A DNA stretch of 63,299 bases, the filler included. It is 5 parts of 5 records of this genome, joined end to end, with 100 filler letters (N's around TTAATTAATTAA, not from the genome) between each part and the next. Parts side by side here need not be neighbours in the genome. Positions count along the whole stretch, not along the records: positions 11,814 to 30,270 come from DRR378314_1153; 4 more parts are not named here. One strand, written 5' to 3'. Both the position numbers and the translations under genes were made by a program. The notes beneath the pieces are model-generated. The model was not told the DNA's origin and did not search any database. It saw nothing but the letters and a program-made list of their open reading frames with translations. Below are positions 1 through 63,299 of the stretch, piece after piece. Each line of letters starts with the position of its first letter. Positions within the stretch are counted from its first letter, which is position 1.

Positions 1-702
1 CAGCACATCCCCCACCGCAACCATAGGGGCCGAGGCCTTCTGCGCGGCGCGCGCGCAAGCCGCCAGATAAGCCCGATCGCTGCCGTCATAGCGCGGCATG
101 GCCCCCAGAAAGACCGCGTTGGGAAATTGTCGTCTGATCCCTTGGATATCCGGGATGGCCTGCTGCAATCCCGCCTGGGGCAGCGCGATCAGGATCATCC
201 CCTGACAGGCCCCCAGCATGTCTTTCATGTCCAGATGACATTCCCCTTTCTCGGCCCGCCGTTTGCCCAAAGTCAGCAGGCGGGTCAGCCGCTGATACGC
301 GGCGCGGTCGCGGGGCAGGGCCAGCCAGTGCACCGCGCTGTCGCGCAGAACCAGTCGGCAGCCGACGATCAGTTTGGGCAGGGCAGGCACGTCCGGTTTG
401 TCGATCGGCTGCACATGCCCGACCTCTTGCCGAGATGAGGAATCGATCCGGTGTTGTGAGCGGATTTGAACTGCACCTTCGGCCTCGCGCCGCAGCTCTT
501 TCAACGCGTTCCAGCCCCGGACTACCCCGGCCAGCGAGTTTCGGTCGGTGATCGCGATGGCCTTCAGGCCCAGTTCTGCTGCGCGGGTCACCATCTCCTC
601 GGGGTGTGAGGCCCCGGTCAGGAAGGTGAAATTGGTAGTCACGCACAGCTCGGCATAGCCGGGCTCTTGCGCGTGTGAACTGGGTGGCTTTGGCTTGTTC
701 AT
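1..702 (-). CDS. dnaE2: Error-prone DNA polymerase DnaE2/ImuC, N-terminal PHP domain (3' end runs off the contig)
   Basis: Absent from the ORF track because it has no stop in the window. Manual translation from the ATG at 702 (ATGA overlap with the imuB stop) gives MNKPKPPSSHAQEPGYAELCVTTNFTFLTGASHPEEMVTRAAELGLKAIAITDRNSLAGVVR, the DnaE2 PHP signature. Confidence 0.93.
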   Translation of the reverse strand, partial: MNKPKPPSSHAQEPGYAELCVTTNFTFLTGASHPEEMVTRAAELGLKAIAITDRNSLAGVVRGWNALKELRREAEGAVQIRSQHRIDSSSRQEVGHVQPIDKPDVPALPKLIVGCRLVLRDSAVHWLALPRDRAAYQRLTRLLTLGKRRAEKGECHLDMKDMLGACQGMILIALPQAGLQQAIPDIQGIRRQFPNAVFLGAMPRYDGSDRAYLAACARAAQKASAPMVAVGDVL

Positions 703-2174
703 GCGAATTCTCCATGCACGAACCACCCCGGGTTTTGCGGTGTGTGAAACAACCACAGTCGTCGCCCTTGTCGCGTCTCGACTTGCCAGTAATCGCGCAA
801 GCCCGTGCGCCAGTTCTCATCCTCCAACCACCATTCGGGACATATACGCTCAGGTCCAGTTGAGCGGCCCGAGGTCAGGGACATGCGTCGCCAGCGAAAC
901 CGGCGCGGCGGGTGAGAACCCGATCCTGCGATGGGTTCCGGCGGAAACAGCTGCAAGGGACGGGGGCGCAGAGCGCACCACCCGCCTGCGGGATCGGAAT
1001 AGGCGGCGGGCGAGATGATGAAGCTGCGCTCGGGGATGTGACTTTGCGCGGGCAGCAGGCGATGGACCTGCTCTAACCCGATCCGGGTGCCGATCCGGGT
1101 GATCAGGTCGTCCAACTGGTCTTTGTCCCGGCTTGCAACACGGCTGATCTGGCGCACCGGCAGGGGCTCTACTTGCGTGGCCTCCAGCCGGAGCTGATCG
1201 ACGCCGAAACCGGCATCCACCTCGGCCAGCCCGCGTTCGAACAGGGGCAGGATGCGATGCGGATCGCGCAGGGGGCGGGCCAGACGCAGCTCGACCTGTT
1301 GATGATCCTGATCCACCCGGCGCAAGGTCATGCACAGCTTGCGCGCGCCCACCTCCTGCGTTTTCAGCTTGTCGCAGAGCCGCAGCAGCAGGCGCTCGGC
1401 CCCGGCCATCATATCGGACAGCAGGCCAATGGGTTCGGGCAGGGTCATGCGCACGCCGTAATGGGGCGGATCGGCCAGCGGCGTGATCTGTTCGGGCTGG
1501 TTCCCCAGCGCCTGATCCAGCCGCATCAGCACCTCGGGGCCAAACCGGCGCGTCAGCGGCGCGCGCGGAGTTTGCGCCAGCTCACCAATCCGGCGCAGGC
1601 CCAGCCGTTGCAGCGCGACCGAGGTGTCCTCATCCAACCGCAGCGCCGCCACCGGCAGGGCGCGGATGGCTTTCAGCGTATCCTCGGCTGCGACCCCCTC
1701 GCCATAATGGGCTAGGGCCCAAGCCGCCCCGCGTGTCGGGGCAAGGCCGATCTGCACCGCCAGACCGGCCCGGGCCATCCGCCTGCGCATATCGGTCAGC
1801 ATCGCCTCTTCCCCGCCTGCAAGATGCGCCGATCCGGTGATGTCCAGAACCAGCCCATCCTCTCCTTCCAGCCCCACCCAGGGGCAATAGCGCGTTGCCC
1901 ACCGGCGCAAGGCGTGCAGAAACCGCTGATCCCCCTGCGGGTCGGCGGGATGGCTTTGCAGATCGGGGCAAAAGGCGCGGGCGTCGGAATAAGGCATGCC
2001 GCAATGCAGGCCCTGCCGCTGGGCCTGAGAATTCAGGCAGTACACCCGGTTTGCATTGTTCTGTTTCAGCGTCAGGACAAACGGCCCATCAATCGGCCGC
2101 ACGCGTAAAGCCCGGTCACTTGCCAGCCGGGGAAACCAGAGTGAAACGATGCGGCGCTGCATCCCAGCGAACAT
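699..2174 (-). CDS. imuB: ImuB, inactive Y-family DNA polymerase-like protein
   Basis: RRIVSLWFP...LRRWATRYCPWVG..DGLVLDITGSAHL and C-terminal GPERICPEWW...RDYWQVET..G.RLWLF. GAGG RBS before the ATG at 2174; coupled to dnaE2. Confidence 0.92.
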   Translation of the reverse strand: MFAGMQRRIVSLWFPRLASDRALRVRPIDGPFVLTLKQNNANRVYCLNSQAQRQGLHCGMPYSDARAFCPDLQSHPADPQGDQRFLHALRRWATRYCPWVGLEGEDGLVLDITGSAHLAGGEEAMLTDMRRRMARAGLAVQIGLAPTRGAAWALAHYGEGVAAEDTLKAIRALPVAALRLDEDTSVALQRLGLRRIGELAQTPRAPLTRRFGPEVLMRLDQALGNQPEQITPLADPPHYGVRMTLPEPIGLLSDMMAGAERLLLRLCDKLKTQEVGARKLCMTLRRVDQDHQQVELRLARPLRDPHRILPLFERGLAEVDAGFGVDQLRLEATQVEPLPVRQISRVASRDKDQLDDLITRIGTRIGLEQVHRLLPAQSHIPERSFIISPAAYSDPAGGWCALRPRPLQLFPPEPIAGSGSHPPRRFRWRRMSLTSGRSTGPERICPEWWLEDENWRTGLRDYWQVETRQGRRLWLFHTPQNPGWFVHGEFA

Positions 2175-2188
2175 ATAAAACCTCAAAT

Positions 2189-2203
2189 GTTCTACATTTG
2201 TTC
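2189..2203. promoter_or_regulatory. Alphaproteobacterial LexA (SOS) box
   Basis: GTTC-TACATTT-GTTC, an exact GTTC-N7-GTTC, 15 nt upstream of the imuB start. Confidence 0.88.
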
Positions 2204-2272
2204 TTATACGTTCCCAGCCCTCAAAGAGTCGAGTCCTTGAGGGTCATTTCGTCAGGGATCAGGGCGGGGAGC

Positions 2273-3004
2273 TTACTTCAGCGCCCGCGCCAGAAAGGCC
2301 TGCGTGGTCTGGTGCGTGGGGTTGTCGAACACTGTCTCGGGCGGGCCTTCTTCGAGGATCCGCCCGCTGTCGAGGAAACAGATCTTGTCAGCCGCCTCGC
2401 GGGCAAAGCCCATTTCATGGGTCGCCATCACCATGGTCATGCCCTGTTTCTTCAGCATCAGCAGAACATCCAGCACCTCACCCACCAATTGGGGGTCAAG
2501 GGCCGAGGTGATTTCATCAAACAGCATGACCTCGGGCTGCATGGCCAGCGCACGAACGATGGCGACACGTTGTTGCTGCCCGCCCGACAGTTGGTCGGGA
2601 TAGTTGTGCATCCGGTCGGCCAAACCGAACCGGGTGAACAGTGCCTCGACCTCAGGCTGCAATTCGGCGCGGGAAAGTCCGCGCACCCGGCGGGGGGCGA
2701 GCATGACGTTTTCAAGCGCAGTCATGTGCGGAAACAGGTTGAAGCTTTGGAACACGATCCCGATCCGGGCGCGCACCGATTGCGAGTTCAGACCGGGGAT
2801 CGAGATATCCTCGCCATCCAGAAAGATTGCGCCGTCTTCGATGGGCTCCAGCAGGTTGATGCAGCGCAGTAGGGTGGATTTTCCCGACCCGGATGCACCG
2901 ATCAGGCAGACCATCTGGCCTTCATCAACAGTCAGGTTGATCCCGTCACAGACCGTACGGTCACCAAAGCGTTTGATGACGCCCTGAAGTTCCAGTTTGG
3001 GCAT
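2273..3004 (-). CDS. Polar amino-acid ABC transporter ATP-binding protein (GlnQ family)
   Basis: MPKLELQG start at 3004; Walker A GASGSGKST, LSGGQQQRVAI, LFDEITSALDP, THEMGFARE. Confidence 0.95.
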   Translation of the reverse strand: MPKLELQGVIKRFGDRTVCDGINLTVDEGQMVCLIGASGSGKSTLLRCINLLEPIEDGAIFLDGEDISIPGLNSQSVRARIGIVFQSFNLFPHMTALENVMLAPRRVRGLSRAELQPEVEALFTRFGLADRMHNYPDQLSGGQQQRVAIVRALAMQPEVMLFDEITSALDPQLVGEVLDVLLMLKKQGMTMVMATHEMGFAREAADKICFLDSGRILEEGPPETVFDNPTHQTTQAFLARALK

Positions 3005-3837
3005 CAGCGCCTCTCTCGCATTTGGCGCGCCATCAGGTGATCGGCGTAGCGGGTGGCGGGAATGGTGACGATCAGGAAGATGATCGCGGCCCCCACATAA
3101 GGGGTGAAATTGGCCAGCAGCGATTTGAAAACCCCCGCCTGACGGAAGATTTCGACCGGCCCGATGAAGCTGAGCAGCGACACGTCCTTTTGCAGCGCGA
3201 TCAGCATGTTCATCTGTGACGGCACCACATTGCGGATGGCCTGCGGCAGCACCACGTCGCGCATCACCTGCCTCTCGGACAAACCCAGAGACAGGGCGGC
3301 CGCGCGCTGGCTGTGATGCACGCTGTCGATGCCAGAGCGGAAAATCTCGGCCACATAGGCCGAGTAAGTCAGGATCAGAGCCAGCGAACCCCAGATGTAA
3401 GGCGAGTTCCACGGGCGGGGCAGGCCAAGCCCCGGAATGCCAAACCCGATCAGGTAGACCGTGAGGATGACAGGCACGCCGCGGAAAACATCCGTGAACG
3501 CAGCGCCAAAGATGCGCAGAGGAAAAAGCGCGGGCGATTTGGCATCTCGCGCAAGTGCAATCAGCAGGCCCAGCACTGCAATGGCAGGCGCGGACCACGC
3601 AAAGATCATCACATTGATCCGAAACGCCTCAAGCAATTTCGGGAAGGTTTTGACCAGCGTTTCGCCGTTGAAAAAGCTCTGCTGAACCTTCGTCCATCCC
3701 GGAGCCAGCGGCACCAGAAAGTAAATCGCAGCAACAACGGTGACCGTACTTATCGTGGCGATCACCAACGACCTGCGCCGTTGGTGCGCCTCATAACGTT
3801 CGCGGCGGGTCATCCCCGCCGCCTTAGGATCTGCCAT
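3004..3837 (-). CDS. Polar amino-acid ABC transporter permease
   Basis: FRGVPVIL, SAYVAEIFRSGIDSV and AALSLGLS (EAA loop), VVLPQAIR. Confidence 0.93.
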   Translation of the reverse strand: MADPKAAGMTRRERYEAHQRRRSLVIATISTVTVVAAIYFLVPLAPGWTKVQQSFFNGETLVKTFPKLLEAFRINVMIFAWSAPAIAVLGLLIALARDAKSPALFPLRIFGAAFTDVFRGVPVILTVYLIGFGIPGLGLPRPWNSPYIWGSLALILTYSAYVAEIFRSGIDSVHHSQRAAALSLGLSERQVMRDVVLPQAIRNVVPSQMNMLIALQKDVSLLSFIGPVEIFRQAGVFKSLLANFTPYVGAAIIFLIVTIPATRYADHLMARQMRERR

Positions 3838-3838
3838 G

Positions 3839-4654
3839 TTACTTGATCAGGGGGACACCGGTGGTGTCCTGCAGCCATTTGGCTTCGATTTCGGCTAATT
3901 TGCCATTCTCGGCTAGCGCTGCCAGCGCCTCATCAACGCAGGTTTTTAGCGGGTTGCCGTCTTCCATCAGCATGCCGAACTGATCGGGGTTGTCGCTTTC
4001 GTCTGCTGGAAATTGACCGATGACCTTTGATCCTTCGATCATCACCGCGCTCAGGAACAGGGCGGTGGGCAGGTCGAACAAGGCCGCATCAATCTGATTG
4101 GCCGACATGGCGGCATTGACATCGGCATTGTCGCCGTAAAGCAGTGGGTCACTGTCCGGCTGGATGATGCTGGCCAGTTTCGGAACTGCCGTGGTTGAAC
4201 CGACGGCCCCCCATTGCAGACCTTTCAACGCTTCAAGCGTTGGGGCTGTTTCAGTGGCATTGGGGCTGACCAGTACCGCCATCGGGGCGGTGTAATAGGG
4301 GGCTGAGAAATCAACCACTTGGTCCCGCTCGGGCGTGATCGAATATTGCTGCATGTTGACGTCAAATTCCTTGGCGCCGGGTTGGATCGCCTCATCGAAT
4401 GAGGACCGGACCCAAACGACATCATCTGCCGCGAACCCCATCTCTTCGGCCACGGCAAAGGCAACGGCGGCCTCGAACCCTTCGCCTTTTTCAGGCGCGT
4501 CATCTATCACCCAAGGGTAATAGGCCGGGTTGCCCGTTGCGATGGTGAATTTGCCGTCTGTCAGAGTTTTGCCAGCGGCGCATTGGTCCTGCGCATAAGC
4601 CGCCGTTGAGAGAAACAGAACCGAACTTGCCGCGATCGTGAGTGTCTTGGACAT
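3839..4654 (-). CDS. Polar amino-acid ABC transporter substrate-binding protein
   Basis: Signal peptide ending AYA; PAYYPW, GFEAAVA, SITPERDQVVDFSAPYY. First gene of the operon, with an AGGAGG RBS. Confidence 0.92.
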   Translation of the reverse strand: MSKTLTIAASSVLFLSTAAYAQDQCAAGKTLTDGKFTIATGNPAYYPWVIDDAPEKGEGFEAAVAFAVAEEMGFAADDVVWVRSSFDEAIQPGAKEFDVNMQQYSITPERDQVVDFSAPYYTAPMAVLVSPNATETAPTLEALKGLQWGAVGSTTAVPKLASIIQPDSDPLLYGDNADVNAAMSANQIDAALFDLPTALFLSAVMIEGSKVIGQFPADESDNPDQFGMLMEDGNPLKTCVDEALAALAENGKLAEIEAKWLQDTTGVPLIK

Positions 4655-4748
4655 CCGATACAAACCTCCTGTTGGATTGAGTTGCGGCTACGGTAGTTCT
4701 GCCTAACCGGCCTGTCCAGCGGATCATGGCCGGTATTGATCGAAGAAC

Positions 4749-4782
4749 AAAAAAAGAAACCCGCCAAGTTTTGGCGGGTTTC
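4749..4782 (-). terminator. Rho-independent terminator downstream of tpa
   Basis: Minus strand reads GAAACCCGCCAA-AAC-TTGGCGGGTTTC followed by T7. Confidence 0.85.
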
Positions 4783-4811
4783 ATCGGTTTAGCGATAGTT
4801 CAGTGGCTGGC

Positions 4812-6203
4812 TCAGCCGAACACACGTCCCAGCGCGCCATCCACAGCGTCGGTGATCTGATCGATATCGTCGGCTGTGGCGATCAACGCAGGCGAGAAGC
4901 ACAGCGTGTTGTTGCGACCAGGGATGGAGCGGTTGGTAACACCGATGATGACACCTTGTGCCATACAGTCGGCTACGACAGCCTGCGCCAGTTTCTCGTC
5001 CACCGGTTCTTTCGTGCCGCGATCTGCGACCAGTTCGGCACCCAGGAACAGGCCCTTGCCGCGTACGTCGCCGATGACTTTGTGCTTATCCATCAACGCC
5101 TGCAGGTTACCCATCATGCGGTCGCCCATGTCGACGCAATTGCCCAACAGGTTTTCGTCTTCGATGATCCGCATGTTCTCGATCGCCGCTGCCGGACCAG
5201 CGGTGCAGCCGCCAAAGGTCGAAATATCGCGGAAATAGTTCATCGGGTCGTCCGAGTTGTCCTTGAACATGTCAAAGATTTCTTCGGTGGTGACCAAGCA
5301 AGCAATGGCGGCATAACCCGAGGCTACGCCCTTGGCCATGGTCACAAAGTCCGGTTTCACACCATATTGCTGGTATCCGAACCACGTGCCGGTGCGGCCA
5401 ACGCCACAAACCACCTCATCAATGTGCAGCAGAATGTCGTACTTGCTGCAAATCTCCTGCACACGCTGCCAATAGCCTTCAGGCGCTTCGATCACGCCGC
5501 CGCCTGCAGTGACTGGCTCAAGACACAGGGCGCCAACGGTGTCAGGACCTTCGCGCAGGATAACTTCTTCGATTTGATCCGCAGCCCATTCGCCAAAATT
5601 CTCTTCAGGCGCGCCATCCAATTCGTGCTTGCGATAATCCATACAATGCGGGACGCGAATGAAATCCGGTGCAAAGGGGCCATACTGCGCATTGCGCTCG
5701 TCCTGACCACCGGCCGACATGGCCGCAAGTGTTGAACCGTGATAATCGCGGTCACGATACAGAATCTTGGTCTTCTTGCCGCCATACTTCTTGTGCGCAA
5801 TCTGGCGGACCATCTTGAAGGCTTTTTCATTCGCCTCAGAACCTGAGTTCATATAATAAACCCGGCTCATGCCCGGCATCTTGCTAATCAGCTTTTCGGC
5901 AAAGATCGAACCGGGGATCGAACCGGCGGAATTGGCGAAATAGCACAGCTTCATCAGCTGGTCATAGACCGCCTTGCAGATCGATTCGCGGCCATAGCCG
6001 ACGTTGACTGTCCAGACACCACCCGAAACAGCATCCAGATGCTCTTTGCCCTTCTGATCCCAGACGCGCATGCCTTTGCCTTCGACAATGATCCGCGGGT
6101 CATTGGTTTCAAAGGGTTTGTGCTGGATCAGGTGATGCCAGATATGCGCGCGGTCGGCTTCGACGACGCGGGAAAGATCGTTTTCGTTGAACGTGCCGTC
6201 CAT
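4812..6203 (-). CDS. tpa: Taurine-pyruvate aminotransferase (class III PLP aminotransferase)
   Basis: MDGTFNENDLSRVVEADRAHIWHHL N-terminus typical of roseobacter Tpa; SGSEANE, YHGST, HIDEVVCGVGRTG, TMAKGVASGY (PLP lysine). Confidence 0.85.
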   Translation of the reverse strand: MDGTFNENDLSRVVEADRAHIWHHLIQHKPFETNDPRIIVEGKGMRVWDQKGKEHLDAVSGGVWTVNVGYGRESICKAVYDQLMKLCYFANSAGSIPGSIFAEKLISKMPGMSRVYYMNSGSEANEKAFKMVRQIAHKKYGGKKTKILYRDRDYHGSTLAAMSAGGQDERNAQYGPFAPDFIRVPHCMDYRKHELDGAPEENFGEWAADQIEEVILREGPDTVGALCLEPVTAGGGVIEAPEGYWQRVQEICSKYDILLHIDEVVCGVGRTGTWFGYQQYGVKPDFVTMAKGVASGYAAIACLVTTEEIFDMFKDNSDDPMNYFRDISTFGGCTAGPAAAIENMRIIEDENLLGNCVDMGDRMMGNLQALMDKHKVIGDVRGKGLFLGAELVADRGTKEPVDEKLAQAVVADCMAQGVIIGVTNRSIPGRNNTLCFSPALIATADDIDQITDAVDGALGRVFG

Positions 6204-6420
6204 GACATGTCCTTTCAAAATAAGGCGCGGGAATCAGAGTATTTCATCGGGCGCATAGTGACGTGATACTGCAGATCAACGCGAATGAGACCCGGGAAGT
6301 AGGGCCAGATTAGCCCATAGAATATCTCCAGTGTACCACAATCGCGTATTAATACGGGTTTGTTATAGCGTACTCTTTGTGCTCAATGGGCCAATCTGCC
6401 GAGTTTGGGAGGATCGCCGG

Positions 6421-8049
6421 ATGACAGACACACCAATCTACCAACAGCATCTGGATAAAACCCCAGCGAATTTCACGCCTTTGTCCCCGCTCAGCTATCT
6501 CGAACGAACAGCGGCGGTTTATCCGGATTATGCTTCGGTGGTTTACGAGGATCGCCGTTACACTTGGGCCGAAACCTATGCGCGATGCCGCCGGCTGGCC
6601 AGTGCGCTGGCAGGGCGCGGTGTAGGTGCGGGCGAAACCGTTTCGATCATCGCCGCCAATATACCCGAGCTTTACGAGGCACATTTTGGAGTGCCCATGG
6701 CTGGCGCGGTGCTGAACGCGATCAACACGCGGCTGGACGCGCCAATCATTGCGTTCATCCTAAACCACGCCGAGGCGAAGGTGCTGTTGGTCGACCCGGA
6801 ATTCTCGGGCGTCGTGAAACAGGCGTTAGGGCAGGTCGATCACGACATTCTGGTGATCGATATCGAAGACCCGAGCTTTGACGGCGGCGAACGGCTGGGC
6901 AATCTTACCTATGAGGGCCTGCTGGCAGAAGGTGATCCTGATTTCGACTGGTCTTTGCCCGCTGACGAATGGGATGCGATCACGCTGAACTATACATCGG
7001 GCACCACCGGCAACCCCAAAGGCGTGGTCTATCACCACCGGGGCGCGGCGCTGAATGCGACCTCAAACATCCTGACCTGGGGCATGCCGCAGCATTCGAT
7101 CTATCTGTGGACGCTGCCAATGTTTCACTGCAACGGCTGGTGTTTCCCGTGGACGATGGCGGCCAATGCGGGCACTTCTGTTTGCCTGCGTGCTGTGCGG
7201 GACGAACCGATCTATCGCGCCTTCCGCGATGAGGGCGTGACCCATTTTTGCGGTGCGCCTATCGTACTGAATATGTTGGCCAACGCGCCGGATCACCTCA
7301 AGGATTTCAGCCAGCAGATCAAGGTGATGACGGCTGGAGCGCCGCCACCTGCCAAGGTGATTGAAGCGATGGAAGGAATGGGGGTCGAGGTGACCCATGT
7401 CTATGGCCTGACCGAGACTTACGGGCCGTCCGTCGTTTGCGCTTGGAAAGACGAATGGAACGAGAAGGGCGCCGAGGATCGCGCCGCGCTGAAGGTACGA
7501 CAGGGCGTGAAATACGTCGCGCTCTCCGGCCTTATGGTTGCCGACCCGGAAACGATGGAACCCGTGCCTTCGGACGGCGAAACCATGGGTGAAATATTCA
7601 TGCAGGGTAACATTGTCATGAAGGGCTATCTCAAGAACGCCGAGGCGACGGACAAAGCCTTCAAAGGCGGGTGGTTTGCCTCAGGTGATCTGGGGGTGAT
7701 GCATCCGGATGGCTATGTCGCCCTGAAGGATCGATCCAAGGACATCATTATTTCAGGCGGTGAGAATATCTCGTCCGTGGAGGTTGAAGATACGCTCTAC
7801 AAACACCCCGCGGTGATGGAGGCTGCGGTTGTCGCCCGACCGGATGAGAAATGGGGCGAAACGCCTTGCGCCTTTGTCGAGCTGAAGCCACAGGCGGAGG
7901 CGAGTGAGACCGATATCATCGCATTCTGCCGCGATCAGATGGCCCATTTCAAAGCGCCCAAAACAGTTGTCTTCGGGGCACTTCCGAAAACCTCGACCGG
8001 GAAGATCCAGAAGTTCATCCTGCGTGATCGCGCACGAGAGCTAAGTTAG
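6421..8049 (+). CDS. Acyl-CoA synthetase (AMP-forming), DmdB-like (candidate 3-methylmercaptopropionyl-CoA ligase)
   Basis: ANFTPLSPLSYLERTA, NYTSGTTGNPKGV, LPMFHCNGW, YGLTETYGP, DRSKDIIISGGENISS, LPKTSTGKIQK. Confidence 0.85.
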   Translation: MTDTPIYQQHLDKTPANFTPLSPLSYLERTAAVYPDYASVVYEDRRYTWAETYARCRRLASALAGRGVGAGETVSIIAANIPELYEAHFGVPMAGAVLNAINTRLDAPIIAFILNHAEAKVLLVDPEFSGVVKQALGQVDHDILVIDIEDPSFDGGERLGNLTYEGLLAEGDPDFDWSLPADEWDAITLNYTSGTTGNPKGVVYHHRGAALNATSNILTWGMPQHSIYLWTLPMFHCNGWCFPWTMAANAGTSVCLRAVRDEPIYRAFRDEGVTHFCGAPIVLNMLANAPDHLKDFSQQIKVMTAGAPPPAKVIEAMEGMGVEVTHVYGLTETYGPSVVCAWKDEWNEKGAEDRAALKVRQGVKYVALSGLMVADPETMEPVPSDGETMGEIFMQGNIVMKGYLKNAEATDKAFKGGWFASGDLGVMHPDGYVALKDRSKDIIISGGENISSVEVEDTLYKHPAVMEAAVVARPDEKWGETPCAFVELKPQAEASETDIIAFCRDQMAHFKAPKTVVFGALPKTSTGKIQKFILRDRARELS

Positions 8050-8378
8050 TCAAAAATCGACAGATCAAGTTCCAGCATCTCACCCATCCAGATGGCACGA
8101 TCGCGGTGGTCCGTCAGATGATCACCGGTTTCGGGGTGCGTGAAGATGGTCAGTCCTTGCCGGTTCAGGATCAGCCAGGGAAGGACCTGATCGAAGGCAT
8201 CGGCGGGAAAGCCCAGCTGGCAACTCCAGCGCGGGTGAGGTCCGACATTACGCGCATGCATTCGGCCCATCTGGACCGTGTGAAACACGCGGGCAGCCTC
8301 TTCGCAGACCTGCTGCGCAGTGTCTTGCGTATCGGCGTCGAATTAGACATGGGCGTGATAGCTGGTAATCTCAGGCAT
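8046..8378 (-). pseudogene. DOPA 4,5-dioxygenase family gene with an in-frame nonsense codon
   Basis: ATG at 8378 gives MPEITSYHAHV*FDADT...VGPHPRWSCQL...WLILNRQGLTIFTHPETGD..TDHRDRAIWMG. TAA at 8343-8345 replaces the Tyr of the family motif YHAHVYFD. Confidence 0.8.
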
Positions 8379-8466
8379 CGGGGTCTCCGTATCTCTTTTC
8401 AGAGAAACCTAGAGATCGACGAAGCGTTCTGACACCCGCGCACCTACACAGACCCTGTGCACAAGG

Positions 8467-9105
8467 TCAGATCGAGGCATGCAGATCAGGATGTGCGGCG
8501 GCAAACGCCGGGTGGTCCGAGCAGACGGCCTTGACCGCCAACAGACGCGGCATATCGGTCAGGTCAACCTCCCACCGACGCGCATTGTAGAGCTGCGGGA
8601 TCAGGCAGATATCGGCCAGACCGGGCGCGTCGCCGGTGCAGAATGGGCTTTGGTCGAAGCCGTCCAGCAGTGCTTCGAACGCCAGCAGGCCGGGGCGAAT
8701 GAAATGGCGCATCCAGTCGCCGGGCATGTCGCCTGCACCAGCACTAAGCTGTGTGGCGTGGCGCGCCACGGACAGGTTGCAGACCGGATGTAAATCCACC
8801 GCAATGCTCTGCGCCAGCGCCCGCGCAGCTGCCCGCTGGGCCGGATCCTGCGGCAACAGGCCCATTTGCCGGGTCTCGTCCAGGTAATCGAGGATTGCCA
8901 GAGATTGCGTCAGCCGCAGCCCGTCGATGTCCAGAACGGGCACCAGCCCTTGCGGATTGCGCGCCAGATGATCCGCTGTGCGATGCGCCCCACCAACCAG
9001 ATCGATCACCACAGGGCGATAGGCAATTCCCGCCAGATTCAGTGCAATCCGCAGCCGGTAACTGGCCGACGAGCGCCAGTAGTCATACAGTACCACCTCG
9101 GTCAT
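8467..9105 (-). CDS. maiA: Maleylacetoacetate isomerase (GST zeta)
   Basis: LYDYWRSSASYRLRIALNL, NPQGLVPVL, LTQSLAILDYL, DLHPVCNL, ADICLIPQLYNARR. Confidence 0.93.
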   Translation of the reverse strand: MTEVVLYDYWRSSASYRLRIALNLAGIAYRPVVIDLVGGAHRTADHLARNPQGLVPVLDIDGLRLTQSLAILDYLDETRQMGLLPQDPAQRAAARALAQSIAVDLHPVCNLSVARHATQLSAGAGDMPGDWMRHFIRPGLLAFEALLDGFDQSPFCTGDAPGLADICLIPQLYNARRWEVDLTDMPRLLAVKAVCSDHPAFAAAHPDLHASI

Positions 9106-9654
9106 TCAGCGATCAGCCTTGCTTAGTTCCTTTGCATGCAGCCAGTCGGCATGTTGGGGTGCTCGTTTGGTGCGCGACCATTCTTCAAGCATATCCCATT
9201 TCACCGAATCCAGCCGGGCCAGCATGGCCTCTTCCTCTGGGTCGGGGCAAGCCAGTTCCACCCGGTGACCATTGGGGTCGAAGAAATAGATCGAGTGAAA
9301 GATCGAATGATCGGTGACACCCAGAACTTCGACGCCGTTGGCCTCGAGATGTTCTTTGAACGCGATCAGCTCGTCGCGGTCCTTTACCTTGAAGGCGATG
9401 TGTTGCACCCAGATCGGCGTGTTCGGGTCGCGGCCCATTTCGGGCTTGGTTGGCAGTTCAAAAAACGCCAGTACATTGCCGTTCCCGGCATCCAGAAACA
9501 GGTGCATATAGGGATCAGGTTCATGGGTAGAGGGCACATGGTCTTCGGCAATGGCCAGAATGAAATCCATGTTCAACATCTTGCCGTACCATTCAACGGT
9601 CTCTTTTGCGTCCTTGCAACGATAAGCGACGTGGTGAATCTGTTCGATTTTCAT
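9106..9654 (-). CDS. VOC (glyoxalase/dioxygenase) family protein
   Basis: IHHVAYRC, YMHLFLDAGNGNVLAFFE, QHIAF, SIYFFDPNGHRVEL. Confidence 0.9.
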   Translation of the reverse strand: MKIEQIHHVAYRCKDAKETVEWYGKMLNMDFILAIAEDHVPSTHEPDPYMHLFLDAGNGNVLAFFELPTKPEMGRDPNTPIWVQHIAFKVKDRDELIAFKEHLEANGVEVLGVTDHSIFHSIYFFDPNGHRVELACPDPEEEAMLARLDSVKWDMLEEWSRTKRAPQHADWLHAKELSKADR

Positions 9655-9659
9655 AACGC

Positions 9660-9857
9660 TTACTCCTGTTTCAGTGCTGCAGCATCCAGCGCTTGTTTCA
9701 GCACGGCGTTGTCACCAATGTGGTTCGCCAGCACCAGCACCAGGCGCGCATTCAGCGCATCGCTGTCGGCTTGCTCAAGCCCTTCATGCGCGGCCAGCAG
9801 ATCGGCATAGAAATCGTCCGCACGGGTCAGGTTGGGTGAGAGGATCAGATCAGACAT
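9660..9857 (-). CDS. DUF2783 family small protein
   Basis: PNL..ADDFYADLLAAHEGL...SDALNARLVLVLANHIGD. Confidence 0.85.
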   Translation of the reverse strand: MSDLILSPNLTRADDFYADLLAAHEGLEQADSDALNARLVLVLANHIGDNAVLKQALDAAALKQE

Positions 9858-9862
9858 ATCGC

Positions 9863-11473
9863 TTACTCCTTGCCTGTGACACGGCGAACCGCGTGCCGGA
9901 ATGCATTTTCTTCATAGGTGTCGCGGCGGGCCGCCACATGCTGATCGGGACGGATCAAATAAACCGCGCTGGAAGCATCGCCCAAATAGCGGCGTTTCAA
10001 TGTCTGTGTCGGATCATCCTTGACCGACAAGGCCAGGCGTTTGACGGCGATCCCGTCCACCTCGATCTCATCCGGCGCGTCCGCGTCGATGGTCAGTAAC
10101 GTGAACTCTCCTGCCAGCTTGGACAGCAAGAACGCATCCCCCAAGGGCGCATCGGGGCAGGGCGCGCCTGGTCGGGTTTCTGCCGGTCCGTTCAATGCAT
10201 CTGCCGAGTTCAGAGGCGATCCGTCATAGATGCAAGGCACGCTCAGCCGGCCTGAATTCACCAGCGGGCGGGCAAAATCATAATGCTCGCTCAAATCCAG
10301 TACTGCGTCGCGGAACACGCGCGACATGGCCGATTTTGGCGTGATGAAATCGGTGGAACGGGTCGAGTTCAGAATATTCTCATCCGCGCCCTGAATACGC
10401 TCGGCATCATAGCTGTCGAGCAGCGATTCAGGGGCTTTGCCGTCGATCACCAATTTCAGCTTCCAGCACAGGTTATCAGTGTCCTGCACGCCCGAGTTTG
10501 CGCCGCGTGCACCGAAGGGGCTGACCTGATGTGCGCTGTCGCCTGCAAAGATCACGCGTCCATGGCGGAACTGTTCCATCCGGCGGCACTGGAAGGTGTA
10601 AATGCTGACCCATTCAAGCTCGAATTGAACATCTTCACCCAGCATGGCCTTGAGGCGTGGGATGACGTTCTCGGGACGCTTTTCGCGTTCCTTGTCGATG
10701 TCCCAACCCAGTTGCAGGTCGATCCGCCAGACCCCATCGGGTTGTTTGTGCAGCAATGCCGACTGGCCTCTGTTGAATGGTGGATCAAACCAGAACCAGC
10801 GCTCCGTGGGGAAATCGGCCTCCATCACCACATCGGCGATCAGGAAGTTGTCTTCGAACACGCGGCCTACGAAATCCTTGCCCAGCATTGCCCGCATGGG
10901 TGAGCCCGCACCGTCACAGGCAATGACCCAATCCGCCTCGATAGTGTAAGAGCCTTCGGGTGTTTCAACCTCAAGCTTGACGTGATCGGGATGGGTGCCC
11001 ACGGCCTCGACCTTGTTGCGGCCCCGGATTTCGATGGGCGCGCCCTGTTCCTGCAATTCACGGACGCGGTCGACCAGGAACTGCTCAAAATAATATTGCT
11101 GAAGGTTGATGAAAGCCGGGCGCTGGTCCCCGCTGTCAGGCTGTAGGTCGAACTCATAGACCTGACGTTCGTCAAAGAACACCTTGCCCTTGTTCCACAG
11201 AACACCCTTGTCCACCATGGGCTGACCACAGCCCAGCCGGTCAAGGATTTCCAGCGGGCGTTTGGCAAAACAGATGGCGCGGCTGCCGAAGCTGACTTTG
11301 TCGTTGTCATCCAGTACCAGAACCTCGACCCCTTGCTGCGCCAGATCGATGGCGGCCGCCAGGCCAATGGGCCCTGCGCCAACGACGATAACCTTGTGGC
11401 GCACCGGCGCGGGGGCGGATTGGTCCGGGCTGGCCTCGTAGGCGTAAAGTGGAACTTCGAAAATCTTGTTCAC
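9863..11473 (-). CDS. FAD-dependent monooxygenase (MhpA/UbiH-like)
   Basis: GTG start at 11473; VVGAGPIGL, IACDGAGS, FAGDSAHQVSPFGARGANSG, C-terminal LIRPDQHV. Confidence 0.9.
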   Translation of the reverse strand: MNKIFEVPLYAYEASPDQSAPAPVRHKVIVVGAGPIGLAAAIDLAQQGVEVLVLDDNDKVSFGSRAICFAKRPLEILDRLGCGQPMVDKGVLWNKGKVFFDERQVYEFDLQPDSGDQRPAFINLQQYYFEQFLVDRVRELQEQGAPIEIRGRNKVEAVGTHPDHVKLEVETPEGSYTIEADWVIACDGAGSPMRAMLGKDFVGRVFEDNFLIADVVMEADFPTERWFWFDPPFNRGQSALLHKQPDGVWRIDLQLGWDIDKEREKRPENVIPRLKAMLGEDVQFELEWVSIYTFQCRRMEQFRHGRVIFAGDSAHQVSPFGARGANSGVQDTDNLCWKLKLVIDGKAPESLLDSYDAERIQGADENILNSTRSTDFITPKSAMSRVFRDAVLDLSEHYDFARPLVNSGRLSVPCIYDGSPLNSADALNGPAETRPGAPCPDAPLGDAFLLSKLAGEFTLLTIDADAPDEIEVDGIAVKRLALSVKDDPTQTLKRRYLGDASSAVYLIRPDQHVAARRDTYEENAFRHAVRRVTGKE

Positions 11474-11607
11474 GGTCTCTCTCCCAGTTCTGGTGCAGCG
11501 GGCACATCTCATCTGTTCCCCGGCGCGGCATCGCCGGAGGGTTGGTGTTAGCGTTTCACTGTCAAACCCGGGCCGCCACGATCTGGATCAAATTCGGCCC
11601 GGAATTC

Positions 11608-11712
11608 TTAACTCTGCAGGGCTTCCCACATGTCCAGATCGCGCTGGGCGGTCCAGATGCGGGGTGTGTCGATGCCGCGGGCTTCGTCATAGGCGCGGGC
11701 GACGTTGAAGGG
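11608..11712 (-). CDS. C-terminal fragment of an MBL-fold metallo-hydrolase (5' end off the contig)
   Basis: Manual translation PFNVARAYDEARGIDTPRIWTAQRDLDMWEALQS*, the C-terminus of the family usually found upstream of this monooxygenase. Confidence 0.7.
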   Translation of the reverse strand, partial: PFNVARAYDEARGIDTPRIWTAQRDLDMWEALQS

Positions 11713-11713
11713 C

Positions 11714-11813
11714 NNNNNNNNNNNNNNNNNNNNNNNNNNNNNNNNNNNNNNNNNNNNTTAATTAATTAANNNNNNNNNNNNNNNNNNNNNNNNNNNNNNN
11801 NNNNNNNNNNNNN
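11714..11813. other. Artificial contig-joining spacer
   Basis: N-run, TTAATTAATTAA (stops in all six frames), N-run; 100 nt. Confidence 0.99.
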
Positions 11814-11847
11814 ATTGGGGGAGGCGCACAGGCCGCCACACACAAGT

Positions 11848-12009
11848 CGTCACCCCCGATGGCCAAAGGCCATCTGGGGGCCCATCTTCGAACAGCGCGG
11901 CAGGGAACAAGGGGACAGAGGAGACTGAATCCCCTGAACCGCGCAGGACGCACTTGGCGGCCCTGTTCCGAGATGGGCCCCCAGACCGCTGGCGCGGTCG
12001 GGGGTGACG
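11848..12009. repeat. CGTC-type REP doublet 1 (two inverted ~40-nt palindromic units)
   Basis: 11848-11887 CGTCACCCCCGA-TGGCCAAAGGCCA-TCTGGGGGCCCATCT. 11971-12009 AGATGGGCCCCCAGA-CCGCTGGCGCGG-TCGGGGGTGACG is its reverse complement except for the inner hairpin. Confidence 0.9.
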
Positions 12010-12032
12010 CCAAGGAGGGTAAACCGTGTTCC

Positions 12033-12335
12033 CTACCCCGTAATCTCGAACCACAAATCCTTCCAATCGGGATTGCGCTCCGTGATCAGATTGATCTTGT
12101 TCTTCCGCCGATAGGATTTCAGGGATTTTTCGCGAGCAATCGCTGTGCTGATCTCATCATGCAACTCATACCAGACGAGCGTCTTGCACCCATACTTCTG
12201 CGTGAACCCGCCGAAAATGCCTTCACGGTGTTGCCAGACACGCTGGACAAGGTGGGACGTAACCCCGGTGTAGAGCGCGCCCTGCTTGCGATTGGCCATC
12301 ATGTAGACGGCAATTATGCGGTCCTCATTGGCCAT
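12033..12335 (-). CDS. Small stand-alone GIY-YIG nuclease (YhbQ/UPF0213-like)
   Basis: AVYMMAN..GALYTGVTSHL..RVWQHREG..GFT.KYG...LVWYE....AIAREKSLK...R..KINLI...NPDWKDL; catalytic Y, Y, R and E present. Confidence 0.93.
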   Translation of the reverse strand: MANEDRIIAVYMMANRKQGALYTGVTSHLVQRVWQHREGIFGGFTQKYGCKTLVWYELHDEISTAIAREKSLKSYRRKNKINLITERNPDWKDLWFEITG

Positions 12336-12379
12336 GCCCAGCCCCCTTCCCCAACCTCCCTACACAATAACAAAGGTCG

Positions 12380-12540
12380 CGTCATTCCCGATGGCCGCAG
12401 GCCATCTGGGAACCCATCTCTGAACGAAATGGCAGAGTACGCCATGTATTGTGTGGGGAAACCCGCACGCCCCCCGCACCGGACGCACCCGGTCGCCGCG
12501 TTCAGAGATGGCCCCCAGACGCTGCGCGTCGGGGGTGACG
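12380..12540. repeat. CGTC-type REP doublet 2 (direct repeat of doublet 1)
   Basis: 12380-12419 CGTCATTCCCGA-TGGCCGCAGGCCA-TCTGGGAACCCATCT and 12506-12540 AGATGGCCCCCAGACGCTGCGCGTCGGGGGTGACG. Inner extension CTGAACG/CGTTCAG. Confidence 0.9.
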
Positions 12541-12559
12541 CCAAGAGGAGGGGAAATAC

Positions 12560-12629
12560 GTAGAGCGGGTCACGACCCGCCAAGGGATGAAACCACGTGG
12601 CGGATTGGTCTTTGCTAGCCGCCCAATAC
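12560..12629. repeat. GTAG-type REP plus a degenerate inverted partner
   Basis: GTAGA-GCGGGTC-AC-GACCCGC-C at 12560-12581; GGCGGATTGG...CTAGCCGCCCAATAC at 12599-12629. Confidence 0.55.
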
Positions 12630-12630
12630 G

Positions 12631-13452
12631 TTATCGAGGGTCGCCGATCATATCAGCTTCGGTCAGATCCAGTAGAAATCGGATAAATGCGACCGATAAG
12701 CTCACGAATGCCACCGCTACCTCAAAAGGTGGAGGAGTCGGATCTGGGTCGGTATCTGCGTGACGGTAGGAATGAGCACCGTCTGCATGCTTTCCAAAGG
12801 CGGATAAAAGTAACTTGCTCGCGTCGGCCGCGCGCCCTGAGTATTTGGATTTTATCCGCGGAACAAGTGACTCCGTTATAGACTTAGAGCCCAAACGACT
12901 TGCTCCAGTCTGCTGTTTAAAAACGTTCTCGGCAGCATCAAAAGCATACCGCACAGCGTCTAATGTTCCGGTTCCATCAGGTTTGAGACTCTTGAAACAT
13001 ATCTCCAAAGACTGATGGGCAGCTACAAACTTCGATGATGCTAAACTTTCTAATATGGATAATCTGCTTTGCTCGAATTCGGCATCGACCAACGGATGGA
13101 TACTGCCGTCAGAATCAATCCTGTAAAATAAATTCTCTTCGAGAAAAATTCGGGAGATTTTAGCTACCCACACAGAAAACTGGCTTGAGTAGTTCGCTTT
13201 TAGCAATTCTGCGATAAGCGTGATGGAATCCAAGAAATCCCGAAGCTCACAATTTTGAAAAAACTCCTCAAAATTCCAATCATAGTAAGAACTGGGGACC
13301 TCGACTCCGAGCTCCGTTCGTATCACTGCGGGAAGTTTACTTTTGATCGATTCCGAGAGTTCAAAAAAATACCCAAACACCCTTCTTCGAGCTCTTTCAG
13401 AGTCGTCACCAAGCTTTCCAAGCTCGATATACTTACGACTGTATAGTGTCAT
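12631..13452 (-). CDS. AbiJ-NTD4-like / HEPN-like protein, candidate anti-phage effector
   Basis: Visibly AT-rich relative to its flanks. LYSRKY N-terminus, ELRDFLDSIT, RIFLEENLFYRID, DAVRYAFDAAENVFK and C-terminal AHSYRHA. Family assignment is by recognition only. Confidence 0.6.
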   Translation of the reverse strand: MTLYSRKYIELGKLGDDSERARRRVFGYFFELSESIKSKLPAVIRTELGVEVPSSYYDWNFEEFFQNCELRDFLDSITLIAELLKANYSSQFSVWVAKISRIFLEENLFYRIDSDGSIHPLVDAEFEQSRLSILESLASSKFVAAHQSLEICFKSLKPDGTGTLDAVRYAFDAAENVFKQQTGASRLGSKSITESLVPRIKSKYSGRAADASKLLLSAFGKHADGAHSYRHADTDPDPTPPPFEVAVAFVSLSVAFIRFLLDLTEADMIGDPR

Positions 13453-13499
13453 AAACAAACATCCCGTGTGCTACTTATCCGCGCAACATTCCAACGCCC

Positions 13500-14597
13500 C
13501 TAACTCATCCACCTCAGCACACGGGGTTCAATCGGGTTCGTGAAGTCGCGGCCTTCTGTCCGGCATTCCGTCCACTCACGTTTTAGCCGCTGGTACCATT
13601 TGGCCTGGATGTCGATATCGTCTATCCACATCATGGCTTTCTGGTGGGCCATGCCCTGGTTTTGCAGATCCACCATGTCGCCATCCTGGCGCAGGAATTT
13701 GCGGGCCATCGGCTTGGCGATCGGCACGGCGAGGTGCAGCAGCGGCGCGCCGGTCCACCAGGTGAACTGGGTGATCCGTGTACGTTTCGGCGCCTCTGGC
13801 GTAAGGCAGGTGAGCGTCAGCAGGCGGGCTTTGTCATTCGAGATAATTTCCCAGCGATAGCCGGGCAGCTGGAACCGGATCTCGGTTTCCACATCATCCC
13901 CGAAGACCCAGCGATACAATTTCGAGTTCGAGCTGGGCGGATGGCGGTCAATCGCCCAGCCGCGCTCCGTCGGGATGAAGGGCTTCTCTTTCAGCTTCAG
14001 GCCGACCGAGGGCGGACGCCACCACCATTGATTGTGCACGAAGGGCACATGGGCCGGGTCCATCAGGCCTACCACGGCATCATCCATATGGGCGTTGAAC
14101 ACGTCATGGATGACAAAGCCGGGCTTTTCCGGCAGCGGGCCGAATTCCGGCGGCGGCACGGCGGGGGGCGTGTCCGCGCGGGGATTGTGCGCGACATAGA
14201 GATAGACCGCGCCATTCGCCTCATGCACCGGATAGCGGCGCACTTTTACCCTGGACGGGTCATAGGGGCTGTCGTCGGTGAGGGATGGCATCAGCTTGCA
14301 GCCGCCATCCGTGCCGAAGCGCCAGCCATGATACGGGCATTGCAGCGTCCACTCGCCATCGGTTTCCAGTTGCTGGCCCGCCGATAGCGGCACAAGCCGG
14401 TGCGGGCAGATATCACGCAGGGCGAACGCCTCCCCTGCCGGAGTGCGGCCGACCACGACGGGTTCGCCCAGCACCATGATGCGCTGCTGCTTGCCGGGCT
14501 TCAGCTCATCCGAGGGCGCGGCCAGATACCAGCTATCGGTCAGGAAGCCATCATCGGTGATGCCCTGCTTGGGCGCATTATGCTGTGTGTCGGGCAT
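13500..14597 (-). CDS. Rieske non-heme iron oxygenase (VanA-like)
   Basis: DICPHR...CPYHGW Rieske motif; MDPAHVPFVH mononuclear Fe site. Confidence 0.9.
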   Translation of the reverse strand: MPDTQHNAPKQGITDDGFLTDSWYLAAPSDELKPGKQQRIMVLGEPVVVGRTPAGEAFALRDICPHRLVPLSAGQQLETDGEWTLQCPYHGWRFGTDGGCKLMPSLTDDSPYDPSRVKVRRYPVHEANGAVYLYVAHNPRADTPPAVPPPEFGPLPEKPGFVIHDVFNAHMDDAVVGLMDPAHVPFVHNQWWWRPPSVGLKLKEKPFIPTERGWAIDRHPPSSNSKLYRWVFGDDVETEIRFQLPGYRWEIISNDKARLLTLTCLTPEAPKRTRITQFTWWTGAPLLHLAVPIAKPMARKFLRQDGDMVDLQNQGMAHQKAMMWIDDIDIQAKWYQRLKREWTECRTEGRDFTNPIEPRVLRWMS

Positions 14598-14752
14598 GGG
14601 CGGGGCCGTTTGTTCAAGTGAGACGCCTGATTACCGCATTTGACGGGGGCGAACCAGTGTTCGGGCTGTCGCGCATATGGCGCCGAATATTGCCAGCGCG
14701 GCAATTGGCAATATGGTGTCGCCTTTGGCGAGGAAACAATGGGGTATCGGGC

Positions 14753-16342
14753 ATGGCCGAGACAGTGACCAACAAGGGATTCCTGGGATGGGTGGAGAAG
14801 ACGGGCAACCGGCTGCCCGATCCGGTCTTCCTGTTCTTCTACCTGATCATCGCCCTGATGGCGATTTCGCAGATCGCGGCCTGGACCAGTTTCAGCGCGC
14901 CGCACCCGACGCAGGTAACAGACGGCGGCACGCCGTTGATCATCGAGTCGGCCAGCCTGTTCTCGGCGGAAAACATCCAGCGACTCTGGGTGGAGATGCC
15001 GAAAACGTTCACACACTTCCATCCACTTGGCTATGTGCTGGTCGTGATGCTGGGCGCGGGCGTGGCAGAGCGCTCGGGCCTGTTCTCAAGCGCAATTCGC
15101 GCAGCCGTGCGCAATGCGCCGAAATTCCTGCTGACGCCACTGGTCGCGCTGGTGGCCATGCTGTCGAACCATGCCGCCGATGCGGGCTATGTGGTGATGA
15201 TCCCGCTGGCAGGCATCCTGTTTGCCTCGGCCGGGCGCCACCCTCTGGCAGGGATCGCCGCGGCCTTTGCGGGCGTCTCGGGCGGGTTTTCGGCCAATAT
15301 CTCCCCCGGCCAACTCGACGCGCTGTTGTTCGGCATCACCGAGGCCGCTTATGGCGCGAGCAATATCGATGCGGGCTGGACGATGAACATTGCCGGCAAC
15401 ACGTACTTCATCATCGCGCTGCTGCTGATCTACCTGCCGGTCATCTGGTTCGTGACGGACAAGGTGATCGAACCGCGCCTTGGCAAATGGACCCCTGCCC
15501 CGGACGCAGCCGTTCAGGCGGGCGATGAAGACAAGCCGTTGACCGCTGAGCAGCAAAAGGGCCTGCGCATGGCCGGGCTCGCCGTGCTGGGCGTGTGCGC
15601 CCTGTGGGCCCTGATGACGTTCGGGCCGGGTACGCCGCTTCTGGCGGATGGACCGGGCACAGATGGCGACCCGTGGTACCAGAAGGCCGGGCCATTCTTC
15701 CGGTCGCTGGTCGCGGGTTTCCTCATCCTGTTCCTGGCGGCAGGCTGGGCCTATGGCGCGGCGGCCAATACGATCAACAATCACCGTGACCTCGTGAACA
15801 TGATGACCGAGGCGATGAAGGATCTGGGCTATTACCTCGTCCTCGCCTTCGCGGCGGCCCATTTCGTGGCGATGTTCGGCTGGTCCAATCTGGGCCTGAT
15901 TTCGGCAGTGCATGGCGCAGATGCGATCCAGTCAAGCGGCCTGCCGCTGCCGATCGTTCTGGGCCTCATCGTGCTGTTCTCGGCGCTCCTGAACCTGTTT
16001 GTCGGCTCGGCCAGCGCGAAGTGGGCGCTATTGGCGCCTGTGCTGGTGCCGATGCTGATGCTGCTGGGTGTCAGCCCGGAAGGCGCGACGGCCGCTTATC
16101 GCGTGGGCGATGGCGCGACGAACATCATCACGCCGCTGATGGTCTACTTCCCGCTGATCCTGGTGTTTGCGCGGCGCTGGCAGACCGATTTCGGGCTCGG
16201 CAGCCTGACGGCAATGATGATCCCGTATTCGGTGTGGATGCTGATCACGGGCGTGGTGCTGATGATGGGCTGGATCTTCCTCGGGCTTGATTTCGGCCCC
16301 GGCGCGCCGGCGGACATCATAGTGCCGGGCACGGGCGGCTGA
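14753..16342 (+). CDS. abgT: AbgT family transporter
   Basis: FLGWVEKTGNRLPDP, GRHPLAGIAAAFAGVSGGFSAN, GSASAKW, AYRVGDGATNIITPL. Confidence 0.92.
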   Translation: MAETVTNKGFLGWVEKTGNRLPDPVFLFFYLIIALMAISQIAAWTSFSAPHPTQVTDGGTPLIIESASLFSAENIQRLWVEMPKTFTHFHPLGYVLVVMLGAGVAERSGLFSSAIRAAVRNAPKFLLTPLVALVAMLSNHAADAGYVVMIPLAGILFASAGRHPLAGIAAAFAGVSGGFSANISPGQLDALLFGITEAAYGASNIDAGWTMNIAGNTYFIIALLLIYLPVIWFVTDKVIEPRLGKWTPAPDAAVQAGDEDKPLTAEQQKGLRMAGLAVLGVCALWALMTFGPGTPLLADGPGTDGDPWYQKAGPFFRSLVAGFLILFLAAGWAYGAAANTINNHRDLVNMMTEAMKDLGYYLVLAFAAAHFVAMFGWSNLGLISAVHGADAIQSSGLPLPIVLGLIVLFSALLNLFVGSASAKWALLAPVLVPMLMLLGVSPEGATAAYRVGDGATNIITPLMVYFPLILVFARRWQTDFGLGSLTAMMIPYSVWMLITGVVLMMGWIFLGLDFGPGAPADIIVPGTGG

Positions 16343-16366
16343 GCCCGATACAGCACCAGACATGGC

Positions 16367-16399
16367 AAGCCCGGCCTGACGCGTGTCAGAGCCGGGCTT
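16367..16399. terminator. Hairpin between convergent genes (probable terminator)
   Basis: AAGCCCGGC-CTGAC-gcgt-GTCAG-a-GCCGGGCTT between abgT and the DUF892 gene. Confidence 0.6.
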
Positions 16400-16426
16400 C
16401 CTCCCGTATCGGTGCGGTGTGCGGGT

Positions 16427-16921
16427 CTAGGCGGCTTCGCGATTTACTTCACCTTCGGCCAGCTGGGACATTTCCCGGTCGCCGGAATAGGTGCTGTCGA
16501 GACAGGCTTGCAGCGTGCGTACATCATCGCTCAAACGCAGGCGGCGAGCGAAGGCAACAACGGTGCCATAGCCGGCCAGGGCATAGTGCGTCATGCGCTG
16601 GTACTGGGAGATGATCGACGCATCGAGCACATCCTTGTCTTCAATATCGGCTTCAATGGCGTGCGCCTTGGCTTCCTTCACCAAGCCTTCCATGCCCTGG
16701 CAGAATTCGCCGCGCGGATCGGCCTCGTGCTTGCGGATCAGGCCCTCAACGGCGTCGATACCGTCTTCAATACCCTTCACGCCGCGCTGGAGCGCGTCTT
16801 TCAGCTTTGCATTGCTGGCCTTGTCGGCGAGCTTCTGCGTGACTTTCAGGGACTGGCGGTTGGCGCTGTAAAGGTCTTGCAGCTGGTCAATGTAGAGATC
16901 ATTCAGAGTGGTGATACTCAT
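16427..16921 (-). CDS. Ferritin-like DUF892 (YciE/YciF) stress protein
   Basis: TLNDLYIDQLQDLYSA, CQGMEGLVKEA, DASII..YQRMTHYALAGYGT. Confidence 0.9.
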   Translation of the reverse strand: MSITTLNDLYIDQLQDLYSANRQSLKVTQKLADKASNAKLKDALQRGVKGIEDGIDAVEGLIRKHEADPRGEFCQGMEGLVKEAKAHAIEADIEDKDVLDASIISQYQRMTHYALAGYGTVVAFARRLRLSDDVRTLQACLDSTYSGDREMSQLAEGEVNREAA

Positions 16922-16964
16922 GGGGGAACCCTTCCGTGCGTTCGTATTCTTGTGACGCTGAATC

Positions 16965-16989
16965 AATGGAAGGCCGGGCCAATCGTTCC
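16965..16989 (-). promoter_or_regulatory. EcfG/SigT (general stress response) promoter
   Basis: Minus strand GGAAC-N16-CATT, 44 nt upstream of the DUF892 gene start. Confidence 0.7.
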
Positions 16990-17105
16990 GGAATTGCCCG
17001 AATTTAATGGAAAACAGCGATATTCTGCCCGTATGCGGCCCTGTGGCATGCTCTGCCTGAACGAGACCGCTTCCCGACAGGGCAAAGCGCGGCTATATCC
17101 CGCCC

Positions 17106-18911
17106 ATGATATCACGTGACAAAATCCGCAATTTCTCGATCATCGCCCATATCGACCATGGCAAGTCGACGCTGGCCGACCGCCTCATCCAGCATTGCGG
17201 CGGCCTGACCGACCGTGAGATGAAGGAACAGGTGCTCGACTCGATGGACATCGAGAAAGAGCGCGGCATCACCATCAAGGCCCAGACCGTGCGCCTGACC
17301 TATACGGCGCAGGATGGCGAAACCTATGTGCTGAACCTGATGGACACGCCGGGGCATGTGGACTTTGCCTATGAGGTCAGCCGCTGTCTCGCCGCATGCG
17401 AAGGCTCGCTTCTGGTGGTTGATGCCAGCCAAGGCGTCGAGGCGCAGACACTGGCCAATGTCTATCAGGCGATCGACCAGGATCATGAGATCGTGCCCGT
17501 GCTCAACAAGGTGGATTTGCCCGCTGCGGACGTTGACCGCGTGAAAGCACAGATCGAGGATGTGATCGGGCTCGACGCGTCTGACGCGCTGGAGATTTCG
17601 GCCAAGACGGGTCTTGGCGTCCCCGATGTGCTGGAGGCCATCGTCCAGCGCCTGCCCGCCCCGCAAACGGGCGAGGCGAATGCCCCGCTGAAGGCCGCGC
17701 TGGTTGACGCGTATTACGACCCATATCTGGGCGTTGTCGTCATCGTGCGCGTGCATGATGGCGTGCTGAAGAAGAAGCAGAAGATCAAGATGATGCGCAC
17801 CGGCGCGACCTATGAGGTCGACAAGGTAGGCACGTTCAATCCGAAGATTACCGAAACCGACGCGCTGGGGCCCGGCGAAGTCGGCTTCCTCGTCGCCTCC
17901 ATCAAGGAAGTGAGCGACACGGCCATCGGTGATACGATTACGGAAGAAAAGCGCCCAACGGACAAGGCCCTGCCCGGCTATAAGGACGTGCAACCAGTCG
18001 TATTCTGTGGCCTGTTCCCGATGGACGCAAATGATTTTGATGAACTGCGCGCCGCGATGGGCAAGCTGCGCCTGAATGATGCGAGCTTCACGTGGGAGAT
18101 GGAAACCTCTGCCGCGCTGGGCATGGGCTTCCGCTGTGGCTTCCTCGGCCTATTGCACCTGGAGATCATTCAGGAACGCCTCAGCCGCGAATTCGACCTG
18201 GACCTGATCGCGACCGCGCCGAGCGTTGTCTATGAAATGACGATGACGGACGATACCGAGATCGAGCTGCACAATCCGGCCGACATGCCGGAAGTCACCA
18301 AGATCAAGGAAATCCGCGAGCCGTGGATCAATGCCACGATCTACACGCCAGACGAATATCTCGGCGGCATCCTGAAGCTCTGCCAGGACCGGCGCGGCAT
18401 CCAGACCGAGCTATCCTATGTCGGCGGGCGCGCCATGGTGAAATACGAGCTGCCGCTCAACGAAGTCGTGTTCGATTTCTATGACCGCCTCAAATCCATC
18501 AGCCGCGGCTATGCCAGCTTTGACTATGAGATTGTCGGCCACCGCGCAGAGAATCTCGTCAAGCTGCAGATCCTGGTGAATGACGAGCCGGTCGATGCGC
18601 TCGCCATGCTGGTGCACCGCGACCGCGCCGAAAGCCGGGGCCGCCAGATGTGTGAGCGGCTGAAAGACCTCATCCCCCGCCAGATGTTCAAGATCCCGAT
18701 TCAGGCAGCCATTGGCGGCAAGGTGATCGCACGCGAAACGCTCAGTGCCCTGCGCAAGGATGTGACGGCGAAATGCTATGGCGGCGACGCCAGCCGGAAG
18801 CGGAAACTGCTCGACAAGCAGGCCGCCGGCAAAAAGCGCATGCGCCAGTTCGGCAAGGTAGAAATTCCGCAGGAAGCCTTTGTGGCAGCACTGCGGATGG
18901 ATGGGGATTAA
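17106..18911 (+). CDS. lepA: Elongation factor 4
   Basis: [52 protein letters not shown]. Confidence 0.99.
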
Positions 18912-19342
18912 TCGTTCCGTCCGTTCAGGCCCGTTGATCTACCAGAGCCCACAGAAATCCGCCCCGTCATGGCGGCGCGGAGGATGCGGCGGAAGCTGGG
19001 GCATTCCATGTGGCTCGGCGCGCGGCACTTGGCGGCGTGGCGCAGGCCATCTCGCATGATCGTCAACTGACGGATTTTCTCGTCCAGCTCATCTGCCTTT
19101 GACACCAGCGCGGCGCGTTCGATGCGTGGCCCCTCTTCCGACATCATGGCGGCAATCTCTTCCAGCGTGAAACCGGCGGCACGGCCGAGGGAATTGAGGC
19201 CGAGCCGTTCCAGCACGTCAGGCTCGAACAGGCGGCGCAGGCCCCGCCTTCCGGCCGAGCGGATCAGGCCGCGCTCTTCATAATAGCGCAGGGTGGAGGC
19301 CGGGATGCCGGATTGCTTTGCGACGTCGGAAATTTCCAACAT
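18908..19342 (-). CDS. MerR family transcriptional regulator
   Basis: [34 protein letters not shown]-terminal C.APSHMECP. Confidence 0.92.
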
Positions 19343-19347
19343 AGGTC

Positions 19348-19378
19348 TTGACCTCAAGCTGACTTGAAGTGGCAGGAT
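19348..19378 (+). promoter_or_regulatory. MerR-type promoter with a 19-nt spacer and SoxR-box-like dyad
   Basis: -35 TTGACC (19348), dyad ACCTCAAG-ctga-CTTGAAGT (19351-19370), -10 CAGGAT (19373); spacer 19 nt. Confidence 0.8.
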
Positions 19379-19418
19379 GCCGTCATCAACGCAAGTAGGC
19401 AAGGAAAAGGCAGGCAGG

Positions 19419-20258
19419 ATGAGCATCGCAAACAAGGATCAGGAAGAGTTGTGGAACGGCCCGGGCGGCAAGGCATGGGTGCGGGCGCAGGCGTTGCTGG
19501 ATGCGGCCTTCACACCGTTTGAGCGGATACTGGTCGAGACCGCGACGGCAGCGGGGGCAGCCCGCGTGCTGGATATTGGCTGCGGCACTGGCGCGACGAC
19601 GCTGGCGATGAGCAGAGCCCTTGGCCCGGATGCAGAATGCCTCGGCCTCGACATTTCCGAGACGATGATCACGCATGCCCGCAAGCGCGCCGGTGAGGCC
19701 GGGTCAAACGCCGAATTCATTGTGGCCGACGCGCAAACGCATGTATTTGCCGCCAATCATTATGATCTGATCACCTCCCGCTTCGGCGTGATGTTTTTTG
19801 AAGATTCCGTCGCGGCCTTTCGCAATCTGAACCGCGCCGCTGCGCCGGGGGGCAGCATGGTGCTGCTCAGTTGGCGTGACCCGGCGGAGAACCCGTTCAT
19901 GACGGCCGCTGAAGCCGCCGCCCGCCCCTTGCTGCCGGACCTTCCAGTGCGCGAGCCGAATGCGCGGGGCCAGTTCGGCTTTGCCGATTCTGCGCGCGTG
20001 GAGCGCATTCTGTCCGAGGCCGGATGGCAGGATGCGACGACTGACAAGCTGGACGTGGAATGCCGGTTTCCGCTGTCGGCGATGGACCTCTATGTCTCGC
20101 TGATGGGCCCGGTCGGCTATGCGATGGCGCAAGGCGTGGATGAGGCGACCAAAGAAAAGGTAATCGAAGTGGTCCGAGCTGCCTTCATGGAATTTGCCGT
20201 GGGCGACGAAATCGTCTTCACGGCAGCCTGCTGGAAGACTGCCGCGAGGGCGACTTAG
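19419..20258 (+). CDS. Class I SAM-dependent methyltransferase
   Basis: VLDIGCGTG, GLDIS, DLITSRFGVMFF. Confidence 0.92.
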   Translation: MSIANKDQEELWNGPGGKAWVRAQALLDAAFTPFERILVETATAAGAARVLDIGCGTGATTLAMSRALGPDAECLGLDISETMITHARKRAGEAGSNAEFIVADAQTHVFAANHYDLITSRFGVMFFEDSVAAFRNLNRAAAPGGSMVLLSWRDPAENPFMTAAEAAARPLLPDLPVREPNARGQFGFADSARVERILSEAGWQDATTDKLDVECRFPLSAMDLYVSLMGPVGYAMAQGVDEATKEKVIEVVRAAFMEFAVGDEIVFTAACWKTAARAT

Positions 20259-20851
20259 GCATCGTCCGCACTCCATGCCCGATCCAGCTCGGCAATCTCT
20301 GCATTGAGCTGCTTCACCGCGCGATTGTTTAGCCAGACGACGCCAGCGAATACGCTGCCCATGATCGCCATGGAGATGGCGAAAATTGCCAGCCCTGCCA
20401 AAAAGGGCATCCCGGTGTCGGGCGAGAAGGTCGCACCGGCCACAAACAGGACGGCGCCGGGTACAAACGGGGCGAGGTACCAGCGCCAGACCGAGGCGAG
20501 CGCATCACGCTGGCGCATCAGTTCGCTTCGGTGATGGTCCAGCAGGCGCGCGGCATTATCCGCCTGCTGACCAGCCTGCCGCCCAGCGATCCTGTGCAGT
20601 TTCCAGCAAACATAGAGCGCCCCGAGAATGATCAGGATCGCGCCTGCCTTGACCGTGAACACCGGAATGAGCCACGCCATCCAGCCAAATACCCCGACCA
20701 CCAGAAGCGCGGCGAGATACTCTGTAATGTTCCGCTGGCGGATCCGGGCCTGGAATTTTCCGGCGCGCTTACGCAGCTGGCCTACGGATAGTGTAAATGG
20801 CTCGACGGGCTGAGCGGTCCACAGAGCGCGAATCTGGTCGAGATCAGTCAT
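20255..20851 (-). CDS. Membrane protein, putative anti-sigma partner of the upstream ECF factor
   Basis: Four hydrophobic segments, WRWYLAP motif; overlaps the 3' end of the ECF gene. Confidence 0.65.
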   Translation of the reverse strand: MTDLDQIRALWTAQPVEPFTLSVGQLRKRAGKFQARIRQRNITEYLAALLVVGVFGWMAWLIPVFTVKAGAILIILGALYVCWKLHRIAGRQAGQQADNAARLLDHHRSELMRQRDALASVWRWYLAPFVPGAVLFVAGATFSPDTGMPFLAGLAIFAISMAIMGSVFAGVVWLNNRAVKQLNAEIAELDRAWSADDA

Positions 20852-21365
20852 GACGGGACTCCTTGAATTCTGAACTGAGGCGGGTTTTGAGGCGGGAAAT
20901 GCGGGTGGCCACAGCGCCGGGCGTAAGGCCGGTAATGTCGGCAATGTACGCCGCGCTCACATCTTCCAGATAGAGCAACATCACCTGCCGGTCGGGAGGC
21001 CCCAACCCCCGTATCCAGTGGTGCAGACGGGCTAGTGCATCCGCCTGCTCCCGCTCGGCAGCGATACTGCGGCCATCCGGCATCTGGCCGACAACATCCA
21101 GGGGTACGGCGGCCTGTCGATGGCGGCGTTCGCGCCGGACATGGTCGGCCGCCACATTGTGCGTAACCCGATAGACCCAGGTGCCGAGGCTGCACCGGCC
21201 GTCGAACCGGGCAAGGCTTTGCCAGAGCGCGACATGCATATCCTGCAGCAAATCCGCTTGCCGGGCGGCATTGGCCTCTGTCGCGCATGCGAGCCGCTGC
21301 ATCGCAGGTCCGAACTCTTCGGCCGCTGTCCGGTAGCGATCTTCCTGATCTTTTGCGTGTGTCAT
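20844..21365 (-). CDS. ECF sigma-70 factor
   Basis: DLLQDMHVALWQSL, TWVYRVTHNVA (region 2); LLYLED...IADITGL....VATRISRLK (region 4). Confidence 0.9.
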   Translation of the reverse strand: MTHAKDQEDRYRTAAEEFGPAMQRLACATEANAARQADLLQDMHVALWQSLARFDGRCSLGTWVYRVTHNVAADHVRRERRHRQAAVPLDVVGQMPDGRSIAAEREQADALARLHHWIRGLGPPDRQVMLLYLEDVSAAYIADITGLTPGAVATRISRLKTRLSSEFKESRHD

Positions 21366-21508
21366 GTCTTCTTAGTCCACCGCGACCGGACTTTCTTACA
21401 CAAAATCTGCAAATCGGTCCGCCATGACGAAACAATGCCGCGAGGGCAGCCTAGGCCCACTCGCCTGACCGCGTTACCTTCCCTTCCAAAACAAGAGGGA
21501 GATACGCC

Positions 21509-22315
21509 GTGGCGGACACAGACACAAAACCAGCCGAAATTCTTTATGAGGTGGCCGACCATGTGGCGACCATCACGCTGAATGCGCCGGAGCGGATGAA
21601 CACGATTTCCGGCCCCATGCTGGACGAATTGTGCGAGGCGCTGCTGAAAGCGGACGCTGACAAAGATGTGCGCTGCGTGATCCTGACCGGTGCGGGCCGG
21701 GCCTTTTGTGCGGGGCTGAATCTGGAAAGCGCGACCAAGGGCGAAGGCATCGGGTCTGGCGCAGTTGCGAGTGCGACGCTGGACCTGCGCAATACACCGC
21801 CGACTGTATTGTTCAACATGGACACGCCCACCATCTGCGCCATCAATGGCGGCGCGGCTGGCTATGGCATGGACACTGCGCTCGGCTGTGACATCCGCAT
21901 CATGTCGGACAAGGCCAAGATGGCGGCGGCCTTCACCAAGCGCGGCATCCTGCCGGAATCGGGCGGCACTTGGTTCCTGCCCCGAATGCTGGGCTGGGAG
22001 AAAGCATGCGAGCTTATCTTTACCGGCCGCACGCTGAGCGCGGAGGACTGTCTGGCCGAACGCCTGTGCGCGAAAGTCGTGCCACACGACACCTTGATGG
22101 ATGAAGCCCGCGCAATGGCCAAGGAAATTGCCTCAAATGCGCCACTGGCCGTGCAGGCATCAAAGCGTTTGATGCGGATGGGACTATCAGAGCCGTTTAC
22201 GGAGCATGTTCATCATGTCTTCCTGCAATTGCTGCCCCTGCTGAAGACAGAAGACGCCCGCGAAGGCATGATGGCGTTCCTCGAAAAGCGACCGGCTGCA
22301 TTCAAGGGTCAATAG
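21509..22315 (+). CDS. Enoyl-CoA hydratase/isomerase (crotonase)
   Basis: ITLNAPERMN, LTGAGRAFCAG, AINGGAAGYG, GILPESGG, AFLEKRPAAFKG. Confidence 0.93.
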   Translation: MADTDTKPAEILYEVADHVATITLNAPERMNTISGPMLDELCEALLKADADKDVRCVILTGAGRAFCAGLNLESATKGEGIGSGAVASATLDLRNTPPTVLFNMDTPTICAINGGAAGYGMDTALGCDIRIMSDKAKMAAAFTKRGILPESGGTWFLPRMLGWEKACELIFTGRTLSAEDCLAERLCAKVVPHDTLMDEARAMAKEIASNAPLAVQASKRLMRMGLSEPFTEHVHHVFLQLLPLLKTEDAREGMMAFLEKRPAAFKGQ

Positions 22316-22340
22316 AGTAGAGCGCTCCGGCCTGCCTGGC

Positions 22341-22742
22341 TCAGGCCGGGGCGTGGCCCATACTGGCGATCTCTGATAGAATGTTCGTCCATGCGTTATC
22401 CATGGCGGGGGTCCACTCCCCTGCCAGCGTGTCCCGGCAGGTATCTCGGATAATGGTGAACATGTCGTCCAGCCTGGCCTCCGGCACCCCATAGCCCTGA
22501 TGTGAGAGGCGGGCGGACTGAAGCTCAAAGCGCGGCAACTGGCTACCTTCGGCAAGGCCAATGATGCATTCGAAACAGGTGGTCAGCATGGAGCCACGTA
22601 CGCCGCCATCACTGTCCATCGCGAACAAGTCTTCAAAATCCGGATGCTGCGCGAACAGGCGCTGGTAAATCAGCGGCGCGGGATCGGCGCACAACGCGCC
22701 GAAGCGTTCGAGGGAATGAATGATCTGGTCAGACGAGGTCAT
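22341..22742 (-). CDS. Single-domain globin
   Basis: IYQRLFAQHPDFEDLF (CD1 Phe), SHQGYGV (F8 His), EWTPAMDNAW. Confidence 0.85.
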   Translation of the reverse strand: MTSSDQIIHSLERFGALCADPAPLIYQRLFAQHPDFEDLFAMDSDGGVRGSMLTTCFECIIGLAEGSQLPRFELQSARLSHQGYGVPEARLDDMFTIIRDTCRDTLAGEWTPAMDNAWTNILSEIASMGHAPA

Positions 22743-22761
22743 GACCCACCCTACCGGCCCC

Positions 22762-23619
22762 TCACCCGCCGCGCAATCGCAAGACGAGACGACGCGTGGC
22801 GCGTTGGTTCATCTTTCGGTGACGGGCGATGCGTTTGGCAAGATTCTGACGCTCGTCGCGTGTCCGGCCAAGATCATAGAGCTGCGTCGCAAAGCCGAGC
22901 GCGGCCTGCTGGTCACGGCTGGGACGCCGCGCCGCGCCTTCCTCCTCGGCCCATCGCCCCGGATGAAAGCTGGCAGTCACCTTGGGCTGGTCATTGCCGA
23001 GATAGTAGAGAAAGGCGGCAGGCGCGGAGACATTGCGGATGATCGTATCCGGAATGAAGTGCAGCCAATCCTGATGCTGTTGCCAGCGCCAGGTATTGGG
23101 CGAGTTCTTCGTACGCACACGCAGGCCAATGATGCGCAGTCTTCGCTGAACGGCGGTCCAGTCCTGCCCTTCCTGTTCTGCCTGCATCTTCATCAGGCGG
23201 ATCAGGCCTTCCATCGTGCCCCCGGAGGCCACAAAATCGACCAGCGCAATCGGGCGTGGCCCCGTCGCAATGGCCTTTGGTCCGAGGCCTAAGGCAGTGA
23301 GATAGTCAAACAAGCCCTGTCGCGCAGACTCCGGCAATTGCTCGACCGAGCCCGCATTGCGGAGCGAGTATTGGACAAGATGAAGCTGAGGTGTGTCGCG
23401 CAGGCCCTCGAAACATCCGGACAGGTAATCATAGAGGTTTTCCGGCGTGCGCCCGATGAAGGCGAGGTCAGACCGGTTGGCATGGGCCAGAATGCGCGCA
23501 GCGGTCGCGCGAAGGGATTCAAGGAACATGTCGTTCAGCCGCTGCGGCGGCGAACACCCGGAAATCAGGCTGCCCAACTGCTCCCGACGGGCGATGTTCC
23601 ACCGAAACGGTGTCGCCAC
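22762..23619 (-). CDS. Uncharacterised protein with a PRTase-like loop
   Basis: GGAGG RBS before the GTG at 23619; FIGRTPENLYDYLSG and PIALVDFVASGGTM. Confidence 0.65.
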   Translation of the reverse strand: MATPFRWNIARREQLGSLISGCSPPQRLNDMFLESLRATAARILAHANRSDLAFIGRTPENLYDYLSGCFEGLRDTPQLHLVQYSLRNAGSVEQLPESARQGLFDYLTALGLGPKAIATGPRPIALVDFVASGGTMEGLIRLMKMQAEQEGQDWTAVQRRLRIIGLRVRTKNSPNTWRWQQHQDWLHFIPDTIIRNVSAPAAFLYYLGNDQPKVTASFHPGRWAEEEGAARRPSRDQQAALGFATQLYDLGRTRDERQNLAKRIARHRKMNQRATRRLVLRLRGG

Positions 23620-23703
23620 AATGCTTCCTCCCATTGTTTTTCCTGAATATAGCGCCTGCGGGCCGCGCTTTCCAAATGGGAATGAGGCGCTTACATGCCC
23701 TGC

Positions 23704-24804
23704 ATGAGCAAGACGCTGACAGTCCTGGGCATTGAAACCAGCTGCGACGAGACCGCCGCCGCCGTGCTGCGCCTGACGGATGGGCGGGCCGAGCTGTTGT
23801 CGGACGTGATCCGCACCCAGTTGGAAGAACACGCACCTTATCTCGGCGTGGTGCCGGAAATCGCTGCGCGAGCGCATGCCGAACTCGCGGACCTCACCGT
23901 GAAGGCCGCGATGCATGAATCAGGCGTTTCCTATTCAGAGCTGGATGGCGTGGCGGCCACATCGGGGCCCGGCCTGATCGGCGGGGTGCTCGTCGGCATG
24001 ATGACCGGCAAGGCGATTGCGCAGGCAGCCAGCAAGCCCTTTGTGGCGGTGAACCATCTGGAAGGTCATGCGCTGAGCCCGCGGCTCGGGAATGACTGCC
24101 CGTTCCCCTACCTGTTATTGCTCGTCTCAGGCGGGCATTGCCAATTTCTGGAAGTCCGGGGTCTTGGCCAGTATCGCAGGCTCGGCTCGACGATTGATGA
24201 CGCCGTTGGAGAAGCGTTCGACAAGACTGCCAAGACACTTGGCCTTGGCTTTCCGGGCGGCCCTGCCGTGGAGCGGCTGGCGGAAGGCGGGAATGCGGAG
24301 GCCTTTGACCTGCCCCGCCCCCTGCTCAACCGGTCGGGACTGGACATGAGCTTTGCAGGCTTGAAAACGGCTGTGGCCCGCGCAGCCGCAGACACGGACA
24401 TGTCCGAAACTGAGCTGAAGGATCTCTGCGCCAGCTTCCAAGGCGCCGTGACCGACATTCTCTCAACCAAGGCCGCATTGGCTCTGGCTGATTTTGATCC
24501 GGGTGAAGACGGACATAAACGTTTTGTCGTCGCCGGGGGTGTTGCGGCCAACAAAGCGATCCGGGCAGCATTGACCCGCGTGGCCGAGGAGGCTGGCGCG
24601 ACACTGATTGCGCCGCCGCTACGGCACTGTACGGACAATGCGGCAATGATCGCGCTGGCGGGTGCGGAGCGACTGGCTGCCGGACTGGTGGAAGGTGACG
24701 CCGGCGACCTTGCCACCGGGGCGAGACCGCGCTGGCCGCTGGACGAGGCCGCCGCGAAGGCCGCCCCCGTCTACGATACGGGCCGCCGAGGCGCTAAAGC
24801 CTAG
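23704..24804 (+). CDS. tsaD: tRNA N6-adenosine threonylcarbamoyltransferase
   Basis: [58 protein letters not shown]. Confidence 0.98.
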
Positions 24805-24821
24805 AACGGCCCCATCAAAGT

Positions 24822-24935
24822 CTAAACGACGTACTCAGCCAGCGAATATGTTGCGGCGAGAATGGCAACCGCCATCGGAAGTGCCGCAAGAAGAGCGACC
24901 AGGGACTGGCGGGCTTCGGTCTTGGACAGGGTCAT
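24822..24935 (-). CDS. Putative 37-aa single-TM small protein
   Basis: Manual translation MTLSKTEARQSLVALLAALPMAVAILAATYSLAEYVV*; fills the gap between tsaD and the TetR gene. Confidence 0.4.
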   Translation of the reverse strand: MTLSKTEARQSLVALLAALPMAVAILAATYSLAEYVV

Positions 24936-25035
24936 TGTTCTAATCTTTCAGCATGAAACGACAGCGCCAATCGCTGCCGATGCCTGCCATATAGCAACGA
25001 CCTGAATAATAATCAATGAATGAAAACGAAAATGT

Positions 25036-25656
25036 TCAGAGTTTATCTATTTTGCGATCCGGGATTGTCGCACCAGGGGACAATCCAGCGAGAACAAGGT
25101 TCATCACACCGGCCTGCTCACGCTTCAGTTTCGGCAGCGTCAGGTGCGAGAACATTTGCGGGAACCGGAACTTCATCATCGCCGCCTGGATCATCTCGGC
25201 CGTCTCGTCCTTGTGCTCGATCTGCCGGAATTCTCCGGCATCCATACCGGCTTCGAGAATCTGGACGAGGTAGACGCGCTCCTGCGCCAGCTGCTCGTTG
25301 AAGAAGAGCGGGCGCTCGTCGCTCAGCGTCTCGGCCAGCTCGATCAACTTGTCCTTTTCCTCAAAGGCTTCAAAGGTGCGCACCATGCTGAATTCGAAAA
25401 ACCGGCGCAGGCGATCTGCGGCGGAATCAGACTGGCGACAGATTCCCGCATAGGTTTGGTACAGCTCGGAATTGAACTTGCGCGCGATCGCCTCGGCAAT
25501 GTCCAGCTTGGACGCGAAGAAGCGATAGATGTTGCCCGCGGACATGTTGCAGTCCTTGGCGATCTCGGACATCGTCGTCTTCGAGTAACCATAATGGACG
25601 ATGCGCTCCATCGCGGCATCCAGAATGAGCTGGCGGGTATCGGTTGTGTCGTTCAT
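25036..25656 (-). CDS. TetR/AcrR family regulator
   Basis: ILDAAME...YGYSKTTMSEIAK...MSAGNIYRFFASK. Confidence 0.93.
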   Translation of the reverse strand: MNDTTDTRQLILDAAMERIVHYGYSKTTMSEIAKDCNMSAGNIYRFFASKLDIAEAIARKFNSELYQTYAGICRQSDSAADRLRRFFEFSMVRTFEAFEEKDKLIELAETLSDERPLFFNEQLAQERVYLVQILEAGMDAGEFRQIEHKDETAEMIQAAMMKFRFPQMFSHLTLPKLKREQAGVMNLVLAGLSPGATIPDRKIDKL

Positions 25657-25792
25657 GCGGGCACCATACTCCGAGTTACTGAAGGATCAATGATTCATTC
25701 AGCCGATTTGTTCCTCAATTCCCCCCTATGGGCAGGACAAGGGCAATATGCCATACGGCTGAACACACATACTGCTGCCGGAGCCCAGATAG

Positions 25793-26089
25793 ATGCCGCT
25801 TTTTGCCTTCCACAATCTCGACAATGAAATCAATGGCGCAGAGCTGCGCGCTGCCAACCGCCCGGCCCACCTTGCCTGGGTGCAAACACTCGGCGACGCC
25901 GTGCGCATGGCCGGGCCCTTGATGTCGGAAGATGGCCAGATGATCGGCTCACTCTGCCTGATAGAGGTCGAGAGCCTGGCCGCCGCGAAGGCGCTCGGCG
26001 CCGAAGACCCCTATGCGAAGGCCGGCGTGTTCGGCCACACGCACGTGCATGAAGTCAAATGGCTGGTCGGAGAAGGAAAGCCTGCATGA
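25793..26089 (+). CDS. YciI family protein
   Basis: RAANRPAHLAW, AGPL, GSL, EDPYAKAG. Confidence 0.9.
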   Translation: MPLFAFHNLDNEINGAELRAANRPAHLAWVQTLGDAVRMAGPLMSEDGQMIGSLCLIEVESLAAAKALGAEDPYAKAGVFGHTHVHEVKWLVGEGKPA

Positions 26090-26766
26090 GACAGCTCATC
26101 CTCGGAAACCTGAACTATTCCAGCTGGTCGATTCGGCCGCTGCTAGCCGCGCGCCGTGTTGGCCTGCCCGTGGAAGAAGTGATCGTGCCACTCGATTTCC
26201 CGGACACATCCGCAAAGCTGAAAGAGATCAGCCCGACGGCGAAGGTTCCGCTGCTGATCTGGGATGATGTGACGGTGTGGGAAAGCCTGGCCATCACAGA
26301 ATGGATTGCAGACTGGGCCCCTGTCGGAGCGGTCTGGCCAGAGGACGCTGGCAAGCGCGCGATTGCCCGCGCAGTGACAAGCGAAATGCATGCAGGCTTC
26401 CCGGCACTGCGCAAGGCATGCCCGATGGACATCCGCAGCAGTTCCGAAACGCCTGAGATGACCGAGGCATTGGAGACCGACATCGCCCGCATCCAGACGA
26501 TGTGGGACGACATGCGCGCGCAGCACGGCGCAGGCGGCGACTTCCTGTTTGGCAAATGGAGCGCGGCAGACGCCTTCTATGCGCCGGTCGTGACGCGTTT
26601 CCGCACCTATGGCCTGCCCCTGACGGGCGCCGCTGCTGAATACTCGGCAGCCGTGCTGGAAGACCCGCTTTTCCTGGAACTGGAAAAGCAGGCTGAAGCC
26701 GAACCCTGGTGGATCAAATACACGCCCGACGGACGCTCAAGCGGTTATCTCAAGCCGGAAGGCTGA
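26086..26766 (+). CDS. Glutathione S-transferase
   Basis: GNLNYSSWSIRP, SPTAKVPLL, WESLAI, SEMHAGF, ADAFYAPVVTRF. Confidence 0.92.
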   Translation: MRQLILGNLNYSSWSIRPLLAARRVGLPVEEVIVPLDFPDTSAKLKEISPTAKVPLLIWDDVTVWESLAITEWIADWAPVGAVWPEDAGKRAIARAVTSEMHAGFPALRKACPMDIRSSSETPEMTEALETDIARIQTMWDDMRAQHGAGGDFLFGKWSAADAFYAPVVTRFRTYGLPLTGAAAEYSAAVLEDPLFLELEKQAEAEPWWIKYTPDGRSSGYLKPEG

Positions 26767-27574
26767 GCAGGTCATAGTCCAGATCGTGCCGGAACAGGGT
26801 TCGGACATGATCGGCATAAATGTCCATCGCCTCTCCGGTGAACAGTTCTGACAGCGGAGTCTTGCGATTCTGCAGCACGTTGGGTTCAGCGTCCGGATCG
26901 ACCTTATCGGCCATCGCTTCCTTTGTGCCTGCTGCGAGCGCCGTATCCAGCGCCATCGCCGTCAGGCCCAGCCCCCAATGGTCCGATACGGCCTGAAGGA
27001 TGGCGCGCGGGTCTTTCTGGGTCTGCTCGTACTGGACCAGGAAGATGCTGTCGCCATGCTTGGCCCGAATATCGCCCCAACGGTTCCAGAAGCGGGCAAG
27101 CCAGTAGAGATCGCAGCGATACTTCGACCCGCCGGGATCGCCTTTCAGATAGGTCAGCCAGTCAACCTTGATGTCATATTCCCATTTGGCGTGATGGCTG
27201 GCGAGAATGGACATGGGATGGCGCACCGCCAGCACGTAAGGCGGCAGGCTGGCCATGCTGCGCGCCCATCCCCATTCGGCCAGATGATGCGGGATCGTGT
27301 GGCTGAAGGCCAGTCGTGGAAGCTGTGGGAACGTCACATCATCCTTGGGCCAGCCAATATAAGGCCGCACGGCGTTCTCCGAGAAATAGGGCGGATGGGC
27401 GATGCCATACGTTTCCGCCAACGCCACCGCCAACATGTATTTCAGCCAATGGGTCCCGGAATTCTTTGACGTGACCAGCATGCCATCGAACCGGCCATGC
27501 CGCAGGACGGAGAAATTCGTCCAGGATTCGTTGAACACCTTGGCGCGATATTCACTGGGAAGAGACTCTGACAT
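26750..27574 (-). CDS. Sulfotransferase domain protein
   Basis: TSKNSGTHWL (5'-PSB loop), VRHPMSILAS (3'-PB), VQYE...DP. Confidence 0.75.
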   Translation of the reverse strand: MSESLPSEYRAKVFNESWTNFSVLRHGRFDGMLVTSKNSGTHWLKYMLAVALAETYGIAHPPYFSENAVRPYIGWPKDDVTFPQLPRLAFSHTIPHHLAEWGWARSMASLPPYVLAVRHPMSILASHHAKWEYDIKVDWLTYLKGDPGGSKYRCDLYWLARFWNRWGDIRAKHGDSIFLVQYEQTQKDPRAILQAVSDHWGLGLTAMALDTALAAGTKEAMADKVDPDAEPNVLQNRKTPLSELFTGEAMDIYADHVRTLFRHDLDYDLLSLPA

Positions 27575-27634
27575 GGACTGAATCCCTATTGCGCCGGGGC
27601 GAGGCGCGCAACCACTGTTAAGCGGCTGAGCGGG

Positions 27635-28174
27635 TCAGGTCTTCAGGCCTGCCTTGTCTCTGAACACTTGCAACAGGGTAAGTTGTTCCCGCGTCGGCAC
27701 GCCTTCAGCCTCGGAGACGGCGACCAGCATGGCGTCGAGATCGACAATTTCCTTTGGGCCGAGCTGAGGCGCACTCACGATGAGTTGGCTGAGCTTGCGC
27801 ATGGCCGCTTGCGGGTCCGGCAGGGAATTCGTCACCCAGGCGGCATGGGCAGACAACTCGTCCGCCTCGGCCTGCGTGAAATTGAAGTGGGCGATCATTT
27901 CCTGATCGATCACTCTTGCCTGCGCCTCCGTCAGCGGGCCTTCGCGGGCACGGGCCACCTCCATCATCATGATGGCAGCGGCCTCTCTCGGGTCTTCGAT
28001 CAGGCTTATGCCACCCTTCCCCGCCTTGTAGCGAAAGGCAAACCGGCGCGGGGCATTCGCGATGGCGCCAGCTGCATCCAGCGCCGCCTTCGCGCCACGG
28101 CGTGCCATCTGGAGACGCCATGACCAGACGCCAATCGTCATCAGGATGCCGAAGATCAGGACCAGAATGTGCAT
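27635..28174 (-). CDS. TerB-like membrane-anchored protein
   Basis: N-terminal TM; IEDPREAAAIMMMEVAR, MLVAVSEAEG.P...Q. Confidence 0.65.
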   Translation of the reverse strand: MHILVLIFGILMTIGVWSWRLQMARRGAKAALDAAGAIANAPRRFAFRYKAGKGGISLIEDPREAAAIMMMEVARAREGPLTEAQARVIDQEMIAHFNFTQAEADELSAHAAWVTNSLPDPQAAMRKLSQLIVSAPQLGPKEIVDLDAMLVAVSEAEGVPTREQLTLLQVFRDKAGLKT

Positions 28175-28221
28175 GAGCACAATGTAGCGCGACCCCACAG
28201 ACCGCGCCACTCACAAAACGG

Positions 28222-30270
28222 TCAGTTCTCGCCAGCCTCGGCCGTCGCAGCTGCATGGGCCTGAGCGAGCACATAGGCGCGGATGGATTCCGACTGCTCC
28301 GGGGTCAGATAATCCGCAAAGGACACCATGCCGTTCACCGCCAAATTGCCATCGATCACGACGCCTTTCCATGCGGTTTCGTTCCCCGTGATGGCGGACC
28401 AGCGCAAGTCTGGCAGGACACCCGAGCTGACCGCCAGCGGCCCGTGGCAAACCGTGCAATTACGCGCATAGTGGACCGCGCCTTCCGCGATCATCGTCTC
28501 GTCGCCAAAGGAATCCGCTTTGGGCGTCTTGTCGATCATCGGGAAATCGGGATCTGCAATCTCACCTTCACCGCCCAACTTGAACGTCACGACCTTGCCG
28601 ACCGTGGAAGGAACCGTCTCGTCATAGGCAAAGCCTGCTGACAGACCAAAGGCGCTGCCCCAGCCCGTTGTGATCGTAACGTACTGCTCGCCGTCAATCA
28701 TGAATGTGCCCGGGCCAGACGCGCCGCCAGACTTCAAGTCATGGCTCCAGAGCTTGTCGCCAGTTGCCGCGTCATAAGCGGCAAACTCACCATTCAGCTT
28801 TCCTTGAAACACCAAACCGCCCGCCGTGGACAGTACACCGCCATTCCAGGCATTGTCGTGCTCGACCGTCCAGCGCGGCTCTCCGGCAATCGGATCCCAC
28901 GCAATCAGGCGGCCCTTCAAGCTTGAGCGAAGGAATTTGGCGACCTCAGGCGGGGCAATCGGCGGCACACCTGCGGAAAAGTCCGCACCGGTATTCCAGG
29001 CGATCGCGTCACTCTCGAACCGCGGATCGCGTGCATAGGCCTGCGGGATCTCCTGCGCCGGAATGTAGGCGAGGTTCAGCTCCGGATTGAAGGCCATGGG
29101 GTGCCAGTTATGCGCCCCGAGAGGACCGGGTGTCTGCTGGTAAGGCACTTCTCCATACCGCGCATCCGCGATCTCGATGGGGCGGCCATTCTCATCCAGG
29201 CCGGTTGTCCAATTCTGCGGGACGAAGGCATCCCCGGACAGGAACTCCCCGGTCTCGGCATCCAGTACGTAGAAGAAGCCGTTCTTGGGGGCCTGCATCG
29301 CGATGCGGCGGCTTGCACCATCTTCGCCGAGCGGCAGGTCGGCCAGAATAATGGTCTGCGTTGCCGTGTAGTCCCAATTGTCGCCCGGCGTCGTCTGGAA
29401 GTGCCATTTATAGGTGCCGGTTTCGGCATCCACCGCGACAATCGACGACAGGAAGAGATTGTCACCGCCAGACGGATCACGGAAATCACGGTTCCAGGGA
29501 GAGCCATTCCCTACGCCGAAGATGATTTGGTCGTTGACCTCGTCATACACGATGGAATCCCAGACGGTGCCGCCACCGCCATCGGTGACCCAAGCGCCGT
29601 CATCGCCCCATGTGACATTGCCGATGTCCTCAAATGCGGCATCGGACACTTCGCCATCCGGCTGTTTCTCAGGATTGGGGACCGTGTAGAACCGCCAGAC
29701 CTTGTCGCCGGTATTCGCATCATAGGCAGAGATGTAGCCGCGCACACCCAACTCCGCGCCGCCATTGCCGATCAACACTTTGCCGTTCACCACGCGCGGC
29801 GCGCCGGTGATCGTGTAGGGCTTGGACTGGTCGACGGTTACCTCGCTCCAGACGACTTCGCCGGTTTCGGCGTCCAACGCCTCCAGCCGGCCATCAATGA
29901 TACCGACATAAACCTTGCCATCATAGACAGCGACCCCGCGGTTCACGACATCACAACAGGCCTTAACACCCACAGCGCGATCCACGTCCGGATCATAGAC
30001 CCACAGCTCTTCGCCTGTCTTTGCGTCCAGCGCGTAGACCAGCGACCAGGCCGAAGTGACATACATTACACCGTCAACCACGATGGGGGTCGATTCCACG
30101 CCGCGATTTGTCGCCAGATCATAGGTCCATGCCACGCCGAGATCGGAGACCGTGTCCGTGTTGACGTTCGTCAGGCTGGAATGGCGCTGCTCATCATAGG
30201 TGCCGCCATATGTCAGCCATTCCTCGCCTGCGCTGGCAGTGCTGATGCGCTGGGTGTCGACCGCCGCGAA
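28222..30270 (-). CDS. Quinohemoprotein (PQQ + heme c) alcohol dehydrogenase, type II (5' end off the contig)
   Basis: TPIVVDGVMY, CCDVVNRG vicinal disulfide, GGGTVWDS, DNWDYTAT, GAHNWHPM, C-terminal CTVCHG heme motif. The frame stays open to the contig end. Confidence 0.95.
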   Translation of the reverse strand, partial: FAAVDTQRISTASAGEEWLTYGGTYDEQRHSSLTNVNTDTVSDLGVAWTYDLATNRGVESTPIVVDGVMYVTSAWSLVYALDAKTGEELWVYDPDVDRAVGVKACCDVVNRGVAVYDGKVYVGIIDGRLEALDAETGEVVWSEVTVDQSKPYTITGAPRVVNGKVLIGNGGAELGVRGYISAYDANTGDKVWRFYTVPNPEKQPDGEVSDAAFEDIGNVTWGDDGAWVTDGGGGTVWDSIVYDEVNDQIIFGVGNGSPWNRDFRDPSGGDNLFLSSIVAVDAETGTYKWHFQTTPGDNWDYTATQTIILADLPLGEDGASRRIAMQAPKNGFFYVLDAETGEFLSGDAFVPQNWTTGLDENGRPIEIADARYGEVPYQQTPGPLGAHNWHPMAFNPELNLAYIPAQEIPQAYARDPRFESDAIAWNTGADFSAGVPPIAPPEVAKFLRSSLKGRLIAWDPIAGEPRWTVEHDNAWNGGVLSTAGGLVFQGKLNGEFAAYDAATGDKLWSHDLKSGGASGPGTFMIDGEQYVTITTGWGSAFGLSAGFAYDETVPSTVGKVVTFKLGGEGEIADPDFPMIDKTPKADSFGDETMIAEGAVHYARNCTVCHGPLAVSSGVLPDLRWSAITGNETAWKGVVIDGNLAVNGMVSFADYLTPEQSESIRAYVLAQAHAAATAEAGEN

Positions 30271-30370
30271 NNNNNNNNNNNNNNNNNNNNNNNNNNNNNN
30301 NNNNNNNNNNNNNNTTAATTAATTAANNNNNNNNNNNNNNNNNNNNNNNNNNNNNNNNNNNNNNNNNNNN
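30271..30370. other. Artificial contig-joining spacer
   Basis: N-run, TTAATTAATTAA, N-run. Confidence 0.99.
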
Positions 30371-30464
30371 GTCGTACCTGCATGATGGCCAATGCGTTGC
30401 TGTTGGATTTGTCGTTTGCTCTGATTCCGCCCTCGCGCGGCACCGTCTGTCCGCCGCGTTGCAG

Positions 30465-32424
30465 GAATTCGCAACTGGCGGGGATTCTGCAGGACGGTCG
30501 GCGCTCGAAAGGATCGTAGCAAATGTACTCGATATCCTGGAGCAAAATTTAAGTACGTACTGTGATCAATATCTGGGAATTTCTGTCCGGAATACTGCGT
30601 GCGATTGGTGATCTTCATCCCCCCCTGTGCGCGCGATGTTTGCAGTGCTGATCGGTTCAGTTCTTGAAATTGAGCAACGTTTTCTATACAAACTCACGGT
30701 TTTATTCACGAAAGAGCGGGTGTGCATCATTCGAGGTCTCAGACCTACAAAATGTTTCTACACAACGGGCCCCGAAGCTGGAAGCACCAGCTAGCGTTTA
30801 CGAATGGGAGCGCGATTCGTCTTTCTTTCTTTCGTTCCCTTTTTGCGGTCCCGTACCGTTGGCCAGTCGCAATCGCTGGATTCAAAATGCTGTACCTCGC
30901 TGTACCTCGCTGTACCTCGCTGCTCATTACTCACTTCTGTACTACCCTCGCCTTTGTTTCCGCTACTTTGCCGTTTCTTCGCATAATCAGGCTCGCGTTC
31001 GCACTCATACCGTCATGCATCTTTGGCAGCAATGTTTCTGCTCAATAATTACCATCATATGGTGAAGACGGTATGAAATGCAACCAGCATGGCGTTGCCG
31101 ACGTCATTGGTAGCACGTTGGGTTCCTATAGGTAGAAATACGAACTCAAGCACGATGGATGCTTACGCGCTACCGTTTCTTTTGAGCTCTTATCCATGCA
31201 TAGCTTTGTGATCCATTCGGATCAAAAATCACTGACAGGGATCCGATCTCCGTGTTTTGCTCTTGCGTTTCCCGTTTCGTCTGCTTCGCGCTCCCGCCCG
31301 CTCCGTAGATATCGGGAAGCGACCTCGCTACCCTGGTCGGAGATACAGCGATACAGAGGCTGGAAAGTTCTGTCAATGCGCAGCGAGAGCTCTATTTCAA
31401 AGCTGCATGGGCCAAAATGGTATCGGTTTTAGAGGCAGATGCGGACAAAAAGAAAGAAATCAAGGCACTGTTCGCTGGGTTCAATGCAGCGCTTACAGAG
31501 GGCGTTGCCGCCCATAAGCAGTACGCTGTGCCGGACCACGAGCTGCGGCAGAGCTTACGCGCGGAGATATCCAACATCATTGTCCCCGCGTATGCCAAGG
31601 TGCGGCCTCTATGCAATAGGCAACGCGGCCTTGTGCTTTCATTGTGCAAGGTTTAAATGGCAGTAATCATGTTGGCGTCTCCTGCTATTACGCCTTTTTG
31701 TGTTCCATGCTACCGAGCGAATCGTGGTTATGGGCCTCGCTTACGTTCCGCGAGCGTATGATTCGCGACCGCGCAGCTCGTCGCGTTTCAGCCGTTCGCG
31801 CTTGCCGCGCGCACTCCCGCTCCTTGTTGGCTATACATGGTCTATTTGGAGGTGGACAGGCAGCCGTGCGTATTGATGGTTTAGTTTGGATGGCGTGAAC
31901 TACGCAGAGTTGCGCTGCTACCTGAGTATCGTTTGAAGGGGGAATCGGCGAAGTTGCATCGCCTTGCAAGCGGTGCAACGTCCAGGGCATTGCAACTGAC
32001 AAAGACCATGTTTCGATGCGTTGCGACCATGCCTCTATACTGCTGGACGTTCGGATCGCGTGTTATGTCTGATCAGATCTTGGAGCAACACGATCCGTCA
32101 CAGGTATGCCTTGGTAGCTCGGTGATGATGTGGTGAACGCGGGAGTGCCTGTGGTCCTGCGAAAGCTTGCCGCGGCCAACTGTCGTCCACGCGCGGCTCC
32201 CAACGTATCACCTCTGCGTCAATGCCTTTTTTCTTGCCCGAATGCGCTCGCTCCTGTGCTTAATCTGTACCCGTTTGGTGTTCCTTTGCATGGTTCCTTC
32301 GTTTGCGCGATCTCTGCGAAATCCATTCCCGCCGTAGTTCACGAAGAACGCCGACAAGTATGTAAAGTATTCGGTTGACGATGTGCGATCCATGCTCGCG
32401 ACTTTGTTTGAAGATCGTCGATAA
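30465..32424 (+). CDS. EXO70: Exocyst subunit Exo70, 3' exons (eukaryotic, spliced, 5'-partial)
   Basis: GT-AG-bounded exons encoding LAAMFLLNNYHHMVK (~31022-31070), KKKEIKALFAGFNAAL...YAVPDHELRQSLR...IVPAYAK (31432-31599) and FTKNADKYVKYSVDDV...LFEDRR* (32338-32424). Confidence 0.85.
30889..30922. repeat. Intronic 10-bp tandem repeat (GCTGTACCTC)x3
   Basis: Directly visible. Confidence 0.8.
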
Positions 32425-33122
32425 ATTTTCGCTGCACAAGGGTGCTGGGCACAGATGAGCGCGTTCGCATTCCGTCGCTCAATGGGCGTTGCTTCCGCCA
32501 TCGACACTGCTGCGCACGGCCCGAAATCAGGCGCGCTTGTTCGCGTGTGGTCCAAGAATGAAAGAACCGCCCTCCCGTTGTCAGTCGCGACCCGCGCGCC
32601 GCTCACCTTATCGGGATCTTTGGTACTACATACTACCGCTCTGCCCAGCATGTGATCTACTGCAGTAGAAAGACGGATAAGAGAAAATCTCACGAAAGTC
32701 CTTCCAATAGAACGTCACCAAGCCTGCGCCCGAAACGTACATTACCGAGGAAATTCATCCCTAAGTGGGCTGCTCTATCACAATTGCGAGGAAACGCCGC
32801 GTGCGCACCGCGTGAGGAGATTGCGGTAGCATCGTAGTGACTACCGAACAGCACGCCCTCGGGGCGGCCCTTTCTCGTTTCCACCGTGTGAGCGGCCTTT
32901 TTTTCGTTTTGCGTCTGTGTGTAGACAGTTGTCCTTGCACGCTACACGGACGATCGCGCACTTGCGCCGGTGCAGACGCGTGGCAGTTCCCGCTGCAAGG
33001 TGCTTGGCCGTCCGGGCGTGCTCGCCTCTGCAGCAGACGTAGGTAGCAGTGCCAACATTGCTGCGCACGCAGAGCGGCCGCATGCGGAACCCTCTTCCTC
33101 ATCGATAACCCCTAAGATTTTC

Positions 33123-33902
33123 ATGACGCACTACGAAACGCTTGGGGTTTCGGAGGATGCTTCTTTGGAGGAGATTCGCGCTCGCTTCCGAGCGCTAGCG
33201 CGCGAGCTGCATCCTGACAAAGCGAGCGTACGCTCCTGCTCAACGCAAAGTACAGCGAGTTCTGACGCGTTTCAGACGATTGCTGCGGCTTACGAGGTCG
33301 TAGGGAATACTTCGACACGTGAGCTCTATGACAGAAGACTATCAGGTGCGTAACAGGGTGGCAGAAGCTTATTGTACGTCATACTGGCTCGTGGATGGCC
33401 GAACGCAGCCAGCGTGCGCACACACATTCCTCCCACTTGCGGGTCTGCGCAGAATCACACCAGCGTGTTTTCAGCGCGACGCTACAGGCTTCCGTATGGA
33501 ACGAAATTCTCACTCCGCTCCTTTTTCACTCTACCTGTGTATGTAGAAGTACGTCGCAGAGAACGTGTGATCATTAGTGACGAAGTTGATCTGGATGAAT
33601 TTTCGATGGACGAAGCCAGCGAGGAGTACTCGTATCCGTATGTTGATCATCAGTGCCGTTTCCGAGGCAGTTCAAGCTGCAGGCCCGAGCGCCACCGAGT
33701 GCTCACTTCTCTCACCCATCCCCCCCCCGTCGGCTTGCGCCTCGCGTTTCGGTCCAGGTGTCGCTGTGGTGATCGATATGTAGTATCAGAGACGGATCTC
33801 TCCGACGGGCGCTCGGTTGTAGGATGTCGCGGATGCTCGCTCTACGTTCGCGTTCTGTACGAGGAGTGCGAGCCCGCGCAGGAGACCGACGAAGCCGTGT
33901 AG
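33123..33902 (+). CDS. DPH4: DPH4/DNAJC24 (J-domain + CSL zinc finger), 3 exons
   Basis: Exons 33123-33345, 33547-33637 and 33758-33902 splice in frame (GT-AG): THYETLGV...LHPDK...DEVDLDEF...YSYPCRCG...GCRGCSL. Confidence 0.92.
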
Positions 33903-34146
33903 CCTGCAAGCGGGTCTCCGAGCGGGAAGCTGGGGCTCGCTTCCCTTTGTACTCAGCAGCAGGCAGATGTCGCGCACCAGAAAGAGCGCACAGCCCATGT
34001 ATTATCAATCTCTGATTTATAGAGAATGTCTGAGGCTTACAAAAAGCTACATACAGCACAATACGGACGCGAGTGACCACAGCGAGGGTACACAAATGGG
34101 AACAGCGACAACAACAAACACAACAGACGCTGTTGCAATGTTCGAT

Positions 34147-36859
34147 TCACCTGCGGCGGCGCTTGTCCGCACGCTTCGAAGCTACGTGTCCTGCATACAC
34201 GTCCAAGTCATCTCCTTCCAGCATTTTCCCGCCGATCGTATTGTCATCAACCTGCGATATTGTATAAGAATACGAAATAAAAGCCAGGGATGATAAGCTT
34301 CTGCGCCGGCGCACAGCAGCGCAGGTGTGCGTCCTCGCAAACGCGAACGGAGTGCAGCCTGCAGTCTGCAACATTCGCACCTTGACCTCATCCTTCTCCA
34401 GCGCTTCCGCAAACGCCTCGGCGTGCTCCGGCTCCGCAAAGCGCACGTGCCCCTCACGATCGTCCCGGCGGAAATCAATAAACTTTACCTCTCCCTTACT
34501 GGCCTTTGCAAAAATCTGACAGAATCAGCATTGTTCGGTCCGCGGAGCGAGAAAAAAGGCGCATGTGAGGCAATACCTAGGAACGCGCGCTGCCGCTCCC
34601 GCCCCGCGTGGGACTACAATAAGAGAAATATGTAAACAAGGCAATCGCACGAGTCGGCAAGCCTGGCGCCAAGATAGGAATCATGCCCCACGGCAATCGT
34701 CTCTACCTATAGCCGGTATATCCTTACAATAGCTTACAATAAAAAAACCAACATGAATATAGTCGCGGCAGGGCTTGTCAGGCATGCCCCGACACGTGCG
34801 TTAGCGCGCTGTGCGATCGGAGATGACAGCAACGTCGCACCTCTTGCAGATCTTCGCGAGCCTTTCCCTCAGGCACATTATTGAAGAACACAACGCGGCC
34901 CTTGATCTGCTCCAAAGTCTTTTCCTTGGGATTCATCTTTTTGTCCCCTTTATCGCCACTCCCAGGAGCCTTGCGCTTCTTCTCTCCCTGCGGCTTCCAA
35001 GATTGCCTGCGTGGAGTCGAAGTCACGCAGGTTCCACGCAATGGGAGGGTGAGTGCAGCGAAAGGTGCGCACGTTCGGCAGCGGTGCACTCGCGCACAGC
35101 CCTTGCTCTGCACACGCGTCCGGTCCTTGCGACGAACGTAAACCGCCTCCATACAGCACAATTGCATTCTACCCAAACGAGTTTCGAGTGGAGGGGTGGA
35201 GCGAATCGTACGCAAAGCGCAGTGGACCCACCGAGTCACAGCGCACGCAGCCGCCAGACTGTGTGGAAAGAGCAGGCAATTCAGCTCAGTCTCGAGAAGA
35301 TATCCTCGCTGGTTGCCAAATGGAACGCACCGAGGAACAATGGAAACTTTCACGCCTTCGTACTCGACATCTTCCTTGTTGGCAACTGCTTTCGCCGTTG
35401 CTTCCGTGTCAAACTCGATGAAAACGGTTTCCGTTGGTTCCTTATTCTTGCGAATCCGACGGACGGACAACACTTTGCCGAACTCGCCGAAAAACGCGCG
35501 TAGCGCGTCCTCCTCAGCCGCTTTCGCAACGGGGCTCTGTATGGAACAATAGACAGAGTAAAGAGCCAACAACGTGCGTTCACAACTAATACCAAGTGTA
35601 TGTCTCGTTTCAAATACAAATGCAAAGGGTCTGCTGCGGCACGCAGTCGTTGATTCGCGCATGAAACGAAGTATCGCGTGCTACCGCTCTAGCGCCGCCG
35701 GCGCGTTCCCAACGTCCGGCAAGAGAGCATAGCGTACCACAACGATAGACCGCGTGCGCGTGACATCGAACGTAGGCACAGGGTCTTTGCGACGGATACG
35801 TGTTTTATCCTCACTTAGAATTACTGTTTCAGATGACGCAACTGCATCGGCAACTTCGCCTGCGTCCGACGTCAAGGCGTTGAGACGTTTGAATGACAGC
35901 AGGACGGAGATCGGAACGACTGCAGAGCACGCGCCACGGGAAAGGAAAAGCGCGAGGTCAGGTCCCTTTGATAGATTGCACCGCCACGCGTACATTGTGG
36001 CATTCTTTCCAAATAACGGTGCGGTAGAGGCATTGATCACGTATATCGGTTTTGATCTGCGAGCATCTTGTTTGCGAGCGCTGCCGTAAGCAGAGCAAAA
36101 TACCGCACGCGCGCACGAAGAACACAAGCGTAGCACCTGCGAATAGAGGAGAGGGAGAGTGAAAGCCCGTGAATTTGCCAGTGTGCTTTACGCTACTGAC
36201 ACTCGGGGGCATAGCACGGTACTTACACCGCAAGGCCACCATCGCTAAGTATTCGATTCTACTTCTCAGGAGAGCTGTCATGCATACGGAAAGGCCTGGC
36301 GCACATAAAGGCGGAAAGCGCATCCGGCGACATAGACCGCTGCCCGCTGCGCTCCTTGCTTGGTCGGCGCCGGGCGCAGCGGCCAACACTTGTGCAAGCG
36401 TTCCCGAGCGAAGCGAAACGACAATTCAGCGATGTAGAATAGGGTAACTCCCTGAAGGCATAGAGGCCAATCAAATTCCAATTCAAAATACATGGACAGC
36501 GTGCGACACAATAAGATCACGAGAACGCGAGTAAAGAGAGGGAGAAGCAGGCTGGCCGTTGCGGAAACACGGGGCGCGTGGGCAAGCGCTTGCGCTCACA
36601 CACCCACACGCCCACACACACACGACAGCAAACTCCCACGCCCACACGCGCGAGCACCGCTGCGAGCCGTTCGCTCCCTGCCACCGGCACCACGCCGCGC
36701 CTCTATCACGCCGCCTTCAGCGCCCCGCGCGCTGAGTGCGTACGTACACGACTCTGGATCCTCATCAATTTTTCCCATGAGAAATTTGTCGCGCGGCAGG
36801 TTGCTGTCGGAGAAATAGAACTCCACCTGCTTGCGAATATTTTCTGCGTGCTCCGACAT
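34147..36859 (-). CDS. SSB: La protein (La motif, RRM1, xRRM), multi-exon
   Basis: IRKQVEFYFSDSNLPRDKFL; VPISVLLSFKRL; RRM1 FFGEFGKVLSVR..VFIEF; RRM2 VKFIDFRRDDREGHVRF; GT-AG introns. Confidence 0.9.
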
Positions 36860-37381
36860 GGCGACAAGGGGCGAAGAGAACGCCTAGCACAAGAGACAAA
36901 AAGAGACTGTAACACAAGCGCGTGGTAAGCACTGCTCCAAACCAAGATGCATACACCGAGACTGCGCAGATGAGTCTGTCGCATCGATCCACGACACACC
37001 CCTCGTCACTAGGGTTTACTATTCAGAGAAGACGATTCCAACTGGGTGGGCAACCGAGGTCGCCCGAGGCAACACTTCACTTGCACCACAGCGCGTCCTT
37101 CCTCCCGCCACACGAGACCAGTCTCGCATTTATCCCGAACAGCACTTCGAACATCGTCGTTTCGTGAAACATACAGAGGATATTCTGTGTGAATCTTGCA
37201 TAGTCCGCGTCGTGCCGCTGGTCCGGATCGTGCGCGGTCTCTTTAGCGGCCGCGGCCGCCGCTTCGCGAGGAGCTACCGAGTGCTTACGACGAGCCAAGG
37301 GAGGCGACGGCAATCATCACAGCCCGATAAACCTGACCAGCCACGAGCGGAAAGAAGCAAACGGTCTGCACAGGCATTATT

Positions 37382-38925
37382 ATGGTGTGTCACTGCAGCA
37401 TGTGCTGAAGTACCGTCTTGTATACGACACTGCGCGCGGGTGCTTATCCGATTGCGTTCTATGTATTCGCACGCGGCGAGCTGCAGGCACACGCAACGCA
37501 GGAGCACGCTCCGTCGATAGAAGACCTGTTGCAGAAGGCTGGCGTTTCTGTTCCCGAAAACGCACGTATCATCATTCCTACCCCCGGATTCGTAGTCAAG
37601 ACGCGAGAGAAAAATGGAGGACGTAAAATATTCGCCAACGTGTGCGGAGCCCCGGAGCTGGCAGCACCGGATCAGCACGTGCTTGGCGGAGCGCCGCAGC
37701 AACCGCGCGACCCTGGTGAAAAACTCCGCCTTCCTATGAGCGTGAGTGCGCCGCGCGAAGATGCTGACAAAGGTTTGTGGTCGCCTGGAACACAATTCAG
37801 ACTACTAATTGAGCATATGTTGTACTGCAAACCACTCGATTCCTTTGTGACGGGTATAGGGCTGTGCTTGATGTGCTTTGTAACTGTACAAATGCGACTC
37901 ACTGCAAACACTGTACAATCTGTACGTTTCACGCCCGCATAGCGGGAAAGCCCTGCCTTGTATTTGACGCAGTATTCAATCGCGACTTTGTGGATAAAGT
38001 GATGAAAGAGCGCGATATGAAACTATTTCTTGGAGAAGTAACGACGTCCTGGATTGCGGCAAAGCACGAAATGGAGCTGGAGGAGGGTACGAACGCTGCA
38101 CTACGAACAGCAGGCGAGCTGCAGCCCAATCGGTACAGTATGTCTTGCGCCGTGCACTATGCTGTTTCACGCACTGAGGCGTCGTAGAATCTTTTCTTTT
38201 TTCTTACAAATTTGTAGGTCAACAGCAGGTATAAGTCGTTGCATTGAGCTGATCAAGATGTTAATGAAACGAAGGAGCCTACACGCCCCACCAGCGCATC
38301 GTAGACTCGTGCGCTTTGCCGGATACGCGAAATGAGGTTGCGCTTGGGATGTGCATGTGTTGACTCTCGCTATCTATATTCTTATAACATCCACTCATCC
38401 GACGTCATCCTTGCAGACTTTAAAGTTCTTAGTCTTTCCTACAAAGGAGAGCTCCCGGTCCCTCCACACTTTGTACGAAAAGAACCCTCAAATCATATTC
38501 AAGAAGTCGGCACAAACAAGGAAGGGGACCTCCCACCGCACGACGATCCGCGCAAGACCCGCTCGACGATTTTCATCGAGCTACACGCAAAAGACGAAGC
38601 GCATTGCACGTTTCAGGTTTTCCTTCCCTCTGGTAGTACGGCCCAGGATGTATCCGTGCGTGTGGATGGGAGGCGACTGCGGGTTTCGGCTGGCACTTGT
38701 GCACCGTCCTCCATCGCCGTCCCCGCAGCCTTTGTAGAAGACGCGGATCCCACAATTGAGCTGGTATACGGAAAAAATCCAGAGCAGTTGTTCGTCAAGG
38801 TCAGCGGGAAGCAGCGCCCTCAAAAAACCGATGCGGAGCACGCATTTTGCCGCTCCGATATTGATCGTTTAAAGGACGAGCTCCGCATGATGGCGTTCGA
38901 CCCGGAGCTTCTCTTGTCGCCGTAG
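37382..38925 (+). CDS. PIH1 domain protein (PIH1D1/R2TP-like), multi-exon; start uncertain
   Basis: PTPGFVVKT..KIFANVC, RLPMSVSAPREDADK, GKPCLVFDAVFN, DFKVL..YKG; GT-AG introns. Confidence 0.85.
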
Positions 38926-39186
38926 ACTGCGGTAGATACCAAGAGTCAAGCCTCGCCGCGTGCGCCAGTGCACATAAACGCACTGTTATAACGCACAGAG
39001 TGCGTGCTGCTGCCCCCCCTACCAACCCCGGCTACACAATCATCTTTCTCCGGACAGGACGAAATACACTGTATTTGAATTACGTTGGTATACTGTTCAT
39101 AAAACGAGAGAAGCTCCGCGCACGCCTTGAGGATGGTACACATTGCACAGACGGGGAACTTCCCACGCCGGCACCGAACCGGACCC

Positions 39187-41731
39187 TCAGAGCGCACCAG
39201 CGCCAGCAAGGATGACTATAATCACAACAATGCAGATAAGCATCAGGCAAACTTTTTTCTGCAGACACAAAATGAACAAGCAAACAACACGTAAACACAA
39301 ATTCAACAATGTTCTCGTTAGGACAACATCTGCACACGTTCATGCGGGAGCGGATTCGTCGACATCTCGCTGCCGCATCAGGGTCTCACACGTTGCATTG
39401 TCGTCGAGGCGTCACGGCGTTCCCACCAGCATACCTTGCGCGCCTTGTTGAGGTACCGGTTCGCCTTGACCAGCTCGGATGTTCCCTTTTCCACGTACTC
39501 CACAGTGTTTTCTACGCTAAATTCGATTGTGTCTAGCCATTCTCCCTGCTCGTGTACCTGAGGAGCAATTCGTCGCAACATGAATGACGAGCAGCACAGC
39601 ACAATGGCGCAGCAAGGCAACAACGCTGAGCGTGCGCCTCCGCACAGTGCAGGTTGACGGATGCGCGGCGTTCTCCCAGACGAATCGCACCAGACGCCCG
39701 GTCCCGGAGCAATCCCGCTAAAGACAGGCGTCTCGCATTATATATATATATACCACTCGCAAGACCACTTCGTGCAATGCAGTATGAATTGTGTCCTGCT
39801 GCGGAACGCGGATCACAAGGAACAGCACGCTAGGCCCGTAGTGTAACGTACCAGGCGGGCGAGGTCGAGGAACATTTCCTGAAGTTCGCGCAGACTGGCT
39901 TCAAGCTGCATCGTAAGATCGCGACGAACACGTGCATGGGATTGTCAACAAAAGAAAGAGTCGGATTGATGGATCTTGCGGTGGTAACAAGGCCATGTAA
40001 ACGCGCGATCTCCCGACAGCAGCAATCCAGCGCACTTCGATTCCGGAGCCTAGTTCGCTTCGGCATCGCTCGCGGCTACGCGTCGCACCTCAACTGCGCC
40101 CTTGTAGCGCTGCTGGACGTCCGAGAGATCCGCCTGGATTGCTGCGAGAAACTGATCTCCTTGGCCATACGTCTTGCCATGGATGAAAGCATCAGCAAGC
40201 TCTTCCACAGCAGAGTCGTCTAAATTTTTTTCCTTTGCCACTACGGTTGCAGACAAGCAGACCAAGAGAGCGACAGCGACCCAAACATAAGAACAAGGCC
40301 GCAAATGAAATCAAAGGAGTAAACAAGAAAATAATATGGTTTAGATAGCCAGCCGGCCTGGGCAGTACGTGCTACCACGCGAAGACTCTACACCAACGAA
40401 CAGCAGTACGTCGACGCGACTCTGCCACGTGTGTCCGAGCGAACGCGCGCCGTACAACGAACCAATGCGCACGAGGCGGATATTCTTCTCCCGCATTGCA
40501 CTCTTGAACTCCGTCTGAACATCGAAAAACGTTTTCATATCATCCATGAATTTCTTATTGAGCGTCTTCAAAAGATTATCGCTGGTGAGCGCAGAAGTGG
40601 GGATGAGGGAAACAACACCGCATTTCAGGATTGCGCGCGTAAGGGGCCAACGTGCGCGCTGCGCCGTCGCAGGCGCATTCGGCGAGACGAGTGCAATCTC
40701 CATGTGCGCCATCGATCGCAGTCTCAATTCTACCGCGCAAGTACCGCCAGCGCCAAGCAGGCTTTCACAGTTGATGTAAGTCACCAAACGCACCGAATGT
40801 GACTTTCGGCTGTTGCGTTCCCACGATTCTCTTTTTCCAACGAGCGCAGACGGCTCTTGATTTTGCGCGCCAGGTCGTTCGCATCCTTCAAATGACGCTC
40901 CATCTGCTCTACCAGACCTGTTAATGCGAGATCGGAGCGTAGATAGGCGTCGATCGACCGAATGTTACTTGCACACACCATGATCACACATGGCAAGCTT
41001 TCATTACGACAAAAAGGGAACCAAAGGAGGGCAAAGCAGACCTGAGGGATATCCGCGAGCCCTAACCAACATCTGCAGCCCGATCGCCCGACCGGCACAA
41101 CACGTCCCCTTTCGTATCCGAACTATACTAACGGTTGACCGAAAAATACCACTCTAACGAGCCCTTACGACTTGCATGTAGATACAATGTGTCGGTACAG
41201 GTTCTACAGATGCAAGTGGGTTCATTGAGATGCCTGGAATCTGCCAGTACCGCAGCATACCGCGCTCCATGTCCGACTGCATTTCCTGCTTGTACGGGTC
41301 GCGAACGGCAGCGACGGATTCGATTTCATTTTCGAAGCGTTGTATATCGTACTTCAGCTCGCCAATCTCGGCGAGAAATGCCTTCATTTCCTCGGACTCG
41401 CCGCCGTTACCCATCCCAGGGTCGGCAGGCGGTGGAGGCGGTACAGCACTGGCTGGGGCCTGCATCTCGACATCCCGGCTCGGTGGCTGCGGGGTTGTAG
41501 GCACCGTACAACGGCAACAATGCAATAGATACAACACTGTGCCATAAGAAATCCGCAGATATCCCGCGGAAATCGATCGCAGTATAGTGCGCGTTGGGGA
41601 GATATCCTGTCCTGAAACATACGGCGTAAAGAAGAGAGAACAGCTGGCCGCGCACGCTCATCGTGCCGTGCGCAACGTACCGCATGACCAAGGGCTCCTC
41701 CGCTGAACAGATCCCGCAGCCGATCTTCCAT
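39187..41731 (-). CDS. Plasma-membrane-type syntaxin (Qa-SNARE), multi-exon
   Basis: MEDRLRDL N-peptide; Habc exons; SNARE motif ASLRELQEMFLDLA / HEQGEWLDTIE..VE.T..YVEKG; C-terminal TM KKVCLMLICIVVIIVILAG. Confidence 0.9.
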
Positions 41732-42066
41732 CCTGCGCCTGTCTCTTTACCTGGGCGACGTTCCGATTCGTTGCAGTGTGGAAATATTACGGAAGCTGCT
41801 CCTGTAGGCACTGCGGGCTCTTCCAAGACGCGTATCGTGGGCCCACAGGCAGAGCACGGGTGGCACGCCTCAGCTGCATGCGGGAGTCGACGGGTGCGAA
41901 GCCAGGTCGGGAGCACGGCAAGATACAACAAACGAGCAAGGAAACAATGACATCAGTGGCACTTTCCAAGAATATCGCAGCACCGCATCAAACCCAACCG
42001 TCAATTTCGATCCCCAAGTAAGCGTAGAGGGAGTAAGGGGCTGGGGAGAAAAACAAACAAACAATT

Positions 42067-42324
42067 ATGGCCCAAGGCGAGCGAACTGCACAGGCAAAAG
42101 AGGTACAGGTGCACGCCGACCCTCCATGCCCTTCGTGCAAGCGCGTTCGCGCAGACGGAAGCACTACGGGGAACGCTCCAAATCTGCGCGTGTTTTTCCT
42201 ACCACCATTCCCATTGAGCGCGAGGAAAAACACCACGTATCAATGCACCGTACAGCTAAAATGCAAGCGACGTTGGAACGCCTCCGGAACGCATCGCTGT
42301 GGACCTACGGCGGAGAAAGTATAG
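42067..42324 (+). CDS. Possible small zinc-ribbon protein
   Basis: CPSC...VFFLPPFPLS...YQC....C loosely resembles zinc_ribbon_15; weak. Confidence 0.25.
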   Translation: MAQGERTAQAKEVQVHADPPCPSCKRVRADGSTTGNAPNLRVFFLPPFPLSARKNTTYQCTVQLKCKRRWNASGTHRCGPTAEKV

Positions 42325-43903
42325 CTGCAAAATACGGAGGGCTCTACGGAGGCACAGAAAGTGCGCCAGGCGCTGCACAGCTCCCTCCTTGTTCAGCAGA
42401 GGTGCGCATGCTCGCCCAGCGCCCCTTTTCTCTCCTCCCTTTGTAAGGAGAAGACGTGCGCCATTGGACTATTGAAAAGATGGACATATTTCTTCTTGGC
42501 ACTGGATATGCGAAGACGGGTAGGAGATGCGCGCGTATTGGGCGAGGAGCCAGCGCGCGCACTCTGAGCGTAGTTTCGCACAACGCATCAACGGCTCTGA
42601 CGCTAGGCAGACCGAGGCCAGCTACTGCTGCTAGAACAAGCGCGTCGCCACAGGCAACGGCGCCCTGTGCGCAACAATACGTGAACAGCACCGCCTTCTG
42701 TTAGGCTAGGCAACACGCTTAATGCATAAAAAGCACACGGTAACAAAATCGCCGATAAATCCGAAGCGGAGCTCCGACCTCTGATCAGAGTTGACCTTGT
42801 AGCGCGCCGGGCAGCAAACCGCCACGCGAACACCGGCGAGCTGATCGCCCAGGACGCAAGGAGAGAGGCGTGCTGCCGTGGGCTGGACGTCGTATGCGCT
42901 AGAGACAGGCACCTTGCTCGCGCGCGTTCCGAGCAGATTCAATAATAGGTCTAACAATACATACACAGAGAAATCATTTTAGCCGCCGGCGCAACGGCAG
43001 AGAAGTCCTGTGCACCCGCGTGAGACGGTGGAGCAATGTGATACAATAGACCGAGGTGCAACCGCAGCGTAACGAGGGGGGAAATATCTTTCCAGCCCAA
43101 GCCAGTGCGCTGTGCAAACCCACAGCAGCGACTAAAGCAAGCAAACCTCACGAGATTACCCTGCACAGCAAACAGATACATGTTCACCTGATCCTATGCT
43201 AAGTGGAAATGGACTGAACGAGTGCAAAATACACGCATTTCACAGCGAGCAGTGCAAGAGGCGCGCGCGTGCGGAGTACGAACGCACCAACACGTGCAGG
43301 TTACCAGGTACTCCGCGGCACACCCTGGACGCTGAGCAGGCGCGCGCGCAGCCACTCCGCTTCGCGGGGCTGTCGTACGTGTCGATCAATCCGACAAGCA
43401 GCACGGGATCGTCTTGGCACTTGTGCAGGAGAAGCTTCAGGCTCCAGATTCGATGCCGGGATCTCGACGAGTGGAAGCACACCGCGTCCCTGCTTGCACT
43501 GCCCCGCACGAAGCCTCTCCGCCGTCCTCAATTTTACCCCTAGTACGCGTCACAGTGGTGTGAAGTATATCACACATCCTATAATATGCTTAAATAACTG
43601 TGAGTATTGAGTATTTATTCCAGGACCGAGAGGCCCTTGGCCCACGCTTGATAGACGGCTGTCGCAGAACGTTGCGCGAGGCAAGCGAGTGCTGTATTCC
43701 TGGTCCCAAGCGCCGGCTGCAGGTGCTACGCTGCCCGGTCCGGTTCTCTTCTGGGCTACGCACGGCTGTGTATGCGCAGCGAAGATTATTGACGCCCGAT
43801 CACCCCTAAATTATTGGTACCGCGAGTAGCAGAGACGTCGAGTAGGGTGGCGAGCAGCGCGGCCGTTTTCACACACTCTCTCTTTTTGTTTTTGTTCAAT
43901 GCG

Positions 43904-46831
43904 ATGGATTCCGCGGGCGCAGGTATTTTTGCGCGTTTGAACAGTGCCGTCTCGGCTGTGCAGCGCCTCGCGACCGAGGGTGTGACTGTGTGCCCGCCGC
44001 GCACGGAAGCGGTGGCGCTTCTGCACAGCGTGCGCGACGTTCTTGAAAGCGGTCTATTATCACGCGAAGATGGGGGCTTAGGCAGCGTGTGGCTGGTTCT
44101 GTGCTCAATTGTAAATGGCGACTCGGCCTTGGGCGTTGGGCGCTTTGCGCGGCGGGTCATCTCGTCGGCGAGCGGCCCGTCCGGCAGCGGCAGCAGCGTG
44201 CTCGACGGAAGCTCGGACGCCGCTGCGTTGCACGCCGCCTTCGAACACGCACAGAGTCTTCCTGTGTGTGGTCCCACAGACACTAATCCCGATTGTCGAT
44301 TAAGGGCGTTTTTAGAGTTTTCTCTGAACCGCGGGTCTCTGGGCGCGTCGGCGGATTTCCTCGTTCGCCAGCTAGGAGGCTCGCGCCGCTGGTACGCCGA
44401 CTCCGCCCTGCTTCGAAACAAAGCTATGGGCCCGTTCGTCATCTCCGTGCTTGGGAAGTTGGGCGCCGTTTCCTTCGCCTTTGATGCTAAACTGAGGCCT
44501 TTCGAGGATCGTGAATCGAAAGCGGGAGCCCATGCTGAGGGATCTTCCTCAAACGAAGAGAAAAACGCGCCCTCCGCAGCCTTTGCCTCTGCCAGTCCGT
44601 CGAGCACGGCGGAGCCGGTCACTCTCGTGGCGGCGCGCCGTGCCAGTGCGCCGCGCCTTGCGCAGCTGTCGCCAGGCTCTGTGGATGGCTCTTCGTCAGA
44701 GAAGCCCGGATCTGTACCGCGCAAAAGTCGACTGCGACTACGATCGCGTGCCGCTGCGAAAGGACGACAATCTGCAACCAGCGCTGCCGCTGTCGAACAG
44801 GAAGCACACGTGGTGGACAGTGGGAGCGCTGACGCGTCGCAACGCGAGCACGCCCATGGCGAGGGCGATGTCCCGCCAGCGGACGAGCAGAGCCGCGCGC
44901 TTGCTGCAGACACGGCCACGCAGAGTGTCTATACCTCCCCTTATCGTCTGGGAAACGGACTCGTCGAGCATCAAGATCATGGAGACACGGCAACAACTTG
45001 TGTCCAAGGATCGATTGCTGTCAAAAAGGAGCAGAGTGATGCAGAGGCACGACTTGCAGCGAGTGAGCTTGTGCGCGGCGCCATTTCTGTTGCTGCTAGC
45101 GCGTGCAGCGAATCTGATGGGCTGTCCCAAGAGCAGCCGGCGCCCGTCGTGCACTCTCAAGATGGAGCTGCAGCTGTTATCGACAGTTCAGAAGCACATG
45201 ATATCGCTTATTCGTTGGTGCTTGAATGTATTGAGACTGCTATGCAGCGCGTTACAATGAGTGAGCTCTGCGCAGAGGACGAGAGTGCGTGCTCGGCGGA
45301 GTCGCACGGCGAGCGTGGCGGCGACTCGCTGGAGGAAACGCTACAACTGGACGAGTCAAGCATGGTCGGGCCAGTATGGGAGTTTGAAACTGCTACAAAA
45401 GGTGATGATGACCATGAAGCAGAGAATGGGGTACCAGAGCAAGCGAGCTTTCCGTCCAATACGCGTGGGGGTGGAATGCGTGACAGCACGGGGGTATCCT
45501 CGCGCAACGAACAGCACCGCACTGATACTCCGCCACGCAACATCGGCGCAAGCGACACGGATACTGCAGAGGCAGATCAGGAGAATGGCGCAAGTGAAGG
45601 CGAAAAAGCAGACGAAAGTTTTCCCCACCCTCAGCTCGCTCGATTTAATCGACGTACGTACGTCATTTTTCCTGAAAAGGGCGAACCAAAGGCGGAGAGT
45701 TCGAGCCCGCAGCGGGCTCCTCGGAGCGCGTGGGACGACGGTGTGTTTTCCGAGCGCGCAACCGCTAGTACGAGCAACGACACGTCGTCTGCAGCACCTG
45801 CGGCGGCGGGTGACACGGCTGCCTCTCCTTCACAAACAGCATCCGTGTCAAATACTGCAGAAACTACGACGAACCGCGCATCTACACTTATTTTGCGCGT
45901 ACAGCCCCGTCGGACGCTGGACGACCAAGATTTTGCGTGCGCTGGGTGTGGAGCACCGTTTGACCTCGGATCAGAAGATTCGTTCCAGTGGTGCGAGTAC
46001 TCCGGGCAGTACTTTTGCCAATCGTGCCACACTGGCGAGACTGCCTTTATCCCTGCGCGCATGGTGAACGAATGGGATTTTACGCGGTATGCGGTGTCTT
46101 CCGAAGCAAAGACGTTCCTCCGCTCGATACGAGACAGCCCTGTGCTATTTATTCACCCAGACCTGATCAAGAGCATCACAACGCTCGGGCACGTGTGGCT
46201 GCTCCGTAAGCAGCTGACACACATCCGCGATTTCGTGCTCACATGCCCCAAGCGCGAGGAGCTACTCCGGTACGTGCGGCAAGGATTTGTTCCAGGGACA
46301 GGAAAATTGTATACGAATAGGTTGTATTTTCTCTTGCGATTCGGCGGGCACGGAGCCTTCGTCGATGGCGCTCTGTGTCCGTGGTTGTAACACTTTTTCT
46401 TTTTCTTTTTTTTCTTTCGCGCTCTCACCCTTGCTGCATCCACTTCAACGCAGTATGCGCAAGATTCAGCGCAGCGCATGCCTGCAGAACGATGTACTAA
46501 TCCTTGTGTGTGGCATCGGTTTTGTGGTATTGGTGAGCTACGCTTGCATTTACCCTTGACTATGCATTTCCCGTATTTTTCTTTGCTTTGTTATGGTATC
46601 AACGCCGGGCTACTCTTCGGCCGGTGTATCGCAGGATTATTGCTGGCCGCGAGCATTTAATGATGAAAACAAACGGATTTTCAATACGGGATGTAGTCGA
46701 GGTCAAGGTACGAGGACCAACAACTGCGTGGCAAATCTGCTCCGCAACACGTGTCGTGTGGAAGCAGACTCGCAAGTGCCCGCGGTGCCCTTTCTTGCTG
46801 GTGCTGGTGCTGGTGCTGCTGCTGCTGCTGC
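43904..46831 (+). CDS. RUN + Rubicon-homology (DUF4206) domain protein, PLEKHM1/Rubicon/DEF8-like (3'-partial)
   Basis: RUN: RLRAFLEFSLN...WYADSALLR. RH: QDFACAGCG...CEYSGQYFCQSCH....IPARMVNEWDF. A further exon near 46635-46708 encodes REHLMMKTNGFSIRDVVEV. Confidence 0.85.
46797..46831. repeat. Microsatellite (GCTGGT)n(GCT)n at the contig end
   Basis: Directly visible; probable cause of the assembly break. Confidence 0.8.
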
Positions 46832-46931
46832 NNNNNNNNNNNNNNNNNNNNNNNNNNNNNNNNNNNNNNNNNNNNTTAATTAATTAANNNNNNNNNNNNN
46901 NNNNNNNNNNNNNNNNNNNNNNNNNNNNNNN
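46832..46931. other. Artificial contig-joining spacer
   Basis: N-run, TTAATTAATTAA, N-run. Confidence 0.99.
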
Positions 46932-47017
46932 CTTTGTCACAGCGACGCCGCTTGTGCGTACTCGCTATAAACTTGGGACATTGTTAACTTGCACCAGCAT
47001 ACCATCTACTGCGGCTG

Positions 47018-47823
47018 CAGTGGATCGGTTATGCAATTCAAATTCCAGCTCCGGACGCCTGAAAAAGGAACGACCTCAACCAATTGTTGTGCGTCGAGTC
47101 CGACCATCGAATAAGCTGCTTCCGAAAGAGCCGGAGGATGGCCCCTCGCGTCTTGACGAAGGTACGCAAATAAAGAAAAAGTAACGCATATGTAGCGTTG
47201 ATATTTTCTTCTGTACAGAGCAAGAATTTTCCAACCTGCGAGGGGAAACGGGTATGCGTACGACAAAACTCAGCGGGGAATCGATGAAGAACGTGGCGGA
47301 CAACGTTCCCAGCTCCTCGTCACGCGCACGGTTGTGTACCACATCCGCCGCATTTCTGTCCTCCTGCCCCTACACAACGCGCCACACGATACCGATTGGA
47401 AATACTCTTCTTCAATTTTCCTTGCTTTCATCTTCGTGTATTTTGCAGTGCTCGAGGAAATCAGGGAAAGACGATTATTTTTAGAGGAAATGCGAGCGCT
47501 AGGGGACGGTCCTCGCGTCGAGCGCATCGTGTTTCCACAGATCGACGAGGTACGCGCCCAATGCCAATTCTTTCCAAAGTGCCTTTCCTTGCAAAACATT
47601 TGATTCAAGCCTGAAAAACACATGAATTAATACGACGCTTCCAACATACATGAATTGCACTGTGTGAAGCGCCACACAAGTTGAGGATCTGTGCTTACAC
47701 GTTGCTACTTTGTCTGCGGCTCGCGCGGCGTACCCGGCGCTCCCCGTGTGCTCGTGTGGTGGCGTGGTGCGGCTCGAGCAGCTCATGAAGGAGCTTCGCA
47801 CATTGGAAGCGGCCTCTCCGTGA
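47018..47823 (+). CDS. UPF0193/EVG1 (C22orf23)-like protein, 3' exons (5'-partial)
   Basis: Exon 47449-47549 LEEIRERRLFLEEMRALGDG..VERIVFPQIDE spliced to LMKELRTLEAASP*; matches the EI.ER..FL.EM..LG motif. Confidence 0.6.
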
Positions 47824-48387
47824 GCAGTGACCAGCCACGTAAGATTTTCTTCTGATGGTCATGCAATCAGCCATGGAAGACGATTGTCCTGTACATTAAC
47901 TATCTGCGCGGCAGAAAGCACAACCGCATCGTCGGCCGGAGGGACATTCCGCCTCTGCAGTAGCGCCACTCGTCCGGATGGGCTTCGTTCATTGAGCAGG
48001 CATACCCAACGCTCGGGTAACCCTCCTTGCGCGTCACCCTGTCTCTGTACAATACATATGATACCCTACGATGTAGCGTGCAATGTAAGAGACAGACGGA
48101 ATGACTGCCCGCGTGCCACGGACGCGAAAACCAAAAGCACATCTCGTATGCGCTCGTTACTGCGCGGCGCCCTGGGGGTCGATTCTTGCCAAACTGGGAG
48201 ATGTTCTTAAACCTATATTGCAAGCCGAACTTTCGGGCGTGCTTCGGTGCCGCTTGCTCTCGCACACGCGCCGCGCTCCTCGGAGCACACGTCGCACCGG
48301 GAGAGCGCGCCGCCGGCCTCCCGATCTGCTCCTAGCCTATCGCTGTTCAATCGCTTGATTTAGGTGTTTGATATTTGTGTGCCTGTT

Positions 48388-49290
48388 ATGAGTGGAGCGT
48401 GGAGTGCCCTTCAAGCTGATGTGGTGGTTCGAGTGCAGTCGGTGTTTGCACCGGGCGAGACGTGGCAGATTATCACGCGCTGCGCCGATCCTGCCAACGC
48501 GTTTCTTGTGCTCATCCCGGCACTCGCAGGGATTTTCCCGGGAAACGCCGCAGCGCTTGTAACTCTATGCGTACTTATCTTTGCTGATTACAGCAATGCG
48601 GTATTTCTGAAATGGCCGCTTGGTCATTTTTTGGGAAACCGGCCATACTGGGTGGACTCGCGAGTTGCCGAGACTCGTTGGACTTGCGAAACGGGGTTCG
48701 GCTTTCCTTCCGGCCACGCCATGGTCAGCGCCGCCACATTCATTACCCTTGCGCGCTCGGTGCCACTGAGGGACCGAACAAGATCTTTACTTGTATTTTG
48801 TGCGTTTACGCTGTCGAGTGCCGCTGGCCTGTCTCGTGTGGTCATAGGAGCGCACAGTATCGATCAGGTGGTTGCTGGCCTGGCGATCGGTGTCGCCACG
48901 GCGCAGTTCCTTCCAGCCGTGATCCACAAGTTGCTTTCGCGCGCCCAGAAGCGTCCCATAATTCAGCTCCATTATGCGTATGCACTAGCAATCGCAAGTG
49001 GGCTAGGTGTCTACGGGCTCGCAGCGACGATGATGTGGGCATTACGCGGCGCAGGGCTCGACCCGCTGGCATCGGTAGCGCTAGCCCGCGCAGGCTGCGA
49101 CGGGCCGCTCCCGACCTACATCGCCTCGCCACTGGAGCACATCGCGCGCGACGCCGGAGCAACGGCTGGATTAGTCCTAGAGATACTTCGCCTTGCTTCG
49201 ACGCCGAGTGCCATTGGCCGACCTGGAGGGGCTGTTGCGGCATTCGCAGGGGTATTTGGTGCACAGGTACGACCTACGCTGCCACCGTAG
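48388..49290 (+). CDS. PAP2-superfamily phosphatase, glucose-6-phosphatase (G6PC)-like; probably spliced to further 3' exons
   Basis: KW......NRPYWV, CETGFGFPSGHAM, SRVVIGAHSIDQVVAG (the three PAP2 motifs); donor GT at 49267. Confidence 0.8.
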   Translation: MSGAWSALQADVVVRVQSVFAPGETWQIITRCADPANAFLVLIPALAGIFPGNAAALVTLCVLIFADYSNAVFLKWPLGHFLGNRPYWVDSRVAETRWTCETGFGFPSGHAMVSAATFITLARSVPLRDRTRSLLVFCAFTLSSAAGLSRVVIGAHSIDQVVAGLAIGVATAQFLPAVIHKLLSRAQKRPIIQLHYAYALAIASGLGVYGLAATMMWALRGAGLDPLASVALARAGCDGPLPTYIASPLEHIARDAGATAGLVLEILRLASTPSAIGRPGGAVAAFAGVFGAQVRPTLPP

Positions 49291-50443
49291 TAGCACGACG
49301 TCGAGCGAGCAAGGGGCGTGGCAGCTCGCTGCCATCTGGAATGCGCACGTTCTGCGAAAGTGGTCTTTCTTTGCAATTGCCCAACAATTCCTTGCTGGCG
49401 TGCTGGAGAGTTGTTCGGCGAAGCGCAGCGCGCAGGGCAGCGCGAGCGGTGCGCGCCAAGGCCTCTCCTCACACTTCGCGCCGTGCTGCACCGCTGCTGC
49501 CGTACCAGGTCCTTGCTGCGTGGAAGCCGGCGACGCAGAATATGACCGTACTTGTCCCGTATGCATTCGTACAATTTTTCGCTGTCACCACGGTATGCAG
49601 CCGCCTTAGCGCACCCACATCGCACTTGGAAAAGTCACTGAAATGTTACTGGGCGTCCAAAACAATGCGAGCTATTGGACGTTGCGCATCCGAGCGGTAC
49701 GTGCGGTTCTCGATTGACTGTTTCGCCCTGGTTGGTCTGCTGTTGTCGTTCTGATCTGCAGTGGATGTTTCGCGGCGCGCCGCGAGCTGCCCAAAGTATC
49801 ACAAGACTCTTCATTCATTCAAGAGCAGTACACAAGCAATGATCATGCATATGTTACACACGGGAAGCTACCCGTAGAGTTTTCGTCTGCAGCGCGGCCG
49901 CTGCTGACAACTCGTTCGCTGCCCGGGAGCGCTTCCACAGACGCCGTCGATCCCGCGACAGCTGGTACCTCGGCAGCTACGCTCGCTCTAGCTCTCCTTG
50001 TACAAACTCAATGTAAAATATATCCTTGTACAATGCGCCGCCGCGTACCGGCGGTGCGTGCGCGGGACGATAGAGCACCTCCCGCACATGATGGCACAAC
50101 AACAAAAAAAAAACATGGATGGCACGCTTGCATCATTGAGCGAATCACACAAGCAGACTGCGCCGGTAAGAACACCCGCGATGTCAGCGACACGGAGAAC
50201 AGCGGAGAATCCGCAAACGCAGTTTCGTACCCGTCGTTTCTGGGAACGCATGCGCCCCGCTTTCGCGTCGCGGCGGACACAGCAGCGCACTCCTCACACT
50301 CACCGCTAGTTTGCCCAGAAAACAAAACAAGTGCGCACAAGCCCACAGATCAACAGTTTCACTGTGGCATTGCAAACAGGAATGGTAGTCCCCTCCTGAA
50401 GTTCAGGAGAGTGCCGCAGCGCTCGCCCAGAGGTGCATCGCCA

Positions 50444-51850
50444 TCACGGGTCCTGGTCCATCGCGTCCGTGTCTGCTGTGCTGCCCTGTGTGGCGACGGC
50501 GCCTTCCTCATCCCGCGCGTCACCAGGGCCCACCTTCCCCTCCTTTCCGTCATCTGCATCTTCATCATCACTTGAACTGGAGTAGTCTGCTATATCGTCG
50601 TCGCGCAGCATGTGCTGAACCTCGTCAAACGCGCACAAGAGCAGCGAGAGCTGCTTCGACCGCTGCTGAGCAGCGGTTTCCAGCCGCGCCAGCCGCTCGT
50701 CGGCCCGCTGGCTCTCGCTCTTCGCTTTCGACAAAGCGCTGCATCGGTTCGAAAGGACGACAAACAGCACAAACGCCGCAGTTCTGCTGTGATAAGGTGG
50801 AAAGGGGTACCAATCTGCAGCAGATTTGAGGGGAACTTACGCGAAGCAATCCACAGTGCAACTCTGACGAACCGGGGCCATCAGGCCACTTCTAGAACAG
50901 CCGATTTGTTCTACTGGACTCCAAGCACCTGAGCAACTGAAATGCACGAGCGAAAATTAACATACGCTTGAATCTCTGTACGGGATGGGTGCTTATTGAC
51001 TTCACGGGCGAGAAGCTCGCATTCCTCTTTGTCAGCTTGCTCTCTGCGAGCTTCTTCGAGCTCTGCCTTCTTCACCGCAATGCCCCGCCGTGCTTCCTCG
51101 TTGTCATGAGCTGCACAGAGCAAAGTGAGAGACACAGCCATTCTCCCGTTGGTGTCACGCCAAAGAAGCTCTATGAAATACTGTAATAGCTACCGTTGCG
51201 AGAAGAACGGGCTATGAGTGCATTGAGGTAGCGTTTGTTGGGGCAAGGATTTTTCCTGAGAGAGAGAGAGAGAAGGCATTTTCTCCGCGGTGCTCGTGAC
51301 CAAACAGGCGCCGAAAGCGACACCGCGCGCGTAGAGAGGCAGCGCAAGTACGAGGGCGCGCGGCACTGCGCCGTCCAGGATAAACGCGCACTCGTAGCAT
51401 CGAATATTGTATAGATAGAAAGGCGCACCAGCTGTTTCGCGGAGCACTCCGAGCGCTTTCTCGTTTGCATCCTGGGCGGCAGCGACGCGCTCAGCTTTTA
51501 TGAGTACGGTTCGATACACCTCCACTTCGCGCGCGAAGACATCGAGAGCCTTTTCCCTGCACGTTCATCGCGGATCGCTAGCAGTTAGCAGAAGCAAGTG
51601 GCAAGACAGCAAGTCGAACGTGATACACAGAAAGCCCGATCTATTTGCAGAGATCATCAGAACGTCAAGGCACGCCTATGGAGGGTGGAGCTCTTAACGA
51701 GCGGAAAAGCTAGACGACACACCTTTCCGCGTCTGAGGCGGCTCTGCTGGAGTCGCGCGAGAATCGCGCAGTAGCCTTGACCAGGCGCTTGAACGGTCCC
51801 TCCTTTGCATCCAGCTTCAGCTCGATAATTTCATCGGTTTCTGATGAAGG
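50444..51850 (-). CDS. THOC7: THO complex subunit 7, multi-exon (start not located)
   Basis: DEII..KL....GPFKRLVK; KKAELEEARREQADKEECELLAREVNKHPSR; RSKQLSLLL; acidic tail. Confidence 0.75.
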
Positions 51851-52545
51851 AGCAATCGCATACAAGTTGTTTTTGGATAGAACAAGAAACAGCAGAACGG
51901 TTACGGGCTCTCGGAGGATGAGGCACAGCACGCGCGCTGCTTGTCGGCCGACGCCGCGGGGCGGCCGCGCAGCCCAAGCGGTCGCCGGCAGCTGCGACGG
52001 CACGAAACGCTGGGGTGCAAAGTGTCACCCCTCGCCCACAATGATGCTATCGCACACCCGCGACAACAAGATATTTTCATACATATAACTCTACTCAAAC
52101 CATGCAAGGAAGGTGGAATGCCTAGAAAAGCGGAACAATCCTTGCCTTCCATGTTTGGTCCCAGGGAACGCGCCGTCGGTCGCTCCTCCGCGAAACAACT
52201 CGCACCCCACTGCGGCGCGTGATCAAAAGCGCCAAAGGCGAGGGGCAAGGCGCGGTGGAGTAGGGCTGATATATGACATACATCGTTTTGACACAAAAAT
52301 AGTTGCCGCGCTACAGGTCTACATTATCCGATCGTACAGCAAACAGAGGCTTAGCTTGCTGTGTGCCCAGGATGGACGATGGTGGGAACGTGCGAGAACC
52401 CCAATGCGTAAACCACGTCGTGGAAGAGCAGCGCCACGGTTTCGGCCTCCGACGCGGCACCGCGCGTGTGCTGGCCAAGATACGCGGTCCCCCGCTCCTG
52501 TGCAACGAAACCACGGTGCTCGCGAGCGTGCTTTTGCGACCGAAG

Positions 52546-53143
52546 ATGCAGAGTACTGTAGCGATTGTACGGCGCGGGTGCTCGACTGTCCCGGGTGCCT
52601 ACCGGCGGCTCCTGCGCGCTGCACGTATTGTATTCACCGGCGACGCGAAAACGCGAGATGCCGCATTCGTGCAGGCTCGCGCTGAATTCGAGCAGCACCG
52701 CACGGTCGAAAATGCCGAGGAGATAAAAAAGGTACAGGAAAGCGAAATGATATTGCAGCGGTCCCGGAGGAGCAAAGTGCATTGTGACACTCATGTCCGA
52801 GTCTTTATTTTTTGTTTTGCGCGCAAGTGCTTGCAGGGTGGTATATGTTGTCCCTGTGGTGCTGATGCGCGGTCGTGCGGCAACGTCGGTTTGCGGCGTG
52901 TGTGTGCGCGTGTTTTCAGAGCCGCACGTGCCGCCTGCTAACGCTCTGCTCTGGGCGCTGGCTCGCTTTTTTGTGGGTTTTCAGCTTGTTGTAGCGGCTG
53001 ATGAAGCTGCAGCATTCCTATTGGAAAATGTGCGACAAGCAGAAGTGGATAAATCAAGCAACAAAGCCTCTATTGAAGTACAGGAGCGCCATGTGAAGGA
53101 CACGCAGTGGGCGGAGGGCGTGCCGCTCAACCTCAAGCAGTGA
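52546..53143 (+). CDS. LYRM7: LYR-motif complex III assembly factor (LYRM7/MZM1), 2 exons
   Basis: AYRRLLRAARIVFTGD...ARAEF; intron 52732-52984; ADEAAAFLLENVRQA. Confidence 0.8.
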
Positions 53144-53626
53144 GGCGCCGAGGCCTTTCCGGTTGGGTTGCCGGAGCGGTTGCACAGCGCGCCACGTGCT
53201 CATGCTGTACGCTGCACCGTTCGGAAACGTCTCGTAGGGAGTACAACAATAACTCGTTGTTTTTTCTCGCATCTGCGAGATTGCATGCCTCTCGTCATGT
53301 GCTATACGGTCTTCGGTCCACTCCACCTGTTGCCTGTGAGTGCGGCTCGGCTTCTTTCGGCTTGTTCTGCTGCGGCCGGCTGCAGTGCCAACATACCACG
53401 CGTATGTGCGTGCGCGATAGCCTCAACGAAATGAATGCGTCCATATGACACTCGTGAAAGGAATATGCGAGTGCAGCTGGGGGACGGGAGGAAGGGAGGC
53501 GCAAAAATTACCATTCACTGTACACAGCATAAGACGGCGAAACGCGCCTGCAGTCGAGACCCCCACACTGGCTAGCTCGCACTTCTGCTACTTACGCTCC
53601 GAGCGCTCAACAATTTTCGGCATGCA

Positions 53627-55501
53627 TCAAAACACGGTTGGGGGTGTAAACATGGACATTCTGCGTGTAGCAAGCAAGAAAGCCGGCTCACTGTCTTCGG
53701 CATCATCCGCGTACACGGCGGCCTCATTGTCGTCGTACGCATATGGAGCGAAGCGCGACGGATCCTCATTATCGCGAGTTGCACGGTCGAGCGGTACATC
53801 TGACCATACCCGCCCGTCTGCACGATCGGCACCTTCATGCGGAAGGTCGTCTGCCTCTAAAGTTACACTATGAACCACAATGTCGCTCGTTCCAAGCGCA
53901 AGGTCGTTCATGACAATCGACCCTCTGCTCAGCGGTGCTGAGCTGCCTTGCGCACGGCGCCTGTCGCGCGCGCGCTGGATTTGCGCGACCGCGTCCAGAC
54001 GCGCGAGCCACAGGAGGATCCAGCATTGCACTCCCCACGCTAAGAAAAATATCACACCTGCCCTCCGGGAAATTAGTTCCATCACCAGCCCTGACGCTAA
54101 TGGAGACAAGAAGTGCCCTAGAAGCATTCCGGAGAATAGCTGAGCAGCTGAAGCAAGCGGCCGCGCAGCCGGGGGCACCGAGCCGAGCATGAGGCCAACA
54201 GCACCGGGGACAACAGCACCTCCGAGGAACAGCTCAAACCACAGTGGAATCATGTACCACCAGAGATTTGACACGAAAGCTGCGGGAAATCCAATGACCC
54301 ACGCTCCGAGCGCCAGAAATGTCAGAATCTACGGGGAGATAACCGTGCAAGAACGGAAAAAAGGCCATGCAAGCGATTGAAGACATGAAGGCAGAACACC
54401 TAGCCGGCTATACGGAACAATGTCTTGCACCGACAGCGTTGAACGGGCACATGCACCAGTCCACGTAGAGCCACAGAACTAAGTACCCATAAAATGCAAG
54501 AATATGCAAATCTCATCACTGTAAAGTGCTTATTTCTTTCATCGATCAAAGTCAGCGCGAATCCATTGGTTGGTGAAAATGCAAGGGGGGTGATCTTCTC
54601 AAGGCTGCGCCATTCACTTCCTGCCTCTGGCACGGAAGAGATATGGCACACTTGCCACTACATACACAGGAAATCACATTGTCGCAGCATAGGATCCATA
54701 CGTTGCCTCGTTCTGTTTTTTACATGATGTTTTAGAAAAAGGATCTTTAGAGATTTCGTCCTGCTGTGCCCAGGTTCGCGATAAACAAGGAAAAAGCTGG
54801 AAAATGACGACCGGAACAGCCTGATGGCGACCACGACGCACCTTGAGCGTACGCTTCCTGCCGTTTGGCCCCGCGTATCCACCTCGCTTATCAATGAACC
54901 ATCCACCAAACAACTGTATGATTATTCCAAGACGTATCACAAAACATCGTTTACATGAGACTGTTGCAGATGCACAGAATTTCAAAATGTGACACTATAG
55001 AACGCGAAGACAAACACATATGTGCAACGTGCAACCGGGGAGCATTGAATTCTCTCTGTCTTCAGGACCCAGAAACGCTCCTGTGAGTCAGCCACATCGT
55101 CTTAGAAAGCGAACAATCGCTATAAATCGTTGACCTAATGTACCGTAGTCAGTGGCGGGGGGAGGGAACCAACGATCTTTCTCTGCTGCAGAGTAGGGAG
55201 CTCAGACGCACCACGCCTAGCGTCGGACCCGTCGCAGTGACAATCGCGAAAAATGTGAGAACTTCCGATTTCTCGGCCTTGATCTCAGTCTGCAAGAAAT
55301 CTGTGCTCCAGTATTGAATTGAAGCTACAACGAAGTACAAGCTAGCAATCGCCAAAACCGTGAAGACAAAAATGCGGTTCTTTGCGAGCATTTTCATTCC
55401 TATAGGCTGCTTCGTTCCTCTTCCATCTCCAGCAGGCGACGCAGCAGCTGAACCCTTGCCCAGAGTTGCTTCCGGGAACGCGACAGCAGAAAGGTCAAAC
55501 A
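53627..55501 (-). CDS. MFS transporter, Spinster-like, multi-exon (5'-partial)
   Basis: NRIFVFTVLAIASLYFVVASIQYW, IVTATGPTLGV, FGGWFIDKRGGY, LWFELFLGGAVVP, LLGHFLSP. Confidence 0.8.
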
Positions 55502-55601
55502 NNNNNNNNNNNNNNNNNNNNNNNNNNNNNNNNNNNNNNNNNNNNTTAATTAATTAANNNNNNNNNNNNNNNNNNNNNNNNNNNNNNNNNNNNNNNNNNN
55601 N
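55502..55601. other. Artificial contig-joining spacer
   Basis: N-run, TTAATTAATTAA, N-run. Confidence 0.99.
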
Positions 55602-57675
55602 TATCACACCCTGAAATCTGGAGACCGCTAGGCCAGAGCCGAGCCCCGCGCCTGCTGCCGCGAAATCGCCAGCGGGCAAGGGCTTGCGCGCAGATAGAGA
55701 ACAGTTGTTTCTGACATCGAGCAAGCGCTAATTAGCAAGGCCTATTCCCAGCGCTACGGCACTGTGTTTCTCAGGGATTTTTCCCGAGCTTTGCTGCCTG
55801 TCTTTGCGTGCGGTACGTCCTCTACTCCTACCTTGACGAAGACCAGGAATGTGCTATTTTCGTCGCCATGAACAAACACGTGTACACGTAGATCGATGCT
55901 AGAGCTACAAACACGCAGACAGTACTCGGCGTTGTCTGGTATTTATTTTGAAAAGCGCTGTCGCGCTTCTACCGCTCTCGCGTCGTGATCGGGGAGAGTG
56001 GGGCACACACGGCTGGGACGCGTACCCACTCGGACGAACGCCAACCGCCTGCCTCTTTGCAGCGCCCACCCGCTGCCACGCAGACGCTCTTGCGCATCAA
56101 CCTCCCCTACCAACGCACCAAAGATTGTGGTTCACCACCGTAAAAGCTTTTTGCCACGTGTTGTGCTCACTCCACCGAGTTTTCTCCCAGCGAATAGTCG
56201 TTGCGACTCCCGGCAGGTGGGTTGGTGGCACGCCAATACACGAGCTGCAGCTTGCTAACGGTGTCGGCCCACCAATCGCACAACACTGTGCTCTGGGCAA
56301 GCCGCGGCGTAGCAGAAACGCGCTGTACTCTCCTCCCAAAGTTTTCCCCGATGTACACCAACTTGTTTTACCAGTGTCTCCTGTGTACGCGTGCGTTTAG
56401 CACCCGGTGCGCACAGATGAGAGCACTGTGTGCGCCGGCGAGTTGCTCCCAGTTTCCGGCGCGTTTCTCCTGGTTTCCGCGTAGCCTACCCATGGGACTG
56501 CGTTCTCTCGCTCGCACGCCGAGCTGTCGTGCCCCAACTATACAACCTCGTCCAGTGCGCATACTCAGAGCACAAACCTGCAAACGAAGGAGAAATTGCA
56601 GATACATAGATATCAGAAGTCTCGATACGATGTGCTATCTGGATGAATTCGTTGGGTAGGACTACCGTGCGCCTCTACTACCGCAAAACAGCACCTCGAC
56701 GGCAGGTGCAGGAGCAACGGTACAGCGTTTGCCGACCAGCAGCAACGCGCTGCAGCTTAGATGACCGCGCCTCCTATTCTGATGTTCAATCTTCATTATT
56801 CACGTATTTCACGGATCTAGCGGCTTGATGAATAGCATCATCAGACGCTACAGGCCCGGGCAGGGCAAAGCTGCATGCTCTGCCTTTCGTTCGTTCAGTG
56901 CGGCCTTGCTTAGGAAGTTTTCCACCAAAGTCTGTGTCCTACATAGCTGCACGCACGGGCACAGTCCTCCCTGCGCGCACAGAGTTGCGTTGCTGGCCGA
57001 GAGCGCGCCGTGGCCCCGTGCCAAGATACTGCCACTTCATGCGCCAGTACAGTGTGTCATAGCGCTTGCGTGCCGGATGTGCGGCAGAAGAATGTTTGGT
57101 CGCGGCGCCGTGCACAAAAGAACCGCTGCCGTACGCACGGGCACAGTCATCCCTGAGCGCACAGAGCTGCGTCGCTAGAGCCTTCGAACCAAACTCCAGG
57201 AGGGAGCTGCCGCATCATTTGCCAGCAGTCGAGGGTAGCAGCTCATTCTTTTGTCTATGTACCGACTTTGCAGCCTGCTGAAGAATGCGCATACCGACCG
57301 CAGCTTAGCGTCGGACATGGCTATGCCGCGCAGCTCGCCGGCCCTTGCGCGGCGCAGCCTTTTCTTTCTTCACCGCGCGTGGGCCCCCGCGCAGTGGCCG
57401 TAATGCTCTCATTTCGATGCATCCCTTCATTCCATGGATATATTTTCGCATTCCTACAGGAAAAGCGCGCGCGCTGCCTTTGAATGAACCGGACAGGAAC
57501 CGGGGAAGCCAACGTAGCTCGCCCTAAGTGCCTCGGCAAAGGAGTACAACCTTCGGCCGAATCGCCCCCGCTTACGCATACATCCGAGCGCAAGCCACTT
57601 TGCTGGTACATACAAACCCGCAGGGATTGTCATTGAGTACCCACTTTGCGCACATCGTATTACCTCTTCCCAGTC

Positions 57676-60600
57676 ATGGATACGCAGAATGAAAGGCATG
57701 CGTGTCCCAACCGCCGATTTTTCGACGCAGTATTGCGAAGGGACGATGCCAGCCTGCGAACAGACGACGAAGCGAAGCGCTTTCTCGCCGCCATGCTCGA
57801 GTTCCTCGACGAAGAAAAGAAGCAGCTTCTCCGACGCCTTACCAGCCCTGCCGAGAACGGAATGAAGCGTCTTGACGATACTGTCAACATGTTAGCTGAT
57901 GTGGAAGAATCTGAGCATGGACTGTGCGCATTTCTTGACCATCTGTGCGATGCGAGGCTTGAGGTCGGCCTCATGAGTCGACAGCTGGACAAGGTGCTTG
58001 CCCGCGTCCTCGAAGCTGCTGGGTTGGGCGAGCACCTGCTCGAGCTACTCCAGGAGAACCGCATTCCCGACCAAGGTCCCTTCGCATGGATGCTTCTACG
58101 TCTTTCGCGCCGAACGCATGACTTATTCGATAAGAACACCGTTTACAAAGATCTCGCCAAGCTACTTGCGCGTGGTGCAAACCGTTGGGCCTCCGCACTT
58201 ACCGCGCAGCTTGCTACTGCGGGGCTGATCGATTTGGCGCAGCGCGCCGGAGCTCAAACGCGACGGCAAGAGCATGACAATGATCATGCCGATTTCCGTC
58301 GCATTCAAATTATGCCCACCATGGAAGAAAGCATGCACGTGAACCCGTTGTTGCCCCCGTTCTCTGCTGTCCGCGCCTACAGCGGAGAGGGAGAGCACGG
58401 TACTGGCGGCCAGGCAGGGGCCAAGGCACAGTCTCTGCTCCGCGAAGAGCGATACCTGGACTGGCTCTTCCGTATGTACCGCGAAGACCTCGTAGGATCC
58501 ATTCGCGACACCCTGCGCGACTCGGACAAGTCGCATGTCCTGCAGTTTACATCAGTCCGCATTCTGGGCGTTGGCGTTGACGGGTCGCCTGCAGGGCCTA
58601 CGGTTCTCCGCGTGCGATTTTCGTTTCCTGACGACCATGCTCTCGCGCGCAGCAAGAGCGACAAAGAGCGCGCCAAGTATCTGCGGGCGCACTCGAAGCG
58701 TCTCCTTGCAAACAATACTCTGGTGTGCATCCGATTTCCTCGGCTCGCACACTTTTTTGGCAAAGTGCATCGAGTCGATTGGACTTCAGTGGAGCAGGAT
58801 CCTCGCAAAGGCATTGTGCTGCTGACAATGCCACCGGATCGCCTGACGCATGCTCTCACCGTGGCGTACAGCGCTACCGAGCGCGGTGTCATGCTGAACG
58901 CGCACGACGGGTATTTCGCGTACGAGCCTGTGCTGCACACGCTTCAAAACATGGTGGCCGTTCCCTTTGCCGACGAGCTTGTTCATGCGTGTGAGCCGCG
59001 CGAGCACGATGATGATGCCCGCGCCTGGCGCGCGCGCGAAGCTGAGCTCAGCGACCTCTTGGGGGACCTGGACGCTCAGCAGCAACAAGCGGTCGCGCGC
59101 GCAATGACGCAGCGCATCTCGCTGATCCAGGGGCCCCCCGGGACGGGCAAATCGTTTGTCGGAGCGCGTATTGCAACGCTGTTGCGTCGGCTGTTCCCCA
59201 AGGAGACGATTCATATCCTCTGTTATACCAACCACGCTCTCGACCAGTTCCTCGAGGAGTTGGTTGAGAGGGACATCAAGGACTTCGTACGACTCGGCTC
59301 TGGATCCAAGAGTGAAATTGCGCAGGGAAGTCGTCTGCCAAAGGCGGGTGGCAGCCTGCCTCACCATCTCCACAGGTACCGCGTCGAGCTCGAGCGAATG
59401 CGCGCGCGCTCGCAGGAGAATGTAATGGCGCTCGCTGAAGAGCTTCGCACGGCGATGGGCAACGACATTCCATTCGACGTTGCTGAGCCTTTCCTCTCTG
59501 CCGACGAGCGTGCAGCGTTCGACGCGCCGTTTCCACGGCAGCGCCAGCGAACACCCGCTCCCTCCGACAAGGCGCTGTGGTCGGACTGGTGTGCTGGGCG
59601 CCACTGGAAAGGCGCTGCGGAGCTGTCCGGTGCCGCTGCAGCAGTGTGGAAACTTTCGTTACGCGAGAGACGCGCTCGTCTGGAGCAGCTTCGAAAGGAG
59701 GAGCTCGTAGGGCCGATTTGCGAGGAGCTTGATCACGAACTCGCAAGCGTAGACGACCTTGCCGCCCAGCTCCGCGATCTCGAGAGCTTGCGCCAAGTGG
59801 AAACGTTGCAGCGCGTGCCGCTCATTGCAAGCACTGCCACGGGCGCGGCGATGCACCAATCTCTTTTCGCGCAGGCGCCACCGGCATTCGTCATCATTGA
59901 GGAAGCCGGTGAGCTCCTTGAGGCGCATATTGTGGCTGCGCTGAGCCGCACCAGCCGCAAGCTCATCATGATCGGCGACCATAAGCAACTCCGCCCCAAG
60001 TTGGATCAGTACCGGTTGCGCGTCGAGAGCGGAGCCGGTCACAACTTTGACATATCGCTGTTTGAGCGCCTAATCACGGCAAAGTATCCATACACAACGC
60101 TGTCGGTACAGTTTCGCATGCATCCGGATCTGTCGCGAGTGGTGCGCGAGATGACGTACCCGAATCTCGTCGACAGCGAGTATGTGCGCACGCGCGCCGC
60201 TGTCCCCATCCCGATGGCAACGCGCCTGGCGTTTGTGCACCACGACCACCTCGAAGCCAAGGCCGAGCGCGCCAATCTCTCCAAAGTCAATGAAGCGGAA
60301 GCCGATATTGTAATTCGCATTGTCCGGCATCTCGTGCTGCATGCCGATGGCGTGAACAGCAGCGTAGCCATTCTGACCCCTTATCTCGGCCAACTGCTGG
60401 TCCTGCGCGAGAAGCTGCAGAAACTCGACAGCGCGCTGACGGTAAGCGTCGGGCAGCGCGACATTGCGGATCTCGCGCGCAAGGGCCACGAACTGGCCTC
60501 TCGGCGCCGGGCGGAGACACACCTGCGGAGCAAAACAATACTACTTGCCACGATTGACAATTTCCAGGGCGAGGAAGCGGATGTCGTAGTCGCGTCGATG

Positions 60601-62217
60601 GTCCGGAGCAATGCACGGGGTGACATTGGATTCTTGAAAGAGCCAGAACGCGTCAACGTCCTCTTCTCGCGTGCACGATACGCTATGGTGTGCGTAGCCA
60701 ACGTGGACACCTTTTGCGAGAGCTCCAAGCGGCACCCTCAGAGCCCCTGGGCAAAGTTGCTCGCGGCAGTGAAGGATCGTGTCTTCCGTGGTCTACCTGT
60801 CCGATGTCAGGTGCATGGCAAGGTGGGCTTGGTGGCTTCGGAAGACGATTTTTCAGCCCTGTACGCACGGAACGGCTGTGCTCACGAGTGCTCTGTCGAT
60901 GATCCGGCGATGAAGGACCTTGTCGACAATGTCGCGCAAGGGCTGCAGCTCCACGATAGAGATGCAGAGATCGAGCACCGCGAGCGCACGTCATCAGATG
61001 AGCCGCATGTAGGCGCCCATGGCGCGGGGAACAGTGGAAAGCAGCGCGTCCGGGCGCGTGTGCCGACGGGCGATGCAGAGTGTGCGATCTCGCCACGAGG
61101 AAGCGAACATCTTCCAAAAGTAGAGACTGCCGCGGATTGTGCTGGCGTGTCATTCGAGAGTGATAAAGGCAGTTTCATAGATGGACGTTGCGTCGACAGT
61201 GTCGTAAAGTGGAACCGTACTGCCGAAGTCGAGACGGGTCTACACGCGGAGCAGCGTGATCGCAGGAGCGTGTCGCAAAGTGATGCGGCAAACGGCCTCC
61301 AGGCGGCACGCTCAGCCCAGCGCGCGGCAGCACAAGTGCCAGACGATACAAAACTTCGGTGGTCAGACATTGCGGACCAAATCAACGATGAAACCGAGAT
61401 TTGCGAAGGAGCGACAGCAAAAGTGTACCGCATTACGTACCGCGGCGAGAAGCTCGCGGTAAAACTGTCGCATCTAAGGCGCAATAACAAGAGAGACATC
61501 GACAATTTCTATCGAGAGGTGAAGACGATGCTGAAAGTCCCAGCGGATCCAAATGTTCTCCCGCTTCGCTTCGTAGTCGCCGACCGCAGCCACCTTGCTC
61601 TCTTGCTTCCTCTGGGAGAGCCGCTCGACGACGTTGCAGACGACGTCAGAGACGACCACAGTGCTCTTCTCCGTCTGCTTCTGGGTACTGCAAAGGGCTT
61701 GCTACATCTGCATAGCCATGACTGTATTCATCGTGATGTGAAAGCTTCAAACGTAATTGTGGTTGTCGACAAAGACGGCCGCTACGTTCCGAAAATTGCC
61801 GACTTTGGCGCAGCGAAGCTGATGCAGTCGCTTTCCCTCACCACGACAAGCACTGCCCGAACAGCTGCGTGCACGGTACTGTACGCTTCCCCGGAGCAAC
61901 TTCAGAAACCCGGCTCACGCACCTTCAATATTACATCCAAAAGTGACATGTGGGCATTTGGCAATCTGGTGAACGAAGTGTGGGACGGTGCACGCCCATA
62001 TGAAGATATGGGCCTGGTGGATGGCGCATATCTTCGCGAGCAGATTGCGACCGGTGCGCTTCGCCCCGCGCCCTCGGACGCCTTGCCACCCCAGCTACGC
62101 GATATGGTGGCTAAATGCTTTGAGCTAGATCCATCAGACCGACCTAGCGCCCGCGATGCCGTCCGAGTGCTGAGCGATGTCCTTGTTGGCTCTCCCGAGG
62201 ACATCATGGATGCTTAG
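57676..62217 (+). CDS. ZNFX1-like SF1 (Upf1-like) RNA helicase fused to a C-terminal protein kinase; uninterrupted ORF
   Basis: ZNFX1 signatures HDNDHADFRRIQIMPT, FRMYRED, LIQGPPGTGKSFVG, CYTNHALDQFLE, EEAGELLEAH, IGDHKQLRP, TIDNFQGEE, NVLFSRAR. Kinase motifs EGATAKV, LAVK, FYREV, HRDVKASN, DFG, YASPE, SDMWAFG. Confidence 0.92.
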   Translation: MDTQNERHACPNRRFFDAVLRRDDASLRTDDEAKRFLAAMLEFLDEEKKQLLRRLTSPAENGMKRLDDTVNMLADVEESEHGLCAFLDHLCDARLEVGLMSRQLDKVLARVLEAAGLGEHLLELLQENRIPDQGPFAWMLLRLSRRTHDLFDKNTVYKDLAKLLARGANRWASALTAQLATAGLIDLAQRAGAQTRRQEHDNDHADFRRIQIMPTMEESMHVNPLLPPFSAVRAYSGEGEHGTGGQAGAKAQSLLREERYLDWLFRMYREDLVGSIRDTLRDSDKSHVLQFTSVRILGVGVDGSPAGPTVLRVRFSFPDDHALARSKSDKERAKYLRAHSKRLLANNTLVCIRFPRLAHFFGKVHRVDWTSVEQDPRKGIVLLTMPPDRLTHALTVAYSATERGVMLNAHDGYFAYEPVLHTLQNMVAVPFADELVHACEPREHDDDARAWRAREAELSDLLGDLDAQQQQAVARAMTQRISLIQGPPGTGKSFVGARIATLLRRLFPKETIHILCYTNHALDQFLEELVERDIKDFVRLGSGSKSEIAQGSRLPKAGGSLPHHLHRYRVELERMRARSQENVMALAEELRTAMGNDIPFDVAEPFLSADERAAFDAPFPRQRQRTPAPSDKALWSDWCAGRHWKGAAELSGAAAAVWKLSLRERRARLEQLRKEELVGPICEELDHELASVDDLAAQLRDLESLRQVETLQRVPLIASTATGAAMHQSLFAQAPPAFVIIEEAGELLEAHIVAALSRTSRKLIMIGDHKQLRPKLDQYRLRVESGAGHNFDISLFERLITAKYPYTTLSVQFRMHPDLSRVVREMTYPNLVDSEYVRTRAAVPIPMATRLAFVHHDHLEAKAERANLSKVNEAEADIVIRIVRHLVLHADGVNSSVAILTPYLGQLLVLREKLQKLDSALTVSVGQRDIADLARKGHELASRRRAETHLRSKTILLATIDNFQGEEADVVVASMVRSNARGDIGFLKEPERVNVLFSRARYAMVCVANVDTFCESSKRHPQSPWAKLLAAVKDRVFRGLPVRCQVHGKVGLVASEDDFSALYARNGCAHECSVDDPAMKDLVDNVAQGLQLHDRDAEIEHRERTSSDEPHVGAHGAGNSGKQRVRARVPTGDAECAISPRGSEHLPKVETAADCAGVSFESDKGSFIDGRCVDSVVKWNRTAEVETGLHAEQRDRRSVSQSDAANGLQAARSAQRAAAQVPDDTKLRWSDIADQINDETEICEGATAKVYRITYRGEKLAVKLSHLRRNNKRDIDNFYREVKTMLKVPADPNVLPLRFVVADRSHLALLLPLGEPLDDVADDVRDDHSALLRLLLGTAKGLLHLHSHDCIHRDVKASNVIVVVDKDGRYVPKIADFGAAKLMQSLSLTTTSTARTAACTVLYASPEQLQKPGSRTFNITSKSDMWAFGNLVNEVWDGARPYEDMGLVDGAYLREQIATGALRPAPSDALPPQLRDMVAKCFELDPSDRPSARDAVRVLSDVLVGSPEDIMDA

Positions 62218-63299
62218 CGAGAACTGCTCACTCGCCTAGAATCCCGACGTTCCCCGCTAAGATTGCGTTGGAGGCGGTGCATCTGTCGTATTTGATGAGA
62301 TGCAATCTACCACTAGTTATCCAAGATCGTTAGTTTCCACTAAATGTGTACAAGGTGAAATAATAAAGGCTTGAGAACTGGAGCTTGACGTGGCGCGCAC
62401 TGTTGTCGTAGCGTGAGCTCGTTGCGGACGCCTGGTGCGAAAGAGCATGTGGACGTGCCGGCGGCGGAGAGCCACGCACCGCGTACACCTCCTCTCGATC
62501 GTGTCCCTTCCACGCAAAGATCGCCGCAAATCTGCACGCGCACAATTTCTGCTCTGTAAGTGGGCCGGGCTACTCTAGCCAAAGAATTCGTGGTACACGA
62601 CGACAAGCCAGCGAATCGGCTCAGATGTGGCTGAATTGCAATGTCATCCCAATCTTCTACCCCACACTGTGTGCTTGCTTTGGCACCACCAGTCGCTTTG
62701 GCTCCCCCCTCTTTTGTAGTTAAAGTGGCGCTGTGCTGTCAGACGTATACAAATGCGCCTTAACATGTACGTTTTGGCTCTTCGAGTACATGACGGAGTG
62801 GGATGGACTTGCGCAGGACTGGTGCTGCGACGAGTACTGTCACTGAAGTGCAAGCGCGTCAAACGGCGGAGCCAGATGGCCAAATTTGAGCTGCTGCTGG
62901 TTCGTCTCTCACAGTACAGTATTGCGGAAACACAATAGCATATTATATCAGCTGTACGTGCAGTTTGTGTAGCGGAGATCCGGTGCCGATCGATGAGGAA
63001 GAATCACTGCAATACGCCCAAACCAAGCCACATCCGAAACGGCTAGTGAATGCTGGGACGCCTACATTCACATCGCTTCGTTGACTACGGCATGTCCTCG
63101 CACAGTTTCGTAGAGCATACGTTGCATCCACATCGAGCTCATGCGACGCGAATATATAGCGCGGAAAGACAAGAAACAAAGTTCTGGGTCGCACAGCTCG
63201 ATCAGTGGTGTGGGATGGGTCTGCACAATGGAGAACTGCGAGTCAGGCGTCGAGTCGCACTGCCGCGTTCTATCCGTTGGCTCGAGCCAAAGGCGTGAG

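Follow-up and report, generated by a model that had tools for sequence, protein, structure and literature searches.

Genomic context of the nuclease gene

The window, i.e., the whole stretch of DNA analyzed here (63,299 nt), is a pseudomolecule in which five contigs were joined through N44-TTAATTAATTAA-N44 linkers. Close to the beginning of the second contig (11814-30270) is a gene encoding a 100-aa GIY-YIG protein, enclosed by two modules of ~162 nt (11848-12009 and 12380-12540) that are direct repeats of each other. The left module begins at 11848, 34 nt past the contig join, and the DNA to the left of the join is therefore not its native neighbor. Gene and modules together are referred to as the ssn unit, after the Ssn nucleases and their hairpin motifs (NTS and SRM) described by Chenal et al. 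in March 2025 (Nat Commun 16:2388, PMC11893778). The features of the locus are as follows.

11714..11813, no strand: artificial contig join N44-TTAATTAATTAA-N44 (N run)
11848..11887, plus strand: candidate SRM hairpin a, forming the outer arm of the module downstream of the gene (repeat D1, inverted repeat I13, folding)
11888..11970, no strand: downstream-module spacer, with GGACGCAC at 11946-11953 (repeat D2)
11971..12009, minus strand: candidate SRM hairpin b, 24 nt beyond the stop codon (repeats D4 and I8)
12033..12335, minus strand: ssn gene, 100-aa single-domain GIY-YIG nuclease, probable member of the Ssn family (PF01541 and homology)
12380..12419, plus strand: candidate SRM hairpin c, 45 nt from the ssn start, CGTCATTCCCGA-[tip]-TCTGGGAAC-CCATCT
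12420..12505, no strand: upstream-module spacer, with GGACGCAC at 12481-12488 (repeat D2)
12506..12540, minus strand: candidate SRM hairpin d, forming the outer arm of the module upstream of the gene (repeats D4 and I9)
12631..13458, minus strand: variable cassette gene encoding 275 aa, with a weak match to AbiJ_NTD4 (PF18863, E = 7.5e-7)

Hyphomonas atlantica, at 95% nucleotide identity, served as a stand-in genome for the window. The position of the ssn unit, immediately downstream of a Rieske oxygenase gene (13500-14597 in the window), is shared by the window, H. atlantica and two Hyphomonas metagenome-assembled genomes (MAGs). The slot between unit and Rieske gene is occupied in the window by the cassette gene, whose match to PF18863 (30.2 bits) falls under the 34-bit cutoff and for which PADLOC returned no match; the same slot holds an unrelated 346-aa open reading frame (ORF) in H. 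atlantica and is empty of the cassette gene in the two MAGs. The ssn unit is adjoined by a variable cassette slot, as elements in Neisseria are adjoined by strain-variable genes.

The two modules repeat with a period of 531 to 535 nt in direct orientation, and 122 of the 198 columns of their alignment are invariant. Three repeats are shared between them: D1 (61 nt, 75% identity), D2 (43 nt, 77%, including the internal motif GGACGCAC) and D4 (18 nt, 100%, GTCGGGGGTGACGCCAAG). Each module is an inverted pair of ~35- to 40-nt hairpins with CGTCA at the start of each. When folded as single-stranded DNA (ssDNA), the modules reached −62.6 and −55.0 kcal/mol, compared to −35.9 ± 3.2 and −34.8 ± 3.2 kcal/mol for their dinucleotide shuffles (z = −8.4 and −6.2; 0 of 200 shuffles folded as well). 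The layout described in the original prediction, a 100-aa GIY-YIG gene between two CGTC hairpin modules in direct orientation that share an internal motif and a purine-rich CCAAG tail, was borne out by the PF01541 match, the repeats and the folding. No further copy of a module was found in the 63 kb, the best match outside the locus being 13 nt long (E = 0.12). At the level of single hairpins, all four have the form CGTCA-[stem-loop-stem]-C. Hairpin c starts with CGTCATTCCCG, the first 11 nt of the Neisseria NTS, and carries TT...AA where the other three copies have CC...GG, a compensatory change. On the strand of the hairpin itself, CTTGG precedes both hairpin b (12010-12014) and hairpin d (12541-12545).

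The 100-aa protein matched a single Pfam family, PF01541 (GIY-YIG; E = 2.7e-13, 50.5 bits against a cutoff of 22.6, residues 9 to 82), and is identical (100%) to a protein of H. atlantica 22II1-22F38. Most relatives are of similar size (94 to 100 aa, range 79 to 169 among the 120 relatives listed). An alignment of 19 homologues showed Y11, Y22, G24, R32, H36, R68, E69 and N88 to be invariant, as is the NPxWxDL tail; judging from this alignment, the GIY-YIG catalytic Tyr/Tyr/Arg/His/Glu/Asn set is intact in the Hyphomonas protein. Searches with the protein assigned no NCBIfam family and returned no PDB sequence match at E ≤ 0.01, and PADLOC gave no match for the nuclease. A promoter scan identified a single weak site, overlapping the ssn start codon; the promoter would presumably lie within the 12420..12505 spacer or further upstream.

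Homologues of the nuclease are flanked by tagged hairpins across phyla

The original prediction had stated that no cognate enzyme was established for CGTC-type palindromes. That statement was outdated: the question of which enzyme serves these palindromes was answered in print in 2025, with the description of the Ssn/SRM system (PMC11893778). Ssn proteins are there described as single-domain GIY-YIG proteins of ~94 aa (SsnA; CDD cd10448, GIY-YIG_unchar_3) that bind a hairpin motif in ssDNA and make a cut on its upstream side, restricted to one strand, while double-stranded DNA and RNA are reported not to be acted on; the biochemistry was demonstrated for members from Neisseria and Wolbachia (PMC11893778). 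The Neisseria motif, NTS, is CGTCATTCCCGCGMAVGCGGGAATCYRG and was generalized to SRM; three bases preceding the palindrome on its 5′ side and a C just 3′ of it are important determinants (PMC11893778), and both of these are kept in all four hairpins at our locus. An SRM is found in the vicinity of 71% of the published homologues, and 42% are flanked by SRMs on either side; the Discussion likens NTS-ssnA-NTS to insertion sequences and to RAYT/REP (PMC11893778). Among the papers listed by our literature searches, none linked GIY-YIG proteins to REP repeats before this paper and none dealt with Ssn after it.

The published homologues are defined by tblastn at E < 1e-10 to N. meningitidis SsnA (PMC11893778). 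Supplementary Data 4 of the same paper lists a cd10448 homologue with a CDD score of >100 in H. atlantica GCF_017795365.1; this is not the H. atlantica assembly matched here, and the H. atlantica genome has three homologues; the table applies at the level of the species. Taken together, transitive homology and this species-level entry indicate that the 100-aa protein is probably a member of the Ssn family.

The association between gene and hairpins was evaluated at 80 loci encoding relatives of the 100-aa protein, with hairpins scored when they followed the tag HGTCWY. The density of tagged hairpins was 1.67/kb in the 400 nt next to the gene, falling to 0.134/kb at distances above 1 kb, a 12.4-fold enrichment, compared to 0.7- to 2.0-fold for four control tags. 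At least one tagged hairpin lay within 400 nt at 45 of the 80 loci, and 26 of the 80 had them on both sides. Homologues sit beside the exact NTS at two loci (L028 and L042) and beside versions with one or two changes at others; these NTS-flanked homologues are 52 to 60% identical to the 100-aa protein and come from Cellvibrionales, Nitrospinota, Sphingorhabdus and others. Approached from the motif, the exact NTS was found in 35 of 401 sampled Pseudomonadota genomes (control hits, 0). Of the five NTS-richest genomes, three (62 to 232 exact NTS each) encode homologues of 49 to 55% identity (E = 1e-27 to 4.5e-33), one of which directly abuts an NTS; the richest of all (409 NTS) has a split copy only, in two frames (46 to 58% identity; E = 5.8e-13 and 9e-10); and one gave no match to the 100-aa protein.

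The claim that this GIY-YIG subfamily recognizes CGTC palindromes is upheld by the enrichment at the 80 homologues and by the biochemistry in PMC11893778. The check proposed for it, on whether hairpins accumulate in the flanks of homologues, came out positive for CGTC-tagged hairpins. The pairing of Ssn nucleases with CGTC hairpins is real and was already published in 2025; the present locus is an added member.

Strong, GC-rich intergenic hairpins on either side of a small gene could also be ordinary transcription signals, such as bidirectional terminators, insulators or an operator, with no substrate tie to the nuclease, and the proximal hairpin does separate the start codon from any promoter further upstream. 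However, the hairpins have no T-run and a terminator scan found none at their positions, an Rfam search returned no match at E ≤ 1, and the non-palindromic 5′ tag and 3′ tail, neither of them a terminator feature, are conserved. The enrichment near homologues is moreover tag specific, and the same motif is bound and cut in vitro by family members (PMC11893778). We consider a purely transcriptional function very improbable.

A long-stemmed hairpin type in Hyphomonadaceae

The published SRM string, HGTCWYN(0-2)YYVSBRHN(0-5)WNVSBRGN(0-2)RNCYNB, had no match on either strand of the whole 63-kb window; it misses the four hairpins because their stems exceed the gaps that the string allows. In the published scoring, H. 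atlantica is likewise without SRM enrichment (17 observed versus 27.9 in shuffled genomes; PMC11893778). A consensus for the Hyphomonas-type hairpin, CGTCA-YN-CCCGA-[tip]-TC-T-GGG-NR-CCCAT, describes 56 distinct hairpin cores. In these, stem position 7 is occupied by four Watson-Crick pair types, and the tip, with 46 variants, is still 92% complementary; a one-base bulge is conserved (T in 45, C in 8 and A in 3) and the CCCAT tail is present in 35. As read from these cores, covariation maintains the hairpin stem.

The Hyphomonas arrangement resembles the published Ssn/SRM system in its single-domain GIY-YIG protein of ~95 to 100 aa with an NPDWxDLW tail, in the oriented CGTCA-Y hairpins that bracket the gene with a C straight after the palindrome, and in the recurrence of this bracket around homologues in several phyla. 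It differs from the Neisseria NTS/SRM in a longer stem (11 to 13 pairs versus 8 to 9) with its conserved one-base bulge, in a hypervariable tip, and in the joining of hairpins into inverted doublets of ~115 to 162 nt; the words “REPIN” and “doublet” have no occurrence in the main text of PMC11893778. Copy number differs as well, the motif numbering hundreds per genome in Neisseria and Wolbachia and five in H. atlantica.

These five copies are spread over 3.6 Mb: the ssn locus has three, a fourth lies at a distance of 765 nt from a paralogue, and the fifth is solitary. The three H. atlantica Ssn paralogues are 100, 53 and 47% identical to the 100-aa protein, and a half-module (94% identical) lies near one of them. 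At the C7 locus, the hairpins beside the paralogue bear the tag GCTCAY. Across 121 Hyphomonadaceae genomes, the hairpin type was found in 25 (72 hits, 0 control hits), and by hand count 21 of the 72 hits lay within 1 kb of an Ssn ORF. Of the 16 genomes whose orthologue reached 60% identity or more, 13 contained hairpins, compared to 12 of 105 without such an orthologue (Fisher's exact test, P = 2e-8). Hairpin type and protein clade are associated, but the link is not strict: the genome with most copies (G054, 16 hairpins) has only Ssn paralogues of ≤52% identity, another (G043) has six hairpin copies and no Ssn at E ≤ 1e-10, and three genomes with orthologues gave no strict hairpin hit.

Could the repeats instead be REPs of the conventional kind, dependent on a RAYT (HUH Y1 transposase) encoded at another site, among which a GIY-YIG gene happened to land? 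The nearest approach to such an enzyme in H. atlantica is one 187-aa ORF with a sub-threshold Y1_Tnp match (20.8 to 21.6 bits versus a cutoff of 23); no PF01797 match above the Pfam cutoff was found in that genome, and the Y1_Tnp-like ORF (L094) has no such hairpins within ~1 kb. Against this explanation, four of the five motif copies in H. atlantica are beside Ssn genes, the association with Ssn homologues holds across phyla, and the hairpin tag is CGTCA, not the GTAG tetranucleotide carried by RAYT-linked REPs. The odds that the repeats are RAYT dependent appear vanishingly small.

Predicted action of the Hyphomonas nuclease

The explanation that we favor, and consider highly probable, is that the 100-aa gene is an ssn and that its four CGTCA hairpins are long-stem variants of SRM/NTS, predicted to be bound as folded ssDNA and nicked, only on the strand that bears the tag, at a point a few bases 5′ of it. 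This reading follows from the homologues found beside the exact NTS, the intact catalytic residues, the tag-specific enrichment, the covariation in the stem and the association with protein clade. By analogy with other family members, the Hyphomonas Ssn would cut each of the hairpins in single-stranded form. Two cuts 531 nt apart would result on the coding strand, whose tags at 12540 and 12009 both follow a CTTGG; on the opposite strand, tags at 11848 and 12380 would likewise yield two cuts. The nuclease is likely to act on ssDNA exposed in replication, repair or DNA uptake, at few motif loci, and with so few motifs its role is likely local and not genome-wide.

Is the unit mobile?

A bolder interpretation is that the module-ssn-module arrangement is, or recently was, an autonomous mobile element and that doublets lacking the gene are REPIN-like passengers mobilized by Ssn. 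On either strand, cuts 5′ of two like-oriented tags would free a single strand of ~532 nt containing the gene and one module. The layout across phyla resembles terminal inverted repeats (TIRs), with the upstream hairpin on one strand and the downstream hairpin on the other; two whole modules stand in direct orientation with their period of 531 to 535 nt; genomes have one to four Ssn paralogues; and the same idea is raised in the Discussion of PMC11893778. Doublets are also found away from any ssn gene. In G054, a doublet of ~135 nt is present in 11 copies (74 to 86% identity), a part that was matched in none of 30 relatives. In G043, what immediately follows the same Rieske gene is one module without an ssn, which would fit a deletion between direct modules.

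Set against this, the unit is syntenic among the window, H. atlantica and the two MAGs, at a single site (85 to 95% nucleotide identity), and a second synteny group spans 64 to 83% protein identity. In H. atlantica the unit occurs once, and the hairpins number only five. Solo doublets stand at orthologous sites of different species (L084/L086, L085/L087 and L093/L097; one partly deleted) and are therefore old and decaying. The search for an empty site, suggested in the original prediction, gave one candidate: G074, the best among 30 relatives, has an intergenic region ~195 nt shorter than that of G054, but the two are too diverged for a clean alignment or for boundaries to be placed, and no target duplication was evident. 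Judged as an insertion sequence, by near-identical copies and by presence or absence at other sites, the unit is a single copy with paralogues of 47 to 53% identity. Contigs from four of 22 public runs were inspected: they broke off at the modules and included a half-module paralogue; the spacer was 53 nt shorter in one contig, and in one a module-like stretch was linked with the Rieske gene through 1219 other letters. These contigs, which are blind to rare forms, yielded no form that was excised, circular or lacking the gene. GIY-YIG enzymes are hydrolytic nucleases and are not known to perform a strand-transfer step.

On balance, we regard mobility of the unit, present or recent, as unlikely. 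The suggestion that the subfamily spreads CGTC REPs found no support here, no Ssn being known to transpose, and that of a minimal selfish element finds little support at this locus, given its synteny in four genomes, its single copy and the five hairpins in 3.6 Mb. In this lineage, ssn has the behavior of a resident gene that is inherited vertically and has few motif copies, not that of an actively spreading element.

Comparison with known repeat-nuclease systems

Like RAYT/REP/REPIN/BIME systems, the locus combines a small nuclease gene at a fixed chromosomal site with inverted hairpin doublets of a dispersed type on its flanks, and, to go by other Ssn members, in both cases a folded single strand would be recognized. 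The enzymes are unrelated in fold and chemistry: the flanked gene here encodes a hydrolytic GIY-YIG nuclease and not an HUH Y1 transposase (PF01797), the tyrosine enzyme that acts through a covalent intermediate in RAYT. In contrast to RAYT/REPIN, there is also no large repeat population, with five strict copies in H. atlantica and a maximum of 16 among the 121 family genomes. IS200/IS605 “peel-and-paste” elements are similar in their subterminal one-strand hairpins, very small size and one nuclease gene; unlike these, the ssn unit is without an HUH transposase, multiple identical copies, or demonstrated excision or insertion.

Intergenic mosaic elements (NIME) in Neisseria are bounded by dRS3 repeats. 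Inverted palindromes of the ATTCCC...GGGAAT type there enclose spacers of ~50 to 150 nt beside strain-variable genes, much like the doublets described here. The Hyphomonas hairpins differ from dRS3 in host class, in their longer stem and in numbering only a handful of copies, and no link to a phage integrase was seen.

Pursuing the likeness to RAYT further, Ssn could relate to CGTCA doublets as RAYT does to REPINs, with the doublet as the non-autonomous unit and module-ssn-module as the master copy from which the ~532-nt single strand is released. We think this improbable. If true, bacteria would possess a second, mechanistically unrelated generator of REP-like repeats, a GIY-YIG enzyme in place of an HUH enzyme, and the 11-copy doublet family of G054 would represent a recent burst.

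Implications for the Ssn family

As it stands, the locus indicates that cognate hairpins can form doublets like those of REPINs and that such doublets can be retained by different species at orthologous sites. It also indicates that an ssn gene can persist with a handful of motifs, which argues against a role based on genome-wide coverage in this lineage. The published SRM string under-detects the motifs of at least one lineage, in that the long-stemmed, bulged hairpins of Hyphomonas escape it, and genomes scored as having Ssn without SRM enrichment may therefore hold cognate motifs that have gone unrecognized.

Genomic setting of the ssn unit

Five contigs separated by four N44-TTAATTAATTAA-N44 linkers make up the window, a pseudomolecule in which sequences on opposite sides of a linker are not true neighbors. 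Features of the unit and its surroundings are as follows (L001, Hyphomonas atlantica locus; L002, another homologue locus).

Window 11714-11813, 30271-30370, 46832-46931 and 55502-55601: contig linkers
Window 11893-11947: spacer stretch of the downstream module, possibly variable in length
Window 12546-13499, L001 3542-4795 and L002 4695-4790: cassette slot
Window 12567-12582: hairpin GCGGGTCRTGACCCGC in the common cassette-end segment
L001 5807-8685: far-side flank of the ssn unit in H. atlantica, past the start of the window's contig

Between the ssn unit and the stop codon of the Rieske oxygenase gene lies a slot that holds a variable cassette. In the window it is occupied by an AT-rich gene of 275 aa with a weak match to AbiJ_NTD4, in H. 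atlantica by an unrelated 346-aa open reading frame (ORF), and in two Hyphomonas MAGs it is reduced to ∼90 nt without a gene. Both of the differing cassettes (window and H. atlantica) are closed by the same ∼45-nt segment, which holds the hairpin GCGGGTCRTGACCCGC.

The far flank in H. atlantica carries a lone Cas2-like gene (131 aa; PF09827, E = 8e-7), a P63C-domain gene and an IS1595-family transposase, and the ssn unit therefore adjoins a mobile or variable island. Within the unit, a contig from one marine metagenome run (X4) held the downstream module minus 53 nt of its spacer and ran on into the ssn gene, suggesting that spacer length is polymorphic between strains.

Hairpins and Ssn homologues in other genomes and at paralogous loci

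Loci elsewhere were as follows.

L096 (G043:C21:101000-103100), 1042-1208: solo doublet in the Hyphomonadaceae genome G043
G235:C87:1578-1854 (L101): split Ssn homologue
L094 (G001:C12), 781-1341: 187-aa H. atlantica ORF with a subthreshold Y1_Tnp match
L082 1800-1880; L083 1300-1350 and 2240-2573: hairpins at H. atlantica paralogue loci

Hairpin doublets also occurred apart from ssn. G043 has six hairpins of the Hyphomonas type and no Ssn homologue was found in it at E ≤ 1e-10; one doublet, without an ssn gene, directly follows the same Rieske gene as the ssn unit. Another Hyphomonadaceae genome, G054, has 16 such hairpins (loci L089 to L092 and L104), and a ∼135-nt doublet is present in it 11 times (74 to 86% identity). 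Because this doublet had no match among the 30 relatives searched, the family may represent a lineage-specific burst.

G235, which has more exact NTS motifs than any other sampled genome (409 in 4.5 Mb), yielded a single Ssn homologue, in two overlapping pieces in different frames, which may be a broken gene. The 187-aa ORF of H. atlantica, whose match to Y1_Tnp (IS200-like) falls just short of threshold (20.8 bits against a cutoff of 23), may be a RAYT-like gene that has diverged. It has no CGTCA hairpins within ∼1 kb.

In H. atlantica, two GCTCAY-tagged hairpins with a CCCGGCG stem come after the 47%-identical Ssn paralogue. Around the 53%-identical paralogue, related hairpins with a common CATCTCGGAAC tail form a mosaic, together with a half-module (94% identical). 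Hairpin type thus differs between Ssn paralogues within one genome.

What the first reader, a model, noticed from the sequence alone, without database searches (positions are those of the whole stretch)
57676..62217. ZNFX1-type RNA helicase fused to an intact protein kinase: candidate protist RNA-sensing immune receptor
Seen: one ORF holds a complete ZNFX1-family SF1 helicase, only a remnant of the Cys-rich region (CQVH...GCAHEC), a ~200-aa linker and a kinase with VAxK-like Lys, alphaC Glu, HRD, DFG and SPE. The Gly loop is atypical (CEGATAKV). Known: animal ZNFX1 is a dsRNA sensor and RNAi-inheritance factor whose C-terminus has NF-X1 zinc fingers and an E3 ligase region, not a kinase; PKR couples dsRNA sensing to a kinase using different domains. 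Inference: an effector swap producing a PKR-analogous RNA-activated kinase. I do not know of this architecture being described.
Basis: partly seen in the sequence, partly recalled or inferred. Interest (0 to 1): 0.8.

Follow-up and report, generated by a model that had tools for sequence, protein, structure and literature searches.

The report
ZNFX1-like RNA helicase fused to kinase
One long open reading frame on a small eukaryote-like contig joins a ZNFX1-type RNA helicase to an apparently active protein kinase, a pairing already known in reversed order from a bacterial anti-phage protein but not found here in any other eukaryote-type relative.

Summary
ORF 57676-62217 (+, 1513 aa) carries a complete UPF1/ZNFX1-type SF1 helicase (Pfam AAA_11 and AAA_12). 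Its best solved relative, by sequence and by fold, is human ZNFX1. After the helicase come one surviving zinc knuckle, a roughly 160-aa mostly disordered linker and a protein kinase domain with every catalytic residue present. Only the first Gly-loop glycine is changed, to Cys.

Three qualifications apply.
- The window is five contigs joined by N spacers. The gene sits alone on a 7.7-kb contig, and two of the other contigs look bacterial.
- The architecture is not unprecedented. Type I Mokosh MkoA, a bacterial anti-phage protein, is a Ser/Thr kinase plus UPF1-like helicase, with the kinase first. The tree places the target's helicase in the eukaryote-type clade, so its fusion arose independently.
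- No orthologue, read or transcript supports the junction. A GC3 shift and a stretch of about 60 codons without coding signal lie inside the linker.

None of 255 eukaryote-type helicase relatives carries this kinase. Their C-terminal modules vary: AAA ATPase, RZ finger, PARP, CCCH.

Best reading: a real effector-swapped ZNFX1-like RNA sensor that signals by phosphorylation. The immune role is inferred, not shown. New variant of a known kind; interest 0.5.

The parts
57676..62217 (+). Whole ORF, 1513 codons plus stop. The helicase-kinase fusion.
57676..58230 (+). Residues 1-185: all-helical repeat region (ARM-like) at the N-terminus of the chassis.
   Evidence: The AlphaFold2 model has helices H4-181 with pLDDT mostly near 90. 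This region is homologous to the N-termini of family members, e.g. P0242 at E 6.7e-46 over res 10-444.
58261..58995 (+). Residues 196-440: family-conserved motif block (HDND..DFR..I.PT..E; FR..RED), a long helix and a beta-barrel (1B-like).
   Evidence: Invariant or nearly invariant columns E218, R266, R269, H200, N202 and D203. Strands 290-410 in the model.
59068..59997 (+). Residues 465-774: RecA1 (Pfam AAA_11) with a long helical insertion (about 563-713). Walker A GPPGTGKS is at 59131-59154; motif II EE is at res 742-743.
60049..60705 (+). Residues 792-1010: RecA2 (Pfam AAA_12), including motif VI R999.
60793..60900 (+). Residues 1040-1075: the single surviving C-x2-H...C-x3-C zinc knuckle of the NFX1-type finger arm.
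   Evidence: It aligns with the first finger of ZNFX1. It occupies nearly invariant family columns. pLDDT is 72-95 up to about res 1070.
60901..61380 (+). Residues 1076-1235: linker. One helix (1077-1105), then a stretch predicted to be disordered (1107-1211). It contains the GC3 change point (codon ~1132) and about 60 codons without coding signal (res ~1111-1170).
61387..62166 (+). Residues 1238-1497: protein kinase domain. HRD is at 61729-61737 and DFG at 61801-61809.
55502..55601 (.). Artificial N44-TTAATTAATTAA-N44 spacer. It marks the left end of the 7698-bp contig that holds the gene.

Best explanation
This is a real single gene of an unidentified eukaryote.

Shown:
- The ZNFX1-like helicase chassis is complete: an ARM-like helical N-terminus, a beta-barrel, and two RecA domains with a helical insertion, with all ATPase and helicase motifs intact.
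- Only the first zinc knuckle of the family's C-terminal arm remains.
- A largely disordered linker of about 160 aa and a catalytically competent eukaryotic-type (TK/TKL-like) Ser/Thr-signature kinase take the place of the E3 module.
- The helicase belongs to the eukaryote-type clade, not to bacterial MkoA.

Inferred:
- The helicase is the sensor. RNA binding and ATP-driven remodelling relieve autoinhibition and/or bring several molecules together on one RNA, as reported for human ZNFX1.
- The tethered kinases then phosphorylate each other and downstream targets.
- The likely setting is conflict with viruses or transposons. The family's alternative tails (E3, PARP, AAA) and the bacterial analogue MkoA are modifier or effector modules of defence-type proteins.
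For: - Architecture and motifs.
- Fold of res 1-1100: mean pLDDT 87.4 and pTM 0.88. The best PDB fold match is the ZNFX1 helicase core 9q9z (E 2.2e-36, TM 0.75 on the target length), ahead of Aquarius, SETX and UPF1.
- Kinase model: pLDDT near 90, with a generic active-type ePK fold (CTR1, ASK1, CaMKII, FGFR2, IRAK4 on top).
- Start and end fit the family. Relatives' N-termini align from res ~10, and the kinase ends 16 residues before the stop.
- The linker reads as coding in the ORF's frame. A codon model trained on the rest of the ORF favours that frame by 42 bits over the best other model, and the two other forward frames hold 5 and 6 stops.
- No repeat at the junction that would suggest misassembly.
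- Tree of 51 helicase cores (quick IQ-TREE, SH-aLRT only): all 31 eukaryote-type rows, including the query, form one clade (100). The three MkoA rows lie outside it. The query groups with metagenomic P0242, P0243 and P0244 (98).
- Modular tails on the same chassis. By my hand count of the listing, 91 of 120 listed relatives carry AAA PF00004, 9 of 120 carry RZ PF20173, 1 carries PARP and 1 carries CCCH. One search adds further PARP and RZ forms.
- Literature. RNA-dependent remodelling and oligomers of ZNFX1: PMC13710534 (passages read). E3 activity regulated by RNA binding: 10.1101/2025.09.05.674436 (passages read). MkoA is a kinase plus UPF1-like helicase that defends against phage: 10.1101/2022.05.11.491447 (passages read).
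Against: - No independent support for the junction. The exact protein is absent from the 15-billion-protein collection.
- No orthologue of the kinase part was found. The metagenome scan gave 14 loci at 21-38% identity, and the viral scan gave none.
- None of 255 fetched helicase relatives has the kinase.
- GC3 drops from 0.67 to 0.56 at codon ~1132, inside the linker (LR 15.4; the 95% point of 300 permutations is 9.6 and their maximum is 22.5).
- Residues ~1111-1170 show no coding signal. Over about 60 codons an open frame is not very improbable by chance.
- The contig is only 7.7 kb and comes from a set that also holds bacterial-looking contigs.
- Nothing here tests RNA binding, activation, substrates or any immune role.
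- ZNFX1 relatives also act in RNAi (Hrr1, ZNFX-1; PMC9276528, passages read).
- The Gly loop lacks its first glycine (Cys1243).
Confidence: 0.45

Rival explanations
1. The fusion is real, but the protein is a housekeeping or small-RNA factor rather than an immune receptor. It would work like Hrr1 or ZNFX-1 (RdRP-coupled RNAi) or like UPF1 with its kinase SMG1. The attached kinase would phosphorylate the helicase itself or silencing and decay partners to time an RNA-surveillance cycle.
For: [quoted passage not shown] ZNFX-1 sustains small-RNA amplification (PMC9276528, passages read). The helicase core is UPF1-like. That SMG1 phosphorylates UPF1 is recalled knowledge and comes from no call.
Against: No RNAi or NMD partner is on the contig; 0 of 10 flanking ORFs gave a Pfam hit. 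The family's variable tails and the bacterial analogue point towards conflict systems. Silencing of transposons and defence overlap, so this rival is only partly distinct from the best explanation.
Confidence: 0.25
2. The fusion is an artefact. It could be an assembly chimera of two molecules, or two adjacent genes (helicase, then kinase) read as one because of a consensus error or an unrecognised intron or stop in the linker.
For: It is a singleton architecture with no orthologue. A GC3 change point lies inside the linker, and about 60 codons there lack coding signal. The contig is short and comes from a mixed set of contigs.
Against: The frame stays open for 1513 codons, while both other forward frames of the linker carry 5 and 6 stops. 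Coding signal in the ORF's frame extends to about res 1110 after the helicase and resumes at about res 1160, some 75 residues before the kinase domain. No repeat or low-complexity DNA lies at the junction. No GTAAG, GTGAG, GTACG or GTATG donor-like motif occurs in 60901-61400. The GC3 after the shift (0.56) equals that of ORFs on the other eukaryote-like contigs (0.575-0.59), so both halves fit one genome.
Confidence: 0.2
3. The fusion is real but the kinase is a pseudokinase or scaffold. The altered Gly loop would prevent catalysis, and the domain would serve as an oligomerisation or docking module, as in MLKL.
For: The first Gly-loop glycine is Cys1243. MLKL pseudokinase chains are among the best sequence matches in the PDB.
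Against: All residues that pseudokinases usually lose are present: K1263, E1281, HRD D1354, N1359 and DFG D1376. The central Gly1245 is kept.
Confidence: 0.07
4. The gene is a horizontally acquired, domain-permuted bacterial type I Mokosh mkoA.
For: Both halves hit the PADLOC MkoA profile PDLC03920: the helicase at 329 bits on profile positions 596-1097, and the kinase at 90 bits on positions 18-277. The nearest ESM Atlas clusters are bacterial kinase plus AAA_11 proteins.
Against: The helicase core sits inside the eukaryote-type clade (SH-aLRT 100), apart from the MkoA rows. The N-terminal 450 aa are shared with fungal and algal relatives. The kinase matches eukaryotic TK/TKL kinases better (5e-19) than it matches the three MkoA kinases (3e-9 to 4e-6). 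The domain order is reversed. No MkoB/PLD gene lies in the flanks.
Confidence: 0.03

Closest known systems
Human ZNFX1 and its orthologues (C. elegans ZNFX-1, S. pombe Hrr1)
   Same: The SF1 UPF1-like core is closest to ZNFX1 by sequence (E 2.2e-59) and by fold (9q9z, E 2.2e-36). The motif II EE dipeptide and Walker A are present. Homology continues past the core into the first NFX1-type zinc knuckle. The N-terminus is helical, like an ARM domain.
   Different: The zinc-finger arm is cut after its first unit: Ala1078 replaces the next conserved Cys. There is no RZ finger or E3 module (no PF20173 hit). A kinase stands in that place. Identity is only about 23-30%. The tree does not show orthology with animal ZNFX1.
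Type I Mokosh MkoA (bacterial anti-phage system; partner MkoB is a PLD nuclease)
   Same: A Ser/Thr kinase domain and a UPF1-like helicase sit in one polypeptide. Both halves of the target match the MkoA profile. Four MkoA-type proteins were recovered: L030, L087, L046 and P0398.
   Different: [quoted passage not shown] MkoA lacks the 450-aa eukaryote-type N-terminal domain. All 3 MkoA genes whose loci I held have mkoB directly downstream; the target's flanks have no Pfam hit. The helicase clades are separate. The kinase similarity is generic: 90 bits, against 119 for Pfam Pkinase and 158 for mad6.
Fungal and algal 'helicase + AAA ATPase' proteins of 2200-2600 aa (e.g. Aspergillus, Armillaria, Gonium pectorale GPECTOR_10g1014)
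   Same: They share the N-terminal domain plus helicase chassis at 28-42% identity. They also share the zinc-knuckle region after the core.
   Different: Their C-terminal module is a CbxX-type AAA ATPase (PF00004), not a kinase. None of them matches the target's kinase.
PKR (EIF2AK2)
   Same: Only the logic is shared: an RNA-binding sensor tethered to a kinase by a flexible linker, which allows RNA-templated trans-autophosphorylation.
   Different: The target has no dsRBD. Its kinase is nearest to TK/TKL-type kinases rather than to eIF2-alpha kinases among the listed PDB hits. Its sensor is an ATP-driven helicase.

Membership tests
ZNFX1 family (NFX1-type zinc finger-containing protein 1) | UPF1-like SF1 helicase core with intact ATPase and RNA-helicase motifs, closest to ZNFX1 among solved helicases | tested here: met
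ZNFX1 family (NFX1-type zinc finger-containing protein 1) | N-terminal ARM repeat domain | tested here: inconclusive
   The model shows a helical repeat region at res 1-181. The N-terminus is homologous in 174 of the fetched proteins. The sequence match to the ZNFX1 N-terminal part is not significant (domain score -1.1). The solved core 9q9z does not allow an ARM comparison.
ZNFX1 family (NFX1-type zinc finger-containing protein 1) | Long arm of about twelve NFX1-type zinc fingers after the helicase | tested here: not met
   Only one C-x2-H...C-x3-C unit is present (res 1044-1072). The next conserved Cys column is Ala1078. The family description is from PMC13710534 (passages read).
ZNFX1 family (NFX1-type zinc finger-containing protein 1) | C-terminal E3 module (Z-RING, and an RZ finger with a catalytic Cys) | tested here: not met
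   No PF20173 or other E3 hit was found, and the C-terminus is a kinase. The E3 description is from 10.1101/2025.09.05.674436 (passages read).
Type I Mokosh MkoA | Ser/Thr kinase domain and COG1112/UPF1-like helicase in one protein | tested here: met
   the definition is
Type I Mokosh MkoA | Collinear, end-to-end match to the MkoA profile (kinase N-terminal, helicase C-terminal) | tested here: not met
   In the target the helicase (res 441-1032) matches profile positions 596-1097, and the kinase (res ~1290-1500) matches profile positions 18-277, so the order is swapped. True MkoA proteins match positions 5-1108 in one stretch.
Type I Mokosh MkoA | Adjacent MkoB (PLD nuclease) gene | tested here: not met
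   0 of 10 flanking ORFs has any Pfam hit. Only about 2 kb upstream and 1 kb downstream exist on the contig. 3 of 3 bacterial loci have mkoB downstream.
Type I Mokosh MkoA | Helicase groups with prokaryotic MkoA in a tree | tested here: not met
   The query lies in the eukaryote-type clade (SH-aLRT 100) and the MkoA rows lie outside it. The tree is a quick search with several long branches among the prokaryotic rows.
Active eukaryotic protein kinase (ePK) | VAIK Lys, alphaC Glu, HRD Asp, catalytic-loop Asn, DFG Asp, APE Glu and subdomain XI Arg | tested here: met
   K1263, E1281, D1354, N1359, D1376, E1407 and R1489 fall in invariant columns of a 41-kinase alignment.
Active eukaryotic protein kinase (ePK) | Canonical GxGxxG loop | tested here: not met
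   The loop reads C1243-E-G1245-A-T-A. Only the central Gly is kept.
PKR / eIF2-alpha kinases | dsRNA-binding domains N-terminal to an eIF2-alpha-kinase-type domain | tested here: not met
   There is no dsRBD in Pfam. The best kinase matches are TK/TKL, STE and CaMK types. Substrate specificity cannot be tested with these tools.

The most novel reading that the evidence does not exclude
The ZNFX1-type helicase chassis is a plug-and-play eukaryotic RNA sensor whose output module is exchanged between lineages (E3 ligase, AAA ATPase, PARP, kinase). This gene would be its first kinase-output form: a eukaryotic, independently evolved counterpart of the bacterial Mokosh MkoA helicase-kinase, turning detection of foreign RNA directly into phosphorylation signalling.
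Probability: 0.25. Interest if true: 0.75.

Novelty: new variant of a known kind. Interest (0 to 1): 0.5.

Why it matters
If the fusion is real and RNA-activated, it would show three things.
- The ZNFX1 chassis can drive outputs other than ubiquitin ligation.
- Eukaryotes and bacteria joined a UPF1-like helicase to a Ser/Thr kinase independently, in opposite domain orders.
- A single-polypeptide model would be available for asking how an SF1 helicase passes RNA recognition on to an effector. That question is open for human ZNFX1 and for Mokosh; I found no mechanism for the MkoA kinase in the passages I read.

If the fusion is an assembly artefact, it matters not at all. That is why a spanning read or a cDNA is the first thing needed.

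Tried and rejected
- Public sequencing runs for the ORF: none was listed and no RNA holder was listed.
- Own genome: none is held.
- Rfam on the whole window: 0 matches.
- Viral contig scan with the whole protein: 5 pattern matches, none a relative.
- Metagenome scan with the kinase part: 14 loci at 21-38% identity over part of the query, so no orthologue.
- Exact-sequence look-up: not in the collection.
- P0374 looked like a helicase-kinase candidate, because its best stretch was in the kinase. It is four tandem kinase domains with no helicase.
- Word-based searches for the same architecture. Whole protein: 120 of 360 hits listed, none with PF00069. Kinase region: 120 of 338 listed, none with PF13086/7. 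Region 940-1513: 27 hits, and only P0398 has both domains; it is a bacterial-type MkoA.
- These searches list only the best hits and cover lengths of 832-2648 aa. The exhaustive search shows only its top 150 of 2122 hits below 1e-30. Fusions with a more distant helicase cannot be excluded.
- Flanking ORFs on the contig: 0 of 10 have a Pfam hit at E <= 0.1.
- RSCU comparison of the two halves: r = 0.72, but a bacterial ORF gave 0.76, so the measure does not discriminate.
- Taxonomic placement: not achieved. The nearest named helicase relative is Gonium pectorale at 42% identity.
- Paper searches for 'ZNFX1' + 'protein kinase domain' + 'fusion' gave 0 papers. 'ZNFX1' + evolution + helicase + 'domain architecture' gave 8 papers, none describing a kinase form in its listing.
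- Supplementary files of the papers were not seen. The tables of eukaryotic MkoA hits in 10.1101/2022.12.12.520048 could contain such proteins.

Full report
**What the window is.** The 63,299-base window is not one molecule. Four spacers of the form N44-TTAATTAATTAA-N44 split it into five contigs: 1-11713, 11814-30270, 30371-46831, 46932-55501 and 55602-63299. The first two contigs carry unbroken bacterial-type genes (LepA, AbgT, a PQQ dehydrogenase with a cytochrome c domain, a Rieske oxygenase, an ABC ATPase). Their tetranucleotide usage correlates at 0.92 with each other and at only 0.57-0.68 with the other three contigs. The last three contigs correlate at 0.91-0.95 with each other. One of them encodes a RUN plus Rubicon-homology protein.

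**The observation.** The ORF runs from the ATG at 57676 to the stop at 62217, giving 1513 aa.

Pfam matches:

| Family | Residues | E-value |
|---|---|---|
| AAA_11 | 465-774 | 1.6e-24 |
| AAA_12 | 792-1010 | 7.9e-41 |
| Pkinase | 1238-1496 | 3.3e-34 |
| PK_Tyr_Ser-Thr | — | 2.6e-30 |

- Among solved structures the best sequence match is human ZNFX1 (9q9z_A, E 2.2e-59). UPF1 chains score near 1e-28.
- The ZNFX1 alignment continues past the helicase. Query 1040-1073 (CQVH...GCAHEC) pairs with the first zinc-finger unit of ZNFX1.
- In a 60-sequence family alignment, C1044, H1047, C1068 and C1072 occupy nearly invariant columns. The next conserved Cys column is Ala1078 in the target. The 'remnant' is therefore exactly one finger unit.
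- Walker A K492, the motif II pair E742-E743 and R999 are in place.
- In a 41-kinase alignment, K1263, E1281, H1352-R-D1354, K1356, N1359, D1376, G1378, P1406-E1407, D1424 and R1489 fall in invariant columns. The first Gly-loop glycine is Cys1243 and the central Gly1245 is kept.
- The HRDVKASN loop has the Ser/Thr signature. The best PDB sequence matches are TK/TKL-type (a Src-Abl ancestor, MLKL, MLK/MAP3K9, OSR1).

**Structure.**
- An AlphaFold2 model of residues 1-1100, built on the family alignment, is confident: mean pLDDT 87.4 and pTM 0.88.
- It shows a helical repeat region (1-181), a long helix, a beta-barrel (about 290-410), and two RecA domains with a long helical insertion (about 563-713). 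The zinc knuckle is folded up to about residue 1070.
- Foldseek against the PDB puts the ZNFX1 helicase core first (9q9z, E 2.2e-36, TM 0.75 on the target length, 925 columns). Aquarius, SETX, UPF1, IGHMBP2 and Sen1 follow.
- A second model, of residues 1040-1513, has mean pLDDT 70.7. The kinase is predicted at about 90. There is one helix at 1077-1105, and residues 1107-1211 fall below 50, which suggests a disordered tether.
- The kinase fold matches CTR1, ASK1, CaMKII, FGFR2 and IRAK4 about equally well, so no subfamily can be assigned.

**Is the junction real?**

For:
- The frame is open for 1513 codons.
- A codon model trained on the ORF without the linker favours the ORF's frame in the linker by 42 bits.
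- The other two forward frames of the linker carry 5 and 6 stops.
- There is no repeat at the junction, and none of the four donor-like pentamers I searched for occurs in 60901-61400.
- The N-terminus aligns with relatives from about residue 10.

Against:
- GC3 changes from 0.67 to 0.56 at about codon 1132 (LR 15.4). The 95% point of 300 permutations is 9.6 and their maximum is 22.5.
- Residues ~1111-1170 carry no coding signal in any frame model.
- An open frame over some 60 codons in the right phase could arise by chance in several per cent of random joins. This figure is my estimate, not a computed result.
- The lower GC3 equals that of ORFs on the other eukaryote-like contigs (0.575-0.59), so both halves fit one genome.
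- No sequencing run was listed for the ORF, so the decisive test could not be run.

I put the chance that the fusion is an artefact at about 0.2.

**Relatives.**
- The exact protein is not in the 15-billion-protein collection.
- A word-based search with the whole protein gave 360 hits, of which 120 were listed, at 28-41% identity. All are helicases, and none carries PF00069. By my hand count of that listing, 91 of 120 also carry an AAA ATPase (PF00004), 9 of 120 an RZ finger (PF20173), one a PARP domain and one CCCH fingers.
- An exhaustive HMMER search with residues 440-1513 against 1.84 billion representatives found 2122 proteins below 1e-30. Of the 150 listed, all match the helicase part except P0374, which is four tandem kinase domains without a helicase.
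- Local phmmer found the target's kinase in none of the 255 fetched helicase relatives. The N-terminal 450 residues are homologous in 174 proteins, the best being P0242 at E 6.7e-46.
- The closest relatives are metagenomic: P0242 (1575 aa), P0243 (1414 aa) and P0244 (1587 aa), at 40-42% identity over the core. Their C-terminal tails have no Pfam family.
- Named neighbours include two adjacent Gonium pectorale genes and a Rhodelphis marinus protein.
- The kinase part has no orthologue. The search of proteins of 832-2648 aa gave 30% identity at best. The metagenome scan gave 14 loci at 21-38%. The viral scan gave none.

- The ESM Atlas placed the protein nearest to bacterial clusters of 1050-1140 aa carrying PF00069 together with PF13086 (score 0.96). 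This was a lead only.
- PADLOC then gave MkoA (PDLC03920) at E 1.9e-98, with residues 441-1032 on profile positions 596-1097 of 1112.
- The kinase alone hits positions 18-277 of the same profile at 90 bits.
- A scan of prokaryote genomes with the family alignment kept 80 of 232 confirmed loci. In 3 of the 80 (Nostoc L030, Pseudactinotalea L087 and a Clostridia MAG, L046) one ORF holds an N-terminal Pkinase and a C-terminal AAA_11/AAA_12.
- Those three ORFs match MkoA end to end at 580-793 bits. All three have an MkoB gene directly downstream.
- A fourth such protein, P0398, came from the last word-based search.
- A second preprint lists human ZNFX1 among MkoA hits (10.1101/2022.12.12.520048, passages read).

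**Same idea, separate origin.**
- A tree of 51 helicase cores was built by quick IQ-TREE search with SH-aLRT support only. It has several long prokaryotic branches, and the program itself flags those joins as unsure.
- All 31 eukaryote-type rows, including the query, fall in one clade (100) on a long branch. The three MkoA rows are among the prokaryotic rows outside it.
- The query forms a four-row clade (98) with P0242, P0243 and P0244.
- The target's kinase is closer to eukaryotic TK/TKL kinases (5e-19) than to the three MkoA kinases (3e-9 to 4e-6).
- The domain order is reversed, and the flanks hold no PLD gene: 0 of 10 ORFs has any Pfam hit.
- The fusion is therefore best read as independent, not as an acquired mkoA.

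**How it most likely works.**

Shown: an intact helicase chassis of the ZNFX1 type, a disordered tether and a kinase with a full catalytic set.

From the literature:
- Human ZNFX1 is autoinhibited by a blocking helix. It is remodelled by ssRNA into active monomers and dimers and forms higher-order assemblies (PMC13710534, passages read).
- RNA binding regulates its E3 output (10.1101/2025.09.05.674436, passages read).

Inferred:
- RNA engagement by the helicase releases or clusters the tethered kinase.
- The kinase then autophosphorylates in trans and marks downstream targets.
- The setting is defence against viruses or transposons. This fits the exchangeable modifier tails on the same chassis and the bacterial analogue.

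An RNAi or RNA-surveillance role is a serious rival, because Hrr1 and ZNFX-1 work with RdRPs (PMC9276528, passages read). The comparison with PKR is one of logic only: the target has no dsRBD and no eIF2-alpha-kinase affinity.

**Verdict.**
- The architecture is a new variant of a known kind: the ZNFX1-like chassis with a swapped output, convergent with MkoA.
- It rests on a single short contig, without read, transcript or orthologue support.
- The lineage ('protist') is unresolved.
- Interest is 0.5.

Noticed in passing
window 11714-11813, 30271-30370, 46832-46931, 55502-55601: The window is a concatenation of five contigs joined by N44-TTAATTAATTAA-N44 spacers. Features in different segments are not physically linked.
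   Followed up: yes
window 1-30270: The first two contigs look bacterial: IMS/DinB-like polymerase, ABC ATPase, class-III aminotransferase, AMP-binding enzyme, FAD monooxygenase, Rieske oxygenase, AbgT transporter, LepA, and a PQQ dehydrogenase with a cytochrome c domain. Their tetranucleotide usage differs from that of contigs 3-5. The source is therefore a mixed assembly or bin.
   Followed up: partly
window 43793-46390 (+): An 865-aa ORF with RUN (E 4.2e-06) and Rubicon-homology (E 7.9e-25) domains, on a contig with the same composition as the target's contig.
   Followed up: no
window 56946-56994 and 57128-57176: A 49-nt direct repeat (88% identical, 182 nt apart) lies in the ORF-free 2 kb upstream of the gene. 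Its function is unknown.
   Followed up: no
window 61006-61185 (res ~1111-1170): The GC3 change point (codon ~1132, 0.67 to 0.56) coincides with a stretch of about 60 codons without coding signal inside the linker. It could be the evolutionary fusion seam or an assembly seam.
   Followed up: partly
P0002 and P0245 (Gonium pectorale GPECTOR_10g1014 and 10g1015): Two adjacent paralogues of the helicase chassis sit on one green-alga contig. One has an AAA ATPase tail and the other does not.
   Followed up: no
L030:467-9181: In Nostoc, an HmaA gene (1716 bits) lies directly upstream of the type I Mokosh mkoA-mkoB pair, which looks like a defence island.
   Followed up: no
window 61231-62214 (kinase domain): The kinase scores higher against the PADLOC mad6 model of the MADS system (158 bits) than against Pfam Pkinase (119 bits) or the kinase part of MkoA (90 bits). 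NCBIfam MAD6 gives only 76 bits against a cut-off of 460. This is unexplained.
   Followed up: partly
P0374: A 2398-aa metagenomic protein with four tandem protein kinase domains, each preceded by a transmembrane-like stretch. It is probably a tandem receptor-kinase array or a merged gene model.
   Followed up: no
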